Source of the DNA: a virus
Taxonomy: Duplodnaviria > Caudoviricetes
DNA: 60,532 bases
Reading direction: 5' to 3' (one strand)
Virus record (IMG/VR): IMGVR_UViG_3300037440_000200
Location: 1 to 60,532 of that record
Part shown: positions 1-60,532 of the stretch, one piece after another
Position numbering within the stretch: position 1 is the stretch's first letter
Layout: every line of letters begins with the position of its first letter
The notes under the pieces: generated by a model
The model's database searches: none
What the model was told of the DNA's origin: nothing
What the model saw: the letters and a program-made list of their open reading frames with translations, nothing else
Made by a program: the position numbers and the translations under genes

Positions 1-36
1 TGATAGCCGAGCATCATATCACTCGCCATTCATCTG
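1..36. repeat. 36-bp terminal direct repeat, identical to 60497..60532 (circular assembly overlap)
   Basis: tgatagccgagcatcatatcactcgccattcatctg occurs at both ends; joining them places the terL stop next to the portal start. Confidence 0.95.
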
Positions 37-1471
37 CGCTTTCGCTGTCATCGGTGCTTCGATAATCTCCAAGGTTGTCTTGTGTCGCATCGGCCAACGG
101 CCTGGCCCAGGGCCGCGACATGCAGGCGTAGCGCCAATCGTCCGCGGCATGGTCGATGCTGTTCGTGTCGAGGTCTTCGGGGCGCTTTTCGTCATGCTGA
201 AGCGTCGGAATTGTTGTGATCGAGGCTGTGCAGGTCTTGAAGCAGCCGATCATGGCCCTATCGTCTTCATCACCGATCAGGCGCTGGCGCATCATGTCCC
301 AGCCGCCCATAGCGCCGCGTGACTTGTTGCCTGATCCCGTCGTGACGCGCTTGTTGTCAGCCTTCTTGAAATACACGCCGCGCCCATTCATGCGCTCGGC
401 ATGCGAAGGCCCGCCGTCTTCAGCGAAAGCTGCCGGGTCGAGTACGCCATAGGAGATGGCGTCACCGTCATCACGCTCCTTGATGCCGTCAGCGATCTGC
501 TCTGCCGTCAGCTTTAATCCGCGCGCATAATCCTTCGGCTTGCAGGTGTACCACTCGCGATAGCGAAGCAGGAAACCGCGCGGAAGGATCTTGCCTTCAG
601 GCGTCTGGAACGTGTCTGACACCACGGCCCACCAGCCGATCGAGCTCGGTGACGCAGATCCCCAGTCCATCGAGCGAAAACGCATCCAGTCTGCCGGCAC
701 GACAAACGGTTCATGCACATGGCGACTTTCCCGCCAGCAATCGAAGAACGCCCCCTGAATTGCTGTCCAGTCGCCTTCGAGCCAGCCTCGCACCAGTTCA
801 GCAGAGCCGACCATATAGAGTCGGTTGATATATCCCGGATCGCTGGTCATCAGGATCTTGTTGTCAGTGATCCGTGATGGTATTGTCGCGTAGCGGTGGG
901 TTGCGCCGTTTGGCAACAACCGGGAGTGCACCTGCGGCCGCTTCGGGAATGGCGAGAGATGATAACGCTCTCTCAACCAGTGCTGACCAGCGCCGCCGGG
1001 GTTTGCCGTCAGGATAAGCTGTGTAGGCACGCCTTGAGCTGAGCGGAGCACACCAAAAAGCCGATCAATCGGCGATGATGTCACGTAATGGCCGGCTTCT
1101 TCTACCCAGGCATCAGTGACGTTGCGGCCCTGCCACTCGTTTGCGTCCTGCTCGCTCTCAAGATAGCGGAAACTGACGCGCCCCCCATTCGGCATGCGCC
1201 AGAGCGTCTTGGTTTCGTTGAACTTTGCGCCGAGCGGGCCATATATCTCTTTGCTGCGCTCGACAGCATCTTCTGACGAGACAGTCGTGCGGCGAAACAT
1301 GATGGCGTTGAAGTGCTTGCCGTAACGCTTTTCCTTGATCGCCCAGCGACCGAGAACGCCGTCCGTCTTGCCCCCGCCGCGCGCGCCGCCGAAGAACACC
1401 TCCTGAAACGGACAGTCAACCAGCGCTTGCTGTGGTCCTGCTTGGGGTGCCCATAAGAGCTTTCGCTTCAT
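14..1471 (-). CDS. terL: Terminase large subunit
   Basis: Walker A GGARGGGKT, Walker B-like WVEEAG, TANPGG motif, RNase H-like C-terminus (SMDWG ... DHAADDWRY). Confidence 0.95.
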   Translation of the reverse strand: MKRKLLWAPQAGPQQALVDCPFQEVFFGGARGGGKTDGVLGRWAIKEKRYGKHFNAIMFRRTTVSSEDAVERSKEIYGPLGAKFNETKTLWRMPNGGRVSFRYLESEQDANEWQGRNVTDAWVEEAGHYVTSSPIDRLFGVLRSAQGVPTQLILTANPGGAGQHWLRERYHLSPFPKRPQVHSRLLPNGATHRYATIPSRITDNKILMTSDPGYINRLYMVGSAELVRGWLEGDWTAIQGAFFDCWRESRHVHEPFVVPADWMRFRSMDWGSASPSSIGWWAVVSDTFQTPEGKILPRGFLLRYREWYTCKPKDYARGLKLTAEQIADGIKERDDGDAISYGVLDPAAFAEDGGPSHAERMNGRGVYFKKADNKRVTTGSGNKSRGAMGGWDMMRQRLIGDEDDRAMIGCFKTCTASITTIPTLQHDEKRPEDLDTNSIDHAADDWRYACMSRPWARPLADATQDNLGDYRSTDDSESADEWRVI

Positions 1472-1474
1472 ACG

Positions 1475-2086
1475 CTAGTGAACGGCGTCCGAGCTTTCGG
1501 CGTATTCACCAGTCCAATCGTCTTCGTCCATCGGCTTGTCGGAGATGTTGTAATTGGTGTTGATGTTCTCCGAGCGTTCAATGAACATGCCGAGATGCTT
1601 GCCGAGATCAACCAGCGCTGCGCGTTTGTCAGCAAGCTTGAATGTGACCTTCTCAATCTGAGGGACTTTCCCGGCTTCGTCTGCCTTGCTCTTGCCGCCA
1701 ACCAAGGCAACGCGATCAACTTTGATCTCATGGATAGCTGCTGCCTGATCTCGCGTAAGCGCTGAGAAATCGACGCACGCCAAGCCGTCATCAGTCAATG
1801 AGACATAGTCCATCATGTTCGAGAAGCCGAGCAGAGCAAGTTCCTTAAGAATGCGCTCTTGAGTTACATCATACTGCTGTTCAGCTTTGTTTCGCAGTCT
1901 TGTCGTATTTGCTGCAATACGTGCCGCGATAATGCCGTGCTTCATGAGGTCTTGCGCTCGGCGATTAATGGTCTCTGGCTTCATCTTGGAAGAGTTGTAT
2001 GATCGCCGGTAAGCTTCATTGGCGTTGCCTGTTTCAAGGTACGCGCGATAGAATGCCTCCTGCTTTGGCGTGAGCTTTGTGGTCAT
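1475..2086 (-). CDS. terS: Terminase small subunit
   Basis: LTPKQEAFYRAYLETGNANEAYRRSY N-terminus and KLADKRAALVDLGKHLGMF C-terminus; immediately upstream of terL. Confidence 0.92.
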   Translation of the reverse strand: MTTKLTPKQEAFYRAYLETGNANEAYRRSYNSSKMKPETINRRAQDLMKHGIIAARIAANTTRLRNKAEQQYDVTQERILKELALLGFSNMMDYVSLTDDGLACVDFSALTRDQAAAIHEIKVDRVALVGGKSKADEAGKVPQIEKVTFKLADKRAALVDLGKHLGMFIERSENINTNYNISDKPMDEDDWTGEYAESSDAVH

Positions 2087-2263
2087 GTCAGCGGGCGAAC
2101 TTCTTCACTTCGGAAACTGAACCTTCCGGCGATACTGAAAACAGTCGGCACTCGTCGGTGACGACTAGAACTTTGTCGCCGAACGCGCGCATGCTCTTGA
2201 TCGTGCCGCTTCCCTCTGGGAGTTGCAGTGCCTTGGGGCGGGCGAACTTCTCTTCACGCGGGG

Positions 2264-2671
2264 TCATTGGCCACTAAGCCCGAGGTGATCGTCTACTTTG
2301 GATTTGATCTTATTGAACACTAGAGGTTCTGTTTCCGGCAGACTTGCGAGAAATTCCGCTGAGAACTGCGGGTCAACAGGAGCTTTCGCCAATGGCGCGC
2401 CAACAGGAAATCCGCTGCTGAACGCCCAAACATTTTCAGCCTTGCCTCCATTGAGGTTGGCAAAGCGCATGACGCGCTCGATCTGATCAGGGTGAAAACG
2501 CTGATTGTTGCTCTTGCCGTCAACGTCCAGCCAGTCGCAGGACACGTAACCGGCGTCTTTCGGCCAGCCTTGTTCAGCGGCCTGTTGTCCGGTAATGTGA
2601 ATGCGAACGGTCATGACGGCACCGCCTGAACGGAGCGATACAGTCTCGCCTGTTTTGAACTCTGTCGTCAT
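2264..2671 (-). CDS. DUF2158/YodC-like small protein
   Basis: FKTGETVSLRSGGAVMTV ... VSCDW ... FHPDQI pattern. Confidence 0.7.
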   Translation of the reverse strand: MTTEFKTGETVSLRSGGAVMTVRIHITGQQAAEQGWPKDAGYVSCDWLDVDGKSNNQRFHPDQIERVMRFANLNGGKAENVWAFSSGFPVGAPLAKAPVDPQFSAEFLASLPETEPLVFNKIKSKVDDHLGLSGQ

Positions 2672-3533
2672 GCTAGCTCATTCCTCATTATCCTTGAGAT
2701 AAACGCGGCGAAACCATAGAATCACTGATCTCGTCGAGATGTTCGGCCATGAACTCATCCAGCGCAGATTGCGCCTTTGCCTCGGTGAGAGTATCCGGCC
2801 ATTCGAGAACAGCAAAGCCTCCGTACTCGGTAATGCCGCCAGTGATCTGGCCTTGTGGCGTGTTGAAACTTACCGGGTGGCTGCCGCAGGGGTAGAACCT
2901 GCCGTCATCTCGCGGGACTGTGCTGCACGCAGCGCAACGGCCTTCAATGAAGGCGTGCTGCTTGTTTGATGGCCAGTGATGGTCACGCATAGTCATTTGC
3001 GCGGGATATCCTCTTGGCGCTTCAATTCTGTGCCCGGAAAGTTCCGCTCGAACCATGCTCGCGATCCGGGATCGTCCCATAGGCTCTTCGGGATGAAGAA
3101 ATAGAGATTGTCAGGCGGTGGCGGGCTTTCCTTCGCTGCCTTCAGAAGGCGAGATATGTCATCCCTCGTCAGCGCTTTCGCTTCAGGCTCATGCATGATC
3201 TGTTGCCTTGTATTCTTCAATGATAGCGTCGAGCTTTGCTTTGGTGACGACGCCGTTTATCGTTCTGGAGACCTTGCCAGCCGTGATTGTGCCTTCGTGA
3301 ACCGAAGCGCCCTTGACGCCGTGATCCTCATCAAGCGCCCTTCGAAATTCAATCATTAGACTTAAATGCTCCCACGTGCAATTCGAAGCCCTGAAGTCTG
3401 AGATCGACGGGTGGCTTCAAAAGAAGGCGTATACCTTCAGGGTCGAACGCGATGCTCAGGGAAGATAGGTCCGCCGTGCATTTCAATTCCCTCGTGAAGC
3501 AAAATGCGCTTTCCGCATATTGGTGAAACCTCG

Positions 3534-4069
3534 GTTAATTGCCAGAAGCCGGTCAGTTGGGCTTCGGAAGCTCGATCGTCTGAAAGCCCGAAGTATCGCC
3601 GGATTCGATGGCGTCAAGAACTTCGTCCATGCGGTCGGAAATCGTCTCGCGGTTCGCGGCAACATCATCCTCAGACCAGCCACCCCATGTCATCTCGTAA
3701 AGAATGTGGGCAGCGGTCTCAAGATCGGATAGACTGCCTACTTCAGGCTCGATCAGCACCGGCATCGCCAGCCATTCCAGCCACGATGTGCAGGTCAATG
3801 ACCACCGCTGATCGTCGCCAAGATATTTGCCGTAAACTTCTACACGAAAGAACTCATCGCGGCCATCTGCCAGAACACAGCATAGATCAGTCTGCGATGG
3901 TGTCAGCTTGCGGATTGCAGAAAGCGCGTCTCGGTAATCGTTTTGCATGCCTTCTTCGTACAGCCGCTCGACTTCCGCAACAAGAGCCTCGTCATCAAGC
4001 TTTTCGAGCAAGCTGTGGACCGTGTTGACGTTCATCGAAACTCTCTGTGTTAATTGCCAGAAGCCGGTC
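3534..4069. repeat. Pair of 21-bp direct repeats (3534..3554 and 4049..4069)
   Basis: gttaattgccagaagccggtc occurs twice exactly. Confidence 0.9.
3553..4035 (-). CDS. Hypothetical protein, DUF6557-like; start moved to the ATG after an AGAGAG RBS
   Basis: WSL..W.EWL.M and AAHILYEMTWGGWSE motifs; flanked by 21-bp direct repeats. Confidence 0.55.
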   Translation of the reverse strand: MNVNTVHSLLEKLDDEALVAEVERLYEEGMQNDYRDALSAIRKLTPSQTDLCCVLADGRDEFFRVEVYGKYLGDDQRWSLTCTSWLEWLAMPVLIEPEVGSLSDLETAAHILYEMTWGGWSEDDVAANRETISDRMDEVLDAIESGDTSGFQTIELPKPN

Positions 4070-4115
4070 CAGTGCGAATGGAACCGGCCTCTGGCCCCGA
4101 CCCCGAGCGGGAAGC

Positions 4116-4307
4116 TCACTTGCCGAAACGATCCAGAACATCATTCAAAGCTGCCTGATAGCCGTGATGCCAATAGGCTCGCTCTGGCGTATCCGCGTCG
4201 AGATGTTTTTGATCGGTGAAGGTAAACGGCGCTTCGTCCGTAAGCCAGTTTTTTATCTCGTCGCGCCGCTGTTCGAACTTGCGGAGAGTTTCGTCGCCGA
4301 TATCCAT
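4116..4307 (-). CDS. Small hypothetical phage protein
   Basis: GAGG RBS; ERAYWHHGYQAAL motif. Confidence 0.6.
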   Translation of the reverse strand: MDIGDETLRKFEQRRDEIKNWLTDEAPFTFTDQKHLDADTPERAYWHHGYQAALNDVLDRFGK

Positions 4308-4917
4308 GTGACCTCGTAAACTTCTGGCGTCCAGCCCAGGATTTTAAACGCCGCCAGAAACTCTTCCACAGTTGCGCCCGGACGCCTTGCCCCGTGTGCG
4401 CAGGATTTGAGTTTCCGGTCTCTCCCGGATGTCACAGGTCGTTCTCCGCGAGACAAAAGCCGCTGCAGTCACCCTGTTTTTCCGCCCAGCTTTCCGGACG
4501 CCATTTCTGGCGAAACTGGTGCCGGTGCCTCTCCCGGCTGTCACGGGCAAATTCCCCCGTCTCAGTCAGCTCTGAGGCGACAACTGACTACCTCCGACCA
4601 GCACCCTTAGTCCCCGCTTCGTCGGCTGGTCGTTGGTTCCCAGACTCGGCGGGCAATTCAAATCATCTAACGATTCTAACGTAATTACCTGAAAGCGCAA
4701 ATGCTTAGGTGGGTAATCCACTGACGAAAAACACTCCCGAGTAAGAACAGCTTTTTCAGCATCGGCGCAAGCCAAAGTCGTTGATTTTCAAGGGTTTTGA
4801 AGGGGAAAGACTGATGTTGCGGTTGCTGAGTAGGCGCAATTCGGGCCAGTTAACGAATAGGATTATCAAAAAAATAATCGCGGCGCAAGCACTTTTTTGC
4901 TTGACACAAATATTTTT

Positions 4918-5562
4918 TCAGAAGTGGTAAAAACGCCCGAGCCTCGTTAGCAAAGCTTGGATATGCCCGATGCCATTCGCACGGGCCGTTTCTTCGTTCT
5001 TGTACCCGGCTTTCATGAATCCGATAAGCTCTATATTGAAATTCTCGTGATTTTGAACGTCGTCTTTGATAAGATCTCGGAGAAGCAAGGCTTCGTCGTA
5101 GATCAGGTAATTGTACATGAGGTGATCGATGCGGTTCTGGGCATCGTTGACGCAGGCTGTAGGCGCCCGGAAGCCGTCTCCGTCGCCACCATCGGTTAGC
5201 TCACCGTAAGACGACGATGGCCCGGACTTGCCATAGGCGTCTTGTGCGTCCTGCCGAAAGCGTTTCCACCCGCGCTGCTGGGTGAGGTCGAACTTCTTGA
5301 GTTTCCAGATGCGATGGAGCTGCGTATTGGCCCTTGGCTCGAATGCCTTCTCCGCCTCAAGCGTCCGGTGGACTTCGTAGATCGCGACTGCCGTCATGTC
5401 GATGCGCTTCATGACGCTGAGCTGGGAAAGCTCCTTGTAGACTTTCTGCTTTTTTGAGACTGTGCGGTTGCTCATGTACCCCTCGTATGCTGCTCGACTG
5501 CGCTGCGTGTCTTTCTCGGCTTGCGGGAGGTCATTCGGGCCTCGCTCCCGCGCAGTCGCCAT
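4918..5562 (-). CDS. Hypothetical protein in the late-activator (Q) position
   Basis: Last gene of the leftward early arm, before an AT-rich promoter-like stretch and long leader; function inferred from position only. Confidence 0.5.
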   Translation of the reverse strand: MATARERGPNDLPQAEKDTQRSRAAYEGYMSNRTVSKKQKVYKELSQLSVMKRIDMTAVAIYEVHRTLEAEKAFEPRANTQLHRIWKLKKFDLTQQRGWKRFRQDAQDAYGKSGPSSSYGELTDGGDGDGFRAPTACVNDAQNRIDHLMYNYLIYDEALLLRDLIKDDVQNHENFNIELIGFMKAGYKNEETARANGIGHIQALLTRLGRFYHF

Positions 5563-6068
5563 ACTTCTGCTTCAGGTCATCAAATATTTTCTGAGTGCAG
5601 TAGATCACCGCGCCTTTGCTCGCTGCTGTGTGATCATCGACGACTACCTCTTCGCCAGATCGTTCGTCAGTGACCTTCGTTCCCACATCAACGACCATGA
5701 CGTGCATTCCCGCAAATGGCACTGTCGTATACCGCAATGGGTTTTCCATATTCCTCTCCCTTGCGTGCCTTACGGCTTGCTTCAGTCCGGTGATGATCTT
5801 GGAGCGGGGCACGGCTAATGCCTCGTATGCGGGATCATGTTTTCCGGCATATGCCCAATAGCACCCATTCCGCAGTCACACTTGACGGTGTAAGATGGGC
5901 CGTTGCGGTGAAAGTCAGCGTCGCCGCCGCAAAGCTGACATGCTATGGTGCCGCTATCGCCGCCAGCCTTGGCGATCTTGTCGGTCAATGAGACAGCAGA
6001 ACCATCCAGGCGATCGGCCAAATGCTTCAGATCTTCGACCGTGATGCCCATCTCGTCGGCGATGCGCT

Positions 6069-7079
6069 TCAGTTCTTTTTCGTCGATGTCCATTTGAATG
6101 CTCCTGTGCGCCCCAGAGAAAGCCCGTGACGGCTGTTAGTCTGTTTCCCTTCGCGAGTGGAGCGGGCGCGCATCATGGCTGACCAGCAGCACCAGAGATC
6201 ATGGGCCACGGGATCGGCGAGCTTCTCCGCGACTTGCCAAACGTCCATATCAGGCGGATACTTGGAGGCGAAATCCGCGCCGACCATGCCAATGAGCTGG
6301 TTGGCGATGTGATTGCCGCCGGTCAGAGCAAGTTCGAGCGCAGCTTCAAACTCCGCTATTCTGGCGTCCTTGGCAACTTGCCGCGCCGCGGTTTTGCTGC
6401 GTTCACGAGTAACGAGGTAAACTGCGGCTTGCACCGGCATAATATCACCACGCTCCATGAGTTCGTTGAAATTGTCATGGACTTCGGCCATCGTGATTTC
6501 ATCGGTTTTCTCAAGCTCCGCCACCCGATGCCGTGAGGCTTCCATCTCCGCTATTCTCTCCAATCGAGACGACACACAGCCGGTGTGATGCCACTTGACG
6601 ACACCAGGATCATCGGAATGACATAGCGGGATCGGCCACATCATCGGATTGCCTGCTAGAGAGCTGCAAGGGTCTCCGCAGTAATAACAAAGCCTGCCAT
6701 GTCCTTCCAGACCGGTCGTCTGTTTTTCCAGCTCCGCCACCCTATGCCGTGAGGCTTCCAGCTTCCGGGAGAGGTCTTCGATGGTGGCGTTCTTGTCATC
6801 TTCTGCCGCAAAAACGCCTTCCGCCCATGCGATGGCTTCTGGCGTTGGTTCAACGAGTTTGACTTTTCCCGCGACGGCAGACGCGAGTTCAGCTATCCGC
6901 GCGTCCTTGTGAAACAGAAGTTCACGGAGCGAGACGTTTTCAGCATGGGAGGCTTCCAGCTTCCTGCTCAGGTCTTCGCAGATGTCCATGTAGTCGGTGA
7001 TGCTGGCGTCCTTGGCGGCGAGACGGTCACGCATTTCTGCTTCGATCGCGGCTATGCCGGTTAAGCCTTGTTCAGGCAT
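6069..7079 (-). CDS. Mosaic coiled-coil protein (Ead/Ea22-like accessory) with internal repeats
   Basis: Repeated LSRKLEAS and EASRHRVAELEK segments around a CYYCGDPC module. Confidence 0.5.
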   Translation of the reverse strand: MPEQGLTGIAAIEAEMRDRLAAKDASITDYMDICEDLSRKLEASHAENVSLRELLFHKDARIAELASAVAGKVKLVEPTPEAIAWAEGVFAAEDDKNATIEDLSRKLEASRHRVAELEKQTTGLEGHGRLCYYCGDPCSSLAGNPMMWPIPLCHSDDPGVVKWHHTGCVSSRLERIAEMEASRHRVAELEKTDEITMAEVHDNFNELMERGDIMPVQAAVYLVTRERSKTAARQVAKDARIAEFEAALELALTGGNHIANQLIGMVGADFASKYPPDMDVWQVAEKLADPVAHDLWCCWSAMMRARSTREGKQTNSRHGLSLGRTGAFKWTSTKKN

Positions 7080-8270
7080 TTTCTGTCTCCCCGATAAAAT
7101 ATTCCCGGATTGGCTTGGTGAGTTCATCGGACCCGGTTTTAAATTCGATGAGCTTGAGCCATACGCTGATGCGTTCGTAAGAAATCCTGCGTTCTTGCTC
7201 GAACGCCAATTGCGCCAATACAGCTAGGATTTCCCGGAGCGCATCGCGGCCCTGCTCATCAAGGGAATACGCCAGATTTTCCGCGCTCAATGCCTGATCG
7301 ATGGGGAGCGTGTTGGCAAGCTCGTGGCGTCCTTTTGGAAGCCCTTGCCACGGGATATCCTTGTCGGTATTCTGCCGCTCAAGCCTGTAGGCGAACCGGA
7401 TCGCATCGCAAATGGGGCCGGTAATATCGCCGAATGACGCAGGTTTTCCGTCCTTTGGCCAATCACTCATTGTCTGTCTCCCTGCTACGAATAGCGGCGG
7501 CATCAAGCTTCTGAACAACCCAAGCCGCGCCTTCCAGTCGAAGCCGATACGCTTCAGCCTTTGCATCTTGACCTTCAGCGAAATACTTGTTCATCTCGTC
7601 AGAGCATCGGTCTTGCGCAGCGACAGCGATTTGAATGCAAGCCTCCCGTTCATCGTCTATCGCTTTAGCGATGGCAGGAGAAAGATCACCAGCCACAGCA
7701 GCAAGCTGTTCATCCGTGGCGCCAAGCCAGCCCGGTATATGTTTCGCCAGCGCTATCGACAGGTGAACCTGTAACTGGTCTTGCTGTGAAAGCTTCCAGT
7801 CGGGGGTGAATTCGTCGGTCATGCTGGAACCTCCGGTGCTGGACGGATGGCGGCGGCGATCAAATACCCGATGTAAAGTTCGCCGTCTGCCGCCAATTCT
7901 TCCGAAAAATTTTCGGCGATCTTCGCGCAGTTCTCCCGCTCTTCACGCAGCGCGTCGGCAATAGCGCACTGAATGCCGATTATCTGATTGTGCGACAGCG
8001 TTTCCACTAGCTTCGGATAAACCGCAAACCAGCCATCTACGATCTCGACTGCCTTCTCCCGCGCTGTGGTTTCTATGGTGTTGTCGGTCATGCTGGCAAT
8101 CCTTGAACCTTTGCAAAATCTGCACAAGTTGAGTTATTCGGAAATTCCGAATAACTTGGCCTTCAATCGTTGAAGGATCGCCCTGAAGGATTTCCAGAGT
8201 GGCTCTGGCTTTCTGGTGATCGGACGACCGCCTCCCGGCTTCCCAATGCGTCTGGACTTGATGTTCTCGC

Positions 8271-8720
8271 TCATGCTGCGATCTCCGCTTCAAGGTCTAT
8301 GACCTGAACAGGGCCGCCGGAGCCGGGATCAACTTTGATGGCGCACTCGACAGCCTCTTTCGCGGTCGCGCCGTGCAGCATCGCACCGATGGCGTATTTT
8401 GAACCGGAGCCGAACGCATCCGGCGCAAACTGCTCATCGGGATAAGGCAGTTGCGTGCTGAACATGAAGCATCTACCATCTTCGAAGACGAGGAATTCGC
8501 CGGGCGGATCGTTGTATTTGCAGATCGGCGTATCTTTCGGGTCGGCACCATCTTCGTACCATTTGATCCATGCGTCGAACCACGAAAAGAAGCCGGTGAT
8601 TGCGTAGACGCGAGCGCCTTTTTCGCGGAGCTTCACCGCTGGTTTGCTGCAGGTAAAATCCGTTGAACCTTGCAGGCTATCCGCCGCTAATTGAGTGCCC
8701 GACCAAGCGATTGTCGTCAT
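8271..8720 (-). CDS. HslV/proteasome-beta-like Ntn peptidase
   Basis: N-terminal MTTIA..LAADS and AFGSGSKYAIGAM..GATAKEAVECAIKVDPGSGG. Confidence 0.75.
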   Translation of the reverse strand: MTTIAWSGTQLAADSLQGSTDFTCSKPAVKLREKGARVYAITGFFSWFDAWIKWYEDGADPKDTPICKYNDPPGEFLVFEDGRCFMFSTQLPYPDEQFAPDAFGSGSKYAIGAMLHGATAKEAVECAIKVDPGSGGPVQVIDLEAEIAA

Positions 8721-8772
8721 GTTCCATTCCCTCTATGCGCAATGCGCAACTATCTGGCGATCTATGCGCAAG

Positions 8773-9012
8773 TTACGCGGGTTGATCCGCTCTCATCCAC
8801 TTCAGGTGATTGCGCCCGTATACGATCCAGAGCGCGAAATTCATTGGCAATAGTCCCCATGCTGCCGATGCTATGATCCAGACCAGCCACAGCGCTTGAT
8901 TGCCAAGCCCGAGCGCCCAAGCCCAGCGGGTCTTGTTTCCGGCAAGCACCGACATATAAATCGTGATTGCCGACAGCAGCCACGGCATGTAGAATATAAT
9001 CTGTTCACGCAT
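8773..9012 (-). CDS. Small membrane protein, PnuC-like
   Basis: Three short hydrophobic helices, Trp-rich (WAWALGLGNQALWLVW ... RNHLKW). Confidence 0.5.
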   Translation of the reverse strand: MREQIIFYMPWLLSAITIYMSVLAGNKTRWAWALGLGNQALWLVWIIASAAWGLLPMNFALWIVYGRNHLKWMRADQPA

Positions 9013-9295
9013 TTTTCTGATCCTCATGACAGGCGACGCACTGGCCGCCGTCGCAATCGTTGTGAAGTCGGTCGTCGTGGGTTTTGGCACTCGTTTCGTT
9101 TTGAGTGCCAGTTTCGCCGTTGAATGCCAAAATGCTCGCGTTCAAAACGCTTACCGGCTCCCCGAAGCCTTCGAACTCAACTTCAAATCCACGGCCTTCA
9201 TCGTAGACTTGAACGATGGTTCCGATTGAGCCTTTACGCAGGCCGATCCAGTCGTATTCGTCTGTTGTCAGGGTGACGCTGTCGTGGAGCTTCAT
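9005..9295 (-). CDS. DUF4926-like protein
   Basis: V.LT.D...GLRKGSIGTIVQVY..GFEVEF. Confidence 0.7.
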   Translation of the reverse strand: MKLHDSVTLTTDEYDWIGLRKGSIGTIVQVYDEGRGFEVEFEGFGEPVSVLNASILAFNGETGTQNETSAKTHDDRLHNDCDGGQCVACHEDQKNA

Positions 9296-10193
9296 ATCCA
9301 GTCGATCCCTTTTTCCCGTAGCCAATCCTCGCGTTCGGCCGCATACTCGTGGTACCCGATGACATCGTTGGTGATGCGCTTTTCGTTCCGACGCCATTGC
9401 ATCTGCATAGCGCCAACAAGGCTGACAGACCGTAATGCCGCAATGTCCGGGTCAAGTTGGCGTGAATGTCGCGCCTGATTGCGGATCTCCCGGATCTTCC
9501 ATTTCGGCAGGCCGCCAAGGCTACGCAGAAACCGCACTAGAGCCGAGCCGCGCATTCCTGGAACAGCGCTGCTGGCCTCCATGCCGGGGGCACCATACCC
9601 AGCGCTACCTACGTCCAGCACGGTGGCTCCCGCAAGTTTCGCCACCTGCCGCTTGATCTCGTTGCCAGCCAGCGGCAGGGAAGGCAGCGCCCGTAAAAGG
9701 GATCTCCGCGTTGAGTGCCAAATCATCAGGAAGCCAAGCAAGATCAGTCGGCGGCAGCGAGTTCTCGGTCACGCTGATGCCTGCAAACGCCAGCAGATTG
9801 AAAGCGCTCTCCCGGATGGCTTCAAGTTCCAGATCGCCGATGTCACATCCGCTGATCATATCGGGTTCGATGGTCACGACTTCCTCGCCGTTCAGATTAA
9901 CCGTGACGGACCAGTAATTTTCGCTCATCTGATTTTCCCTTCTTCCCGCATCCGCGCCCTATGCCTGTTGATCAGATGCCGACTGCATCCGGCACGATCC
10001 GCCAAAAGCACGGAGCTTCTATTCGGATCAGACAGGATGACCGCCTCGATTTTCGCTACCCTCTCACGGTCTCCGGATACATAGGTGGGGCCGTGTTTCC
10101 GCTCCATTGCCGCGTGGATCTTCTCAATCACACGGCATATGGCCCGCTCCTCTGTCGGGGTGAGAGGCTGGATGTTTTCCTGATAGCCGGGGG

Positions 10194-10904
10194 TCATGCG
10201 GCTTCGCTTTGCTTGTATTCAGCCACAAGGGCATTGAGGTCATCACTGGTCATGCGCGGCAGACCAACCGCCAATCGGTGCGTCTGCTGTGCAACGGTCC
10301 ACATGCCGAGCAAATTCCCGCGCATCATGCTGGCGTTTTCAATTCTTGTGCCGTCTCCAATCGCCGCCATGAGGTCACGAATTACCGCTTTGCTTTTACG
10401 TTTCACAGTTTCAACTTGATATCTATCAGGAGTTTCCTGTTCTTTACAGCAAAAGTCAAACAATCCCCATATCCAAAACTCATCTGCCGCCTGTTTTATC
10501 AACGGATAATCTTTCATCATCCGGTGAGCCGCTTCGATCCTGTATTGTGAACACTCGGGGTATCTTCTTTCGAGGAGATCATTTTCCCTGCGGACGTGCT
10601 CCCGGCCAGATTCCATCTGCTTGATGGCTTCCGCCTCGATGGTTTCCTTGCATGCCTTGTTGCACTCTGCCGGGAGCGGAAAATCCTTTTTGGTTCGCAC
10701 CGCGATTATATTTTCCACCGCTTTTTTCAGCGTCTCATCATCGAAGGTGTTCAAAATTTTGATGTACGGCTCACAAAACTTTTCAAGATTTTCCTGAGCT
10801 TTCCTGATGTCATCAGGGTTTTTTGTTGTCGCTTTGCACCGCGCAGGAAGTTCGAAAACCTGCCGCATCGGCTCAATAAAACTCGAAATCACATCGCTGG
10901 TCAT
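10194..10904 (-). CDS. Putative replication accessory / helicase-loader-like protein
   Basis: Directly downstream of initiator; LKKAVENIIA..FPLPAEC motif typical of this position. Confidence 0.45.
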   Translation of the reverse strand: MTSDVISSFIEPMRQVFELPARCKATTKNPDDIRKAQENLEKFCEPYIKILNTFDDETLKKAVENIIAVRTKKDFPLPAECNKACKETIEAEAIKQMESGREHVRRENDLLERRYPECSQYRIEAAHRMMKDYPLIKQAADEFWIWGLFDFCCKEQETPDRYQVETVKRKSKAVIRDLMAAIGDGTRIENASMMRGNLLGMWTVAQQTHRLAVGLPRMTSDDLNALVAEYKQSEAA

Positions 10905-11854
10905 GGCGTTACATACCCGTTTGCGTACTTTTTCTTGAGGTTTTCCAAGGCGTCGCTGGTGCGTTGGTCAGTTTCCTGCTGCTCCAGCTCCCAAGGCTTG
11001 AGATCGGTGATGCCGTTTACATTGGTGCGTCCTTGCCGCTTCAGGCAGCCTTCAATGTAGCTCATCGCATCGACGGGACTTTTCTGCTGCGCTGCGCCAA
11101 GCGCGTTCATAACCGCCGCTTCGCCGTAATCCTTGATCCATGATCCGACGCGGGGCCGGAGCTTCTCCTCACGAACCATCGTGCGCTTGCGAATCCACTT
11201 GAGACCTTCGTCCCAAATCACTTCGCGAAGCGGACGTTCGGGCGCTTCTGCGCCAGATCCGTTAGGATCTGAATCTTCTTTCTTTCTTTCTCTTTCTCTA
11301 TCTATGAGTAGTTGACTATCGTTAGAACCGTTGATTTCATTGGGTTTTTCGTCTAAGTTTTCCGAAAGTTTCAGCGAAACTTCGGCCAAACTTTCCTGAA
11401 ACTTTGGCGAAACTCCATCGTTTGCCGCTTTGGCGGCTCGCTCGTTTTGCCACCTTTTGCGCATGCCTTCGGACTGCTTCCGAAGCTGTTCGGCTCGCGC
11501 CTTGCGTTCCTTCTCGAAGCGCATATTCGTCAAGCAGCCCGATCTCAGAATTATCTTTCCAATGGCAATCAGGCTATCCTTGACGCGACGCCAGACGCGG
11601 ACTGAAAGTCCCATGACAACGGACATGAATCGGTCATCGTCCGGCAATGGTTTGCCGCGTCGGTAAAGTCGCATCAGAAAACGGATGTAGGCCCCCTCGA
11701 TCTCCAGACCCATACCTTCCGTGCCTTGGACATAATCATCGATATGCCACTTGGCGAAATGAAAGAGCTTTTCGTGATCATCGCTTAGGACGGTCTCGAT
11801 CTCGGCGCAAAGTTCCTGCCCGTAAGCGGCGCTATTGTGCCCTGGTGTGCTCAT
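10901..11854 (-). CDS. Replication initiator, DUF1376/YdaU family
   Basis: HIDDYVQGTEGMGLEIEGAYIRFLMRLY..GKPLPDDD; internal iteron-like repeats. Confidence 0.85.
   Translation of the reverse strand: MSTPGHNSAAYGQELCAEIETVLSDDHEKLFHFAKWHIDDYVQGTEGMGLEIEGAYIRFLMRLYRRGKPLPDDDRFMSVVMGLSVRVWRRVKDSLIAIGKIILRSGCLTNMRFEKERKARAEQLRKQSEGMRKRWQNERAAKAANDGVSPKFQESLAEVSLKLSENLDEKPNEINGSNDSQLLIDRERERKKEDSDPNGSGAEAPERPLREVIWDEGLKWIRKRTMVREEKLRPRVGSWIKDYGEAAVMNALGAAQQKSPVDAMSYIEGCLKRQGRTNVNGITDLKPWELEQQETDQRTSDALENLKKKYANGYVTP
11355..11414. repeat. 11-bp-period iteron-like array, probable replication origin
   Basis: aagttttccga aagtttcagcg aaacttcggcc aaactttcctg aaactttggcg aaact inside the initiator gene, near a T/C-rich tract. 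Confidence 0.65.
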
Positions 11855-13132
11855 GCTGCGCCTCCCTCGAAAGGATCTTCACCCCAGACATGTTCATTGA
11901 ACCAATCAACGAAGGCAGTTACGCTGGCGTCTTCATATCCGGTGGCATGATCGATCATCTTGGCGATAGGTGAACGGGTCTCGGCAAAAACAGGCTTGAT
12001 GCCGGTGGCTTTTTCGAACGCTTCGAGCGCGTCTTTTTCTGATGCTGCCCACTTGACGGCGGCGTACCATGCGCCGGCCATGATGGGGTTATCCGGGTAA
12101 GCTGTTCTGGTCATGCTGCGCCTCCTTCAGCAAGTTCGATAAATGACACGTGAATAGCTTCAGCGTGACTCCATCCATCCCAGAGAACATTGTATCTGTT
12201 GCTGTTTTTCTTGTTTTCGGATACAATAACTCCAGTTTTCGGAAGGACTTTATTGCGCGGAAACTTCTCCGCAAAAGCTTCGTTGGTTTCGATGCGATCT
12301 CCGGGTTTGAGCTTACGCATTTGCGCCTCCCTTCGTAGAGGAGAGGATGGCTCCCGCGACTGGCCGGAACGGGTCAGACCTGGATACACTCGGGATAGGG
12401 GCTGAAACCCGCTCAGGAAGCGCTACAGCGCCGAACTCGGTGACGGCGGCGTGTGCCATCAGCTCGTAAGAACTGCCCCTGTACGCGCCGATATGAAGCT
12501 TGAAGAGGCGGAAGAGATAAATGGCGTGGTCGGCGTCGTAGACTTGATCCAGCCAGTCCGTGATGATGGTGCGGCGGTTGTCGCGAGCGGTCGGCGCGGC
12601 GTTGAGCTTCGCCTGCCATGCTGATGTGCTCCGGCGCTCGTATTCCTCGGAGGGGATGATGATGGCGTCGAGCGTGATGTCGTCAAGGATGTTGGCAGTG
12701 TCAAGATATTGCGCATCGCGGTCTTGCGCGTGACACATTTCGGTTGTATATCTCATTTGCGTCTGAACTTTCCTGTTTCAGATTTGCATCCGTGTTCCGT
12801 GTTTGCTGAAGGACGATGTTGCGATCGAATTTCAGCCGGGTTTGACGCTCGATACAGAAGTCACTCTCTCCAAAAACCAAATTCTGGATGGCTCCCTTGT
12901 TGCGAAGGGGGCCACCAAAACTCTTAGGCAGCCCGTTTCTTTGCGAATGCACTGTCGGGGTAACGCTCGATAGCCATCCTCGCGAGGACAGCTTCCGCCT
13001 CGGCGTATGAGGAAGCCTCGTCCTCAGCGGTGAATCCGTTCATCTCGTCGCCAAGCTCGACGCGCCAACTGCCGTCAAAAAACGATGAGATCCGGCCGTT
13101 TATTTCGCTGTCGTGAAGTTCCTGAAATATGT

Positions 13133-14452
13133 TCATGCTGCTTTCCTTTTCGCGATTGGCTGCGCAATGACAGCCCCGTAAACGACGCCTTTTGAGTTGC
13201 GCGCCCTGTCTACAAATTCACCGACGAAACGCCCGAAATGATTTTTTCCGACTGGGTTCTCGTTGTTGTCACGGCACCACCTGCGGAAGTCAGCATAGAT
13301 GTCACCGCCAGCCGTGCCGCCTGATTGGTGCCCAGCCTTTTTGGTCAAAACGATCTGCGCTGACGACGCTGCTGTATCCAGCCGTTCATCGACGTAAGCG
13401 CTGACGAGGGCACGGTTTTGCCGGTCGATGATTTCCTTCTTCCGGCGTTTTTCATCCCGCTTGTTGACGGGAGGATCGTAGAGCGTGACGACGTTGTTCT
13501 CCGGCTGTACGGTGTCGTCAGGCTTGGTTTCCGGCTCGGCAATCGGCGTTCCACTGTCGTCAGGTCCTGGCGTTGATGCAGGTGGCTCCGGCGTCTCCGT
13601 GACGATAGGTGCCACAGGCTTGACAGGAAGCGTCAGGGACGGCGTGTAGGGCTTCCTCGGCATGATGGGGGTAGGCATCCGGTTTGCCGCCACGTGACGC
13701 CGTGCAAAGAATGGCGACCATACCGCCCATAGTCCGAAGGCCGTTGCTGCTTCCACGAGAAGCGCGATGAAAACCTTGACGAACAGGACAATCGCTCCGT
13801 CATCAACGCCACTGACGGCAGAAAGCGAATTCGTTCTCGGGTCGACCACCGTCACGCGATCGGTTTTCTTCAGCTCATCACGCTTGAGCGCAAGCTGTCC
13901 GTCCAGCCACATGGCGCGCTCTGCATGGCCGATCTCAGCCTCCAGCTTGCCGAATGTCGGGCAATTCTTCTCGGTAACGGGGCCATCGATCTTGACGCAC
14001 CCGTTGATGCCGGGAATGCGCAGGATCGCGTCGATGTCGGCCTGAATGGTCTTCATCGGCCTGACATCAAGAACCTGTTCACGCTGTGCCTTCAGGCGCG
14101 TGATCTCTGCCGTCAGCTCCTGCCATTCCGATGCCGCTTTTCCGCGCGTATCTTGAAGCGTGGAGAATTTTGACGATATGAATCCTACGGCTGATATCAT
14201 CGACCATAGCGTAAATCCGATGAACAGCAGCAGGAGCGCGCCGCCCTGAAACCAGTGCCGATTGCGCCAGAGCGAGAACACGCCGATGAGAGCCACGACC
14301 TTGATGAGGTCAGAAGCTACCGACACGCCACCGATGACGGGGCCGCCGAAATCCATCCCATAGATGAAGTTCGCAGCGGTAGAGGCAGTTATGAGGACGA
14401 GCAGCGCCGCAGAGACCGGCAGCACCCACCAGAGATCTTTTCGCTCAGACAT
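13133..14452 (-). CDS. Multi-pass membrane protein with coiled coil, Pro-rich linker and C-terminal winged-helix-like domain
   Basis: Three N-terminal and one internal hydrophobic helices; DIYADFRRWCRDNNENPVGKNHFGRFV resembles primase/D5 C-terminal wHTH. Confidence 0.6.
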   Translation of the reverse strand: MSERKDLWWVLPVSAALLVLITASTAANFIYGMDFGGPVIGGVSVASDLIKVVALIGVFSLWRNRHWFQGGALLLLFIGFTLWSMISAVGFISSKFSTLQDTRGKAASEWQELTAEITRLKAQREQVLDVRPMKTIQADIDAILRIPGINGCVKIDGPVTEKNCPTFGKLEAEIGHAERAMWLDGQLALKRDELKKTDRVTVVDPRTNSLSAVSGVDDGAIVLFVKVFIALLVEAATAFGLWAVWSPFFARRHVAANRMPTPIMPRKPYTPSLTLPVKPVAPIVTETPEPPASTPGPDDSGTPIAEPETKPDDTVQPENNVVTLYDPPVNKRDEKRRKKEIIDRQNRALVSAYVDERLDTAASSAQIVLTKKAGHQSGGTAGGDIYADFRRWCRDNNENPVGKNHFGRFVGEFVDRARNSKGVVYGAVIAQPIAKRKAA

Positions 14453-15377
14453 TTGACATTTCCCCAAATGGATATATTCTGACTGACGCACTTAAACGCG
14501 GGGAACTGGAGACGCGGGACGCTCACAAGAGGGGACTACACAGCCGGGATTGGCCTGCCCGCCAATGACCGGCTTTCGTATTTTTTAGACAGCGCCGCCG
14601 CCTTCACCGCCTGCCGGCAATATGCTCGCCACTGCATCCCGATATTCAAGAGCGCCGAAGATTATGGCAGCGATAACCAAAAGGATCGCGATCCAGGGCC
14701 AGTAGGCTTTGAGGAATTCCATTGTCAGTCTCCCTTCAGATAGGATTCAAAGGCGCGGGAAGCTTTGACGATACTCTCGTCGTCTGGCATGTCGCCGCGA
14801 ACCCTGATCGCCATGTCCAACGCGATGATCCGGCGCTGCTCGTCATCACCAAAGCGATGCTCGGCAGGGATCTGGCTTTCATGGTCTTTCACTGCCTGCT
14901 GGCACTCGTCGTCCGACGTACCGGGGTTGGTCCAAGTTGCTTCTGTCATTCTCGTTCTCCATGATTTGAGTACCCGGGCGACCGAATTGCCGCCCGGGCT
15001 GGCCCCCGGTTGTTAGGCTGCCTTCTGGTAGTAGGTTTCGACGATCTGCTTCAGGTGGTCCGGATTGGGGCCATCGACGAGTTTGAAGGCGATAGGCTCG
15101 CGATCAGCGATTTCTGGAACAGGGTTGCCGCCCGGGCCGTCAACGACGTGACGCCATTCGCCCATGAACCTGCCGTCTTCGATGTAGCCTTCAGCCCACG
15201 AGCCATCGGCAAACCAGACGAGGAAGGGTTCAGCCGCATAGTCGGCGTCGAAATTGAAAGCCTCAATTGGCTTCCAATTGTTGGAAGTGACGGGGATTGG
15301 AATTCCGGATTCATCTAGCATTGTCATTCTCCATTGCCGCCCGGCAGCGTATTGCCACCGGGCTTGGGTTAGGGGGA

Positions 15378-16034
15378 TTACTGGAACTTCTTGATCAGCA
15401 TGAGCCGGCCGGACACCACGTCCTTGACATCAACGCCGCCTTCGTTATCGTCGCGGAAGGAATAGCGGCCTTCGAGCGCGCCGCCCCAGCCGTCACCGAA
15501 CGAGACTTCAAGACCGCCGCCAGCGAAGGGGTTGTCGATGCTTTCATCTTCAAGCTCGATGAACTCCCAGCCGCCGTTGATGTAGCAAAGTGCGCCGCCG
15601 CAAAGCAGACCGACGCGGGCACCGGCTCCATAGCTCCATTCAGCGTCACCGAGCGCGGATTCTAGGTTCAGCCAGTTGCCTTCGACGAAAGCGCCGTAGA
15701 CAGCGCCGCCGCTCTGCTGGTCGTAGCCGATGCGGCCAGTGACGATGGCTTTGCCGTCGAAGTTCTGCTGACTAATATCGATAGGCTTGTGTGGATCGCA
15801 TGGCCCCTTCGACACACAAGGTTTCTTTTCATAGTATGTTTCAGTGCTTTCCGACCGGAAAGCCTCATACCCCATACCGAGAGCGATGTAAGGCCCAGTC
15901 CAGTTCACCGCAGTTCCCTGCGGGGCTGGATCGTTGAGGCCGTCGAGTAAATCGGTCGCGTTTGCGGACGAGGCAGCGAGAGCGAAAAAACTCGCGGCGA
16001 GAAGCGGAACTGTGTTGATTTTAAGACTAGACAT
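15378..16034 (-). CDS. Outer-membrane beta-barrel protein, Omp25/RopB-like
   Basis: Signal peptide ending ANA-TD, NWTGPYIALGMGY, GRIGYDQQ, YGAGARVG, FAGGGLEV, LEGRYS, aromatic residue near C-terminus. Confidence 0.85.
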   Translation of the reverse strand: MSSLKINTVPLLAASFFALAASSANATDLLDGLNDPAPQGTAVNWTGPYIALGMGYEAFRSESTETYYEKKPCVSKGPCDPHKPIDISQQNFDGKAIVTGRIGYDQQSGGAVYGAFVEGNWLNLESALGDAEWSYGAGARVGLLCGGALCYINGGWEFIELEDESIDNPFAGGGLEVSFGDGWGGALEGRYSFRDDNEGGVDVKDVVSGRLMLIKKFQ

Positions 16035-16127
16035 TGGTAATATTCCTCGTGTCTGTTGCATTTCACTTCTGTGTGGCCAGTTCGCCACATGTACCGGCTC
16101 GTTTGCCCCGAGCCGGATCTCGTAAAA

Positions 16128-16910
16128 TCAGGTAGTGCCAGAGAGGCTTTCCTCCAGATCGAGCTGCTTAGGCTTCGCGCTTGGAGCAGCGACGAATAGA
16201 TCGCCTTGGGCGTAGGCTTGCTCTATGCGGCGGCAAGCGATCTCAAAGTATTTGCGCTCGCGCTCGATGCCGATCCCGCGCTTGCCGAGCTTTACTGCTG
16301 CGACCAAAGTAGTTCCCGATCCCATGAAGGGGTCGAGGATGGTTTCGACGTCTGCAGGAAGGTGCTCAATGCACCACTTCATGACGCCTATGGGCTTCTG
16401 TGTCGGGTGATCGCCGCGCGGCTCGCCGTGGGCGCGCAGCATCCCGTTCCACATAAAGCGAAGGCGGCGAACGGCTTTCGGAATATTGGTCCAAGCCAGT
16501 TCACAGTCGGCGAAATCGTTCTCACCGTTGATTTTGTCCCAGACGAGCCAGCATTTCGTCGGCGGAAGATCGTAATAATTGCCGCCGAATATGACTTGCC
16601 ACTTTGCCTTCGCGCGAATGGCATCAAGAAGCTCCGCCGAAACAGGCTCATTGTCCCAATCGTCGTTGCCATAGTCGCGCGCAGGTGCGATGTTGCCTCG
16701 GCTCTTGTTCGCGCCCGCAGCCTCGCCAATCCCATATGGAGGATCTGTTACAAGCGCATCGACTTTGGCCAAGGTCGGAACGATGAACTCCGCCTTCTCG
16801 CAATACAGCGTACAATCTCCGATCACGACTTTCGATTTTTCCAGCCGTTCCCTCAGGGAAGAAATCGCCACTTCGTATGACTTGCTCGAATTGTCTGCAG
16901 CGTCATACAT
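16128..16910 (-). CDS. DNA N6-adenine/N4-cytosine methyltransferase (beta class)
   Basis: VTDPPYG motif IV, then HPTQKP and LDPFMGSGTT motif I. Confidence 0.92.
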   Translation of the reverse strand: MYDAADNSSKSYEVAISSLRERLEKSKVVIGDCTLYCEKAEFIVPTLAKVDALVTDPPYGIGEAAGANKSRGNIAPARDYGNDDWDNEPVSAELLDAIRAKAKWQVIFGGNYYDLPPTKCWLVWDKINGENDFADCELAWTNIPKAVRRLRFMWNGMLRAHGEPRGDHPTQKPIGVMKWCIEHLPADVETILDPFMGSGTTLVAAVKLGKRGIGIERERKYFEIACRRIEQAYAQGDLFVAAPSAKPKQLDLEESLSGTT

Positions 16911-17266
16911 TGGAGACCTCCCCCGGCCTTGCAGGGCGCGTTTTCGTGGACTTCCGCCGCTTGATCCTCTGAGGGATATTGAGCTTCGCCAGTTCCTTGG
17001 CTTCATCCGGCGTGAGTCTCTTGCCGTCGACGGTGAGCTTGAAGCGGTCGCCTATGGGGATGCCTTGGAGCTTCATGCTGCGAACCTCACGCGTCTCTTG
17101 CGCGGGCCACGAAGCTCATGCAGTCCGTTATAGACAGCCGCTTCCGTCGCCTTCATGAGTGAGGCAATCTGCTTGGTGTCGTTGCCTTCGTTCCATAAAC
17201 GGAGGGCTTCTTGCCGCTCGTTGCCGCGCAGCATGTTTTTCAGGTTGAACAATCGCCGATCTGTGG

Positions 17267-17797
17267 TCATGCTGCTCTCCTGAGTGGGCGAGTGGCGCGC
17301 GAAACAGGGCGACCGGCAAACGCGAGAGCAGCATGGAAACTGCAATATGACCCGCGCTCTTTCTCGTGAGCGCAGAAAAGGAAATCACCACCACGTTCTG
17401 GAGAATTGACTGGCCACCTGCACATGTGATCGGTGAGATCCAGCAGCGGGATCATCAGCGGAACCGGGGCGCCTTCCGGCGATTGCTTCGGTTCCTGTTT
17501 CGGAGCGGCTTCCATTTCCGCACGGAGCCTTCTTAATTCGGAGACATTGATAGTTGCGTAGTCGCGATGGTCTCGCGGTGGCTTCAGGGGCATTGCGGAC
17601 GGCGTATTGGCGCGTGGCTTCGGTCCGCCTTTCGGGCCACCCTTCAAGCCAAGCCGGTGCTGGCGTCCGATGATCGCATTGCGGCTCCGCTCCGGCATTC
17701 TCTGCCTGATCCTGCCGCCGGAATATCCTTTTGCAGTCATATCTCGGAGCATCGTATCTTCAGCTTCGGTCCATTTCGGCGCGGCCATCGTCACCAT
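17267..17797 (-). CDS. gcrA: GcrA-family cell-cycle regulator homologue
   Basis: WTEAED..L...G.S...SRNAIIGRQHRLGL N-terminus; LLDL..HMCRWPV..FC..SYCSFHAALAF C-terminus. Confidence 0.85.
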   Translation of the reverse strand: MVTMAAPKWTEAEDTMLRDMTAKGYSGGRIRQRMPERSRNAIIGRQHRLGLKGGPKGGPKPRANTPSAMPLKPPRDHRDYATINVSELRRLRAEMEAAPKQEPKQSPEGAPVPLMIPLLDLTDHMCRWPVNSPERGGDFLFCAHEKERGSYCSFHAALAFAGRPVSRATRPLRRAA

Positions 17798-18063
17798 TCC
17801 GGTCTTAGGGGCGGCCGGATCGCAGGAGGGCGACGATCCGGCCGTTTGGAAAAGAGCTACTCCCGGCGACGCGATACGAGCCGCACTCTACAAACGCGAC
17901 GCATACGAAACTCGCGAGGGGCTACCCAATTAGCGGCGTAAATATGCATGCCTATGCACGCGACCACCCACCGCTTGAACGCTAACGCGCATTGGGCATT
18001 TGCAACGGACGCCCTCTGTACAGTCGCCCGATAAAGGAGGGGCGGTCGGTAAACTCGGGAACT

Positions 18064-18591
18064 TCAGGCGGCGATCAAGCGCTGCCTCGCCTCACGAATG
18101 ATCCCTTGGTAGTAATGCCAACAGAAGTGTTCCTTCCTCGGGTCATTCGGATTCAGATAATCAAAGTCTATGCCAAGCGGCGCAAACAAATACATTTGGT
18201 TGATCGGGGCAAAGCCCGAGACAAGCGCACTGATAATCCGACTGTTTCGTCTGTATTTTTCCACGTGCCCCGGCATCTGTAAGAAATCCCAAAGGCCGAA
18301 AACTCGCATCCAATGCTGTTTTTTCCTGTAGCGATCAAACATGTTGTCGGACGCAGTGCCCAAGAACAGATGAAACGGGTTCACACACCTCTTGTTGTCG
18401 CAGTCGTGGCAAACGAAAATGCCTTCAGGTATCGGCCCCCAATGCAACAGCCATGAAAATCTGTGCGCCAAATTCCCGCAAAACTGGCCATACTCGAAGT
18501 CTTCGCTAAGCTTCCTCCAATTCCAGCATCCAGTCTTTGGATCAACATCAAGATTGGACTTGAAGCTTTCGGATATGCTCTGCATCATCAT
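18064..18591 (-). CDS. HNH endonuclease
   Basis: GCWNW ... AHRFSW..GPIPEG.FVCHDCDNKRCVNPFHLFLGT..DN. Confidence 0.85.
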   Translation of the reverse strand: MMMQSISESFKSNLDVDPKTGCWNWRKLSEDFEYGQFCGNLAHRFSWLLHWGPIPEGIFVCHDCDNKRCVNPFHLFLGTASDNMFDRYRKKQHWMRVFGLWDFLQMPGHVEKYRRNSRIISALVSGFAPINQMYLFAPLGIDFDYLNPNDPRKEHFCWHYYQGIIREARQRLIAA

Positions 18592-18593
18592 CC

Positions 18594-18827
18594 CTATGCG
18601 GCGGCTTCTGACTTCGACCGTTCGCCGGCTTTGATCGTCGCTAACAAATCGGTCGTGACATCCTCGAATCCGCGCTCTTTTGCAGCGTGACAAATCTCAC
18701 ACCAATATTCCGGCGGGATGCTGTTTCTGGTATACCAGCCATGGACGGTGTAGTACTTCACGCAAACATCACGCGCGAACGCGGCACGATCCGGCCATAG
18801 GTCGATGATCTGTCTGTGACTGTTCAT
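18594..18827 (-). CDS. cro: Cro-like repressor
   Basis: Small HTH protein (TVHGWYTRNSIPPEYW) divergent from cI. Confidence 0.75.
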   Translation of the reverse strand: MNSHRQIIDLWPDRAAFARDVCVKYYTVHGWYTRNSIPPEYWCEICHAAKERGFEDVTTDLLATIKAGERSKSEAAA

Positions 18828-18835
18828 TGAAGCGG

Positions 18836-18864
18836 ACTGTACGTTACGTACAGCACCATGTCAA
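18836..18864 (-). promoter_or_regulatory. PR-like sigma70 promoter TTGACA-17-TACAGT overlapping operator 18837..18853
   Basis: Perfect palindrome CTGTACG-TTA-CGTACAG covers the -10 and spacer; degenerate copy at 18886..18902. Confidence 0.8.
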
Positions 18865-18901
18865 TACCAATTGCACAGCAGAGCACTGTACGAATCGCAC
18901 T

Positions 18902-19579
18902 ATGGAAAAGCCGCATGACAGACTAAGGTTGATAAGGGAGAAGCGCGGGTATAAGTCTGCGCGAGATGCAGCCCGAGCGTATGGCTGGCCGATCGATGCC
19001 TATGCAAGCCATGAAAACGGCAACAGGAACATTCCGCCCGATGCCGCGATCAGATATTCAAACGCTTTCATATTCTCATTGGATTGGCTATATAAGGGCA
19101 CGATCGCTGAGAAAAGCGGCGGAGTACGTAATTCCCCTCATGTTGCCTTCAAAGTAATCCCGCGTCTACCATGGGATTTTATGAAAAATTACGGGGGCGT
19201 AAACCAGGCGATGGAACAAGCAGTTGATTTTGCGTCGCTGCCGAAAAATCTAAATATCGTAATGCCTGCGTTTTCTATGACTATCGATGGCGATAGCATG
19301 CAGAATGACAATGATCCTGGACCTTCGTTCGCCGAAGGTGATGAGATTGTATTGTCAACTTCAGCGAAAATTCGCCCAGGCGATTTCGTTATCGCTGAGA
19401 TACTTGACGAAAATGTGATTGTATTCAGGCAATATCGCGAACGCGGCAAGCGCACGGACGGCTTTGTGATCTACGAACTTGCTGCGCTGAACTCAGCGCA
19501 TCGGAGCTACATTGTAGACGACCCGAACAAAGCGCGCCTTGTCGCCAAAATGACACACGTCATCAAATCTTACCGCTAA
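18902..19579 (+). CDS. cI: CI-like repressor (XRE HTH + S24-like domain)
   Basis: RLRLIRE..AARAYGW..YASHENGNR HTH; IDGDSM..SFAEGDEIV..PGDFVIA..ALNS C-terminal domain. Confidence 0.88.
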   Translation: MEKPHDRLRLIREKRGYKSARDAARAYGWPIDAYASHENGNRNIPPDAAIRYSNAFIFSLDWLYKGTIAEKSGGVRNSPHVAFKVIPRLPWDFMKNYGGVNQAMEQAVDFASLPKNLNIVMPAFSMTIDGDSMQNDNDPGPSFAEGDEIVLSTSAKIRPGDFVIAEILDENVIVFRQYRERGKRTDGFVIYELAALNSAHRSYIVDDPNKARLVAKMTHVIKSYR

Positions 19580-19589
19580 ATTGTATGGA

Positions 19590-19642
19590 CTGTACATTTC
19601 GTACAGTTTTTTCTTGACCCGTCGCTGTACGTTTTGTACAGT
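19590..19642 (+). promoter_or_regulatory. PL-like promoter TTGACC-17-TACAGT with two operators (19590..19606, 19625..19641)
   Basis: CTGTACATTTCGTACAG and CTGTACGTTTTGTACAG match the operator at 18837; -35 at 19614, -10 at 19637. Confidence 0.8.
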
Positions 19643-19745
19643 CTCCCTATCGGCAGGCTTCCCCCCGGTCGCCTGCCGCCTCTTCAACCCAGACCCTGCC
19701 CATAAAGCTCGGTCTGGGTCCACTAAGGGATAAAGGGTCAAGGGA

Positions 19746-20177
19746 ATGGGCACACGAGCAAGAGTAAACGTCTACGAACGCGAGAAGATTATCGTTTCAA
19801 TCTATCGCCAAATGGACGGCTACCCTGACGGCCTCGGGCAGCAGGTAGCCGATTTCGCCGCAGACATGGCCATCATCAACGGAATATCCGGCCAGAAAGC
19901 CGGAGAAGCTGCCAACGGCATGGGCTGCTTTGCAGCACAACTTATCAGCAAGCTGAAAGACGATATTGGCAGCGTCTATATCCGCGACACATCTGAAGAA
20001 AGTCACGGCGAGGAATACAGCTACAACCTACGCGAAAAAGATGGCCGGATTTGGATTGATGCTCTCGAAGGCAGCATGACTGCTTTTGGAAACCCCGGCG
20101 ATACCGAAACTGACATGAAGTCAATCTTCAGCGGTTTCGCGAAAGACTTCAAGGTTACCGAAGAAGAGGAAGTCTGA
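19746..20177 (+). CDS. Hypothetical phage protein, first gene of the PL operon
   Basis: MGTRA...IYRQMDGYPDG motif; AAGGGA RBS. Confidence 0.65.
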   Translation: MGTRARVNVYEREKIIVSIYRQMDGYPDGLGQQVADFAADMAIINGISGQKAGEAANGMGCFAAQLISKLKDDIGSVYIRDTSEESHGEEYSYNLREKDGRIWIDALEGSMTAFGNPGDTETDMKSIFSGFAKDFKVTEEEEV

Positions 20178-21097
20178 ACCACGATCTCTCTCCTCCCAGA
20201 GACATCGTGAACTGCAAGCCCCAGCCACCGTGTAGCCAAACTAGGCTGGGGCGATTTTTAAAAGGACTTAGCGAAGTGGCCTACACAAGAACAGCAAACC
20301 CATACAACAGCACTCCATTTTCATCGTGCTGCGGCGTTGCATCAATGGATCGCAACGGCAGGCCAGCGGCGAACTGCGAAAAATGCGGGGAAGCCATGAC
20401 GCATCACGATGACGGCCTCGCTTTAATCCGCGCGAAGACAAAACCGGGCCACTGCCTGATGTGCGGAGCGAAACGCGGGGACCCCGCGATTTCTGGAAAT
20501 TGTCACTGCTAATTTTTCAGTCTTTGGAGCAATCCCAATGAACATTTCTGCACCTAGAGTTGAAGCTATCTCCTCCCCAGACTCCTCTCAGGAGCAGTAC
20601 GCGGGCCAGCCACAAGAAGACGGGAACAACACTTGGCTGGCCCGTGCCTATGACAGCTTCATCGAAAAATACGGCGACGATATGGAAGTCATCGCGATTG
20701 GAGCGTGCGGCTCGGTGCCGTCCGGTCTGGCTTTCGGTGTAGCGGCTCCGTATGGCCCATTCTGGGCAATCACGATCACATCATGCTGCATCGGCTTTTA
20801 CGCTATGGCGATGACCGGCGTTGTGTCGCTTCGCGACAAGATCCGCGACCGCGACGAGCGCATCAAGGAAATCAACGATAGCGCACTCTGGCGTCTTTGT
20901 GAACGACGCCGGGAGCTTAACGAAGCTCTCATGGCTGAAAACAGTCATCTAGAACAAGACGTTATGCACTGGAAGGTTCTTTGCCTCACCGAACGGGGTG
21001 GCCTTGAGGCAGAGGATACGGCGGCGGGGATCTCATGTTCGGATAAACACGAAGGCCCTGCCGCCGTTGTTCCTTTCAAGACAGATGGAGCGGGAGC

Positions 21098-21427
21098 GTG
21101 AACAATTTGAAAATCACCAAAGGCCCGTGGAGAGCAGAACTCGTCGATGAGTTCAACCGGCAGCCCTACTACGCGATCATGCAGGCGGAAGGTGTCATCA
21201 GATCACGGATCGGTACTGTCGATATTGCTGTAGATGAGGATGGCCGTGAAAGACCGTCATCGAAAGCCAATGCCCGCGCCGTCGCCTCGCTTCCTGCGCT
21301 GATCGAAGCTCTCGAAATGGTCCGCGACGCCGATGAGGATTGCAAGCGCGATGGTCTGACAACGATGCCGCCTATGGCACGGGCGAAGATTGACGCAGCA
21401 CTGGCCAAAGCACGAGGCGAGCAATGA
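21098..21427 (+). CDS. Hypothetical phage early protein
   Basis: TKGPW ... ANARAVASLPALIEALE ... AALAKARG pattern common in temperate phages. Confidence 0.65.
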   Translation: MNNLKITKGPWRAELVDEFNRQPYYAIMQAEGVIRSRIGTVDIAVDEDGRERPSSKANARAVASLPALIEALEMVRDADEDCKRDGLTTMPPMARAKIDAALAKARGEQ

Positions 21428-22429
21428 GCTTCCACCGTCAACTCAAATCCCTCTCAGACGCCGACTTGCTCCGTCATCTCGAACTTGAACGCAAGCGCGG
21501 ACAGTCAAGACACTGGTGCTACAGCCTGCCCCGTCATCAGGCGCTTTTGGATGAGGTGGAACGGCGCAAGGATCTCGAAAGGAAAGCGGCATGAAAAAGC
21601 ATATCGAAACTCTCCGCATCGCCTTCACGCTGATCATGGCGCGGACTTTCGGAGAGTACATGCACAGCGGATGGACCGAGTTTGATTATGCCAAATACAA
21701 GTGGCGCGGTCGTGAGTGGTGCATCCCGCTATCGCCTTACGAGGTTCGCGAGCTTCGTGATCACAAAGGAAATGTGAGGCTGTCAGCATGAACCGCTACG
21801 CCTGCAAAACCACTATGCGCGGCTACGCCCTCGCATGCGCAGACCTGATCAACAATCTGGATCAGCCGGAGATAGCGCTGAAGCTTCTCCGGGAAGCCGA
21901 AATCACCGCGCGCGATCTCCATAAGATGGATCTGGACGCATACGATTACCAGGCATTGATCGATGTTTTACGCGGGACGGAGTTGGCGGCATGAGCACCA
22001 CCCGCGATCGCAAGATCGAATTCATTGAGCGTCAATTCTCCTACTTGGAAGACGAACGGATAATGCTGTCCCTGTTCCGCCGCGCGGGCCTCGACTGGCT
22101 CTTTGATGAGCAGTTGGAAGCCATCATCAACGAGTGGCTGGAAGTCCAGAAGCAGACGCGGCGCATGAACCGGAGCAACCGGGAGATCGCCAGCGCACGG
22201 CGCGCGGGAGATACGGCATGACAGTCCTCGACCGCATCAACGCCTACACGGCTCACAGGATGGGCATCCTGACGAAAGAAGAACGGGACACAAGGCTAGC
22301 TGACGACAACTGGCCCAAGCATCCAGATGGCACCAACATGACAATCGGTGAAATGTCTCAAGAAGACCGGACACGGATCATGCGTGAAGCATCTGCTCGC
22401 TCCCGCGCCAAGCTCGAAGGGAGCGGAGC

Positions 22430-22852
22430 ATGACCGACAAGATCCCCGCATTGAGCATTCGTCAGCCTTGGGCGTGGGCGATCATCTTTGCCGGCAAGAA
22501 TATCGAAAATCGCGACTGGTCTACGAATTTCCGAGGCGAGTTTTATGTCCACGCCGCTAAGGGTATGACGCACACAGAATACCAGCATTTCGAAGAAATT
22601 TACAATGTTCTTCGGCGCAATGACAGAAAACTGAGACTACCCGAGTTGCCAGCGCCAGCCCTTTTGCTCAAGGGCGGAATTGTCGGAAAAGCGACGCTCG
22701 TTGATTGCGTACAGCAGCATCCATCACCGTGGTTTTTCGGCAAGTACGGCTTTGTCCTGAAGGATACCCAGTATCTCGATTTCATCCGGCTCCGTGGGCA
22801 ACTCGGATTTTTCAACGTCGATCTGAACGACAAGGATGAGAGGCTAGTATGA
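22430..22852 (+). CDS. ASCH domain protein
   Basis: ALSIRQPWAWAI..GKNIENRDWST.FRG..YVHA and RGQLGFF. Confidence 0.88.
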   Translation: MTDKIPALSIRQPWAWAIIFAGKNIENRDWSTNFRGEFYVHAAKGMTHTEYQHFEEIYNVLRRNDRKLRLPELPAPALLLKGGIVGKATLVDCVQQHPSPWFFGKYGFVLKDTQYLDFIRLRGQLGFFNVDLNDKDERLV

Positions 22853-23640
22853 CCACGCAGCAGCTTAAGACGATAGAGCACGGGCAGGACGTTGTTGTCT
22901 CGAACGTCGATCCGATGATCTCCATGATCGAGCGGGTTGCGCTCAATCCTCAGATCCCGATTGAACGCCTTGAAAGCCTGCTCACCATGAAAGAGCGGCT
23001 GGACGATCGCGCCCGCGAAGCGGAAGAGCGCGAGCAGGTGAAAGCCTATCACCGGGCGATGGCAGTATGCCAGTCCAAGCTGAAAGTGGTGGCCAAGAAC
23101 AAGTCCAACACACAGACCAGCTCGAAATATGCCGACCTCGCCGCGCTATCGAAGGCTGTCGACCCGGTGATCCATGAGAACGGATTTTCGCTTTCGTTTT
23201 CACCCGCTGGAACGAGCGAAAGCGGCGACCAGCTCCTAGAATGGACTATCGCGCATTGCGACGGACACATCAAGACCGGCATCGCCGCGCTTCCTACCGA
23301 CAAGACCGGCGCGAAAGGCAATGTCAACAAGACCGACATGCACGCCTTCGGCTCGGCTGCCACGTATGGAAGACGCTATTTGAAGCTGATGCTGTTCGAT
23401 ATCGCGACCGGCGACGATGACGACGGCAATGCGGCTGGCGGCGTGCAGTTCATCACCGAAGATCAGTGCAATGAACTGTTTACAATGGCAGAAGCGGCAC
23501 ATGCTGACAAGATCAAATTTTGCGAAACGCTCGGCGTCGAAGGCTTTCCATCAATCCCAGCGAACCAGTTCTTCAAGGCCAAGTCCTGGCTGCAAGCGAA
23601 GATGCTGCAAAAGAAAAAAGAGGATGCATCCCTTGATTGA
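22849..23640 (+). CDS. erf: ERF-family single-strand annealing protein
   Basis: SKYADLA..PV..ENGFS; HAFGSAATYGRRY; TGDDDDGN. Confidence 0.9.
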   Translation: MTTQQLKTIEHGQDVVVSNVDPMISMIERVALNPQIPIERLESLLTMKERLDDRAREAEEREQVKAYHRAMAVCQSKLKVVAKNKSNTQTSSKYADLAALSKAVDPVIHENGFSLSFSPAGTSESGDQLLEWTIAHCDGHIKTGIAALPTDKTGAKGNVNKTDMHAFGSAATYGRRYLKLMLFDIATGDDDDGNAAGGVQFITEDQCNELFTMAEAAHADKIKFCETLGVEGFPSIPANQFFKAKSWLQAKMLQKKKEDASLD

Positions 23641-24259
23641 GATTTTCGAGGATCTGGAACAGAACAGCGACGCATGGAGAGCCTGCCGGGCAGGCCTGCC
23701 CACGGCAAGTTGCTTCAGCGACATTCTCGCCAAGGGCCAAGGCAAGACGCGCGCCTCGTACATGCGGCGGCTGGCTGCCGAGGTGATAACCGGGGAGCCG
23801 CTCGAAAGCTTCACGTCGGCAGCGATGGAACGCGGCCATGCGCTCGAAGGTGAAGCGCGCCAGCTTTATGGATTCATGAATGACGTAGAGCCGAAGCAAA
23901 TCGGCTTCATCCGCAATGACAGAAAAGGCTGCTCGCCGGATTCGCTGATCGGCGACAACGCCATGTTGGAAATCAAAACCCAGCGCGGCGATCTGCTGAT
24001 CGAGACCATCCTGAAAGACGAGTTTCCCAGCACTCACGTCGCTCAGGTGCAGGGACAGCTTTGGATTGCCGAGCGAGAATATTGCGACCTGCTGGTCTAT
24101 TGGCCGGGGCTGCCGCCGTTCATTAAACGCGCTTATCGCGACGAGAAATTCATATCCGAGCTTTCCCGCGCCGTCTCCGACTTCAATGCCGATTTAGACG
24201 CTCTTGTCGAGCGCATCCGCTCTTACGGCGGTCATGACGCTATAGGAGAAGCAGCATGA
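23624..24259 (+). CDS. YqaJ/lambda-type exonuclease
   Basis: QNSDAW..RAGLPTAS, MERGHALE, GCSPDSL, LEIK, QVQGQLW. Confidence 0.9.
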   Translation: MHPLIEIFEDLEQNSDAWRACRAGLPTASCFSDILAKGQGKTRASYMRRLAAEVITGEPLESFTSAAMERGHALEGEARQLYGFMNDVEPKQIGFIRNDRKGCSPDSLIGDNAMLEIKTQRGDLLIETILKDEFPSTHVAQVQGQLWIAEREYCDLLVYWPGLPPFIKRAYRDEKFISELSRAVSDFNADLDALVERIRSYGGHDAIGEAA

Positions 24260-24347
24260 CCGAGCACGATCCGAACGCCTGGCTACTCCTAGCGCTTATT
24301 TGCGCCTGCATTCTTGTGTGGGTGCTGGTGTTCTTGAGGATGTCGAG

Positions 24348-24866
24348 ATGAGACAAGGCACTCCGCTCACATACCGTTGGTTAGGCGACAGCTTCGAGAT
24401 CCTCCCGCGCCATCAGAAGGCGGCGGATGCGGAGTTCGTAATCGGCGAAGTCTACACGCTCGAAGAGGTCAAGGGCCGCTCGCAGGTCAGTCACAACCAT
24501 TTTTTTGCAGCTGTCCACTCAGGCTGGTTGAATTTGCCGGAGCAGAAAGCCGAACGTTTTCCGACGTCGGAGCATCTCCGCAAATGGTGCCTGATCAAAT
24601 CTGGCTTCCACGACCAGCGCTCAATCGTGGCTGCGTCGAAAGCCGAAGCCCTGCGCGTCGCCGCATTCATCAGGCCTATCGACGAGTTCGCCGTCGTTGT
24701 CGTCTCAGAATGCACTGTAACGGTCTACACGGCGAAAAGCCAGAGCAAGAAGGCAATGGGCGCGGCCGATTTTCAGGCATCGAAACAAGCCGTTCTCGAT
24801 CTGATTGACAGCATGCTTGCCGTTTCGCCGGGCGATACACAGAAGAACGCGGAGGAAGTTTCATGA
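24348..24866 (+). CDS. Recombination-associated protein (NinB/DUF1367-like)
   Basis: RSQVSHNHFFA, SEHLRKWCLIKSG, AKSQS...M...DF; follows exonuclease. Confidence 0.5.
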   Translation: MRQGTPLTYRWLGDSFEILPRHQKAADAEFVIGEVYTLEEVKGRSQVSHNHFFAAVHSGWLNLPEQKAERFPTSEHLRKWCLIKSGFHDQRSIVAASKAEALRVAAFIRPIDEFAVVVVSECTVTVYTAKSQSKKAMGAADFQASKQAVLDLIDSMLAVSPGDTQKNAEEVS

Positions 24867-25806
24867 AAAACACTAACGAAGAAACCGTGACGCTGACACG
24901 TGAAAAATACGACGGGCTAATTTCGAATCTAGGCATCGCCATTGGCATGCTTCGCGGTCTCGGCGTCCATTTCGACAGAGAAGTCTCACGCAGCAACATA
25001 GTGGTTATGGACGCGCATGCATTGAAGAAAATTACCAGCGACTGCCGAGATGTTGCCTCAACTGCCGAGAAGGTCATCTCAAATCTGCATACTGAAGAAC
25101 CTAAGGCAGGCTGACATGACCCGCCCCTGGCTCCGCCCAAACGACAAAGGCATCTACATCTGTGAGGCGCTTGAAGACCAGATAGAGGCGCGTATGGAGC
25201 CACGAGCACCGTCTCGGGACAGATGGTTCTGGCTGAGAGTAGCGGGATACGCGGGGGCGGCGGTCGGCACAAAGGCTGGGGCTATAGCTGGGTTTGTTCT
25301 GATGTCTCCGGTGATCGTGGGGATTTGGGTTTGGAGGAGGGTGAAGCGGTGACGAAGCACAGAGACTGGATTGCCGACTATTACGTCGATCAGAACTGCA
25401 CCTTAAAACCGGACGGACTTGACGAGATTTCGGTTCGCGCTGTCATCGGTCAGATCATCGATAAGATGGAAGAAATGGATATGCCAGAGCAGGAGATTAT
25501 CTCCATTTTATTGCCTGTCGATCATCCGCTGAACGGCCCAGAAGGCCGGTGATTTGGGCGGCGAGGAAGATGAGGAGAGCTTGGAATGGCTGAAACGTCG
25601 CTGCTGATAGCCAATGAAAAGCTGGACAAGGCAGAAAAGAGAATAGCCGTTCTGCGTGATCTTGTCGATTACACGATTGCGATAATTACGGCTGCAGGCG
25701 GTCGAGTGGAAGTGCCGGCAGGCAAGCTTGATGAATGGTCGAGCAGAGAATGGCGTCATGAGAACGACGGCGTCACGCATGTCTTTACGACCAAGGCCAA
25801 ATCGTC

Positions 25807-26244
25807 ATGAACACGCGCCAGATCGCCCCACGCAAACAGAACCGGAAGCGACTTGAGTTCGACAAAAAGACCAAGATCGAAATGTTCAAGCGCGCCGGTG
25901 GGCCGGAAGACCTGCGATGCGAGGGAACCGGCTGCGGCATCCCGCTGCGCGGCAAGCCATTCGAGTACGACCATACGCTTGAATGTTGGGAGATGGAAGA
26001 CATTGAGCACGGCTTGCGGCCACCGCTGACGGCTGAAGACGGGAAGCTCCTGTGCATCCCATGCCATCAGGAAAAGACAGGCAGGAAAGCCGGAGAGCGT
26101 GCCCACGGCAAGCGCATTGTAGCGAAGGCGGCGCGGGCTGAAACTAAGAAACGATCTTCGTTCAGGACCAACAGAGACAGTCCGTACAAGGTCAAAATGG
26201 ATGGCACCGTCGTTTGGCGGGAAACAGGGGAACCGGTGAAATGA
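25807..26244 (+). CDS. HNH-type endonuclease
   Basis: CEGTGC..EYDH..LLCIPCHQEKT and KVKMDGTVV tail. Confidence 0.75.
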   Translation: MNTRQIAPRKQNRKRLEFDKKTKIEMFKRAGGPEDLRCEGTGCGIPLRGKPFEYDHTLECWEMEDIEHGLRPPLTAEDGKLLCIPCHQEKTGRKAGERAHGKRIVAKAARAETKKRSSFRTNRDSPYKVKMDGTVVWRETGEPVK

Positions 26245-26678
26245 GAAACCTTCACTTGTTGGATGCATACCGCGTCCGGGGTCGCGATCTACCGGCGCAT
26301 TTTCGCGGATACTCTGGCGACGAAACCTGCGGAGCGTTCCGCGTCCCGTCGCCTATCGACAAGGCGACGCTCACCATTATGGCGTCCAGTGATTTCGGCT
26401 GGGAGCACGTCTCGGTATCGCGCGTGAACCGCTGCCCCAACTGGATCGAGATGTCTCATGTGAAGCACCTGTTTTTCGGCGATGACGAAACCGTCATGCA
26501 GCTTCATGTTCCGTCCTCGGACCATATCAACGAACATCCGAATTGTCTGCATCTGTGGCGACCAACGCATGAAGAAATTCCGAGACCGCCATCATGGATG
26601 GTCGGCGGATCGCCAAGCGAAGCAGAAGCGGAAATGACTAAGCTTGACCCGATGACCGGGAAACCGAAAGCGGCATGA
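26241..26678 (+). CDS. Conserved hypothetical phage protein
   Basis: GWEHVSVS..RCPNWIEM..VK.LFF..VMQLH..INEHPNCLHLWRP. Confidence 0.7.
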   Translation: MRNLHLLDAYRVRGRDLPAHFRGYSGDETCGAFRVPSPIDKATLTIMASSDFGWEHVSVSRVNRCPNWIEMSHVKHLFFGDDETVMQLHVPSSDHINEHPNCLHLWRPTHEEIPRPPSWMVGGSPSEAEAEMTKLDPMTGKPKAA

Positions 26679-26679
26679 G

Positions 26680-27039
26680 ATGACCAACACCATCCACGAA
26701 CAGATCGGCAAAAACCTGAGAGCCTTGCGCCTGGCAAAAGAGATGTCACAGGGCGAACTCGGCGAGAAGATCGGCGTAAGTTTCCAGCAGATCGGTAAAT
26801 ATGAAAGCGGGGCCAACGCCATCAATCCCGACAGGATGATCAGGATCGCCAAGGCGCTCGATTGCACGATCAACGATTTCTACCGCGGCGCATTCGACGA
26901 CAAGGCGACGCCGTTCGACTGGAACAGCCTTCTCACCAAGACCGATTTTAACATCGTCTACCTGTTCGATGCAATCGCGTCGCCAAGGCAGAAACGAGCC
27001 TTGCTGAGATTGGCGAAGACGATGGCTGAGGTGGAATGA
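26680..27039 (+). CDS. XRE-family HTH regulator
   Basis: IGKNLRALR..MSQGELGEKIGVSFQQIGKYESGAN. Confidence 0.9.
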   Translation: MTNTIHEQIGKNLRALRLAKEMSQGELGEKIGVSFQQIGKYESGANAINPDRMIRIAKALDCTINDFYRGAFDDKATPFDWNSLLTKTDFNIVYLFDAIASPRQKRALLRLAKTMAEVE

Positions 27040-27991
27040 TGTCTGACGGAAAAATCCTTGAATGCCTCGAAGTGGCGAAATCTCAATCTGACGCCGAGAT
27101 CTCCGCGCTTAAGGAAAAGCTGAACGAGGCGGAACAGATCATCAAAAGCTTCCATCTCGAATACGTCGATTACAGCGTCCTCAACAATCTGTCCGGACAC
27201 AACAACCATAATGCACGCTGGGCAAGGCGGTTTCTGGGCATGGAAGAAGAAATGTCGCTCGATGATGCCCGCTCTTTCCTGAAGGAGAACGAGAATGTCG
27301 GCTGACATGGACAAGCTGAAAGAGAAGATCCGCGAAAGGATCGGCATTGAACATTGCGCCACATGCTCAGACGGCGGGGAGTGTCTGCTAGACGGCGACG
27401 GTTGGACTTGCATCTGCTTGGAAGAGGCAGAAGCCGCTCTCTCCGCGATAGAATCCGCAGGCTTCGTCCTCATGCCGAAGGATCAGATCCTACGCAAGAT
27501 GTCAAAAGATGAATTCTCAGACTTGATGGCGGGGATACCGTTCAGGGAGAATGATTTGGGGTGTCAGGCGTCACCCGGAATAAAAGGCGATACGGTATCG
27601 CGCGAAGGCGCTCTTCAATCTGACATCATAGCGGAAGCGTTCGATCCTGAACTATGGGTCAAGGCCGATCTCTCAACGCATTTCCACCAAATGCAAGTGC
27701 AGGGATTTCTATACGGCAACCGCCATGTCGTGCGGGATTGCATGAAAGAACGTGATCAGATCGTCTGGGAAAAGGCGACCCCTGAAGGAGGTGACGGCTT
27801 CAGAGAGAGCGAAGAAAAGCAGCACTTTATGGACGTCTATTGCGCCAGCCTGATCGCGGCGGAATATGGCCGTTTACGCAAGGCGGCAAACTCCCAAGGC
27901 CAGATTGATGAGCCCGGCACGGGCGATGAGATGACCGCTGCAAGCGATGGCGTTTGCCTGACACCAAGAAAAATCAATCAGGAGTCGGACA

Positions 27992-28456
27992 ATGGCTGAT
28001 CTATCCAGAGAAGAGATAGAGGAACTGATCGATCGGCTTGAAGGCGAAGCCGAAGAGTCAACCGCATATGAGGATGTCGTTATTATAGATGGGACGAAAG
28101 TTCAAGCCGCCTCTGCCATCCGTCAGCTTCTGTCTGCTACGGAGTGGAAGCCAATAGAGACGGCACCGAAGGACGGGACTGAAATCCTGCTTACCGGAAC
28201 AATGAACGTAGATGGCGAGGACTACCCGGAGCACGTAGCCGCTGAAATCTCCGCGTCGCGTCCAGTTGTCATCGGCAGGTGGACCTCTTCTTCTGGCTGC
28301 ACGATCTGGCAGGACGAGGAAACCAGTGAACTTCGCCGAGTGCAGGTTCGCGAGCGGTGGCACCACGCTGGTTGGGACGTTGAAAGCAATGGCTTGGAGC
28401 CTACGCACTGGATGCCGCTCCCTCTTCCCCCGTCTCCACTCATAGAGGGAGAGTAG
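27992..28456 (+). CDS. DUF551-like protein
   Basis: WKPIETAPKDGTEILL ... PTHWMPLP. Confidence 0.75.
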   Translation: MADLSREEIEELIDRLEGEAEESTAYEDVVIIDGTKVQAASAIRQLLSATEWKPIETAPKDGTEILLTGTMNVDGEDYPEHVAAEISASRPVVIGRWTSSSGCTIWQDEETSELRRVQVRERWHHAGWDVESNGLEPTHWMPLPLPPSPLIEGE

Positions 28457-28457
28457 C

Positions 28458-28673
28458 ATGGCGATTTTAAAACCATGCCCATTCTGCGGAACTCCTGACG
28501 GTCCCCACGGCCCGAGCGTGTTCACTGAATCCGGCAAGAGCTTCGTCGGCTGCATCAAATGCGGAGCGCGCGGGCCTGCAACCGACGCCAGCGACTATAC
28601 GCGCGACAAATACATAGTCGGGTTATGGAACAGCCGCTCCGTTTCCCCCAGCTCATCCGAGGGAGAGAGATAA
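28458..28673 (+). CDS. Lar-like (restriction alleviation) zinc-finger protein
   Basis: LKPCPFCG ... CIKCGARGP ... WNSR. Confidence 0.75.
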   Translation: MAILKPCPFCGTPDGPHGPSVFTESGKSFVGCIKCGARGPATDASDYTRDKYIVGLWNSRSVSPSSSEGER

Positions 28674-29017
28674 TGGCTGACATCACGATCGAAAAGCTCA
28701 GAGCCGAACTGACGGCTTCCATTCAGTTGAATGCGCACGATGGCGTCGAGTCCATCAGGCTCGATGCTGAGAGCGTGGATTGCATGGTGACGGCCATCCT
28801 TGGGTCAATCGAAAAACTCGGCCTCGGCGTCGTGCCGCTCGAACCGAACATGGAGATCGTCAAGGCTGGTCAGAACTGGATCGGATGGCACGGTTGGAAG
28901 CCGATGGTAAGCGCCGTGAACTTGGTTCCGCCCGCCGCCCCCAGCCTCAGTAATACCGGAGAGAGTGAGTGAGCCACCCGGAACTGCCAAAGGTGCCCAG
29001 TTTGAGGGAAAACACTG

Positions 29018-29341
29018 ATGAGTGACGCCAAAGAAATCTGTCATGATGAAGTCCGGGATGGTGCAAGATACACGCCGGACGAGCTTGCGCGCTTGTTCAA
29101 GGTCTCTGCCGACACGATCCGCAAGGCGGTAAGGACCGGCGAACTCGTGGCGCGCAGGAGCGGCCGGAACATCATCATTCAGGGTAGCGAAGCCAACGCA
29201 TGGTATGAATCATGGCCGAAAACTACAGGACGAACAAGCTCAAGGGACGATGGTGCGTCGTCTGGGGAACCGGAAAAGACCGCAAGCGCTATCGCCTTCC
29301 GAAGCACATTATCACACAGGCCGATGCCGATGAAGAACTGA
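29018..29341 (+). CDS. xis: Excisionase-like HTH protein
   Basis: YTPDELARLFKVSADTIRKAVRTGELVARRSG; overlaps integrase 5' end. Confidence 0.75.
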   Translation: MSDAKEICHDEVRDGARYTPDELARLFKVSADTIRKAVRTGELVARRSGRNIIIQGSEANAWYESWPKTTGRTSSRDDGASSGEPEKTASAIAFRSTLSHRPMPMKN

Positions 29342-30303
29342 GGCGCTTTGTCAGCGCCCGCAGGGTTCTCGAACGAGCAACGACCGGCGATCTCGCGCCG
29401 CTCATGATCAGCGATGTCCATGAGCAATACTGCGAATACAAGCAGATGGAGGGCAAGAACACCGCACAGGCCGGATATGCATGGAAAGCGCTCAAGCCGC
29501 TATTCGGATCAAGCAGCGTCGCGTCTCTCAATAGCAAGATCACGTTTCGCGACAAGCAGCTCACGCTCCCGCAGAAATTCGCGATCATGCAGGACGAGGC
29601 CGGGTACGCCCGCGACACCATATGGAACCAGCTTTCATATCTGCGCACCTGGATTAGCTGGGCATACAAGCAAAAGCTCGAAGGGCTGCCGAAGCGTCAG
29701 CCTTACATATGGGTGCCGTCGAAAGGCGATCCACGGGATATCGTCCCGGAAGAATGGGAAGTGCGCAAGATTCTCGAATGCTGCCGCGCTCCGCATATCC
29801 GTCTGTTCGCGCTCATAGCAATCACAACCGGCGCGCGCAAGGGCGCGATTCTTGATCTGACGTGGGACCGGATCGACTTCGACCGGCGCATCATTGATTT
29901 TCGCAGTCGGCAGGAAAAGGACATTCTCGACAAGAGCAGCCTGAAGGGTCGGGCCGTCGTTGAGTTTGATACTGTGCTGGAACTGGCGCTCCACGAAGCC
30001 GAGGAAGTGGCGAGGTCAAACTACGTCGTCGAATACAAGGGCAAGAAGGTGAATGACGTGAAGAAGGGATTTGCCGCCGCGGTCGAGCGCGCCGGGCTGA
30101 GCGAGCGAAAGATCGGGCCGCATTCCTTCCGGCGCGGCCTGGCGACGTTCCTCGCCGATGAGCGGATCGACATGCGCGAGATTCAGAAGATGCTCGGACA
30201 CAAGGACATCAAGACCACGGAGCAGATTTACGCTCGCTACCGAACCGGCTATCTGTCGCGCGCCGCGAACGTGATCAACCTAAAACTTGCGAGGGAAGCG
30301 TGA
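29212..30303 (+). CDS. int: Tyrosine integrase
   Basis: TGARKGAILDLTWDRIDF, HSFRR, LGHKDIKTTEQIY catalytic motifs. Confidence 0.95.
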   Translation: MAENYRTNKLKGRWCVVWGTGKDRKRYRLPKHIITQADADEELRRFVSARRVLERATTGDLAPLMISDVHEQYCEYKQMEGKNTAQAGYAWKALKPLFGSSSVASLNSKITFRDKQLTLPQKFAIMQDEAGYARDTIWNQLSYLRTWISWAYKQKLEGLPKRQPYIWVPSKGDPRDIVPEEWEVRKILECCRAPHIRLFALIAITTGARKGAILDLTWDRIDFDRRIIDFRSRQEKDILDKSSLKGRAVVEFDTVLELALHEAEEVARSNYVVEYKGKKVNDVKKGFAAAVERAGLSERKIGPHSFRRGLATFLADERIDMREIQKMLGHKDIKTTEQIYARYRTGYLSRAANVINLKLAREA

Positions 30304-30378
30304 TGGTGGACGCGACAGGGATTGAACCTGTGACCCCTGCCATGTCAAGGCAGTGCTCTACCGCTGAGCTACGCGTCC
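30304..30378 (-). tRNA. tRNA-Val(GAC), complete with encoded CCA; probable attP
   Basis: Reverse complement GGACGCGTAGCTCAGCGGTAGAGCACTGCCTTGACATGGCAGGGGTCACAGGTTCAATCCCTGTCGCGTCCACCA folds as a cloverleaf with GAC anticodon. Confidence 0.93.
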
Positions 30379-30613
30379 AAGTTGATAATTTCAGCCTATA
30401 CACTTGGTCAAAAAAGTTCATTGAACCTATGCATGTTGAAAAACTCTATGCGTCACTTGGCTTTTTCGACTGTCTCCCCTACGATGTCAACGTAGTGGAC
30501 CCTCGCCGATCAAGGCGTTTCAACACTCAAAACCGCAATTTTCGCACCGTCTTACGATATGGCCGTGATTTGTTCTCGGTCCATGAGGTTCGGCGAACCA
30601 AGGAGCGCTACGA

Positions 30614-31102
30614 ATGCTGATCACGATCGAGCAGCTTCAGGAGAAGTATCCCGCCAATGCAACTCCGTCCGCACGGTGGCTGTCAAAGAAGGCGGCGGAG
30701 TACGGGATCGCCGAGAAGATCGGCAACCGCATTTACGTCCGTGAAGATTTCATGACGGTACACCTGAACGGCGACGCCGATTACGGGCAGGAATTGCCGC
30801 CTGCCCCTGGAACGTGGGACAATCCGAACGGGTGGGTTTATTTCATCGCGAGTCCCGGCGGCGGTTTCGTAAAGATCGGTCGATCCGTCAACGCGCAGAC
30901 CCGCATGCGCAGATTACAAGTCTCTCATTACGGGCGATTGGCACTGATCTTTGCCATCGAAGGAGCCGACAAGCTCGAAGCTGAGCTTCACGAGCGTTTC
31001 AAAGCGCACCATTCGAGTGGCGAGTGGTTCCGCTGGTCGGAAGAGATTGCTGATTTTATCGATGGCGAGCGAGCGGCGTGCATAAAACGGCGGGAGCGCT
31101 GA
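30614..31102 (+). CDS. GIY-YIG (T5orf172/MUG113-like) protein with N-terminal HTH-like region
   Basis: WVYFI..FVKIGRS..RMRRLQ..LEAELHERF..GEWF. Confidence 0.8.
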   Translation: MLITIEQLQEKYPANATPSARWLSKKAAEYGIAEKIGNRIYVREDFMTVHLNGDADYGQELPPAPGTWDNPNGWVYFIASPGGGFVKIGRSVNAQTRMRRLQVSHYGRLALIFAIEGADKLEAELHERFKAHHSSGEWFRWSEEIADFIDGERAACIKRRER

Positions 31103-31184
31103 GGGGACACCTGTTCTAACCGAACGCGCCATGCTCTCCGTATAGAGGGGGGTTCGATGAAAGTTCTGAGGAAAGGAGAGAAAG

Positions 31185-31571
31185 ATGGGAATGTTCGATT
31201 ATTTCAAATGCGAGATGCCCCTTCCTGACGGAACTCCGGCTCTCGACTGGCAGACAAAAAGCCTTGAGTGCGGCATGAACTGGTATGCGATCAGAGAGAA
31301 CGGTCAACTCGTTGACCGGCGTATCCGTCGTGATCTAAAGCCGGACGCGCCTGAACAACCCGAAGTGACCCGTTTCGAGGATATAATTAGAGGACCGTAC
31401 GCTGAGTGGTCAAGGGATTGGTGGGAACCGAAAGAAGGGCCTGACGAGCCGGTAAACTACACTGGCGAAATCAAGTTCTACTCAATGGAAGACGCCACAC
31501 AGCAGTGGTGGGAGTTTTGCGCATTTGTCGAATCTGGCAGGTGCTTCAAGATTGTGCAGATCGAACCATGA
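31185..31571 (+). CDS. Hypothetical phage protein
   Basis: MGMFDY..WQTKSLEC..YTGEIKFY..WWEF pattern; strong RBS. Confidence 0.65.
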   Translation: MGMFDYFKCEMPLPDGTPALDWQTKSLECGMNWYAIRENGQLVDRRIRRDLKPDAPEQPEVTRFEDIIRGPYAEWSRDWWEPKEGPDEPVNYTGEIKFYSMEDATQQWWEFCAFVESGRCFKIVQIEP

Positions 31572-31641
31572 AGCCGCCTAAACACCCATTCCCCCGCACG
31601 CTCTATACGCGGGAGAGGAAAATAGAAAAAGGAAATAGAGA

Positions 31642-32013
31642 ATGCAAATACCGATAGATCAAGACGCGCTCAGAGAACTCGTTTCGAAGGCAATCCTCGA
31701 TAGCCTCACCGGAGACAAGCGCGACGAATTGCTGAAAGGCGCGATCAAAGATTTGATCGAAACGCCGAAATCCACCAGCACCTATGGCCCGAAAGTCTCA
31801 AAACTTGAGCAGGCATTCTCCCAAGCTGTCGAGGTCGCGGCCAATCGGATTATAACCGATATGATGAACAATGACGAAGCATTAGTTTCCAAGATCAAAG
31901 GCGTTATGGTTGAAGCTGTTGAGCATGCATTTGAAGAAACCGGCCGCGCCAAGATGATCGAAGCGATCTCGAATGCAATCGTCCACGGACTGCGGCCAAA
32001 GTCAGATTACTAA
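31642..32013 (+). CDS. Hypothetical protein (array beside attP)
   Basis: Purine-rich leader ending AAAGGAAATAGAGAATG. Confidence 0.6.
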   Translation: MQIPIDQDALRELVSKAILDSLTGDKRDELLKGAIKDLIETPKSTSTYGPKVSKLEQAFSQAVEVAANRIITDMMNNDEALVSKIKGVMVEAVEHAFEETGRAKMIEAISNAIVHGLRPKSDY

Positions 32014-32039
32014 TGCTGGGGGAGGAAAGGAAATAGAGA

Positions 32040-32381
32040 ATGAAAGCACTTCAAAACATATATTCAAGAATGTTCGAAAGAGTGCCAATACAAAGAAATT
32101 TCGTACATGTAAACGCCGATATTGAGACGCTTCCAGAACCGGAGCCTGACCGTGTCCGCCACAGGTACAAGCTCGAATTCTGGCAGGACATCGTTGGCCC
32201 GGACGTTGCAACAAGTCACATGAATAAGCTAGCCAGAAGCGCGATTGCCAGAGAACTGTATGGGGAGGCCGTTGACGATCTCATACGGCTGGAAATCCTG
32301 CTCATGGAAGAAACATATCGAAGCGCTGACGACAAAGCAATCGTCGCCATTCGTGATCTTATAAGAAAGATGGAAGGCTAG
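32040..32381 (+). CDS. Hypothetical protein (array beside attP)
   Basis: Same 17-bp leader as 31642. Confidence 0.6.
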   Translation: MKALQNIYSRMFERVPIQRNFVHVNADIETLPEPEPDRVRHRYKLEFWQDIVGPDVATSHMNKLARSAIARELYGEAVDDLIRLEILLMEETYRSADDKAIVAIRDLIRKMEG

Positions 32382-32403
32382 CCGGAGGAAGGGAAGTGGG
32401 AAG

Positions 32404-32745
32404 ATGAGCGACAACGAGGAACTTCGCGAACTGCGTGGGAAATACGCCGAACTGCGCAAGCATTGGGTCGATTTTCCCACGCCAGACGGTGGGCTTTCGA
32501 TCGACACTGACTCTGCGGCAGATTTTCTTAGAGAACTAGCCGAGAGCCTCGATGCTGGCCATACGGCGGCAAGGCTAAGAGACATTGCTGATATGCTCGA
32601 TCTCGTTGCGCCGACAGTCAAGAGCTTAACGGAAAAATACGGCAGTTTGGTAGACGGTCGATCTGTTATTCTTCCGGCCAATCGCGCTCACGCGGAAGCG
32701 ATGCTGACCGTTGCGGAGGCGTTCTTGAAGCCTAACGCGGATTAA
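32404..32745 (+). CDS. Hypothetical protein (array beside attP)
   Basis: GGAGG leader; co-oriented. Confidence 0.55.
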   Translation: MSDNEELRELRGKYAELRKHWVDFPTPDGGLSIDTDSAADFLRELAESLDAGHTAARLRDIADMLDLVAPTVKSLTEKYGSLVDGRSVILPANRAHAEAMLTVAEAFLKPNAD

Positions 32746-32781
32746 CCCCGTTCCATATAGGCGGGATGAATAGGAGAGGAA

Positions 32782-33081
32782 ATGAACGAGAAATACATTC
32801 TAAATGCTGGCGGGTCCGTTAAGGATCTCGCAGAGTTTATATCAATCTCGGGTCAACCGAAAGCTGAAATTAGGCTCCGCTATCCAAACAGGAGGAGCAT
32901 GTCCGCTGCATTCGACAAAATGCGCAACGACTTCGAATTGTACATTGTAGACGCCATTCGAGACAATGGCGAGACGATCGAAACTGAAGTTTACGGCGTG
33001 AAGCTGATTCTGTCTTATGAAGTTCCGAAATATGCTGGATCGTTTTTGGATAACGAGCGCCCTCGGTCACCCGGCGAATAG
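32782..33081 (+). CDS. Hypothetical protein (array beside attP)
   Basis: AGGAGAGG RBS. Confidence 0.55.
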   Translation: MNEKYILNAGGSVKDLAEFISISGQPKAEIRLRYPNRRSMSAAFDKMRNDFELYIVDAIRDNGETIETEVYGVKLILSYEVPKYAGSFLDNERPRSPGE

Positions 33082-33127
33082 CCCCGTCCCGCTCTTAGCG
33101 GCCCGAGATATATAGGTAGGTAGGAAA

Positions 33128-33544
33128 ATGAACGAAGATCTGACAACGCTACTAGGAACGGAACGAACTGACATGGAAACGGCCGTCATGGCTCGACAGC
33201 GCGACATGGCGCTCGAAGCTGCAATGCAGCACCTGCTCCACGATCTGCGCCAGTTCATGAGAGCATACCCGATGCGGATGGATGACGAAATGCCCGAACA
33301 CGGCATGGAGTGGATTGAAGGCTTGGCAAGCGGTCCCGGCAAGGTCATTCTGGATGCGATAAAAGCCAATCCGGTTTTGTGGAGTCGAGCGCTTCCAGCC
33401 GAGGTCTGCATTGTGCCCCGCAAGGAAATTGAGCGGCTTTCATCAAAGGACCACGTTGATTATCTGGCGGCATTGGGCGGGAATATGGTGCTTCGCCATG
33501 CGGCGGAAGCTGATCTTAGCGGCCAGAGACACCGTTCCATATAG
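33128..33544 (+). CDS. Hypothetical protein (array beside attP)
   Basis: AGGTAGG RBS. Confidence 0.55.
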   Translation: MNEDLTTLLGTERTDMETAVMARQRDMALEAAMQHLLHDLRQFMRAYPMRMDDEMPEHGMEWIEGLASGPGKVILDAIKANPVLWSRALPAEVCIVPRKEIERLSSKDHVDYLAALGGNMVLRHAAEADLSGQRHRSI

Positions 33545-33691
33545 GGGGCGACGCCTCAAAAAAAGACGCCGGCTGCTCGATGACAGGAATGTCACGATCC
33601 TTCGCATCGAATATCCATGCTACCAGCAAAATGCCGATCGACAAGAATATAATGGCAATGCAGACGCCGATGGCGATTTCGAGCGAGCGGA

Positions 33692-33952
33692 CTATCCAAG
33701 CATGAGGTTCAGGGCCTCTTTGAGGGTGAGACCGGACGCGGGGGCCAGGATGATAAGGAGCCCGGCTCTGAACCACAGGCTTTGCGCTATGCGCGACAAA
33801 TCCATTCGGTCTGATGTATTCGCGTGGGAATGCGTCAACATTTCCAGCAGTTCTGTAAGCCGGTCCTGCCTGTTGAGGATTTCCGTCAGGATATAGGCCA
33901 AGTCCGGATGATTTGAGTGGAGCCTCGTGATCGCGCCCGTTGTCCAATCCAT
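33692..33952 (-). CDS. Small membrane protein, possible holin/antiholin; nested in ORF 33516..33992
   Basis: Helical N-terminus plus C-terminal hydrophobic segment, at the end of the lysis cluster. Confidence 0.35.
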   Translation of the reverse strand: MDWTTGAITRLHSNHPDLAYILTEILNRQDRLTELLEMLTHSHANTSDRMDLSRIAQSLWFRAGLLIILAPASGLTLKEALNLMLG

Positions 33953-34421
33953 TTTTTTTCGGCTCCGCATAGTCTAAACTGCTCGCTGCCATAGTTCAAT
34001 CCCGGTTTTTACTTATGGTTGCCTTGGGTCATCGGGCGATCCTCTTTCGCTTGGTGATCTAGGGCCGGTGTCGATCTCAACCATCGGCGCTGGCCCGCTG
34101 CTTTAATCTATGGTATAATCTACAGATGATTCAATCGGTTATAGGACGAGCGGCGCATCCCTCAACTCTTGCAGAATTTGCAAAAGTTAAACCGTCCAAT
34201 TCGTTGTAAAAGTCCTCGATCTCGACACCTTCCGGCACCGCCCCTCGCCACCACCATTCCGCTGATATGGCGTGCCGCTCCATCGGCTCGGAAACGAGCA
34301 CTTTATTTTCAACCGAAAGCTGATAGTGCAAGCCGTCATCGATGTATGTGTCGCCCGGCTCTTCTGGCCGCATTGCAGCACAGAAGATGCGGCCGTTCTT
34401 TCTGATGCGTACAGCCATGGT

Positions 34422-34655
34422 CTATTTCTGCTCTGCCGCTTTTTTCTCGGCTTCCTTGACTTGCCAGTGCACATTGTTATGGCGTTCGATCTGAGCGAGC
34501 GTGTTCTCGGTCAGCTTGTCTTCAGTAGGATGCGGCTTGATATAGCGGTATGGCTTGGAGCTGGGGACCGCGATCACCTTCGTCTCTGGCTTCGGTGAAC
34601 TGAGCGAGCAACCGGACACAGCGAGCACTATTGATAAAATGAATATTGCTCTCAT
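34422..34655 (-). CDS. o-spanin (Rz1-like lipoprotein)
   Basis: Lipobox LAVSGC after hydrophobic signal; follows i-spanin. Confidence 0.75.
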   Translation of the reverse strand: MRAIFILSIVLAVSGCSLSSPKPETKVIAVPSSKPYRYIKPHPTEDKLTENTLAQIERHNNVHWQVKEAEKKAAEQK

Positions 34656-34975
34656 TTCTCGCTCCTGCAAAGCCCAGGGTGCTTGCTACAATATTGGGCC
34701 ACATCGACCGATGCATCCGTGATGCCGTCAACGCTGCTCAGAATGTCCGCAATGGTGCGCTCTGCGGCTGTTTCCATCCGGGCTATCTTCACCTCGCATT
34801 GCGCCTTCTCGCGCTCCACGGCCGCGGACTTGCCTTCTGCGCCGCGGTGCCATGCATAGGCCGAGGGAATGCCGACGGCAAGCAGGCCGGCGACAATATA
34901 TAGAGCAGATGCCGATAATCCCGGCAGCGCCCAGCCGATCGCGGCGTTCGTCAGTTTGCCGATAAGTGAGAACAT
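34652..34975 (-). CDS. i-spanin (Rz-like)
   Basis: N-terminal TM then helical periplasmic domain with Cys residues; follows endolysin. Confidence 0.65.
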   Translation of the reverse strand: MFSLIGKLTNAAIGWALPGLSASALYIVAGLLAVGIPSAYAWHRGAEGKSAAVEREKAQCEVKIARMETAAERTIADILSSVDGITDASVDVAQYCSKHPGLCRSEK

Positions 34976-34976
34976 A

Positions 34977-35732
34977 TCAGACGCCTTTCTTTTTGGCGTC
35001 ATCCTGTCGTGCGTAGATTATAACGCATTGCAAGACGATCTTGGCAAGGATCGAAAAGACGAGCAACGTCGGCAATGCAACGCCGATCTGCCCGATCAGG
35101 TCGCCAATGATGTTGATCTGTCCCTGACTTTCAAGGATGATGCCACCATCAACGCCGAGCAGCGCCATTTGCGCCGTGCTGGCCTTCATGATCCGGCTAT
35201 TGGCTGGCGTTCCGGGTTTTCTGTAGCCCAGCACCTGGCTTTTCGGGTATTCGGTGATGTTCACCGCATTCGCCTGATTGCCGCCAAGCACCTTGACGTG
35301 CGTCTTTGTCTCGCCGACGTAGAATGCAACGTGACCCTGCCACGAGCGCGGCGAAACCCGCCAGAAGACGACGAGGCAGCCCGGATAAGGTTTGGTGACT
35401 TCCTTACCCCATGTTAGAAATGATCTGGCCGCGAGAGACTTCGATCCGTTGTATCCGGCACGCTCAAGTACGGCGTTCGCAAAACCAGCGCACCAGGCGG
35501 TTTCATCGTCGTCGATCTCCGGAAACCCGGCGTCGCGGAAGTAGCCAAGCACAGCCGGATTATGCTCTGGCCCGGCGATTTCCTTGGTGCCGATCTCGGC
35601 GCGAGCGAGCGCCAGCCACTTCGGCTCACCGGACACCGGCTCATCTGCCGATTTCTCCGGCTTCGGAGTCGTCGTCTTCCCGCCGAATATAGCGGCAAAG
35701 ATCGCTTTGATAAGGTCAATCAACCATTGCAT
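34977..35732 (-). CDS. Endolysin, TIGR02594 (NlpC/P60-CHAP-like) family with C-terminal hydrophobic helices
   Basis: WLALARAEIGTKEI.G..HNP, DDETAWCAGF, ARSFLTWG, GHVAFY, VLGGNQ. Confidence 0.88.
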   Translation of the reverse strand: MQWLIDLIKAIFAAIFGGKTTTPKPEKSADEPVSGEPKWLALARAEIGTKEIAGPEHNPAVLGYFRDAGFPEIDDDETAWCAGFANAVLERAGYNGSKSLAARSFLTWGKEVTKPYPGCLVVFWRVSPRSWQGHVAFYVGETKTHVKVLGGNQANAVNITEYPKSQVLGYRKPGTPANSRIMKASTAQMALLGVDGGIILESQGQINIIGDLIGQIGVALPTLLVFSILAKIVLQCVIIYARQDDAKKKGV

Positions 35733-35762
35733 TCGCTATCCTTTCGGTAAAGGCTTTCAAAG

Positions 35763-35785
35763 AAAAAGCCCCTGAGAAGGGGCTT
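35763..35785 (-). terminator. Rho-independent terminator after tail fibre gene
   Basis: AAGCCCC-TTCTCA-GGGGCTTTTT on minus strand. Confidence 0.7.
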
Positions 35786-35882
35786 AGAGATTGCGGAAGT
35801 GGGCGTCAGCTTCAGAGGTCGCGCTTACCTATACCTCGCCACGGAGGACGGCTGGATATTGGGAAGACCTTATTGAATATAT

Positions 35883-37673
35883 CTACTCATAAAATATATT
35901 TACTTGACCACTGTCAAATGCATTTGATCCACCTCTGGTCACGCGAACTCTATCAAGCTCAGCGGACAGTGCCTTACGGCCACCCCCACAATAAGCTTCA
36001 ACAGCACTAGTGATGTTACCCCCAGAATGACTGGCTACCCAGATATTTCCTGTAATCCTACAAATAATCATGCTTCCTGAAAAAGCATGAGCAGAGTTAC
36101 TTGTAGAAATATTGAAACCATTAACTGCAGATGATTGAGTTGTTGCTGAAGAGGCTAATCTTGCTCCTGCACTCTCATAACCAGTTGTTTCAACGCCCCC
36201 ACTATCTCCTACTTGAACTATAATTGCATCTGACCCATTTACAGAAACATTATCAAATATTATCGTTATCCTATTCAAACCTGCTGGAAGACTTGTGAAA
36301 TCGAATGCGGTTCCACTTGTCGTGGCTTGAACAGTGTCGGGGGTGATGCCGCTACCGCCTGATTGAGGAACAAGTTCAAATTCATCATTCGTGGCATTGT
36401 AGGCCACCACATCGCCGTCCGAAGGTGAGGTCAGCTCCCCAATCGGCACTGCAATGACAGCCATCTCTTCGCCGCCATAGTATTTCAAAATGCCGTGGCT
36501 GAAATCGGTGACGGAGGTATCGACGGCGATTTCGCCGTCTGCATTTACGGTTGGCGCGGTGTCGTTGGGGATTTCGAGCGAGGTCGCTCCGCCAGCGTCT
36601 ATCGCCCCGGCCACGACGCCAAGCGTTACGGTCCCCGCGGTCGCTGTAATGCCACCGGAAAACGTCAGCAACCCAGACGAATGGGTGATTGTATAGTTGC
36701 TGTTGGCCCAATTTATCAGGCCGCCAGATGCGAGGAACAGATCAGACCACGATACGGTGGCGGACCCAAGCGCCGCACCATCATTTGCGTCTGGGCGCGC
36801 GACAGTCGAAAACTGCACGCTTTGATCGGAATTGATTCGCATGGCCTCAGCGGGCGTCTGCGATCCGTCCGGCGTGGTAGCAAAGATCATCCGCCCCGGC
36901 ATGTCGTTGTTGCCGGGCGTGCCATCGACCTCGACAAGAATGTACCCACCGAACTCGTAGTCGGTGCCGTCATAGCCGAAGAACGACAGCGACGCGAGCC
37001 GGTCATTATTCTGCACGACCGTGGGCGAGGCCATTGTACCGCGCGAGCGCAGTCCTATCCAGCAGGCCGAATCGCCCGCCGTGTCCGAGTAGCGGAATAC
37101 GCCTTGACAGACCTCGCCACCCTCGTCGTTATGGATAGCGATATCGATTCCTACTGGCCCGATACCCGCAAATGTAAAGGTATTCCCAGCACCACCGAGT
37201 GATAGGCGCTCATCCACCTCATCAAAGAACAACCCCGTTGTCGCGTCTCCGAGCCGGATCGTTCCTTTCGTGGCATTGGATGTTGAGGAGAGGACGAGGT
37301 CGTCGCCGGAATCGGTTCCGCCGATGATCGTCTGGCCACCGCTAATGCCGTCCTTGAAGACATCGCCAATATCTTCCGCCCGCGCCGTGATGAACACCGT
37401 CGCACTGCCGGATAGATTGATCGCGCTTGTACCCGCTACGCCGCCGATCTTCGAAGCGGTCACTGTGCGTGTCAGCGTCGTTCCGGATGCGGTGTAAGTC
37501 CCCGTTCCGATCTCGAAATCGTTGCCGTCTTCAATCGTATAAGCAACGACATCAGCATCTTGCACGCCAGCTTCGGCAAATGTAAAATAACCTGCAAAGG
37601 CCGCGCCGAGCGTGACCGTTCCAGTGCCTGTTGTCGAAGTTGTCACACGAGCGCGATTGTAAAGACTGGCCAT
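35883..37673 (-). CDS. Tail fibre / receptor-binding protein
   Basis: NRARVTTSTTGTGTVTLG anchor, PGRMIFATTPDG..EAMRI repeats, C-terminal TTSGTAFDFTSLP module. Confidence 0.8.
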   Translation of the reverse strand: MASLYNRARVTTSTTGTGTVTLGAAFAGYFTFAEAGVQDADVVAYTIEDGNDFEIGTGTYTASGTTLTRTVTASKIGGVAGTSAINLSGSATVFITARAEDIGDVFKDGISGGQTIIGGTDSGDDLVLSSTSNATKGTIRLGDATTGLFFDEVDERLSLGGAGNTFTFAGIGPVGIDIAIHNDEGGEVCQGVFRYSDTAGDSACWIGLRSRGTMASPTVVQNNDRLASLSFFGYDGTDYEFGGYILVEVDGTPGNNDMPGRMIFATTPDGSQTPAEAMRINSDQSVQFSTVARPDANDGAALGSATVSWSDLFLASGGLINWANSNYTITHSSGLLTFSGGITATAGTVTLGVVAGAIDAGGATSLEIPNDTAPTVNADGEIAVDTSVTDFSHGILKYYGGEEMAVIAVPIGELTSPSDGDVVAYNATNDEFELVPQSGGSGITPDTVQATTSGTAFDFTSLPAGLNRITIIFDNVSVNGSDAIIVQVGDSGGVETTGYESAGARLASSATTQSSAVNGFNISTSNSAHAFSGSMIICRITGNIWVASHSGGNITSAVEAYCGGGRKALSAELDRVRVTRGGSNAFDSGQVNIFYE

Positions 37674-37747
37674 TTTATCTGGTGCTTGCTTTCATGGGGA
37701 GAGGTTTGTAGATTTTTGCTCTGGGCGTAACAAATGGAGACCGGCTT

Positions 37748-37969
37748 ATGAGCCTAATCAGCGATATCGGGCACGACCGACTTGACCTTGAGCGGGAGTT
37801 TCTTCAGCAGCTTGTTCTGAGATTTGGCTGCGATAACGATGCGCTCGAAGGACTGCTGGCGAAATACGTTCGCTATGCCGACGGCAAGCCTTTCGAAGAC
37901 AGGCTTTACCATATCGACGGACTTCTGGATCAGAAGGCGATGGAAAGCCTCGGGCTATGCGATGAGTGA
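37748..37969 (+). CDS. Small antisense moron between the tail genes
   Basis: Fills the intergenic gap; GGAG RBS. Confidence 0.5.
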   Translation: MSLISDIGHDRLDLEREFLQQLVLRFGCDNDALEGLLAKYVRYADGKPFEDRLYHIDGLLDQKAMESLGLCDE

Positions 37970-39622
37970 TCAGCTTGCGTTCACTGCATCGGTCCAGCCA
38001 GAGCAGGTAAGGGTTGCGGCGGCGTTACCCGATCCCCAATAGATGTTTGAACTTTCAAGGACGAAATCAAAAGGCACTATGCCCCTGGCGTCCCCCGTCG
38101 CAACTGTGGGAGGATTTGTTGTGCTGTTGGCTCCGTCATAATCATCATTAGGAACGACAGCAATTGCAGCGGCTGTCCCACCGGGAGATAGACCACCCGT
38201 GATGCGGATGGCTGTTGGAGGCACGTAATTGCCCGTCGCTACGGCTACCCACGTAGGAGTCGTTGCGCTTCCATCCGAACCACTTGCCATGATCGGCAGG
38301 TTCGGCGTCGTGGAACTGGTGATAACCTCGTACTGCGCACGATTGCCGACCTGCCTCGTGCGCAAAAACGTCGCGCTGCCGCCAGTCCTGATCGCTCCGA
38401 CACGGAGGAAATATGTATATCCGCTCGGCAGCGTTGGCGCTGTGGCGGACGTACTCAGCAGCCCCGCCGCTGTCGTGCCATTCGAGATGATATAAACATT
38501 ATACCATGTGCTATTCGCCAACGATCCCGCGTCGAGACCATCCGCGCCGGTTCCGGTCGCATCGATAGTCACGTCAACCGAACTTACCCTGATCCCGATG
38601 CCTTGCGCATCGGTGAGGATGGCGGCATTGGCGTCCACATCAAGCGATGTGGTGGGCGTGCCGGAATTATTCGTGATGACGAGACCGCTCACAGCGCCGA
38701 TTGACGCCATCATGGGACGCCATGACGACCCGATGAACTGGAAGCTCAGATCTTCATCTTGGACATAAGCGATCCAGCCGCAGTCTGTCGCTGGGGTGTA
38801 ATTGAACCATGTGCCGAACCCGTCCGCCTCGGCAATGTCGTGCTGAGCAAAGCCGGACCAGTCGCCCGTTGGGGACGACTCAACGATATACCGCGCGCCG
38901 GGCGTTGGCGATCCCGGAGGCGTTGAGAGCCTGTCAGCAATGGCGATAACGCCGATCGTGCCACCAATCAGCGGCGGGCACTCGGAATGGATCTTGAAGT
39001 TCGTGGCGTCGCAGGCCAACCAGACCGTATGACCGAGACCGGTAAGCGAGAACCCTATCGGGCTGGCTCCGGGAATGGCGAATGTATCCGTACCGTCTCC
39101 GGTGATCTTGACCTGATTGGCCGTGCCCGCATGCCTGATACCGACGAAAAACCCATCGCCAAGCGTCGCGGCGTCTGCAAGCGTCATCGTTAACGCACCG
39201 CCGGAGCAGTTCACGTTGATCAGCTTGCCCTTGTCTGCGGCTGTGATCGAACGGTTAGCGGAGATGTTTACGACGGACTGGTCGGCGACTGCGGCTTCGG
39301 TAAGGAAGGTGGATGTATCGAGAGCGCCCTTGACGTTATCGAAGGTCCGCGTAAAGCCGCCGATGGTCGACGAAATCGTGATCTTGTACGGATCTGTCCC
39401 GGTGTAAATCAACGTCGGGACGTTGCCGCTCGTGACCGGCTCGCCTCCTGCGTTGCAATCGACCGTTACCCCGAGGGACGTGGATAATCCGGAGTCAGAA
39501 AAGACTTCGCGGGTGTCCGATGTGCCGGCGTCGAAAAACGACAGAACGGCGTCCGTGAAGGGATCGCCGTTAGCATCAAGTGCGCGCCAGCCGGGCGGCA
39601 GGATAGCGACTGAGTCGACCAT
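37970..39622 (-). CDS. Tail spike/fibre protein with DUF2793-like domain
   Basis: Head-binding-like N-terminus (LDANGDP..LSFFDAGT), PPGSPTPGARYIV..TGDWSG..GWIAYVQDE; start reassigned to MVDSV. Confidence 0.75.
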   Translation of the reverse strand: MVDSVAILPPGWRALDANGDPFTDAVLSFFDAGTSDTREVFSDSGLSTSLGVTVDCNAGGEPVTSGNVPTLIYTGTDPYKITISSTIGGFTRTFDNVKGALDTSTFLTEAAVADQSVVNISANRSITAADKGKLINVNCSGGALTMTLADAATLGDGFFVGIRHAGTANQVKITGDGTDTFAIPGASPIGFSLTGLGHTVWLACDATNFKIHSECPPLIGGTIGVIAIADRLSTPPGSPTPGARYIVESSPTGDWSGFAQHDIAEADGFGTWFNYTPATDCGWIAYVQDEDLSFQFIGSSWRPMMASIGAVSGLVITNNSGTPTTSLDVDANAAILTDAQGIGIRVSSVDVTIDATGTGADGLDAGSLANSTWYNVYIISNGTTAAGLLSTSATAPTLPSGYTYFLRVGAIRTGGSATFLRTRQVGNRAQYEVITSSTTPNLPIMASGSDGSATTPTWVAVATGNYVPPTAIRITGGLSPGGTAAAIAVVPNDDYDGANSTTNPPTVATGDARGIVPFDFVLESSNIYWGSGNAAATLTCSGWTDAVNAS

Positions 39623-39653
39623 ATGATATTTGCCTTGTTCTGGGGGTAGGCTG

Positions 39654-41381
39654 TTATCGCGCCATAGCGCCTTGCAGGAGCCGGTTCTGCTGATCCGGGG
39701 CCATCGCAGGGGCGGCCGGCATTTGCGGCATGGGGCGGCGCTGTGGGGCGCTCTGGCGTTCGACTTGCATGAGGAGCTGCTGAAGCTCAGCCATTTGCGC
39801 TTCGAAGTTCTCCGGCTGCTGCTGTTCCGGCTGACCTTGCATCGCGCTATCGGCCATTGGACTGCCGTCCGGCATGGTGTGCGTTCCGGGCTGCCCGCCG
39901 GGGCGATATGCGTTCTCATAGACGCGGGCGGGGTTCTTCTCCGGGACTTGCGCCATGTCGTAGGCTTCTTCCGGATACCCGCCGACGAATTGCGACACCG
40001 CAGGCATGTTGCGCGCTGTCCAGTTGCGAAGCTGAGCGGTTTCTTCCGGCGTGTAGTCCGTCATGTCTGCGCCCATTTGAGGGGCGAGCATGGGAGCGCC
40101 TGCGGAAAAGGCAGTCGTGACTGATTGGGGGATTGCCTGCAAGAGGCGATTAGCACCATAAGCAGTGCCGCCGGCAACGCCCGCGCTAGTCAGCGCCTGC
40201 TGATTGACGCCTCCAGATGGCGCACCCTGTCCATAAGCAAAATCGTCCTCCGGGCTGCCGGAATACAGGTTGTCTCGTGGCATTGGCTGCCGCGCGGCTT
40301 GACCCGTTGATGCTTGCGCTTCATCGGGTGACATCGCATAGGCCATCGTTGCCGCTGCAATTGGCGCAAAGGCTGGGCTTTTGAGAAGCTTGGTCGCCGC
40401 GCCGCCGCGGGGAGAAGATGAATTCCTTACTGCCTCCGAAACAGCGTCGCGCAATTGTGCGACATTCATGTTGCTGCGGCCGGGAATATTGTGCTTTCTG
40501 GCTTGCTCCATAAGGTCGCCGTATGATCCCGGCAACCTCGGGCGGGACTTCGGCGCTGCCTTTTGCGGCTCCGGTTTGGCTTCAACGGGTTTTGGCAGCG
40601 GTGCTTTTGCCCTGGCTTCGGACGCGTCTGTCCGCGTTGCCAGTTCCTTAGCGGCATTGATGCGAGCAAGAGCCTGCCCCATGCCTGGTTCGCGTGCCGG
40701 GAAGAAGAACCTGCGGCCGCCTTCAACGCCGATACCGGTTCCGCTCCCGAGCAGGAAGTTGGCAATTCGCTGGTTGGACTGCTGCTCGGTATCGGTCAAG
40801 CCCTCATCATTCGCCCGGTCCTGATAATTCTGATATTCGTTGAAAACCAGAGCGGCCGGAATGCCGTAGGAAGCGGCCCGTCCCATAACATTGCCGGCTT
40901 TCATGAGCCGATTGGTCGGAGCAAATCTCTCAGCCGCTTGAGCTGCGCCGAATGCCTTGGCCCGATTGGCTTGCGATGATGTCAGATCGCGCGTTGGGCC
41001 GATTTCGTCGCCGATTTCTTTCAGCGCCTCGACATTGCCGCGCTCGAACCGATCAAGCCCACGGTTGGCAAGCTCGCCATAAACGCCGCCAACGACTGCG
41101 CCCGCACCGAAGGGTGCAAATGTATCCCATACCGGATCGGCAGCCTCTTCGCGCTTCTCCTGCCTTGCAACGCCTTTGTCGGACTGTTCAGCCTGAAGCC
41201 TCTCCCGTTCGAGCTGGATTTCGGCATCGCTCTTTTGCGGTGTCATCTGCTGTTCAAGCACGATTGCCCGCTCTGTCGCCGGACCCATCTTGCCGTCAAT
41301 CTTGCCGGTGTACAAACCCTTCGCTTGCAGACGGGCCTGAATTTCTTTAATCTGCTCAGGATTCATGCTGATTGGAACCAT
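39654..41381 (-). CDS. Internal virion/ejection protein with N-terminal peptidoglycan-binding domain and Rho-N/HeH-like motif
   Basis: IKEIQARLQAKGLYTGKIDGKMGPATERAI; DLMEQARKHNIPGRSNMNVAQLRDAV; Ala/Gln/Gly-rich. Confidence 0.65.
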   Translation of the reverse strand: MVPISMNPEQIKEIQARLQAKGLYTGKIDGKMGPATERAIVLEQQMTPQKSDAEIQLERERLQAEQSDKGVARQEKREEAADPVWDTFAPFGAGAVVGGVYGELANRGLDRFERGNVEALKEIGDEIGPTRDLTSSQANRAKAFGAAQAAERFAPTNRLMKAGNVMGRAASYGIPAALVFNEYQNYQDRANDEGLTDTEQQSNQRIANFLLGSGTGIGVEGGRRFFFPAREPGMGQALARINAAKELATRTDASEARAKAPLPKPVEAKPEPQKAAPKSRPRLPGSYGDLMEQARKHNIPGRSNMNVAQLRDAVSEAVRNSSSPRGGAATKLLKSPAFAPIAAATMAYAMSPDEAQASTGQAARQPMPRDNLYSGSPEDDFAYGQGAPSGGVNQQALTSAGVAGGTAYGANRLLQAIPQSVTTAFSAGAPMLAPQMGADMTDYTPEETAQLRNWTARNMPAVSQFVGGYPEEAYDMAQVPEKNPARVYENAYRPGGQPGTHTMPDGSPMADSAMQGQPEQQQPENFEAQMAELQQLLMQVERQSAPQRRPMPQMPAAPAMAPDQQNRLLQGAMAR

Positions 41382-41560
41382 GTGTTATGGATGAAATCGT
41401 TTATTCGGAAACGCGCCCCGGCGTCATGGAGACTGATCGCGATATTCGCGCCCGCGAAGACCGCATCTATCGCCGCTGGGATAAGGCCGGGCCTTGGATT
41501 CTTCCGGCGGGATTCTTTGTCATGATCGCCATCACCGCAATTGCGGATGTGCTCAAGTGA
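41372..41560 (+). CDS. Small membrane protein (antisense moron 1)
   Basis: C-terminal TM WILPAGFFVMIAITAIA. Confidence 0.5.
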   Translation: MEPCVMDEIVYSETRPGVMETDRDIRAREDRIYRRWDKAGPWILPAGFFVMIAITAIADVLK

Positions 41561-41703
41561 GCTTGGCAATCACGCTCCTACGCATCTACGCAATGAGCGT
41601 AATCGGGGCGCTGGTCTAGCGTGATCGATCCAGACGCACCATATCTGGATCATCTGGAGATTTTCGTTCTCTACGTTCTGCCGCTCATGATCGCGATATT
41701 GAG

Positions 41704-41901
41704 ATGAAACAGGAATTTGAAGACATATACGGCCATAGAGCCTATTACGCGAAAGTCGAGGAGACCCGGATAAAGGTCAGAGACGATGAACTTCGTCAGA
41801 TTGCCCTGAAAAGGGAAAGATCCGAGGACTTCTGGAACGGCATTGGCGGCTGTTTCGTCATCACAACATTGATAGTTGTCATCAGCTATCTCTCCGCCTG
41901 A
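41704..41901 (+). CDS. Small membrane protein (antisense moron 4)
   Basis: C-terminal TM IGGCFVITTLIVVISYL. Confidence 0.55.
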   Translation: MKQEFEDIYGHRAYYAKVEETRIKVRDDELRQIALKRERSEDFWNGIGGCFVITTLIVVISYLSA

Positions 41902-44177
41902 TCCTCTCCTGCAGCGGCAACCGTTCCGATATCCGTTGCTGGCCTGCGACCAACCTTTGCAAATTCACGGATTGCGGCAACATACGCTTGGCGCTGGGCC
42001 GAAGTCCTAGCTTCAGCCGCAAGCCTGCGCAACATTGGAAGCATTTGCGCCGGGTCTGTCGTCGTCAGAATCCGTACCCGTTCGCGAGCCGCACGCTGGC
42101 CGATCTGCCGGGCAAGGCGCGTTGAAAGGTCTTCCAGAACCTTGCCAAAACGTCCTGTAGCCAGGTTTGCGGCCGCGCGCGGGCCTTCCATGAGTTCTGC
42201 CATGTCGTCTTGCAACGGAGCTGTGCGGGAACCAGACAACACATCCCGCGTGGTGTTGGTCGTGATGTTCTCGCGGCGTAGATTGCGAATGAGGCTTTGT
42301 CCGCGATCATAAACCTGCTGCTCAATGGTTCGTTGCGGGCCTCTCGGCGAGCGCGGGCGCGGGTATAGCGATTCAACGATACGCTCGAAACCCTCAGAGC
42401 CAAACTGATCAGCGGCGGCGCGCCCCTGCCGGACGTTGAGCGCATCATCCATCAGCTTTCTTTCGAAGCCGACACGCATCAACTCTTGCTGCGTTGGCGT
42501 CATGTCGCGGAAGTCTCGAAGCGCCTGCCGTGTCTGTGGTGTCAGCCGCTTGCCTATCTCCACCCCGCGATTGAGAATTCTCTCAGTCGTGCGGTTTTCG
42601 GAGAACCTCGCGTCAGCATCGCGAAGCTGCGTGTTGTTGCGGCGAGCAGCATTGTTCAAATCAGTGCGGAACTGCGTCAGCTCGCGCGTAAGCGGCGTTG
42701 CCCGACCGTCCTGCATGGATCGTGCAATCATCTGATCGAGTTCCTGCCTGCGTTCAAGGAACGTCGGCACATCATCGATCACATCCATCGCGCGAGTGTA
42801 GCGCATGCCGCTCTGACCGCTCTGGACCATGCCGCCACGGAAAAACATATCAACGGCCTTGTTGATCCCGCTGTTGATCTCGCCGCCTTCCTGCGGTCGT
42901 CTCGCGCGCCAACGCCGAATGACAGGCAGAACGTTCACCGGCTGGGAATTCTGCCTTGCCAAATTGTATGCGGTCTGCTCTTCCTGCCGTGCAATAGTTG
43001 ACAAGCGTTCGACTTCATCATCGAAGTTCCGGCCTTGCACGCCTGATTGCTCGATGATGCCCGCAGTGCGGCCCGGCTGCTCACGCTGGCGACCAATCAG
43101 CCTCTCGGCCGCAATAGGATCATCAGCGATGGCCATATCGGCGCGCGCCTGATTTGAGAGCGGCATCGCGCCGCCGGAGCCGAGGTCTTCCTTGGCAATG
43201 TCGATGATGTTTCGGGGCGTCGGATTTGCTTCCTGCCACGTGCGGACGTAGTTACGTACCGTGGCAGGGTTTAGACCGTAATCGCGAGCGATAGTGGCGA
43301 CAGGTTCCCCGCGCATGCTCCTGCTGACGATCTCCGCCATGTCGTCTGCGCTGAACGGCGTGCCCGCTGGCGTCATTCGTCCCTGAAGCTGCGTGCTCGG
43401 CTGCGGGGCCACGTCCTGAAACGCGCGTTGCAAATCGAAATCCGCCTTGACGGACTGATCTGCAACGTCTTGATAAGCTGCCTGCTCTGGATTGCGAGCA
43501 CGCTGGATCTGCCTGTTTGCAAAGCGTCCTGCGTCGCGCGTTCCGCTTACAAAGCGTCCGGTCATGTTCAGAGCATTCGGAGCCGCAAACCCGCCAATCA
43601 GACCGAGGCCGACTTCCGCGACCGGCCCCCATTCCTGATCTCGGGCGATGCCAACGCCGCCGCCTGCTCCCGTTGTCGAGGCTGTCTCAATAGCTGCGGC
43701 TTGACCGGGACGCTGCGCAATGCTGTTAAGCAGGCGGTTGCTTGCTGCGCCCGGCAAGCGGCTGGCAACGTTCATAGCGCCAAACGGCAGCACAGAGCCG
43801 CCAGTAACTTCGCCAACGGCTTCCGTAAAACGGCCCGCGCGTGTTTCCGGCGGCGCAACGTTCGCGCGTCTGGCAAGGTTGAGTTCCGGGATAAGCTCGC
43901 CTTCGTAGCCTAGCAACCGCGCGCCCTCGTTGATCGGAACGCGAATAGGCGAGCCGATCACGTTCAGCATGGCGTCAATGCCGGTGTTCGCGCCGTGGCC
44001 GAAGCCCTTGGCCATATCAACGGCAACGTCTGGTCCTGGACCCGGCTTGAACGCCTTCACCGCATCAAGCGTTGCGCCTTCTCCGCCGATATAAGCGTCG
44101 ATCTCAGCTTCCGGCGCACCCTGATCAACCATCTTGCCGACATTGCGCTTGATGCGGCCGAGGTCAAGTTCTGCCAT
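41886..44177 (-). CDS. Large ejection / DNA-transfer protein (P22 gp16-like position)
   Basis: 763 aa, Ala/Arg/Gly-rich helical; MVDQGAPEAEIDAYI N-terminus; position. Confidence 0.65.
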   Translation of the reverse strand: MAELDLGRIKRNVGKMVDQGAPEAEIDAYIGGEGATLDAVKAFKPGPGPDVAVDMAKGFGHGANTGIDAMLNVIGSPIRVPINEGARLLGYEGELIPELNLARRANVAPPETRAGRFTEAVGEVTGGSVLPFGAMNVASRLPGAASNRLLNSIAQRPGQAAAIETASTTGAGGGVGIARDQEWGPVAEVGLGLIGGFAAPNALNMTGRFVSGTRDAGRFANRQIQRARNPEQAAYQDVADQSVKADFDLQRAFQDVAPQPSTQLQGRMTPAGTPFSADDMAEIVSRSMRGEPVATIARDYGLNPATVRNYVRTWQEANPTPRNIIDIAKEDLGSGGAMPLSNQARADMAIADDPIAAERLIGRQREQPGRTAGIIEQSGVQGRNFDDEVERLSTIARQEEQTAYNLARQNSQPVNVLPVIRRWRARRPQEGGEINSGINKAVDMFFRGGMVQSGQSGMRYTRAMDVIDDVPTFLERRQELDQMIARSMQDGRATPLTRELTQFRTDLNNAARRNNTQLRDADARFSENRTTERILNRGVEIGKRLTPQTRQALRDFRDMTPTQQELMRVGFERKLMDDALNVRQGRAAADQFGSEGFERIVESLYPRPRSPRGPQRTIEQQVYDRGQSLIRNLRRENITTNTTRDVLSGSRTAPLQDDMAELMEGPRAAANLATGRFGKVLEDLSTRLARQIGQRAARERVRILTTTDPAQMLPMLRRLAAEARTSAQRQAYVAAIREFAKVGRRPATDIGTVAAAGEDQAER

Positions 44178-45592
44178 TATTCAAGCCCGTATTTCTGCTT
44201 GAGTGCATCGACGTTTCCGCCGGCTGGAGGAGGAGGCGCACCTTGCGGAGAATACCCCGGCTGGAAATATTCACCGGAGCGGATGCCAGACGCCTTCTGA
44301 CTATTGAATTCCAAGCGTCTTTGCGCTGCCGTCTTTGCAGCCTCATAAATCCTCTTGCGGACTTCGGGGGATTTGTTGACACTCCCCTGTACCTGAAGGA
44401 GGATCTGCCGCTCGCCCTCGGTCGGCATCCCGCCGAAGGTCGCCTTCAGGTTTTCAAGAACTTGCTGCGTGACGACATTCTGCAATTGCTCTGTCGCCTC
44501 GCCGCCTTCTGCGCCAGTCAGGCTGGTAAGATAGCCCCTTGTTTCAGCTCCAATCCCGGAATAGGCTTTATCGTTGAGTTCGAGCGCCGTGTCCAAGGCC
44601 GTCATCACATTGCTTGAAGCCTGAGCGCCTTCGTCAGCTTCGAAGATTTCCCGCATGGTCGTTGCGTTCATCGGAGCGCCCGGCTTCGGTGATGCAACGT
44701 AAATCTCTTCACCAGTTGTTGGATCAACGAGTGTTTGCCCTGGCGATACCGTCTTAGGGGATTCGGGTTTTGGCTCTGCCGTGAAGACTGGCCGACCTGT
44801 TGCTGGATCATAAAGAATCTGACCAGGGGAAACGGATTGGAGTGCCTGAGGTTTATCTGGCGCTGAGTAAATCTCTCGGCCTGTGACTGGATCTATGATC
44901 CTCTGACCCGGCGAAACCGTAGTCGGGCGATCTATCTTGGGTACAGGTTCGCGAATAACCTCCATCCCTGAAGACCCGGCACGATAGATCCCCTGATCTG
45001 AGCCGAACGTCTTGTACTCGCTCGCCTTCGGTTCGGTCATCCCCCGCGCTTCCGCTATGATCATATCATAAGTCGCATCGGGATTATTCGCGTCAAAGCC
45101 GTAGCTCTCCAGCAGTTGCTTCATCCGTGGATTGGCATTAAAGAACGTCTGTGTCATCATCGCCTTGCGCTGCGGGTCCGGCTCGTTGCGGATCATCTGG
45201 GCGACGCCTGCGACGCGGCCTGTCAGCTTCGTCTGGATGTCATCTCGCGTCGACTGCACATTCAGCCCGTGCAATTCCTGCGAGCGCGCATCTGCTCCGG
45301 CCGCTCTGCGGTCCTGCGTCATGAGCCGGTTGCGGTTGAAGTCCCGGTCCTCATCGGACTGTTCGACACCAGCAAGCTGCGTTCCCAGCGATATATTGCC
45401 TTGCGCGAATGCCGCGTCTGCGCCGTCGCCATACCCGCCGGATTGTATCGCGGAGCCGATCTGCTTGGACTGATCGAGCAGGCGGTTTTTCTCGAATTTC
45501 TGCCCTAGCGCGTCAATGCCTTGGTTGACCCCGCTGAAATCGAGCGGGCCAGGTGTGCGGAAATCTGGAAGTCGGACGTATCCGGTGGCCAC
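44177..45592 (-). CDS. Ejection protein (P22 gp20-like position) with internal repeats
   Basis: Three VSPGQ..DP.TG repeats; LKATFGGMPTEGERQIL motif. Confidence 0.65.
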   Translation of the reverse strand: MATGYVRLPDFRTPGPLDFSGVNQGIDALGQKFEKNRLLDQSKQIGSAIQSGGYGDGADAAFAQGNISLGTQLAGVEQSDEDRDFNRNRLMTQDRRAAGADARSQELHGLNVQSTRDDIQTKLTGRVAGVAQMIRNEPDPQRKAMMTQTFFNANPRMKQLLESYGFDANNPDATYDMIIAEARGMTEPKASEYKTFGSDQGIYRAGSSGMEVIREPVPKIDRPTTVSPGQRIIDPVTGREIYSAPDKPQALQSVSPGQILYDPATGRPVFTAEPKPESPKTVSPGQTLVDPTTGEEIYVASPKPGAPMNATTMREIFEADEGAQASSNVMTALDTALELNDKAYSGIGAETRGYLTSLTGAEGGEATEQLQNVVTQQVLENLKATFGGMPTEGERQILLQVQGSVNKSPEVRKRIYEAAKTAAQRRLEFNSQKASGIRSGEYFQPGYSPQGAPPPPAGGNVDALKQKYGLE

Positions 45593-45598
45593 TGTATC

Positions 45599-46396
45599 TT
45601 ATCCAATCTGAGAATAATCGACCATTGCGAAGCCGTCCGCATCATGCGAGATTGCTTCGGGGAAAACGCGTTCTGCCTCATGAGCCATCACGCCGATGTG
45701 ACGCTCTGGCCCCCAGATGTACGAGAATTCGTAAGTGGGTAGGCCAGACGGTAGAGTGCCGACGCGCTCAATATCACGTTTGAGACGAATATCGGAAGAG
45801 GCTGGAATTGCCGCCGCTGCCTTAGCCGCCGAGCCTGCGAGATTGAGCAAATTGTTAATGCCCATTGATCGACTTTCCGCCATCGCGTTGCCGAAGCTTG
45901 TTTCCTGCCCCGCCTTCGTGGCTCCATAGCCATACCTGAGATCGCCCTGTCCGGTGCGTATCGCCGCCTGCTGACCGGCATACTGGCCGCCCTGCTGGCC
46001 TTGGCCCGAAAGCCGGTTCAGCCATCCCTCATATCCTTCAAGCCCGACACGAGCGCCTGCAAGAGCCGCCTTGCCGCCATAGGTATTGCCTCGCGCGTTC
46101 AACTGGCGTAGAAGCCGGTTCGACGATTGATCGAGAATCGCCGACATGGCAGGGTCCGAGAAATATCTGCCCTGTGCAGCCGATCGCTGTTCGTCCGTCC
46201 CCAGCCCGATCGCATGGCCGTACATCTCGTTCGCCTGCTGACCCTGTTCTGCATAGGGCGTGAACAGGTCAAAGGCTTCATTGTAAAACGGCTGTGCTTC
46301 GTCGTATCCGGCGTCCAGCTCCTTGTCAGAAGCCGCCTTCGCGTTGCGGAGATCCTTGCGCGCGGAGCCGCCAAAAAAGTCTGAGAAAAAGCCCAA
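45599..46396 (-). CDS. Pilot / DNA-transfer protein (gp7-like) with C-terminal S74-like chaperone domain
   Basis: MGFFSDFFGG start, Gly/Gln/Ala-rich body, SDIRLKRDIERVG..GVMAHE..VDYS tail. Confidence 0.7.
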   Translation of the reverse strand: MGFFSDFFGGSARKDLRNAKAASDKELDAGYDEAQPFYNEAFDLFTPYAEQGQQANEMYGHAIGLGTDEQRSAAQGRYFSDPAMSAILDQSSNRLLRQLNARGNTYGGKAALAGARVGLEGYEGWLNRLSGQGQQGGQYAGQQAAIRTGQGDLRYGYGATKAGQETSFGNAMAESRSMGINNLLNLAGSAAKAAAAIPASSDIRLKRDIERVGTLPSGLPTYEFSYIWGPERHIGVMAHEAERVFPEAISHDADGFAMVDYSQIG

Positions 46397-46405
46397 TTCG
46401 GCCTC

Positions 46406-46573
46406 CTACGGATTAAGGTCTGTGGTGTTCTGGTTTAGCTGTTTCACGAGCAACAGAAGCTGACGATACCAGTCCGGCGATAGCGTGATTTTGACTTCTT
46501 GCTCTTCGCCGTTGACGTTGATTTTCGCGGTCCCTATCGGGATGTTCGCGGAAGGGAGAGAGATTTGCGCCAT
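46406..46573 (-). CDS. 55-aa virion protein (below ORF-track cutoff)
   Basis: Manually translated MAQISLPSANIPIGTAKINVNGEEQEVKITLSPDWYRQLLLLVKQLNQNTTDLNP; fills the gap. Confidence 0.6.
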   Translation of the reverse strand: MAQISLPSANIPIGTAKINVNGEEQEVKITLSPDWYRQLLLLVKQLNQNTTDLNP

Positions 46574-46577
46574 TGGC

Positions 46578-47834
46578 CTATCTGAACCTTACGATCTGCT
46601 GGTCGTCTGGAACGTCCTGCGTTTCCCACGGGGGAGTGGCGCGGCGCTCGGCGGCGTTCATGTTCATGCGGGACTGGACGTTGCGGGCCTCTGTCTCGCC
46701 TGCATGATGCCGGTAAGCAAGTTCCGGGTTCTCTTTCATCGTCAGGTCAAGACGAAGGCGCGGAATCCGGTCAGGATCATTCTTCGCTATTGCAATAGCC
46801 GCTGTATGCCACTCCTTGCCTGCGATCGGCGGAACATATTTCAGAGCCTCATCAATTGAACCGAATTCCTTTGCTGCCTTAAGCAGAAACTCAGCCTGTT
46901 CTACAACTTCAGGGTCTGGCGCATAACCGGCGATCGTCGCACTCTTTGGATCGCTGCCACGTGCAAAGCCTTCCCGACCTTGCACAAGATGCTGAAGCTC
47001 ATGAAGCGCGTATGAACGCCCATCATTAGCATTCATATCGTTTGCTAGAGCCATTGACCCCCTTGAATGCGTTACGCCACCCATAACATTTTCACCGAAG
47101 GCCCCCCTTGGGAAAAACATCAGCGGCGCTTCGCCCACATCCGAGTATGCTCGGTACAAATCATCATGCCCTACGGCAAAGTCCACTTGGGCATTATCAA
47201 ATGATGGATCATATGGTCTTCCGTCGAATTCTGCCGCCTCTTTCAATTCTGGATACGCATCGGTATCATAATATGATTTGCTATCATCGATCTCGAACTT
47301 CCACTTGCCGTCAACGCCTTGCATCCATCCGGTATCGCGCCAGATGTCATCACGTGACGCGCCTTGCGTCGCCATTTCCTGAGCTTGCGAGAGCGCCTGC
47401 TGATCCGCAGTTTTCGCTGTTGGCCCTGCAAAGATCATCGTCGTATTTGCCGGATCGCTCGGATACACAGAGTCAAGCAGCCGGTTAAAGCCTGTCGGCA
47501 AATTCCTGTCCATCCATGCAGCACCGCGTTTCGTGCCTCTGGCGACGATGCCAGCGCCGGGGATTGCGCCGAGGAGGCCGGTTCCCATGTTGAGGTACTC
47601 AGAAGCAGCGTCGCCGTAATTGCCCTGCAGCAGCGCGTTGCCGCCGCGTCCGGACGCGTCCCAAGCGTCGCGTGCCGCCATAGCTTCCCCGGAGACCGGA
47701 GCCATCCCGAGGCCGAATTCAGCGAACGGGATCAGATTGCGCCACGTTGCTTCCGGTGATATGCCCTGACCGTAGGCAAAATCGTCCTCCGGGCTGACCC
47801 TTTGGCTTCTCAGGAGCCGGTTCTGTTCACTCAC
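46578..47834 (-). CDS. LPD23-domain protein with zincin-like HExxH motif
   Basis: IWRDTGW..GVDGKWKFEIDD, LHELQHLVQGREGFARG, Y..HAGETEARNVQSR. Confidence 0.75.
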   Translation of the reverse strand: MSEQNRLLRSQRVSPEDDFAYGQGISPEATWRNLIPFAEFGLGMAPVSGEAMAARDAWDASGRGGNALLQGNYGDAASEYLNMGTGLLGAIPGAGIVARGTKRGAAWMDRNLPTGFNRLLDSVYPSDPANTTMIFAGPTAKTADQQALSQAQEMATQGASRDDIWRDTGWMQGVDGKWKFEIDDSKSYYDTDAYPELKEAAEFDGRPYDPSFDNAQVDFAVGHDDLYRAYSDVGEAPLMFFPRGAFGENVMGGVTHSRGSMALANDMNANDGRSYALHELQHLVQGREGFARGSDPKSATIAGYAPDPEVVEQAEFLLKAAKEFGSIDEALKYVPPIAGKEWHTAAIAIAKNDPDRIPRLRLDLTMKENPELAYRHHAGETEARNVQSRMNMNAAERRATPPWETQDVPDDQQIVRFR

Positions 47835-49267
47835 GCGGCCAGCCTGTCAAAATCGACGCTGACGCCAAGCATCACGCGCTCAACCGGCGCGGAGATGCGG
47901 AACCTGTACATGCGGCCCTTCTGGCCAGTGCGGCCCATGCGGCGGATTGGTTTGATGCGGCGATATTGGGCCGTCGCGTGAAGATCGCGTTCGCGCTCCG
48001 TTATCCAGCTATAGCCTCCGTCATCGCTCCACGAGACGAGGAGCTTGGGATCACTTGCATGCGTGTCCGTCGAGTTCAGCCCAACGCCGGTTGCTGCATC
48101 GATGTAAAGACCGTTGAATTTCAGGCGATAGGGGAAGGCATGAACCGGCGGCGTGATGATCTCGGAGACAAGGTGATTGCCCGCTTCGGTAAACACGGTA
48201 TTGCTGAGCGTGTAGAGCTGGCCTGTGCTATAGTCTCCGGCAATGATCTTGTTGCCGAACTTGAACACGGTGCTGACCCGCCAGCGGTCGAGTTCGTAGC
48301 TTTCGCGCGTGTGCCAGTGGCCGGTCTTGCTGTCGAATACCCGGGTCCATGAACTGCAGGTCAGGCAGTAGAAGAACCGCCCGGCGCGTGCCCATGAGAA
48401 ACCCTTGAGCTGATCGGCGTTCCCGGCTTCGTCGAGATCCTTGATCATCTCCTCGATTTCATTCGTCGAGATGACTTCGCCGGAATAGCCGCTCATGGCG
48501 CGGACGGTGTGATCTGGCGCAACCCAGATGATCGTCTTGCGGGATGGCGTGTCGACCTTTGCGACGCTATCCCCGGCAAGGCAGCCAAGCTCCAGCGCAT
48601 GAACGCGCTCAAACGGGAAATCCGGATCGCCGGTGTTCTGGTGCCATTCGATCGAGGTTTCCTTGAAGAACACAGCTTCACGTTCGAGGGTCATTGAGCG
48701 AAGGGTTTCGTCCGGGTATGCTTCCAGAGTGCCTTCATCAAGTCCGTCGATCGTGGTAAAATTATCAATTCCGGTCAGGAAATACGTCGCCCCGACTACC
48801 GGGATGACGCCATAGCCGTCCAGCACCGATATCGAGATCGGTGACGGCAGGTCAGGATCGCTGATCTCGGTCACGGAGTTGGCGAGCGTGTCAATGACGT
48901 AATACAGGCCGTCCGACACCACGCCGATCTGCGCGGGACTGCGACGGTTGCGCTCCATGTAGACAGGACCGTCCGTCGCGATGCCGCCGATCAGCGTTCC
49001 GACGCCGCTCGGGTTTACGGCATAGACGTTGCGGCCAACGACGACATAGGCTGCTGTCGTGCCTATAGCTATCCCAGCACGAACGCCCCCGCCACTGAGC
49101 GCAGAACCGAACGCGGTCAATCCCTCGGTGGAATAAATCGCCCAGACTGTTTTGCCATCTTGTGAAATTTCTTCAGCGAAGCAGTTCACAAGTTGGCAAT
49201 TTCCAGCCTGAGGATTTCTGGCCGGGTTTGTGCGCAAGCCGAGTGAAATCGAGGTCGGTTCTCCCAT
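47831..49267 (-). CDS. Packaged-DNA stabilisation / tail hub protein (P22 gp10-like)
   Basis: Beta-rich 478 aa; LLVSWSDDGGYSW..RRMG..RMYRFRISAPV. Confidence 0.8.
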   Translation of the reverse strand: MGEPTSISLGLRTNPARNPQAGNCQLVNCFAEEISQDGKTVWAIYSTEGLTAFGSALSGGGVRAGIAIGTTAAYVVVGRNVYAVNPSGVGTLIGGIATDGPVYMERNRRSPAQIGVVSDGLYYVIDTLANSVTEISDPDLPSPISISVLDGYGVIPVVGATYFLTGIDNFTTIDGLDEGTLEAYPDETLRSMTLEREAVFFKETSIEWHQNTGDPDFPFERVHALELGCLAGDSVAKVDTPSRKTIIWVAPDHTVRAMSGYSGEVISTNEIEEMIKDLDEAGNADQLKGFSWARAGRFFYCLTCSSWTRVFDSKTGHWHTRESYELDRWRVSTVFKFGNKIIAGDYSTGQLYTLSNTVFTEAGNHLVSEIITPPVHAFPYRLKFNGLYIDAATGVGLNSTDTHASDPKLLVSWSDDGGYSWITERERDLHATAQYRRIKPIRRMGRTGQKGRMYRFRISAPVERVMLGVSVDFDRLAA

Positions 49268-49638
49268 CAGAAGTAAGTCCCCGGAGCACTGAGACCGGAC
49301 GATTCCCGCGCGGTCAGCCGCCGCAGCATGTTCCAGCCTTTCTTGCCCATTGAAACCTGCATTCCGGTCTCCACATCGATCTCCACGGGCGCGGGATCGC
49401 CGAATGACGGCCCGACCATATCCGCTATGATCCGGACGATGGCAAGAAAGGCTTCGTTCGGGATGGTGTCCTCCGACCAGTAGACGATTTCGCGTTCCTG
49501 CATCTGCGCATAGGCGAACCAGTCGGAATAAATTCTCTTGATATGAGCGTCATCCGCTGAATCCGGCGTCTCATCCTGGGAGATCCAGTTCGGCAGCCGC
49601 ATGACTTCGGTTGCAAGTTCCGTCGTGGTTCTCGACAT
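49267..49638 (-). CDS. Head-tail adaptor (P22 gp4-like)
   Basis: Helical 123 aa ending YF; directly upstream of gp10-like gene. Confidence 0.6.
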   Translation of the reverse strand: MSRTTTELATEVMRLPNWISQDETPDSADDAHIKRIYSDWFAYAQMQEREIVYWSEDTIPNEAFLAIVRIIADMVGPSFGDPAPVEIDVETGMQVSMGKKGWNMLRRLTARESSGLSAPGTYF

Positions 49639-49967
49639 CAGCAATAATCCGTAAATGGATCGTCAAAGAAGGCTGACTTTCTGACGATGAAATTGCCCTC
49701 AAGCGCGATCACCTTGCCGGTTCCTGTGGTTTTCCAACGGAAATGCCAACGCCCCGCTTCATCAGGGACGACATCCGCGGTATAGTTCCCCGTTGATGCC
49801 TTCTGCACTTCGCTGTCGGTGCCGTAGACGTATGCCGTCTCACTGCCGGAAGGCGAGAATATGCTGAAAGTCACCGTGTCCGGATCGATTGCGGTTCCAT
49901 CGCTATCGGTGAATGCGGCCGTAAGCCGAAGCTCCGTTTCGACATAGATTATTCCAGGTTCAAGCAT
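49638..49967 (-). CDS. Small beta-rich virion protein
   Basis: FTDSDGTAIDP..STGNYTAD..AGRWHFRW. Confidence 0.55.
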   Translation of the reverse strand: MLEPGIIYVETELRLTAAFTDSDGTAIDPDTVTFSIFSPSGSETAYVYGTDSEVQKASTGNYTADVVPDEAGRWHFRWKTTGTGKVIALEGNFIVRKSAFFDDPFTDYC

Positions 49968-50386
49968 CAGTTTCCATATGCCCTTCTACCGCCGCCCGTC
50001 GTGCCTCCGGCGCGCACGCCTCCACCGGTCGAGCCGGCCGATCTGTTGCCGCCCCCAGCGACGCCAGCGGCTCGCACAGCGCCGCCAAATGACCCATCCG
50101 CCCGCGTTGCACCGCTCGTAACGCCTCTAATGCGTCCCCTGATGACCTTGAGTGCCGTAGCGCTGAGCGTATCAGCAGCTTCGGTGATAACCGCAACGCC
50201 GAATATCTGGAGAGCGGCTGTTGCGGAGAGAGTATCGGCCGCTTCCGTGATAGCCGCTGCGCCAACAATCGGCAGGACAGCAGTCGAGGCAAGCGTATCT
50301 GCCGCCTCGGTGATGTCTGCCGATGCAATGCGCCCGGTAATGTCATCTGCAAGAGGAAGCGCTGCGAGAGGGGCAAAGCCGAGCAC
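49967..50386 (-). CDS. Virion-associated protein with ITEAADTL repeats and Gly/Arg-rich tail
   Basis: MLGFAPLAALPLADD start; three 20-aa repeats. Confidence 0.55.
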   Translation of the reverse strand: MLGFAPLAALPLADDITGRIASADITEAADTLASTAVLPIVGAAAITEAADTLSATAALQIFGVAVITEAADTLSATALKVIRGRIRGVTSGATRADGSFGGAVRAAGVAGGGNRSAGSTGGGVRAGGTTGGGRRAYGN

Positions 50387-50392
50387 TTATGA

Positions 50393-50800
50393 TCAACCGT
50401 TGTTATCGGCAATGCTGAATGTACTAACAGTAAATTGCTGGCCAGACGCGAAAACAGCGTTATCAACTTCCATGTCTGCGCCGCTGCCGGTCGCACCGAC
50501 CGTGCCTTGCATGTGGCAGGTCGTATCACCTGAATCGTAAATGCGAAAATGCCCAGCCGTTCCCGCTGCATCCGCTGATGCATCCTGCCATGTGCCGGAT
50601 TTGGCCTTCGATCCGCCTGATGCAGCCGCCATCCAGTCTGATGGCAGTGTGAGCGTTGCCAGCACGGTCCCGCTGTCAGCCGTTGCGCAGTCCGCAGGGG
50701 GCGTGCTGGTGCGAATGCGCATGATCGGCGCGGTGCTGATCGTGGTTTCGATGGAATCGAGCTTTGCGTTTCTGAGGCTTGTGGAATACTGTATCGCCAT
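50393..50800 (-). CDS. Conserved structural protein
   Basis: RNAKLDSI..LATLTLPSDW..GTAGHFRI..QGTVGATGSGAD. Confidence 0.65.
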   Translation of the reverse strand: MAIQYSTSLRNAKLDSIETTISTAPIMRIRTSTPPADCATADSGTVLATLTLPSDWMAAASGGSKAKSGTWQDASADAAGTAGHFRIYDSGDTTCHMQGTVGATGSGADMEVDNAVFASGQQFTVSTFSIADNNG

Positions 50801-50804
50801 CGGC

Positions 50805-50996
50805 TCAATCCTCTTTCATGAGCCGGTCGACGGCATCCTTGACGCCAGCCTTGCCAAGCTGCTCTTCGAAGGCTTTCAGCCCATCATAGCGCTTGACTGT
50901 CGCGCGGATCATGGTCTTGCAGTTCTCGATGACCTTGATCCGAGCCGCGATCGAGGCCGCGGCCTGATCGGGGACCAGGCGAAGCTCATTCGCCAT
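50805..50996 (-). CDS. Hypothetical protein
   Basis: Coupled to flanking genes. Confidence 0.5.
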   Translation of the reverse strand: MANELRLVPDQAAASIAARIKVIENCKTMIRATVKRYDGLKAFEEQLGKAGVKDAVDRLMKED

Positions 50997-51297
50997 TTTC
51001 AGCGTCCTTGATGGCGGCGGCGATCTTGTCGGCATTCCATCGCTTGTCGATCTTGACGCCCTTGGCTTCTGCCTCGGCGATCAATGCATTCTTGTCAGGC
51101 TCGGCATTCAGAAGACGATTGCGCGGCTCTTCCGGCTCCGGCTTGCGGTCTTTCACTTCCTCAAAAAACCGGTTGCCTTGCGCCTTGCCGACGCACCGGG
51201 CAGGAACCTCCAGTTCAGCGCCTGGCGTGAACATGACGCCGTAGCACTCAACGCTCTGCTTGCCCTCCGGGTAGTCACCAATGTAACGGAATTTCAT
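50986..51297 (-). CDS. Small head-associated protein with HeH/LEM-like tail
   Basis: [25 protein letters not shown]. Confidence 0.6.
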
Positions 51298-52240
51298 CGT
51301 TTTCCATCTCTCTGGAGTTGAAATATTCGATCGTGGCTTTCAGCCCGTCGTCAAGTGATGTCACCGGCTCCCAGCCGAGCAGGAGCTTTGCTCTCGTGAT
51401 GTCAGGGCGTCGACGAAGAGGATCGTCTGCCGGCAGGTCGCGGAAGCTGATTTTCAACCCGGCTCCGGTCATCTCCGTCACCTTCTCGGCAAGCTCGCGC
51501 ACGGTGATCTCCTGCGGGTTGCCCAGATTGACCGGCCCCGTTACGCTATCGACGCTCTCCATCAACCTGATCAGACCTGACACCAGATCATCGACATAGC
51601 AGAATGACCGCGTCTGGCTGCCGTCACCATAGAGCGTGATGTCTTCGCCGCGTAGCGCTTGCGTGATGAAGTTTGACACCACACGCCCGTCTTCCGGGTG
51701 CATGTTCGGGCCGTAAGTGTTGAAGATCCGCGCGACCTTGATCCTCACACCGTGTTGGCGATGGTAGTCGAAGAACAGCGTCTCGGCGCAGCGCTTGCCT
51801 TCATCGTAGCAGGCGCGTGGCCCGATCGGATTGACGTTGCCGCAATAGGTCTCAATCTGCGGATGGACAAGCGGATCGCCGTAAACCTCGGAAGTCGAAG
51901 CCTGCAGGATCTTCGCATTGCATCGCTTGGCCAGATCCAGCATGTTGATTGCACCGATGACGCTGGTCCTGGTCGTCTGCACCGGATCATATTGATAATG
52001 GATCGGCGATGCAGGACATGCGAGATTATAGATTTCATCCACTTCGGCGTGGAGCGGGGTGATGATATCATGCCGCCTGAGTTCGAAGTTCCTGTTGCCT
52101 AGCAGCGGCAGAACATTCCGGCGCGCGCCGGTAAAGAAGTTATCGATGCAGAGAACTTCATTACCCTGCTCGATGAGCGACTTGCACAGGTGAGAACCGA
52201 CGAACCCGGCCCCGCCAGTCACCAGAATTCGTTTAGCCAA
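51275..52240 (-). CDS. uxs: UDP-glucuronate decarboxylase (UDP-xylose synthase), extended SDR
   Basis: [61 protein letters not shown]. Confidence 0.93.
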
Positions 52241-52772
52241 TTGAACACCGCGAAGGCTTGACGGCTTTCAAGCCGTAGTGAAAGCTTAAGCCTTCATCGA
52301 CATGACTGTGAACGACATCAAAATCTGCCTTGTACAGATATCGGTAATCGGACATTGGTGTCTTGCCGATCTGTTTGTCATATTGCGTCTGGACAAGAAA
52401 TGTGAGTAACCCAAGCCCAATTACGCGCGTGTGCCCTGGGTCCATCCATGCCCATTTGCTCGACCAATGCGGCGATGTTGCCATGATGAAGCCACCGGGC
52501 TTCAGAATGCGCCACCATTCCGACCATTCCGCAAAGAATGACTGGTAATCGCCCTGCTGGCCGAGATGCTCCAGCACTTCGAAAGCCCTGATGCTATCGA
52601 ATGTGTCATCATCGAAAGGGAGCGGCCTGATATTGAGATCCCAGACCACATCGGGTTTATGGTCCGGGTTGATATCGAGCGTGGTGAGATCGCCCCAGGC
52701 TTCGCTCTCGCCCGGCGCCAGCATTGTCTTATCCCGGCGTGCGCCGCACCCGATCAGAAGCTCACGCAGCAT
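52233..52772 (-). CDS. Class I SAM-dependent methyltransferase
   Basis: [41 protein letters not shown]. Confidence 0.88.
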
Positions 52773-53883
52773 GCAGTTTTTCCCATTCCCGCGCTCTGAC
52801 GGACCATGTATGATGCGTGTTCATATGTTGAACCTGATCATAGAGGCCGGCCGTGGTGTAGGTCGATTGCATGAGCGCACGCTGGAAATCGGATGCATAT
52901 TGAGCACCATTTTTCACATCGATCAAGGTTGCCTCGTCGTCGATCTCTATGTCGATCGGCACAAGCCTGGCAAAGCCTTCGCAGGTTTCCGGCAACGCCC
53001 CTAGATCGCTGGTTACAACGCGCATTCCGCATGCCAGCGCCTCCATGACGGCAATGCAACTCGTCTCCGGGAAGGCGTTCGGGTAAGCGAGAATATGCGC
53101 GCCGCGAAGCCGCTTCGCCAGTTCCGGCTGCGGCAGCGAGCCGACGAGTTCAGCCCCATCCGTTGCAGAGACGGCGTCATAGATACAGCCGAATTTGTCC
53201 CGGTCAGTCTCCGCGTCCTCCATGTAGACCGCCATGCTGGAAAAGACCTCAAGCACGCCGTCAGGATTTGCGGCATGATAGGCTCTGAAGATATCGGGAA
53301 GCAGCTTCAGGCCGCGATATGGCGTGCTCGTATAGGCGAGGCGCAGCACATCGCCGGACTTTGCCGCGACCAGATCAGCATGAGACGCAAACAGGCTTTC
53401 AAACGCCGGCGCAATCGCATTGCGGATGACGCAAACGCGCTCCGGGTTGATATCGAAGCTTTCAATCACAGCGCTGCGCTGCCAATCCGATACGCATACG
53501 ATGCTGTCCCATACATCCCGGTCCGCAGGAGATGCAAGCCGCCGCCGCATGACCGGCTGGTTTGCCGCATGCTGCGTCCACAGGAGCAGCTTTGCGGATG
53601 AGGGCAGGATTGATCTGAGATCAACGCCGTGGCCAGGAGCATTCAGGGCGACCATGACATCAATGTGGACGGAATAACGCGACGGAATAGAACCGGAGCA
53701 CGTCACGCCCATGACTTCGCGGTCAGGCTTTGTTGTCTTTGTGACAACGGTTACGTCATGCCCTGCCTTGGCCAGCTCGACTGCAAGATAGCACATTGCC
53801 GACTGCGATCCGCCGAGCGGCCGCGCAGTTGGCGTTGCCACATCATAATCCCACGGCGCGAAGTCAATGAAGCAGATCCGCAT
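52762..53883 (-). CDS. Glycosyltransferase, GT-B fold (GT4-like)
   Basis: LGGSQSA..LA.ELAKAGHDVTV, VCVSDWQR, YTSTPYRGL, ETSCIAVMEALACG..VTSDLGALPE. Confidence 0.9.
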   Translation of the reverse strand: MRICFIDFAPWDYDVATPTARPLGGSQSAMCYLAVELAKAGHDVTVVTKTTKPDREVMGVTCSGSIPSRYSVHIDVMVALNAPGHGVDLRSILPSSAKLLLWTQHAANQPVMRRRLASPADRDVWDSIVCVSDWQRSAVIESFDINPERVCVIRNAIAPAFESLFASHADLVAAKSGDVLRLAYTSTPYRGLKLLPDIFRAYHAANPDGVLEVFSSMAVYMEDAETDRDKFGCIYDAVSATDGAELVGSLPQPELAKRLRGAHILAYPNAFPETSCIAVMEALACGMRVVTSDLGALPETCEGFARLVPIDIEIDDEATLIDVKNGAQYASDFQRALMQSTYTTAGLYDQVQHMNTHHTWSVRAREWEKLHAA

Positions 53884-54578
53884 CAGTCGGCGGCCTGCTG
53901 GGCAAAATTGCCGAACCAGACATTGCGGCCAGCATGGATAAGCTGGATTTTCGGGTCGAGCCAGATCTGGAACCCCAGCCGTTTGGCGAGAACCGAGAAT
54001 GAATAATCTTCACCCCACCACATGTCCTTGCCAATAGCGTTCTTCGGGAAACCTTCGAGAATTCCGGTGGGGAACAGGTCAACGATATCGTGTCCCTCGC
54101 CATCCTTGTGATGAAAAACGCGATCGGCATACTTTTCGTACATGGCCTCGATCACATTCCGCTTGATAAGCAGGAAGCCGGTTGCGACCATATCGCTCTC
54201 AATCAGGCCCTCTTCATCCGGGATGCCGTTTGCCAGGGCGATCGGCCACGCTTTCTCGGGAGGCGAGCCGGCCGGAACCTTCTTCGGGTAGGCTCCCACG
54301 ATGATGTCCCGGTCATAGTTCAAAAGCCTGCGCAGAGCGCCGGGCGGCCCCGCAACATCGTCATCCCAAAAGAAAAGATGCGTGCATTCCGACTGCATGA
54401 ACTGATGCGTCATCAGGCTGCGGACGAGCGCGATGTAGCAATTGCCGTGAATGCTGTGAAAACTGTACTCGATGCCGTGTTCGCGCAGATCCTGCATTGT
54501 GCCGTTCAGACTTGCGACACAATCGATATCTGGTGCTCCGCGCCCGGACGGCATGGCAATGAAAACTCGCTTGGTCAT
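53883..54578 (-). CDS. Glycosyltransferase, GT-A fold (GT2-like)
   Basis: VFIAMP, THLFFWDDDV (DxD), GAYPKK, ATGFLLIKR, GEDYSF, IWLDP..L.HAG. Confidence 0.8.
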   Translation of the reverse strand: MTKRVFIAMPSGRGAPDIDCVASLNGTMQDLREHGIEYSFHSIHGNCYIALVRSLMTHQFMQSECTHLFFWDDDVAGPPGALRRLLNYDRDIIVGAYPKKVPAGSPPEKAWPIALANGIPDEEGLIESDMVATGFLLIKRNVIEAMYEKYADRVFHHKDGEGHDIVDLFPTGILEGFPKNAIGKDMWWGEDYSFSVLAKRLGFQIWLDPKIQLIHAGRNVWFGNFAQQAAD

Positions 54579-54676
54579 CGTTCCTCTACATGTTCATGTT
54601 GGACATGAACGTCACAATAAACTAATTCGCATACGAATAAAGTATTGCGCTGGCCATATACACAGCCCGCGCAAGA

Positions 54677-54919
54677 TCAATTATTATAGAGCGCAATAAG
54701 GCCGGCGGCAGCAGCGCCAGTTTCGACCATAGTGATCTGGATATGATTGTCACCTGGCACAAAGTGATACAGGCTCGTGGAGCCATCAAGCCAGGTGACC
54801 GTCAATTCGTCTGCCGTCGTACAATTGACGGCAGTGCAGGGGTCGAAAGCAGTGTTGTCTACTATCGCTATGCCCTTCGTGGACGAATTCGTGTTTCTGT
54901 TGACAGGATGTTGGGCCAT
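54677..54919 (-). CDS. Small structural / spike-base-like protein
   Basis: 80 aa beta-rich, ends GLIALY; follows decoration genes. Confidence 0.45.
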   Translation of the reverse strand: MAQHPVNRNTNSSTKGIAIVDNTAFDPCTAVNCTTADELTVTWLDGSTSLYHFVPGDNHIQITMVETGAAAAGLIALYNN

Positions 54920-54985
54920 TTGTTTTCACACTTCGTGATTGGAGAGGACGGGCAAGCTGGGAGGAGCCGAAGCTCCTCCCTTTTC

Positions 54986-55453
54986 TTACGATATCGTGAT
55001 CGGCGTCTCGCCGGTTGCCACGTTGGTCTCGCCATCACTGTCGATGATGTAGCTGAGGCCAAACACCAGCGTACCGGCAGCCGCAGTCTCGGCCGTGGTG
55101 GCCACGGTCATCTTGATGCGGGTTGCCGATGCAAATTTGGTGTAGCGCGCCGTCGTTGTCATCGCAGACGAGCCGGCCGCCTGGCCGGTGGTCGTGTTCG
55201 CGAAAAACAGGTTCGTGGTCGTTGCGTCACCAATATTGTACGCCAGTGAAGTGCCGCTATCGATGGCATCTGCCTTGACAAAACCATCGACGATGATAGC
55301 GGCTTCCGGAACATAAAGCAGCCAAGTGATGTCACCCGTCTGCAATGCGGTTGTCGGGAGTTCGACGGAGACGATGTTGTGAACAACATCCTGCTCCCAT
55401 GTCGAAGATCCGCGGTAGGAGTTTGACCCCTTGATGGTGGTAAACTCTCCCAT
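54986..55453 (-). CDS. Capsid decoration protein, paralogue 2
   Basis: 155 aa Thr-rich; closely similar to 55456..55923. Confidence 0.65.
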   Translation of the reverse strand: MGEFTTIKGSNSYRGSSTWEQDVVHNIVSVELPTTALQTGDITWLLYVPEAAIIVDGFVKADAIDSGTSLAYNIGDATTTNLFFANTTTGQAAGSSAMTTTARYTKFASATRIKMTVATTAETAAAGTLVFGLSYIIDSDGETNVATGETPITIS

Positions 55454-55455
55454 GG

Positions 55456-55923
55456 CTACGCCGTGACCGTGATCAACGATGCGCCGGTCGTGACATTGAT
55501 TTCCGGATCAACGAAGTAGCTGAGACCGAAGATCAAGGTTCCCGCGGCCGCCGTTTCCGCCGTTGTCGCCACGGTCATCTTCAGACGCGTCGCACTCGCG
55601 AACTTCGTATAACGAGCGGTAGTCGTCATTGCAGATGAACCAGCCGACTGTCCCGTCGTGGTGTTCGCAAAGAACAGGTTGGTGGTCGTCGCATCGCCGA
55701 TGTTGTAGGCAATCGAGGTGCCGGTATCGATCTCATCTGCCTTAACGTAGCCATCGACGACGACGGCCCCGGCCGGAACATACATCAGCCATGTAATGTC
55801 TGAAGTCTGCATGGCCGTGGTCGGCAGCTCCACGATGGCAACATCGTGGATCAGTTCGCGGGTCCAGCCAGGTCCGGTATTGTTGTACGGGCTGGCTGCC
55901 CTACGTGTGGTGAATTCACCCAT
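55456..55923 (-). CDS. Capsid decoration protein, paralogue 1
   Basis: 155 aa Thr-rich; directly downstream of major capsid gene. Confidence 0.65.
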   Translation of the reverse strand: MGEFTTRRAASPYNNTGPGWTRELIHDVAIVELPTTAMQTSDITWLMYVPAGAVVVDGYVKADEIDTGTSIAYNIGDATTTNLFFANTTTGQSAGSSAMTTTARYTKFASATRLKMTVATTAETAAAGTLIFGLSYFVDPEINVTTGASLITVTA

Positions 55924-55936
55924 TGCTCATCTCTCC

Positions 55937-57115
55937 TTAAGCCGAAGCCACGCCGGAGACGAAGCCGGTCACGATACCATTATCGTACTGTGTGCCGGTA
56001 ACGCCGTCCTTACGCATGATCTTGTTCGCTCCGCACATTTCGGAGATGCCGATGCCAGTAAACTGGCCATAGTCATCTTCCTTCTTGGCGCGGAATTCAG
56101 GCATGTTGCCCCAGCCGATGCTGACCGACTGACAGCCGCACAGGAACACCGGAGCCACGTCGATGCTTGATGCACCGACCCCTTCCAGAACCGGAATTTC
56201 CGGGATTTCGCGAACGATCACGCCATCCCAGATCAGATCTCCATCCTGGAAGATCGGGTTCTTGTCCATGCCGCCGGCTTCACGGGCGCGAGCCTCGCGA
56301 TTGGCCTGGCGAATGGCCGAATCCGTCTTGAAGTCACGGAACGCACGGTTACCGGCAAACAATACGAAGTACTCACGACCATTTTCGGAATACTCATCGA
56401 CGACCGGACGAATGGCGGGCGTGCCATTGGTCTTGGCGTTGGTCGTGGTATCCTTGGCGATCTCCTTCATCAGGGAGACGACGTTGGCAGTCAGCTTATC
56501 AGCAGAGCCGTCAACATTGCCGAGGCCGGTTGCGAATGTCGCGCTGTAGTTGCTCTTGGCCGCACCAAACAGGATGCGGTCGGAGTTGGCCGCACACCAT
56601 GTATTGTTCTGAGCGCTGGTCGATGCAGCATTCTCAGGACTGTTGAGCGGCGCGTAGAACGTCGAGCATTGCGGCGCGCTGGATGAGGAATAGGCAACCG
56701 TGCCAAGCGCATCGATGATACGATCACGCAAGAGCTGGCGGGACCATTCCTGCAGAAGCGGGCGAACGGCTTCGCGAGAATTCGAGAAGTCATAGTGTTC
56801 GTCCTGCTCGGACAGCTCGACACCGTTACGGGCGATCTGCACCGCAACGCTGTGGCTGTGCTTGCCTAGCGCTTCTTCCTGACCGGAGAGCCGCGTATTA
56901 CCGCGGACGCCGCTCCCGCGCAATGCGGAAACCAACGGAATCGTCAGTGATTTTCCGCTTGCCGTCATTTCGTAGGCGGTGTGGATGATGGACTTGATGC
57001 CCTCATTCCCCCCGCCCATATAGGGCATAAAGCCGGACTGGCGCACATATTCGCGCCAGTATTCCCGCCGATACCTGATCTCAATCAGGTCGGTCGGGGT
57101 CGTGGTCGTAGCCAT
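55937..57115 (-). CDS. Major capsid protein (DUF4043/N4-gp56-like)
   Basis: G.SLTIPLVSALRGSGVRGNTRLSGQEEAL, NPIFQDG..WDGVIVRE, FLCGCQ, EDDYG..GIGI; follows scaffold. Confidence 0.85.
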   Translation of the reverse strand: MATTTTPTDLIEIRYRREYWREYVRQSGFMPYMGGGNEGIKSIIHTAYEMTASGKSLTIPLVSALRGSGVRGNTRLSGQEEALGKHSHSVAVQIARNGVELSEQDEHYDFSNSREAVRPLLQEWSRQLLRDRIIDALGTVAYSSSSAPQCSTFYAPLNSPENAASTSAQNNTWCAANSDRILFGAAKSNYSATFATGLGNVDGSADKLTANVVSLMKEIAKDTTTNAKTNGTPAIRPVVDEYSENGREYFVLFAGNRAFRDFKTDSAIRQANREARAREAGGMDKNPIFQDGDLIWDGVIVREIPEIPVLEGVGASSIDVAPVFLCGCQSVSIGWGNMPEFRAKKEDDYGQFTGIGISEMCGANKIMRKDGVTGTQYDNGIVTGFVSGVASA

Positions 57116-57119
57116 TGAA

Positions 57120-57935
57120 CTAGCCTCGCTTGCGATTCATCATGTCGTTGAAAAAGTCCTTGTCCGAGCCAATCGCGCCAGGCTGGTTAGGGTCTGCGCG
57201 CGTGGCTGACGACAAGGGAGGAGTGATGTTCGATGGCGGCGGCGTGCCCTGCCTCATTTCCGCAAGCAACTGCTGCTTTACTTCAGCCTTCAGCCTCTCC
57301 TTGTAGGCGTTCGGATCTTCTCCGATCGTCTCCTGGAGCTGCTGAGCCTTGTGCCAGCGCACCATCTCGCCATAGGCGTCCGGCTTGCTGACGAAGGCTT
57401 GTGCGAATCCTGACCGCTGGGCCGCCTCAAGTGCGGCTTCAACGGCGTCTGCCCCGTGAGCATCGCGCGCACGGCGCTCTGACTCGTTGAGGGTCATGTT
57501 CAGGAAACGCTGTTCCATCCGGTTTTCGATGGATTGAACAAAGGCGTCCGGATCTTCAAGAGGATCGATCCGGGGCTGTGGCTGTTGCGGAGGCTGGCTG
57601 AACCGAGCCATCATCTGCTTCAACTGATCGATTTCCCGCTGCTGATTACGCTGTAAATCTTCAGCTTGCTGGCGACGCTTACGCTCATCGATCAGCTCGC
57701 CAAGAGGCACCTGATGCTGTTGAGGCTGTTGCTGCTGGGCAGGCGGCGGTTCCTGGCCGGGAACGGGCTGCTGCTGTTGCGGCGGGACTGCCTCGGTTAC
57801 TGGCTGATGAAAGAAGTCCACATCTGGTGGCGACGGCTGCTCGCTGGGCTGCGGATTGGCCTGTTCCGTAGATGGCGCTGCATTTTGAGGCGCAAACAGA
57901 TGCGAAATGCTTGTCTCAGCACTTTCGGTGCTCAT
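57120..57935 (-). CDS. Scaffolding protein
   Basis: Pro/Gln-rich N-terminus, VPLGELIDERKRRQ coiled coil, DPLEDPDAF; between portal and capsid. Confidence 0.8.
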   Translation of the reverse strand: MSTESAETSISHLFAPQNAAPSTEQANPQPSEQPSPPDVDFFHQPVTEAVPPQQQQPVPGQEPPPAQQQQPQQHQVPLGELIDERKRRQQAEDLQRNQQREIDQLKQMMARFSQPPQQPQPRIDPLEDPDAFVQSIENRMEQRFLNMTLNESERRARDAHGADAVEAALEAAQRSGFAQAFVSKPDAYGEMVRWHKAQQLQETIGEDPNAYKERLKAEVKQQLLAEMRQGTPPPSNITPPLSSATRADPNQPGAIGSDKDFFNDMMNRKRG

Positions 57936-58050
57936 AGCGTGGATCTCCAATTTTCGTATGGAAAGTGACGAACCGTCGAATTTACGGCTTCGAACGAGGG
58001 CCGAATGACAGCGGATGACGGTGCTGAACCGAAACGCCCTGACGCGCACG

Positions 58051-58080
58051 AAAAAGCCCGCTTCGAGCGAGAGCGGGCTT
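58051..58080 (-). terminator. Hairpin terminator between portal and scaffold (possibly bidirectional)
   Basis: AAGCCCGCT..AGCGGGCTTTTT on minus strand. Confidence 0.6.
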
Positions 58081-58115
58081 GGTTTTGACGCAAATTACTG
58101 GTAAGAAACTAAGTT

Positions 58116-58457
58116 ATGAAGACTTTGAAATTTGTAAGAGATATGCAGACGTTTAGGCGTCCCATTATAGAATACGCAAGCCGAGTGTCAGGCGTGCCAA
58201 TTGAATGGCGGGAAATCAGCGTTGAACACTATCCAGCCAATTATTGGGGGCAAGTCTGGTCCAATGCGCCTGATGTTGAGCCTCTGAATCGCGAGTTTAA
58301 AGCGCTTATGGATCTGATCGAAGATCATGAGCAGGCCGAAAACCAATTGGTCATAGTTCCTACTAACCAACACCCGGCCCCATCGGAAGCCCCCCAGCCT
58401 GATCAAGCTGCGGCTCCTCTCCCGGCATCGCCTGCTGAGGGCCTCCCAAGGCCATAG
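58116..58457 (+). CDS. Antisense moron, hypothetical
   Basis: AT-richer ORF filling the portal-scaffold gap; 3' end overlaps portal 3' end. Confidence 0.45.
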   Translation: MKTLKFVRDMQTFRRPIIEYASRVSGVPIEWREISVEHYPANYWGQVWSNAPDVEPLNREFKALMDLIEDHEQAENQLVIVPTNQHPAPSEAPQPDQAAAPLPASPAEGLPRP

Positions 58458-60525
58458 GAGAGCCGGGAGAACCTGATACACCTTCCGGGCCTGCCTGTGG
58501 CATCATGGCGTTCTGAGGCGGCTCCTGATCCTGCAATTCGCCTTCCTTCTGTGCCGCCAGCATGAGCCGCTCCATGAATGTAGGCTCCCGGTAATGCATC
58601 GGGAACATGCCATTCATCGCTTGCGGCGGAATGCCAGTGTTTGCCGTGACCTCGACAATCTTGCTGTACGCTTCGGCGCGGCTCTTTTCAGCGTTCGCGA
58701 CCTTCGTGTCAACGTCGGCCGCCTTGTTCATCGCTTCAAGCTTGGCCATACGCTCGGCAAGCTCCTGAACGCCAGGCGGCGGCTGTTTTGACTCGGCAAG
58801 GCGCTTGAGAATGATGTCCTTGTCCGGCAAGGTGGACAGTTCAAGGATGATCTCAAGCGGCACGTCGGGACGATCGGCAATGGCCTGGATCAGTTCCTCG
58901 CGCATCGTCACCGTGTCCGGCCCCTGATCGAGCAGGACATCGACGTCCATGTCCATCATGGAGTTTTCGACCGTCACTTGCCCAGTCGCCGGATCTTCGA
59001 CGATCTTGTTGATGTTCAAGAACTCAACGGCTTTCGGGTCGGACGTGATGCGGATGTATCGCTCGCCGGTCCAGAACTGTTGCGCCAGATCCCAGTCCTT
59101 GTGGTAGACTGAAAGCTCCCATTCGCGCTTCATTTCAAAGACCGGCGACAGCTCAGTCATGCCGGAATTCTGCTGCGCAAGGATGGCGCGGCCGGACTGG
59201 TTCTCCACGCCGCGCCCGATGAGACCGGGGTTCGGGCCAAGGTTCTCGATCTCGGCCTTGTCCTCCTGCAACAATTCGAACTGGCCGGCCGTCTGTGCGC
59301 TCTGGTCGACGAACTGGAAATCCTCGCCGAGATTGCCGTTGATCTCGATATGACCGTCCGGCCTCGCGGCTTCCCGCTTCATCTTGTCTACGTCGGGGAC
59401 AGCGCCGGTTTTCCCCATTGTCTGGCGCTGGTTCAGCAGATGCAGCATCTTGCTGGAGCGCTTGTTGATGCCGTCCTGAAGCGATATCATGTCTCTCACG
59501 ACGCCGTAGCGCACGCCGGATTCATCGACATAAGGCGACCATGCGTTATAAGGATGCACGGTCTGCTCATCTTCATTCAGGTAAGGCGACTTGCAGTCAT
59601 AGTCTTCCGGGCACAGGCTGATCGGACCGGTAAGATAGTCGAACATCCAGTCGCCACCGTATTTATACCAGATGTGGGTGACGCGGATCAAACGCTTGCG
59701 GCTGTCCATCCACGTTGATCGGTTATTGATCTTGGCGAATTCCTGCGGCAATGTGGACATTGCGCCGCTATTGCCGATGCGGGCAAGTTCGTTGATGATC
59801 TGGGCCGAGAACGGCATCATCTCGATGGCCTGGTCCATGTCGAGCCACTGCCATTCACCCAGATATCGGGCGTCGGCGAAATCCCACGCCTCGCTTGCAG
59901 GGTCGTAGAAGAACCTGTCAGCCGGAACGTGAGCCTTGCAGATCTCCGGCTTGTTGCGCCTGATCTTGATGCCCTGCCAGACGACGCCGATGCCGCGAAT
60001 GAGCGCATCTTTCGTCGCGGCGGACGATAGCTGCGTCCACTTGGTTTCGTCCTCGATGCAGCGTAGTGCGGCGGTGCTGACATACGCCGCCTTGTCTGCG
60101 GCGGGTGTGCGAGGATAGCATTTCGGATCACGCCGCAAACGCTGTTCGACGCCGACAAGGAAGTCCACCTTGCGCTTGATGCGGTTCTTGGTAGTCGGCG
60201 GCTGCTTGCGGCGCTTCAGCTCGCGCAGTTCAGCGTCCGTCCACTGCTTGCTGTGATAGTAGCGGGAGCATTTGAACTGCTCGTCGATCTCGCCGGTCTG
60301 CCGCTTGGCGTCTTCCCATGCCTGATATTTCCTGTCGAGGCTATCACCATCAAGGCGCGGTGAAAGCTGGGGCGTCGTCTGCGGCTGTGGCAGGTGCTCA
60401 AGCTGAACCTGCCCGCTCATGATGGCCTTTTCTGGCGTGATCATCACTTCATCGGGGGAGACGAAGTTCTCGAACGCCTGGCGCGGCTGCATGTCATGAT
60501 AGCCGAGCATCATATCACTCGCCAT
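58363..60525 (-). CDS. Portal protein (P22-like)
   Basis: YYHSKQWT..L..R.QPP...NRI, RYGVVRDM..QD.INKR.SK, SGRAILAQQ, DVLLDQGP; upstream of scaffold. Confidence 0.9.
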   Translation of the reverse strand: MASDMMLGYHDMQPRQAFENFVSPDEVMITPEKAIMSGQVQLEHLPQPQTTPQLSPRLDGDSLDRKYQAWEDAKRQTGEIDEQFKCSRYYHSKQWTDAELRELKRRKQPPTTKNRIKRKVDFLVGVEQRLRRDPKCYPRTPAADKAAYVSTAALRCIEDETKWTQLSSAATKDALIRGIGVVWQGIKIRRNKPEICKAHVPADRFFYDPASEAWDFADARYLGEWQWLDMDQAIEMMPFSAQIINELARIGNSGAMSTLPQEFAKINNRSTWMDSRKRLIRVTHIWYKYGGDWMFDYLTGPISLCPEDYDCKSPYLNEDEQTVHPYNAWSPYVDESGVRYGVVRDMISLQDGINKRSSKMLHLLNQRQTMGKTGAVPDVDKMKREAARPDGHIEINGNLGEDFQFVDQSAQTAGQFELLQEDKAEIENLGPNPGLIGRGVENQSGRAILAQQNSGMTELSPVFEMKREWELSVYHKDWDLAQQFWTGERYIRITSDPKAVEFLNINKIVEDPATGQVTVENSMMDMDVDVLLDQGPDTVTMREELIQAIADRPDVPLEIILELSTLPDKDIILKRLAESKQPPPGVQELAERMAKLEAMNKAADVDTKVANAEKSRAEAYSKIVEVTANTGIPPQAMNGMFPMHYREPTFMERLMLAAQKEGELQDQEPPQNAMMPQAGPEGVSGSPGSPMALGGPQQAMPGEEPQLDQAGGLPMGPGVG

Positions 60526-60532
60526 TCATCTG

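Follow-up and report, generated by a model that had tools for sequence, protein, structure and literature searches.

A short N-x-[LM]-[LM] motif in presumptive ejection proteins, cargo enzymes and portal tails of P22-like podophages as a candidate docking tag

Introduction

How podophages choose which ejection proteins to package is an old open question. Elsewhere, short peptides are known to direct proteins into shells. Encapsulins use a short conserved peptide, usually single and C-terminal, which binds the shell protein and directs diverse cargo enzymes into an HK97-fold shell. Short sites also guide prohead proteases, with the consensus L/I-x-E in T4 and S/A/G-x-E in phiKZ and SPN3US.

Loading has been described most directly in T4 and P22. 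According to the treatment of loading in PMC8402733, loading needs no more than ten N-terminal residues of T4 IpIII, and the N-terminal portions of P22 gp7 and gp20 direct their incorporation. The same treatment has P22 loading depend on the scaffold as well as on these N-terminal portions, and defines no linear signal there. In cyanophage A4, the N-terminal 92 residues of gp29 intercalate between the helices of the portal C-terminal barrel, as set out in the structural account in PMC12002296. Here we describe a four-residue motif that recurs in the presumptive internal proteins of a P22-like phage and its relatives.

Results

A four-residue peptide recurs in six proteins

We analyzed a 60,532-nt stretch of a Caudoviricetes phage (IMG/VR record IMGVR_UViG_3300037440_000200, positions 1 to 60,532), referred to below as the window. 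Six-frame translation yielded 11 NRL[LM] peptides, every one on the minus strand. Ten are in coding frame, within six genes of the minus strand that follow a P22 gp10-like gene or lie near it (three copies in a 575-aa protein, two each in a 471-aa protein and a 418-aa LPD23 protein, and one each in proteins of 763, 265 and 103 aa), and the eleventh, at 49478, falls in a non-coding frame. A first-pass annotation had reported ten copies in six proteins, and all were recovered in place. Its near-terminal copies were confirmed too, one occupying residues 5-8 of the LPD23 protein, another lying 10 residues short of the 575-aa protein's end and a third being at residue 36 of the 471-aa protein. The genes and motif copies are as follows, with copies located by six-frame translation unless another source is given.

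39654..41381, minus strand: 575-aa presumptive ejection protein, N-terminal PG_binding_1 domain
39675..39686, minus strand: NRLL, residues 566-569 of the 575-aa protein, 10 residues from the C-terminus
40140..40151, minus strand: NRLL, residues 411-414 of the 575-aa protein (also orthologue alignment)
40902..40913, minus strand: NRLM, residues 157-160 of the 575-aa protein (also orthologue alignment)
41886..44177, minus strand: 763-aa presumptive ejection protein, phrog_5880, function unknown
43728..43739, minus strand: NRLL, residues 147-150 of the 763-aa protein
44177..45592, minus strand: 471-aa presumptive ejection protein, of a family with 8,387 database matches
45320..45331, minus strand: NRLM, residues 88-91 of the 471-aa protein
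45476..45487, minus strand: NRLL, residues 36-39 of the 471-aa protein
45599..46396, minus strand: 265-aa presumptive virion protein, C-terminal Peptidase_S74 chaperone domain
46109..46120, minus strand: NRLL, residues 93-96 of the 265-aa protein
46578..47834, minus strand: 418-aa cargo protein, module at residues 1-132, LPD23 domain at 134-186, then HExxH region (Pfam and alignment)
47475..47486, minus strand: NRLL, residues 117-120 of the cargo protein
47811..47822, minus strand: NRLL, residues 5-8 of the cargo protein
47831..49267, minus strand: P22 gp10-like head-closure protein (phrog_578, E 1.4e-79), lacking the motif
50986..51297, minus strand: 103-aa small protein, presumptive internal protein (ORF)
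51109..51120, minus strand: NRLL, residues 60-63 of the 103-aa protein, in an acidic, proline-rich linker
57138..57149, minus strand: NDMM, 9 residues before the C-terminus of the scaffold-position protein (57120-57935) (motif scan)
58501..58512, minus strand: NAMM, residues 672-675 of the portal (58363-60525), in its disordered C-terminal tail (motif scan)

Counting 4-mers and shuffling bore out the impression that these copies exceed chance. Across 98 ORFs (18,464 aa), NRLL was the commonest 4-mer with 8 copies (runner-up, 6) and the sole outlier among patterns of three to five residues. Composition predicts 0.37 NRL[LM] proteome-wide and 0.057 in the six proteins (2,595 aa), which agrees with the first-pass estimate of well under one chance NRLL in about 2,600 aa; ten were observed, an enrichment of more than 100-fold. 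When each protein was shuffled 1000 times, the maximum never exceeded 3 and 711 of the shuffles gave zero. The remaining 92 ORFs contain no NRL[LM]; the first-pass annotation had likewise seen no NRLL in the early, capsid, portal or tail-fibre proteins. Relaxed forms, which that annotation missed, do occur outside the six proteins: the portal tail has NAMM, and the C-terminus of the scaffold has NDMM. The relaxed copies NALL, NFLL and NNLL also occur inside the motif-bearing proteins themselves, at residue 66 of the cargo protein (within its N-terminal module), residue 208 of the 575-aa protein and residue 181 of the 265-aa protein.

Asn is encoded by AAC or AAT, Arg by CGG, CGC or CGT and Leu by five different codons, in keeping with the first-pass remark that the copies are not simply a DNA repeat. 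An all-against-all BLASTP of the six proteins returned one 11-residue identity that does not include the motif and otherwise no similarity. Because codons differ between copies and the six proteins are not paralogues, the recurrence reflects neither a DNA repeat nor paralogy, and selection acts at the protein level.

Relatives keep the motif and vary its position and sequence

Relatives were found with the gp10-like gene as anchor. NRLL was the top-enriched 4-mer in four of them: L001 (8 copies, 0.065 expected), L005 (6, 0.089), L007 (5, 0.104) and L026 (6, 0.056). Other lineages have their own versions, with four copies of NDMM in L009 (0.01 expected) as well as the acidic NEMM, five of NALM in L012 (0.037 expected) and four of NALM in L045. 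A single site may read NRLL, NALL or NEML among relatives, site 93 of the 265-aa protein being NALL in L001, L005, L026 and L034 and NEML in L009. Because more distant relatives use NALM or N[DE]MM, the actual motif is N-x-[LM]-[LM], with R at position 2 a lineage variant. The first-pass proposal of a linear motif thus stands as regards a selected linear peptide, and its pattern NRL[LM] was too narrow.

Conservation in homologues was likewise confirmed, with shifts. In orthologues of the 575-aa protein, site 411 and the C-terminal site are conserved in L001, L005 and L026 (site 411 also in L007), and the first motif site occupies four different alignment columns. In the 763-aa orthologues of L001 and L007, the motif is gone from the column that it occupies in the window and is present 8 columns downstream. 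The 103-aa protein keeps it in L001, L002 and L008; the 'HeH' label that the first-pass annotation had given this small protein drew neither a Pfam nor a PHROG match. Taken together, relatives conserve the motif while its position changes within orthologues.

The motif concentrates in three kinds of sequence

By these alignments and scans, the motif concentrates in the first 80 residues of the 471-aa family, the N-terminal module of the cargo and the C-terminal tail of the portal. Among 150 representatives of the 471-aa family, 104 contain N-x-[LM]-[LM], and 118 of their 159 matches lie within the first 80 aa (9.8 per 1000 aa there, 0.78 elsewhere, 0.44 expected). Placement is mostly in the N-terminal third. 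Of 71 non-redundant instances, however, 55 are beyond residue 40, and C-termini overall showed no enrichment (3 of 71 instances against 3.9% of residues). A bias toward N-termini is what a loading signal would be expected to show. After the two hydrophobic residues comes a polar residue or Gly, and no preference was found in the flanking residues.

We infer that the 575-, 763- and 471-aa proteins are ejection proteins from gene order after the gp10-like gene, the PG_binding_1 domain and weak PHROG labels, and the name is used here in that presumptive sense. The order is P22-like, after the gp4/gp10 tail-hub genes and before the tail fibre or spike, and the PG_binding_1 domain of the 575-aa protein gives the set a cell-wall-acting domain. 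Orthologues of the 471-aa protein in L007 and L034 carry an inserted segment of about 210 residues, which we read as probably transglycosylase-like, although it has no family match. PDB sequence searches returned no match for the 471-aa family profile or the 763-aa protein and nothing for the 575-aa protein beyond the PG-binding domain (E 0.04), and they found no homology to P22 gp7, gp20 or gp16 or to a solved ejection protein. With these assignments, the first-pass view that the motif is restricted to presumptive internal or ejection proteins and accessory cargo is supported. The 265-aa protein, with its S74 chaperone domain of the fibre type, might sit outside the head as a tail needle, and this counts against a docking tag.

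The 418-aa cargo protein matches LPD23 (PF18838, E 5.3e-24, 84 bits against a cut-off of 27); its HExxH motif, HELQH, is visible in the alignment, its DUF6782 match is below that family's own cut-off, and none of 49 PDB fold matches reached E <= 0.001. Its residues 1-132 form a module common to 63 proteins, fused to LPD23 in 25, ART-PolyVal in 7, GNAT in 1, PF19593 in 1 and no Pfam domain in 29. These proteins have 121 motif matches in their first 140 aa and 5 in the remainder, and 29 of the 63 carry the motif within the first 10 residues, at residues 4-8. The LPD23 protein, described in the first-pass annotation as accessory peptidase cargo, does bear the motif and belongs to a set of interchangeable cargo enzymes, all built on a shared N-terminal module that contains it. 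Its gene adjoins the gp10-like gene, downstream of it in the window and upstream in L005. In an AlphaFold2 model of the cargo protein, three motif copies are helical (in helix 6-9, at the end of helix 49-69 and in helix 114-123). Two of the three module copies are inside confidently predicted helices (pLDDT about 80) and not in free linkers, which also counts against a docking tag. Both LPD23 and ART-PolyVal domains are reported from virion-delivered conflict proteins (PMC5512222). Polyvalent proteins of phages and conjugative elements are giant and multidomain, whereas those found here are small and carry a single effector behind the module.

In 43 of 120 portal homologues the motif is present in the last 110 aa, at a density of 5.2 per 1000 aa against 0.14 in the portal bodies. 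The tail motif is disordered in an AlphaFold2 model of the portal monomer (pLDDT 33-35), so the model offers no hint that the tail folds back to dock on the portal, which weighs against a docking tag. Portal-tail and ejection-protein motifs occur together in the window, L007, L009, L045 and MW202785, and within one phage they share a variant, NDMM in L009 and NALM in L045. The placement in portal tails points toward an internal body at the portal vertex. P22, P26218 and Pam5 have neither the portal-tail nor the ejection-protein motif (P22 gave one relaxed match in 12 proteins scanned), and in N4 the ejection proteins lack enrichment and terminal bias and the portal lacks a tail motif. Loading of ejection proteins does not require the motif in general, since L015, P26218, Pam5 and P22 have homologous modules that manage without it.

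The scaffold-position protein ends in FFNDMMNRKRG, and similar C-termini are found in ejection proteins of L009 (NEMMRPR) and L005 (NRLLAIR). The scaffold NDMM is only loosely conserved, relatives reading KDMM, NETL, NELF or SDVF. The motif is present alongside three coat families, Phage_capsid_3, P22_CoatProtein and Phage_capsid_4. L037 keeps it with a P22-type coat and a scaffold that is not detectably homologous (hhalign probability 0.4%), and MW202785 keeps it with a Phage_capsid_4 coat. L015, where the scaffold family (probability 99.9%) and the coat family are both unchanged, retains almost nothing of the motif. A coat- or scaffold-specific partner is weakly disfavoured, since swaps of the coat and scaffold modules have left the motif in place. 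The scaffold, portal and capsid, which the first-pass annotation named for co-folding with the peptide, are candidate binders at most.

Discussion

Our best reading, held with moderate confidence, is that N-x-[LM]-[LM] is a docking tag that recruits internal proteins to, or holds them at, a body at the portal vertex through a putative partner. Loading or retention as its function is suggested by the enrichment, the selection, the repositioning, the distribution among protein classes and the co-occurrence in portal tails. The tag would mark proteins that travel inside the capsid in a large group of mostly uncultured P22-like podophages, NRL[LM] being the version of one lineage, and the tagged set would comprise the ejection proteins, the 103-aa small protein and interchangeable enzymatic cargo. 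As the procapsid assembles, the tag would bring these proteins to the internal body and keep them in place for packaging and later ejection. The preferred candidate binder would be the portal C-terminal region or another ejection protein, through helix-to-helix packing, followed by the scaffold and then the coat; the LPD23 peptidase is excluded as the partner. A bolder version, which we regard as tentative and somewhat doubtful, sees the motif as a multivalent, portable address tag: its copies on the twelve portal tails, every ejection protein and the swappable injected enzymes would adhere to one shared partner, or to one another, and in this way build an internal pre-ejectosome body.

The motif could instead be read in the infected cell, where it would help a trans-envelope conduit to re-assemble or bind a host factor such as a chaperone, and in the portal tail would serve solely to hold proteins before release. 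In favor of this idea, the motif tracks the gp10/ejection-gene module and not the coat or scaffold family (L037, MW202785), and a shared host clade is possible, given that the window encodes GcrA and a DNA methylase and that L045 is a prophage of Hyphomicrobium. NRLL is also the start of NRLLLTG, the classical DnaK model peptide. DnaK favors a hydrophobic core of 4-5 residues with basic flanks and disfavors acidic residues, however, and the motif fits poorly, with two hydrophobic residues only and the acidic NDMM and NEMM of L009. The strict Asn suggests a specific partner, the portal tail never meets the host cell envelope and soluble cargo enzymes are not expected as conduit components, leaving a role after ejection rather unlikely. 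A processing site, at which a host or unrecognised phage protease would cut to remove N-terminal propeptides and trim the portal tail at maturation, in the way that prohead proteases of the T4 and phiKZ types act on short motifs of their own, seems less probable still. A short motif recurring mostly in the N-terminal third of several head-internal proteins would suit it, and the host protease OpdA removes 20 N-terminal residues from P22 gp7 (P22 record annotation). However, a Pfam scan of the head module and further ORFs, about 40 of the 98 in all, turned up no prohead protease, its only peptidase matches being an S24 repressor and the cargo HExxH; cuts at residues 4-8 or just short of the C-terminus would free trivial peptides only, and the flanks lack residue preference. 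The LPD23/HExxH protein is ruled out as the enzyme, with no LPD23 domain in the records of three of four motif-keeping relatives (93, 84 and 68% complete); none was found in the 13-kb L026 contig.

Binding of the motif by the scaffold or the inner coat surface, in the manner of encapsulin cargo-loading peptides or of the scaffold's own coat-binding end, is unlikely in our estimation. It would fit the scaffold C-terminus and its likeness to the ejection-protein ends of L009 and L005, and the incorporation data cited in PMC8402733 and PMC12005531 have P22 ejection proteins require the scaffold and not the portal. Against it stand the coexistence of the motif with three coat families, the non-homologous scaffold of L037, the near absence of the motif from L015 and the poor conservation of the scaffold's own NDMM. 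That the copies have no shared function, being either an element that recurs at helix starts or something left over from composition or shared ancestry, is very improbable. The helical state of the three cargo copies would agree with this, but the enrichment, the lack of paralogy, the maintenance of copy number as positions change, the absence from non-virion proteins and the lineage variants common to the portal tail and ejection proteins of one phage all argue otherwise.

The proposed docking tag has partial counterparts among known systems. The T4 capsid targeting sequence of IpI-III is likewise short and near the N-terminus, and selects accessory and other proteins for the prohead and injection. 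T4 uses one N-terminal leader, which its prohead protease cuts off, whereas the tag here has four residues, occurs in multiple copies, also internally and C-terminally, is common to the portal tail, shows no sequence similarity to the T4 signal and comes with no prohead protease that we found. Prohead-protease sites are also short and recur in many head-internal proteins, but here copies lie at extreme termini. P22 gp7, gp20 and gp16 follow the gp10-like gene in the same order and lack the motif; their loading is scaffold-dependent, whereas the motif does not track scaffold family. In the A4 pre-ejectosome an ejection-protein N-terminus packs on portal helices. Here both would-be partners bear the motif and would make an analogous contact, although A4 is T7-like and unrelated in sequence, and its pre-ejectosome description mentions no shared motif. 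Unlike encapsulin peptides, the motif persists across three coat families, and the cargo genes adjoin tail-hub and ejection genes and not the coat gene.

A four-residue tag would bring the choice of what to package within direct test by point mutants and reporter fusions. The candidate is conserved across a family of thousands of members and is common to the portal tail and interchangeable cargo. If the bolder reading is true, the tag alone would decide which proteins this uncultured phage group packages and injects. It would also supply a sequence rule for virion-delivered effectors of peptidase, ADP-ribosyltransferase and acetyltransferase types in metagenomic phages, and foreign proteins would be loadable into phage heads by adding the tag, for delivery into bacteria.

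A P22-like morphogenesis module in a temperate phage

The window is the complete 60,532-bp record of a temperate phage, which encodes an integrase, a CI-like HTH/S24 repressor, ERF and YqaJ recombination proteins, a GcrA-like regulator, a DNA methylase and both terminase subunits. A P22-like morphogenesis module occupies the minus strand from ~60.5 kb down to 35.9 kb, with its genes in the following order:

58363-60525 (-), portal (P22_portal, E 3e-96)
57120-57935 (-), scaffold-position protein, after the portal
(-), coat (Phage_capsid_3; relatives are named 'N4-gp56 family' in the sources)
(-), small head proteins, after the coat
51275-53883 (-), inserted sugar cassette, made up of the next three genes
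52762-53883 (-), GT4 glycosyltransferase
52233-52772 (-), methyltransferase
51275-52240 (-), NAD-dependent epimerase/dehydratase (E 1e-53)
(-), gp10-like head-closure protein (phrog_578, E 1.4e-79)
(-), five genes after the gp10-like gene, encoding proteins of 418, 265, 471, 763 and 575 aa
(-), two tail-fibre genes, at the end of the module

Named phages are only distant relatives, with a best gp10 identity of 32.9% across 44 records. Megablast of the region against them gave no match, and the 471-aa protein gave only two weak ones. Relatives were collected by using the gp10-like protein as an anchor, yielding 24 viral-contig loci, 19 metagenome loci and one Hyphomicrobium prophage (designated by L numbers; the prophage is L045). 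Across 401 genomes from the same class as L045, five matched the 471-aa family, four of these in the C-terminal domain only.

The GcrA-like cell-cycle regulator (E 2e-24) adjoins an N6/N4 DNA methylase at 16128-17797 (-); this pair and the kinship with the Hyphomicrobium prophage suggest that the host is an alphaproteobacterium, and the pair possibly interferes with host cell-cycle control. The sugar cassette adjoins head genes on one side and tail genes on the other, and its products could glycosylate the virion or alter the host surface by lysogenic conversion. At the same position L005 has different genes, encoding a 542-aa methyltransferase/MptE-like protein and a 394-aa protein. Between the 418-aa and 265-aa genes lies a small ORF (46406-46573, (-)) of 55 aa, whose well-conserved counterparts in L001, L005, L026 and L034 are ~80 aa long (..WLKKTNQDSLSTNGKLTV..); the window's copy appears shortened at its C-terminus. 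RNA folding of the gap at 41382-41885 showed nothing notable (z = -1.65).

An NRL[LM] peptide recurs in six proteins

The first-pass annotation had flagged ten copies of NRLL or NRLM between 39654 and 51297 in six predicted internal or head proteins: four ejection-type proteins, the LPD23 protein and a small HeH protein. These are the five minus-strand genes after the gp10-like gene and one encoding 103 aa. Six-frame translation of the whole window found 11 NRL[LM] peptides, and the ten flagged copies lie at the coordinates reported, inside six real ORFs. The 11th, an NRLL at 49478-49489 (-), is in a non-coding frame overlapping a 125-aa ORF upstream of the gp10-like gene. It is also present in L008, and we take it as a chance match carried by conserved coding DNA.

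Across the window's 98 ORFs (18,464 aa) NRLL is the commonest 4-mer in the proteome, with eight copies. From composition, ~0.37 NRL[LM] would be expected proteome-wide and 0.057 within the six proteins, and none of 1000 shuffles gave more than three; the earlier rough estimate was well under one chance NRLL in about 2,600 aa. When 3- to 5-residue patterns in these proteins were scanned without bias, NRLL (P ~1e-16) and its sub-patterns were the sole outliers. Codon choice does vary among the copies, as had been noted, and this rules out a DNA repeat as their origin. Paralogy of the six proteins was also ruled out, as the one significant hit between any two of them is an identical stretch of 11 residues outside the motif.

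Relatives keep a broader motif, N-x-[LM]-[LM]

Conservation in homologues had been left as a check on the proposal, and NRLL was indeed the top-enriched 4-mer in close relatives (68-96% gp10 identity), with 8 copies against 0.065 expected in L001, 6 against 0.089 in L005, 6 against 0.056 in L026 and 5 against 0.104 in L007. Some copies are fixed and others move. The residue-411 copy of the 575-aa protein is kept in 5/5 orthologues and its C-terminal copy in all four whose C-terminus falls inside the locus, while its first copy occupies four different columns (window/L005, L026, L001 and L007). The 763-aa orthologues have the motif at one common column in the window, L005 and L026; it is gone from that column in L001 and L007 and found 8 columns downstream. 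Short linear motifs that are kept for their presence and not their place typically behave in this way, and the relatives show that selection is acting on the peptide.

More distant loci carry variants. The enriched 4-mer is NDMM in L009 and L010 (53% gp10 identity; 4 copies against 0.01 expected), accompanied by NEMM, NDLL and NEML, and it is NALM in L012 and L045 (49%), with 4 copies in L045. L037 (40%) and L038 (37%) have NALL, NALM or NVLL. A single homologous site reads NRLL in the window, NALL in L001, L005, L026 and L034, and NEML in L009. Based on these variants at homologous sites and across lineages, we conclude that the motif is N-x-[LM]-[LM], wider than NRLL. Of the 71 non-redundant instances, 29 have R and 20 have A as x, and the residue after the motif is polar or Gly, with no other flank conservation. 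Pooled over 17 loci, density was 2.70/1000 aa downstream of gp10 (101 in 37,414 aa, the greedy ORF picker having dropped the window's 575-aa ORF) versus 0.69/1000 aa upstream (28 in 40,773 aa, including matches in portal tails and scaffold ends).

The motif is concentrated in presumptive ejection-protein N-termini, a cargo module and portal tails

A profile search with the 471-aa protein gave 8,387 proteins at E <= 0.001. Among the best 150 representatives of these, 104 have the motif, and the first 80 residues hold 118 of 159 matches, a density of 9.8/1000 aa versus 0.78 in the rest and 0.44 expected. In this set x is R in 65 matches and A in 60, and the motif's place within the N-terminal stretch again varies by lineage. 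The orthologues in L007 (15700-17517) and L034 (3503-4498) carry a ~210-residue insert after the motif-bearing N-terminus that the window's protein lacks. From its GDR.YGKYQVMG stretch the insert may be read as lytic-transglycosylase-like, which would be consistent with an ejection protein that crosses the cell wall.

Residues 1-132 of the 418-aa protein form a cargo module found in 63 proteins, including the window's own, whose C-terminal parts are LPD23 (25), ART-PolyVal (7), GNAT (1), PF19593 (1) or without a Pfam domain (29). Their first 140 residues contain 121 matches (13.7/1000 aa) and the remainder only 5 (0.34/1000 aa); in 29/63 the motif falls within the first 10 residues. The position following gp10 is occupied in L007 by an ADP-ribosyltransferase protein whose N-terminal part contains NPLL twice and NMLL once. 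AlphaFold2 placed the first copy of the window's cargo protein in a disordered N-terminus and the second and third inside helices of a confidently predicted helical module. Foldseek with this cargo-protein model found no fold match in the PDB. The cargo protein shares an identical peptide with the 575-aa protein:

47763-47795 (-), SPEDDFAYGQG in the cargo protein (residues 14-24), directly after its first NRLL
40224-40256 (-), SPEDDFAYGQG at residues 376-386 of the 575-aa protein, followed 25 residues later by an NRLL

The DNA of the two copies is identical at 30/33 positions, with only synonymous changes at the other three. Many cargo homologues begin M..NRLL.SPEDD and others ..VDHDPFA; PEDDF occurs once each in L001, L002, L008 and L030 and is missing from the 575-aa orthologue of L001. 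Either a second linear motif or a recent transfer of the segment may account for the shared peptide.

No NRLL had been seen in the portal, and this holds for the strict form; a relaxed copy, NAMM at residue 672/720 in a tail rich in Pro/Gln/Gly/Met, had been overlooked. Among 120 portal homologues, 43 have one to three copies in the last 110 residues (5.2/1000 aa versus 0.14 in the bodies), mostly NAMM, NPMM, NALM and NPML. AlphaFold2 predicted the window's portal tail to be disordered (pLDDT 33-35), with no sign of the tail motif docking onto the portal body. The scaffold-position protein ends in FFNDMMNRKRG, in which Asn-x-Met-Met is only loosely conserved, making this a weaker case than the portal tails, the 471-aa family or the cargo module. 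Scaffold proteins of L012, L013 and L045 have like peptides at both ends (N-terminal ..DVFSPGRDRGG, C-terminal ..SDVFAPDRKARG), and in the window's protein PDVDFF lies close to the N-terminus and DKDFF close to the C-terminus; such pairs may be two coat-binding ends. The 265-aa protein (45599-46396, (-)) has a C-terminal Peptidase_S74 intramolecular-chaperone domain, typical of trimeric fibres or spikes, and could be a tail needle or plug and not an internal protein. Its NNLL at residue 181, kept in 6/7 aligned orthologues and NNLF in L009, may be structural.

Among phages with both portal and ejection proteins in hand, motifs are present in both places in the window, L007, L009, L045 and MW202785, a relative with a Phage_capsid_4 coat, and absent from both in P22, Rhodoferax phage P26218 and Pseudanabaena phage Pam5. 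The exceptions are L012, L037 and L038, which have the ejection-protein motif and no strict portal copy. One variant can occupy both places, NDMM in L009 and NALM in L045. P22 has one relaxed match in 12 proteins scanned, and N4 shows neither enrichment nor terminal bias.

Candidate partners and function of the motif

The LPD23/HExxH protein was rejected as partner or protease because the motif persists where LPD23 was not found: the 13-kb L026 contig carries seven NRL[LM] without an LPD23/HExxH gene, and the L007, L009 and L012 records (93, 84 and 68% complete) gave no LPD23 domain. A reading as a glycosylation sequon for the neighbouring glycosyltransferase/epimerase cassette was set aside; in L005 the motif occurs beside a different cassette. 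The idea of a DnaK-binding peptide was set aside because acidic variants occur, against which the DnaK peptide rule speaks.

Judged from sequence comparison, coat and scaffold are weakly disfavoured as partners, as the motif is kept despite module swaps and nearly lost without one. L037 has a P22-type coat and a scaffold non-homologous to the window's (hhalign probability 0.4%), with three NAL[LM] at typical positions, and in MW202785, with its Phage_capsid_4 coat, the ejection protein contains NALM and NPML, both within its first 80 residues, and the portal tail contains NPLM. L015 shares scaffold family (probability 99.9%) and coat family with the window, has hardly any motif, and reads NALA at a site that is NALL in relatives. 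Co-folding of coat, scaffold and 471-aa residues 1-66, run without controls on alignments of 74, 9 and 10 rows, respectively, gave ipSAE 0.00 in both runs, a value that counts neither for nor against binding. Charge-swap covariation of motif position 2 with coat, scaffold, portal and gp10 gave 1, 0, 1 and 1 candidate columns from only 9-10 sequences.

The motif is on presumptive internal proteins, interchangeable cargo enzymes and the portal tail, and is missing from proteins of the early, coat, tail-hub and fibre classes, the distribution that an address tag for the capsid interior would show. A role after ejection, with the motif read in the infected cell, seems unlikely. A processing site is somewhat less probable still, as no prohead protease was found among ~40 ORFs run against Pfam, and we consider it very improbable that the copies have no common function. 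Capsid-targeting signals as such are already known, as in the T4 signal and the encapsulin targeting peptides. Unlike these, the motif here has a different sequence, is multi-copy and position-free, is shared with the portal tail, and comes with no protease in the ~40 ORFs scanned. No description of it was found in the literature searched.

Several precedents bear on a tag of this kind. P22 ejection proteins are loaded via their N-terminal portions, with scaffold needed, and ten residues of T4 IpIII are enough for loading (PMC8402733). In the P22 procapsid structure (PMC12005531) ejection proteins lie at the inner end of the scaffold columns, and in cyanophage A4 an ejection protein inserts its N-terminal 92 residues between the portal's C-terminal helices (PMC12002296). 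Based on these precedents and the distribution across protein classes, we favour a docking tag by which the internal body is put together and held at the portal vertex, a reading to which we give an even chance. Under this reading, scaffold and coat rank slightly below the portal C-terminal region or another ejection protein as putative partners.
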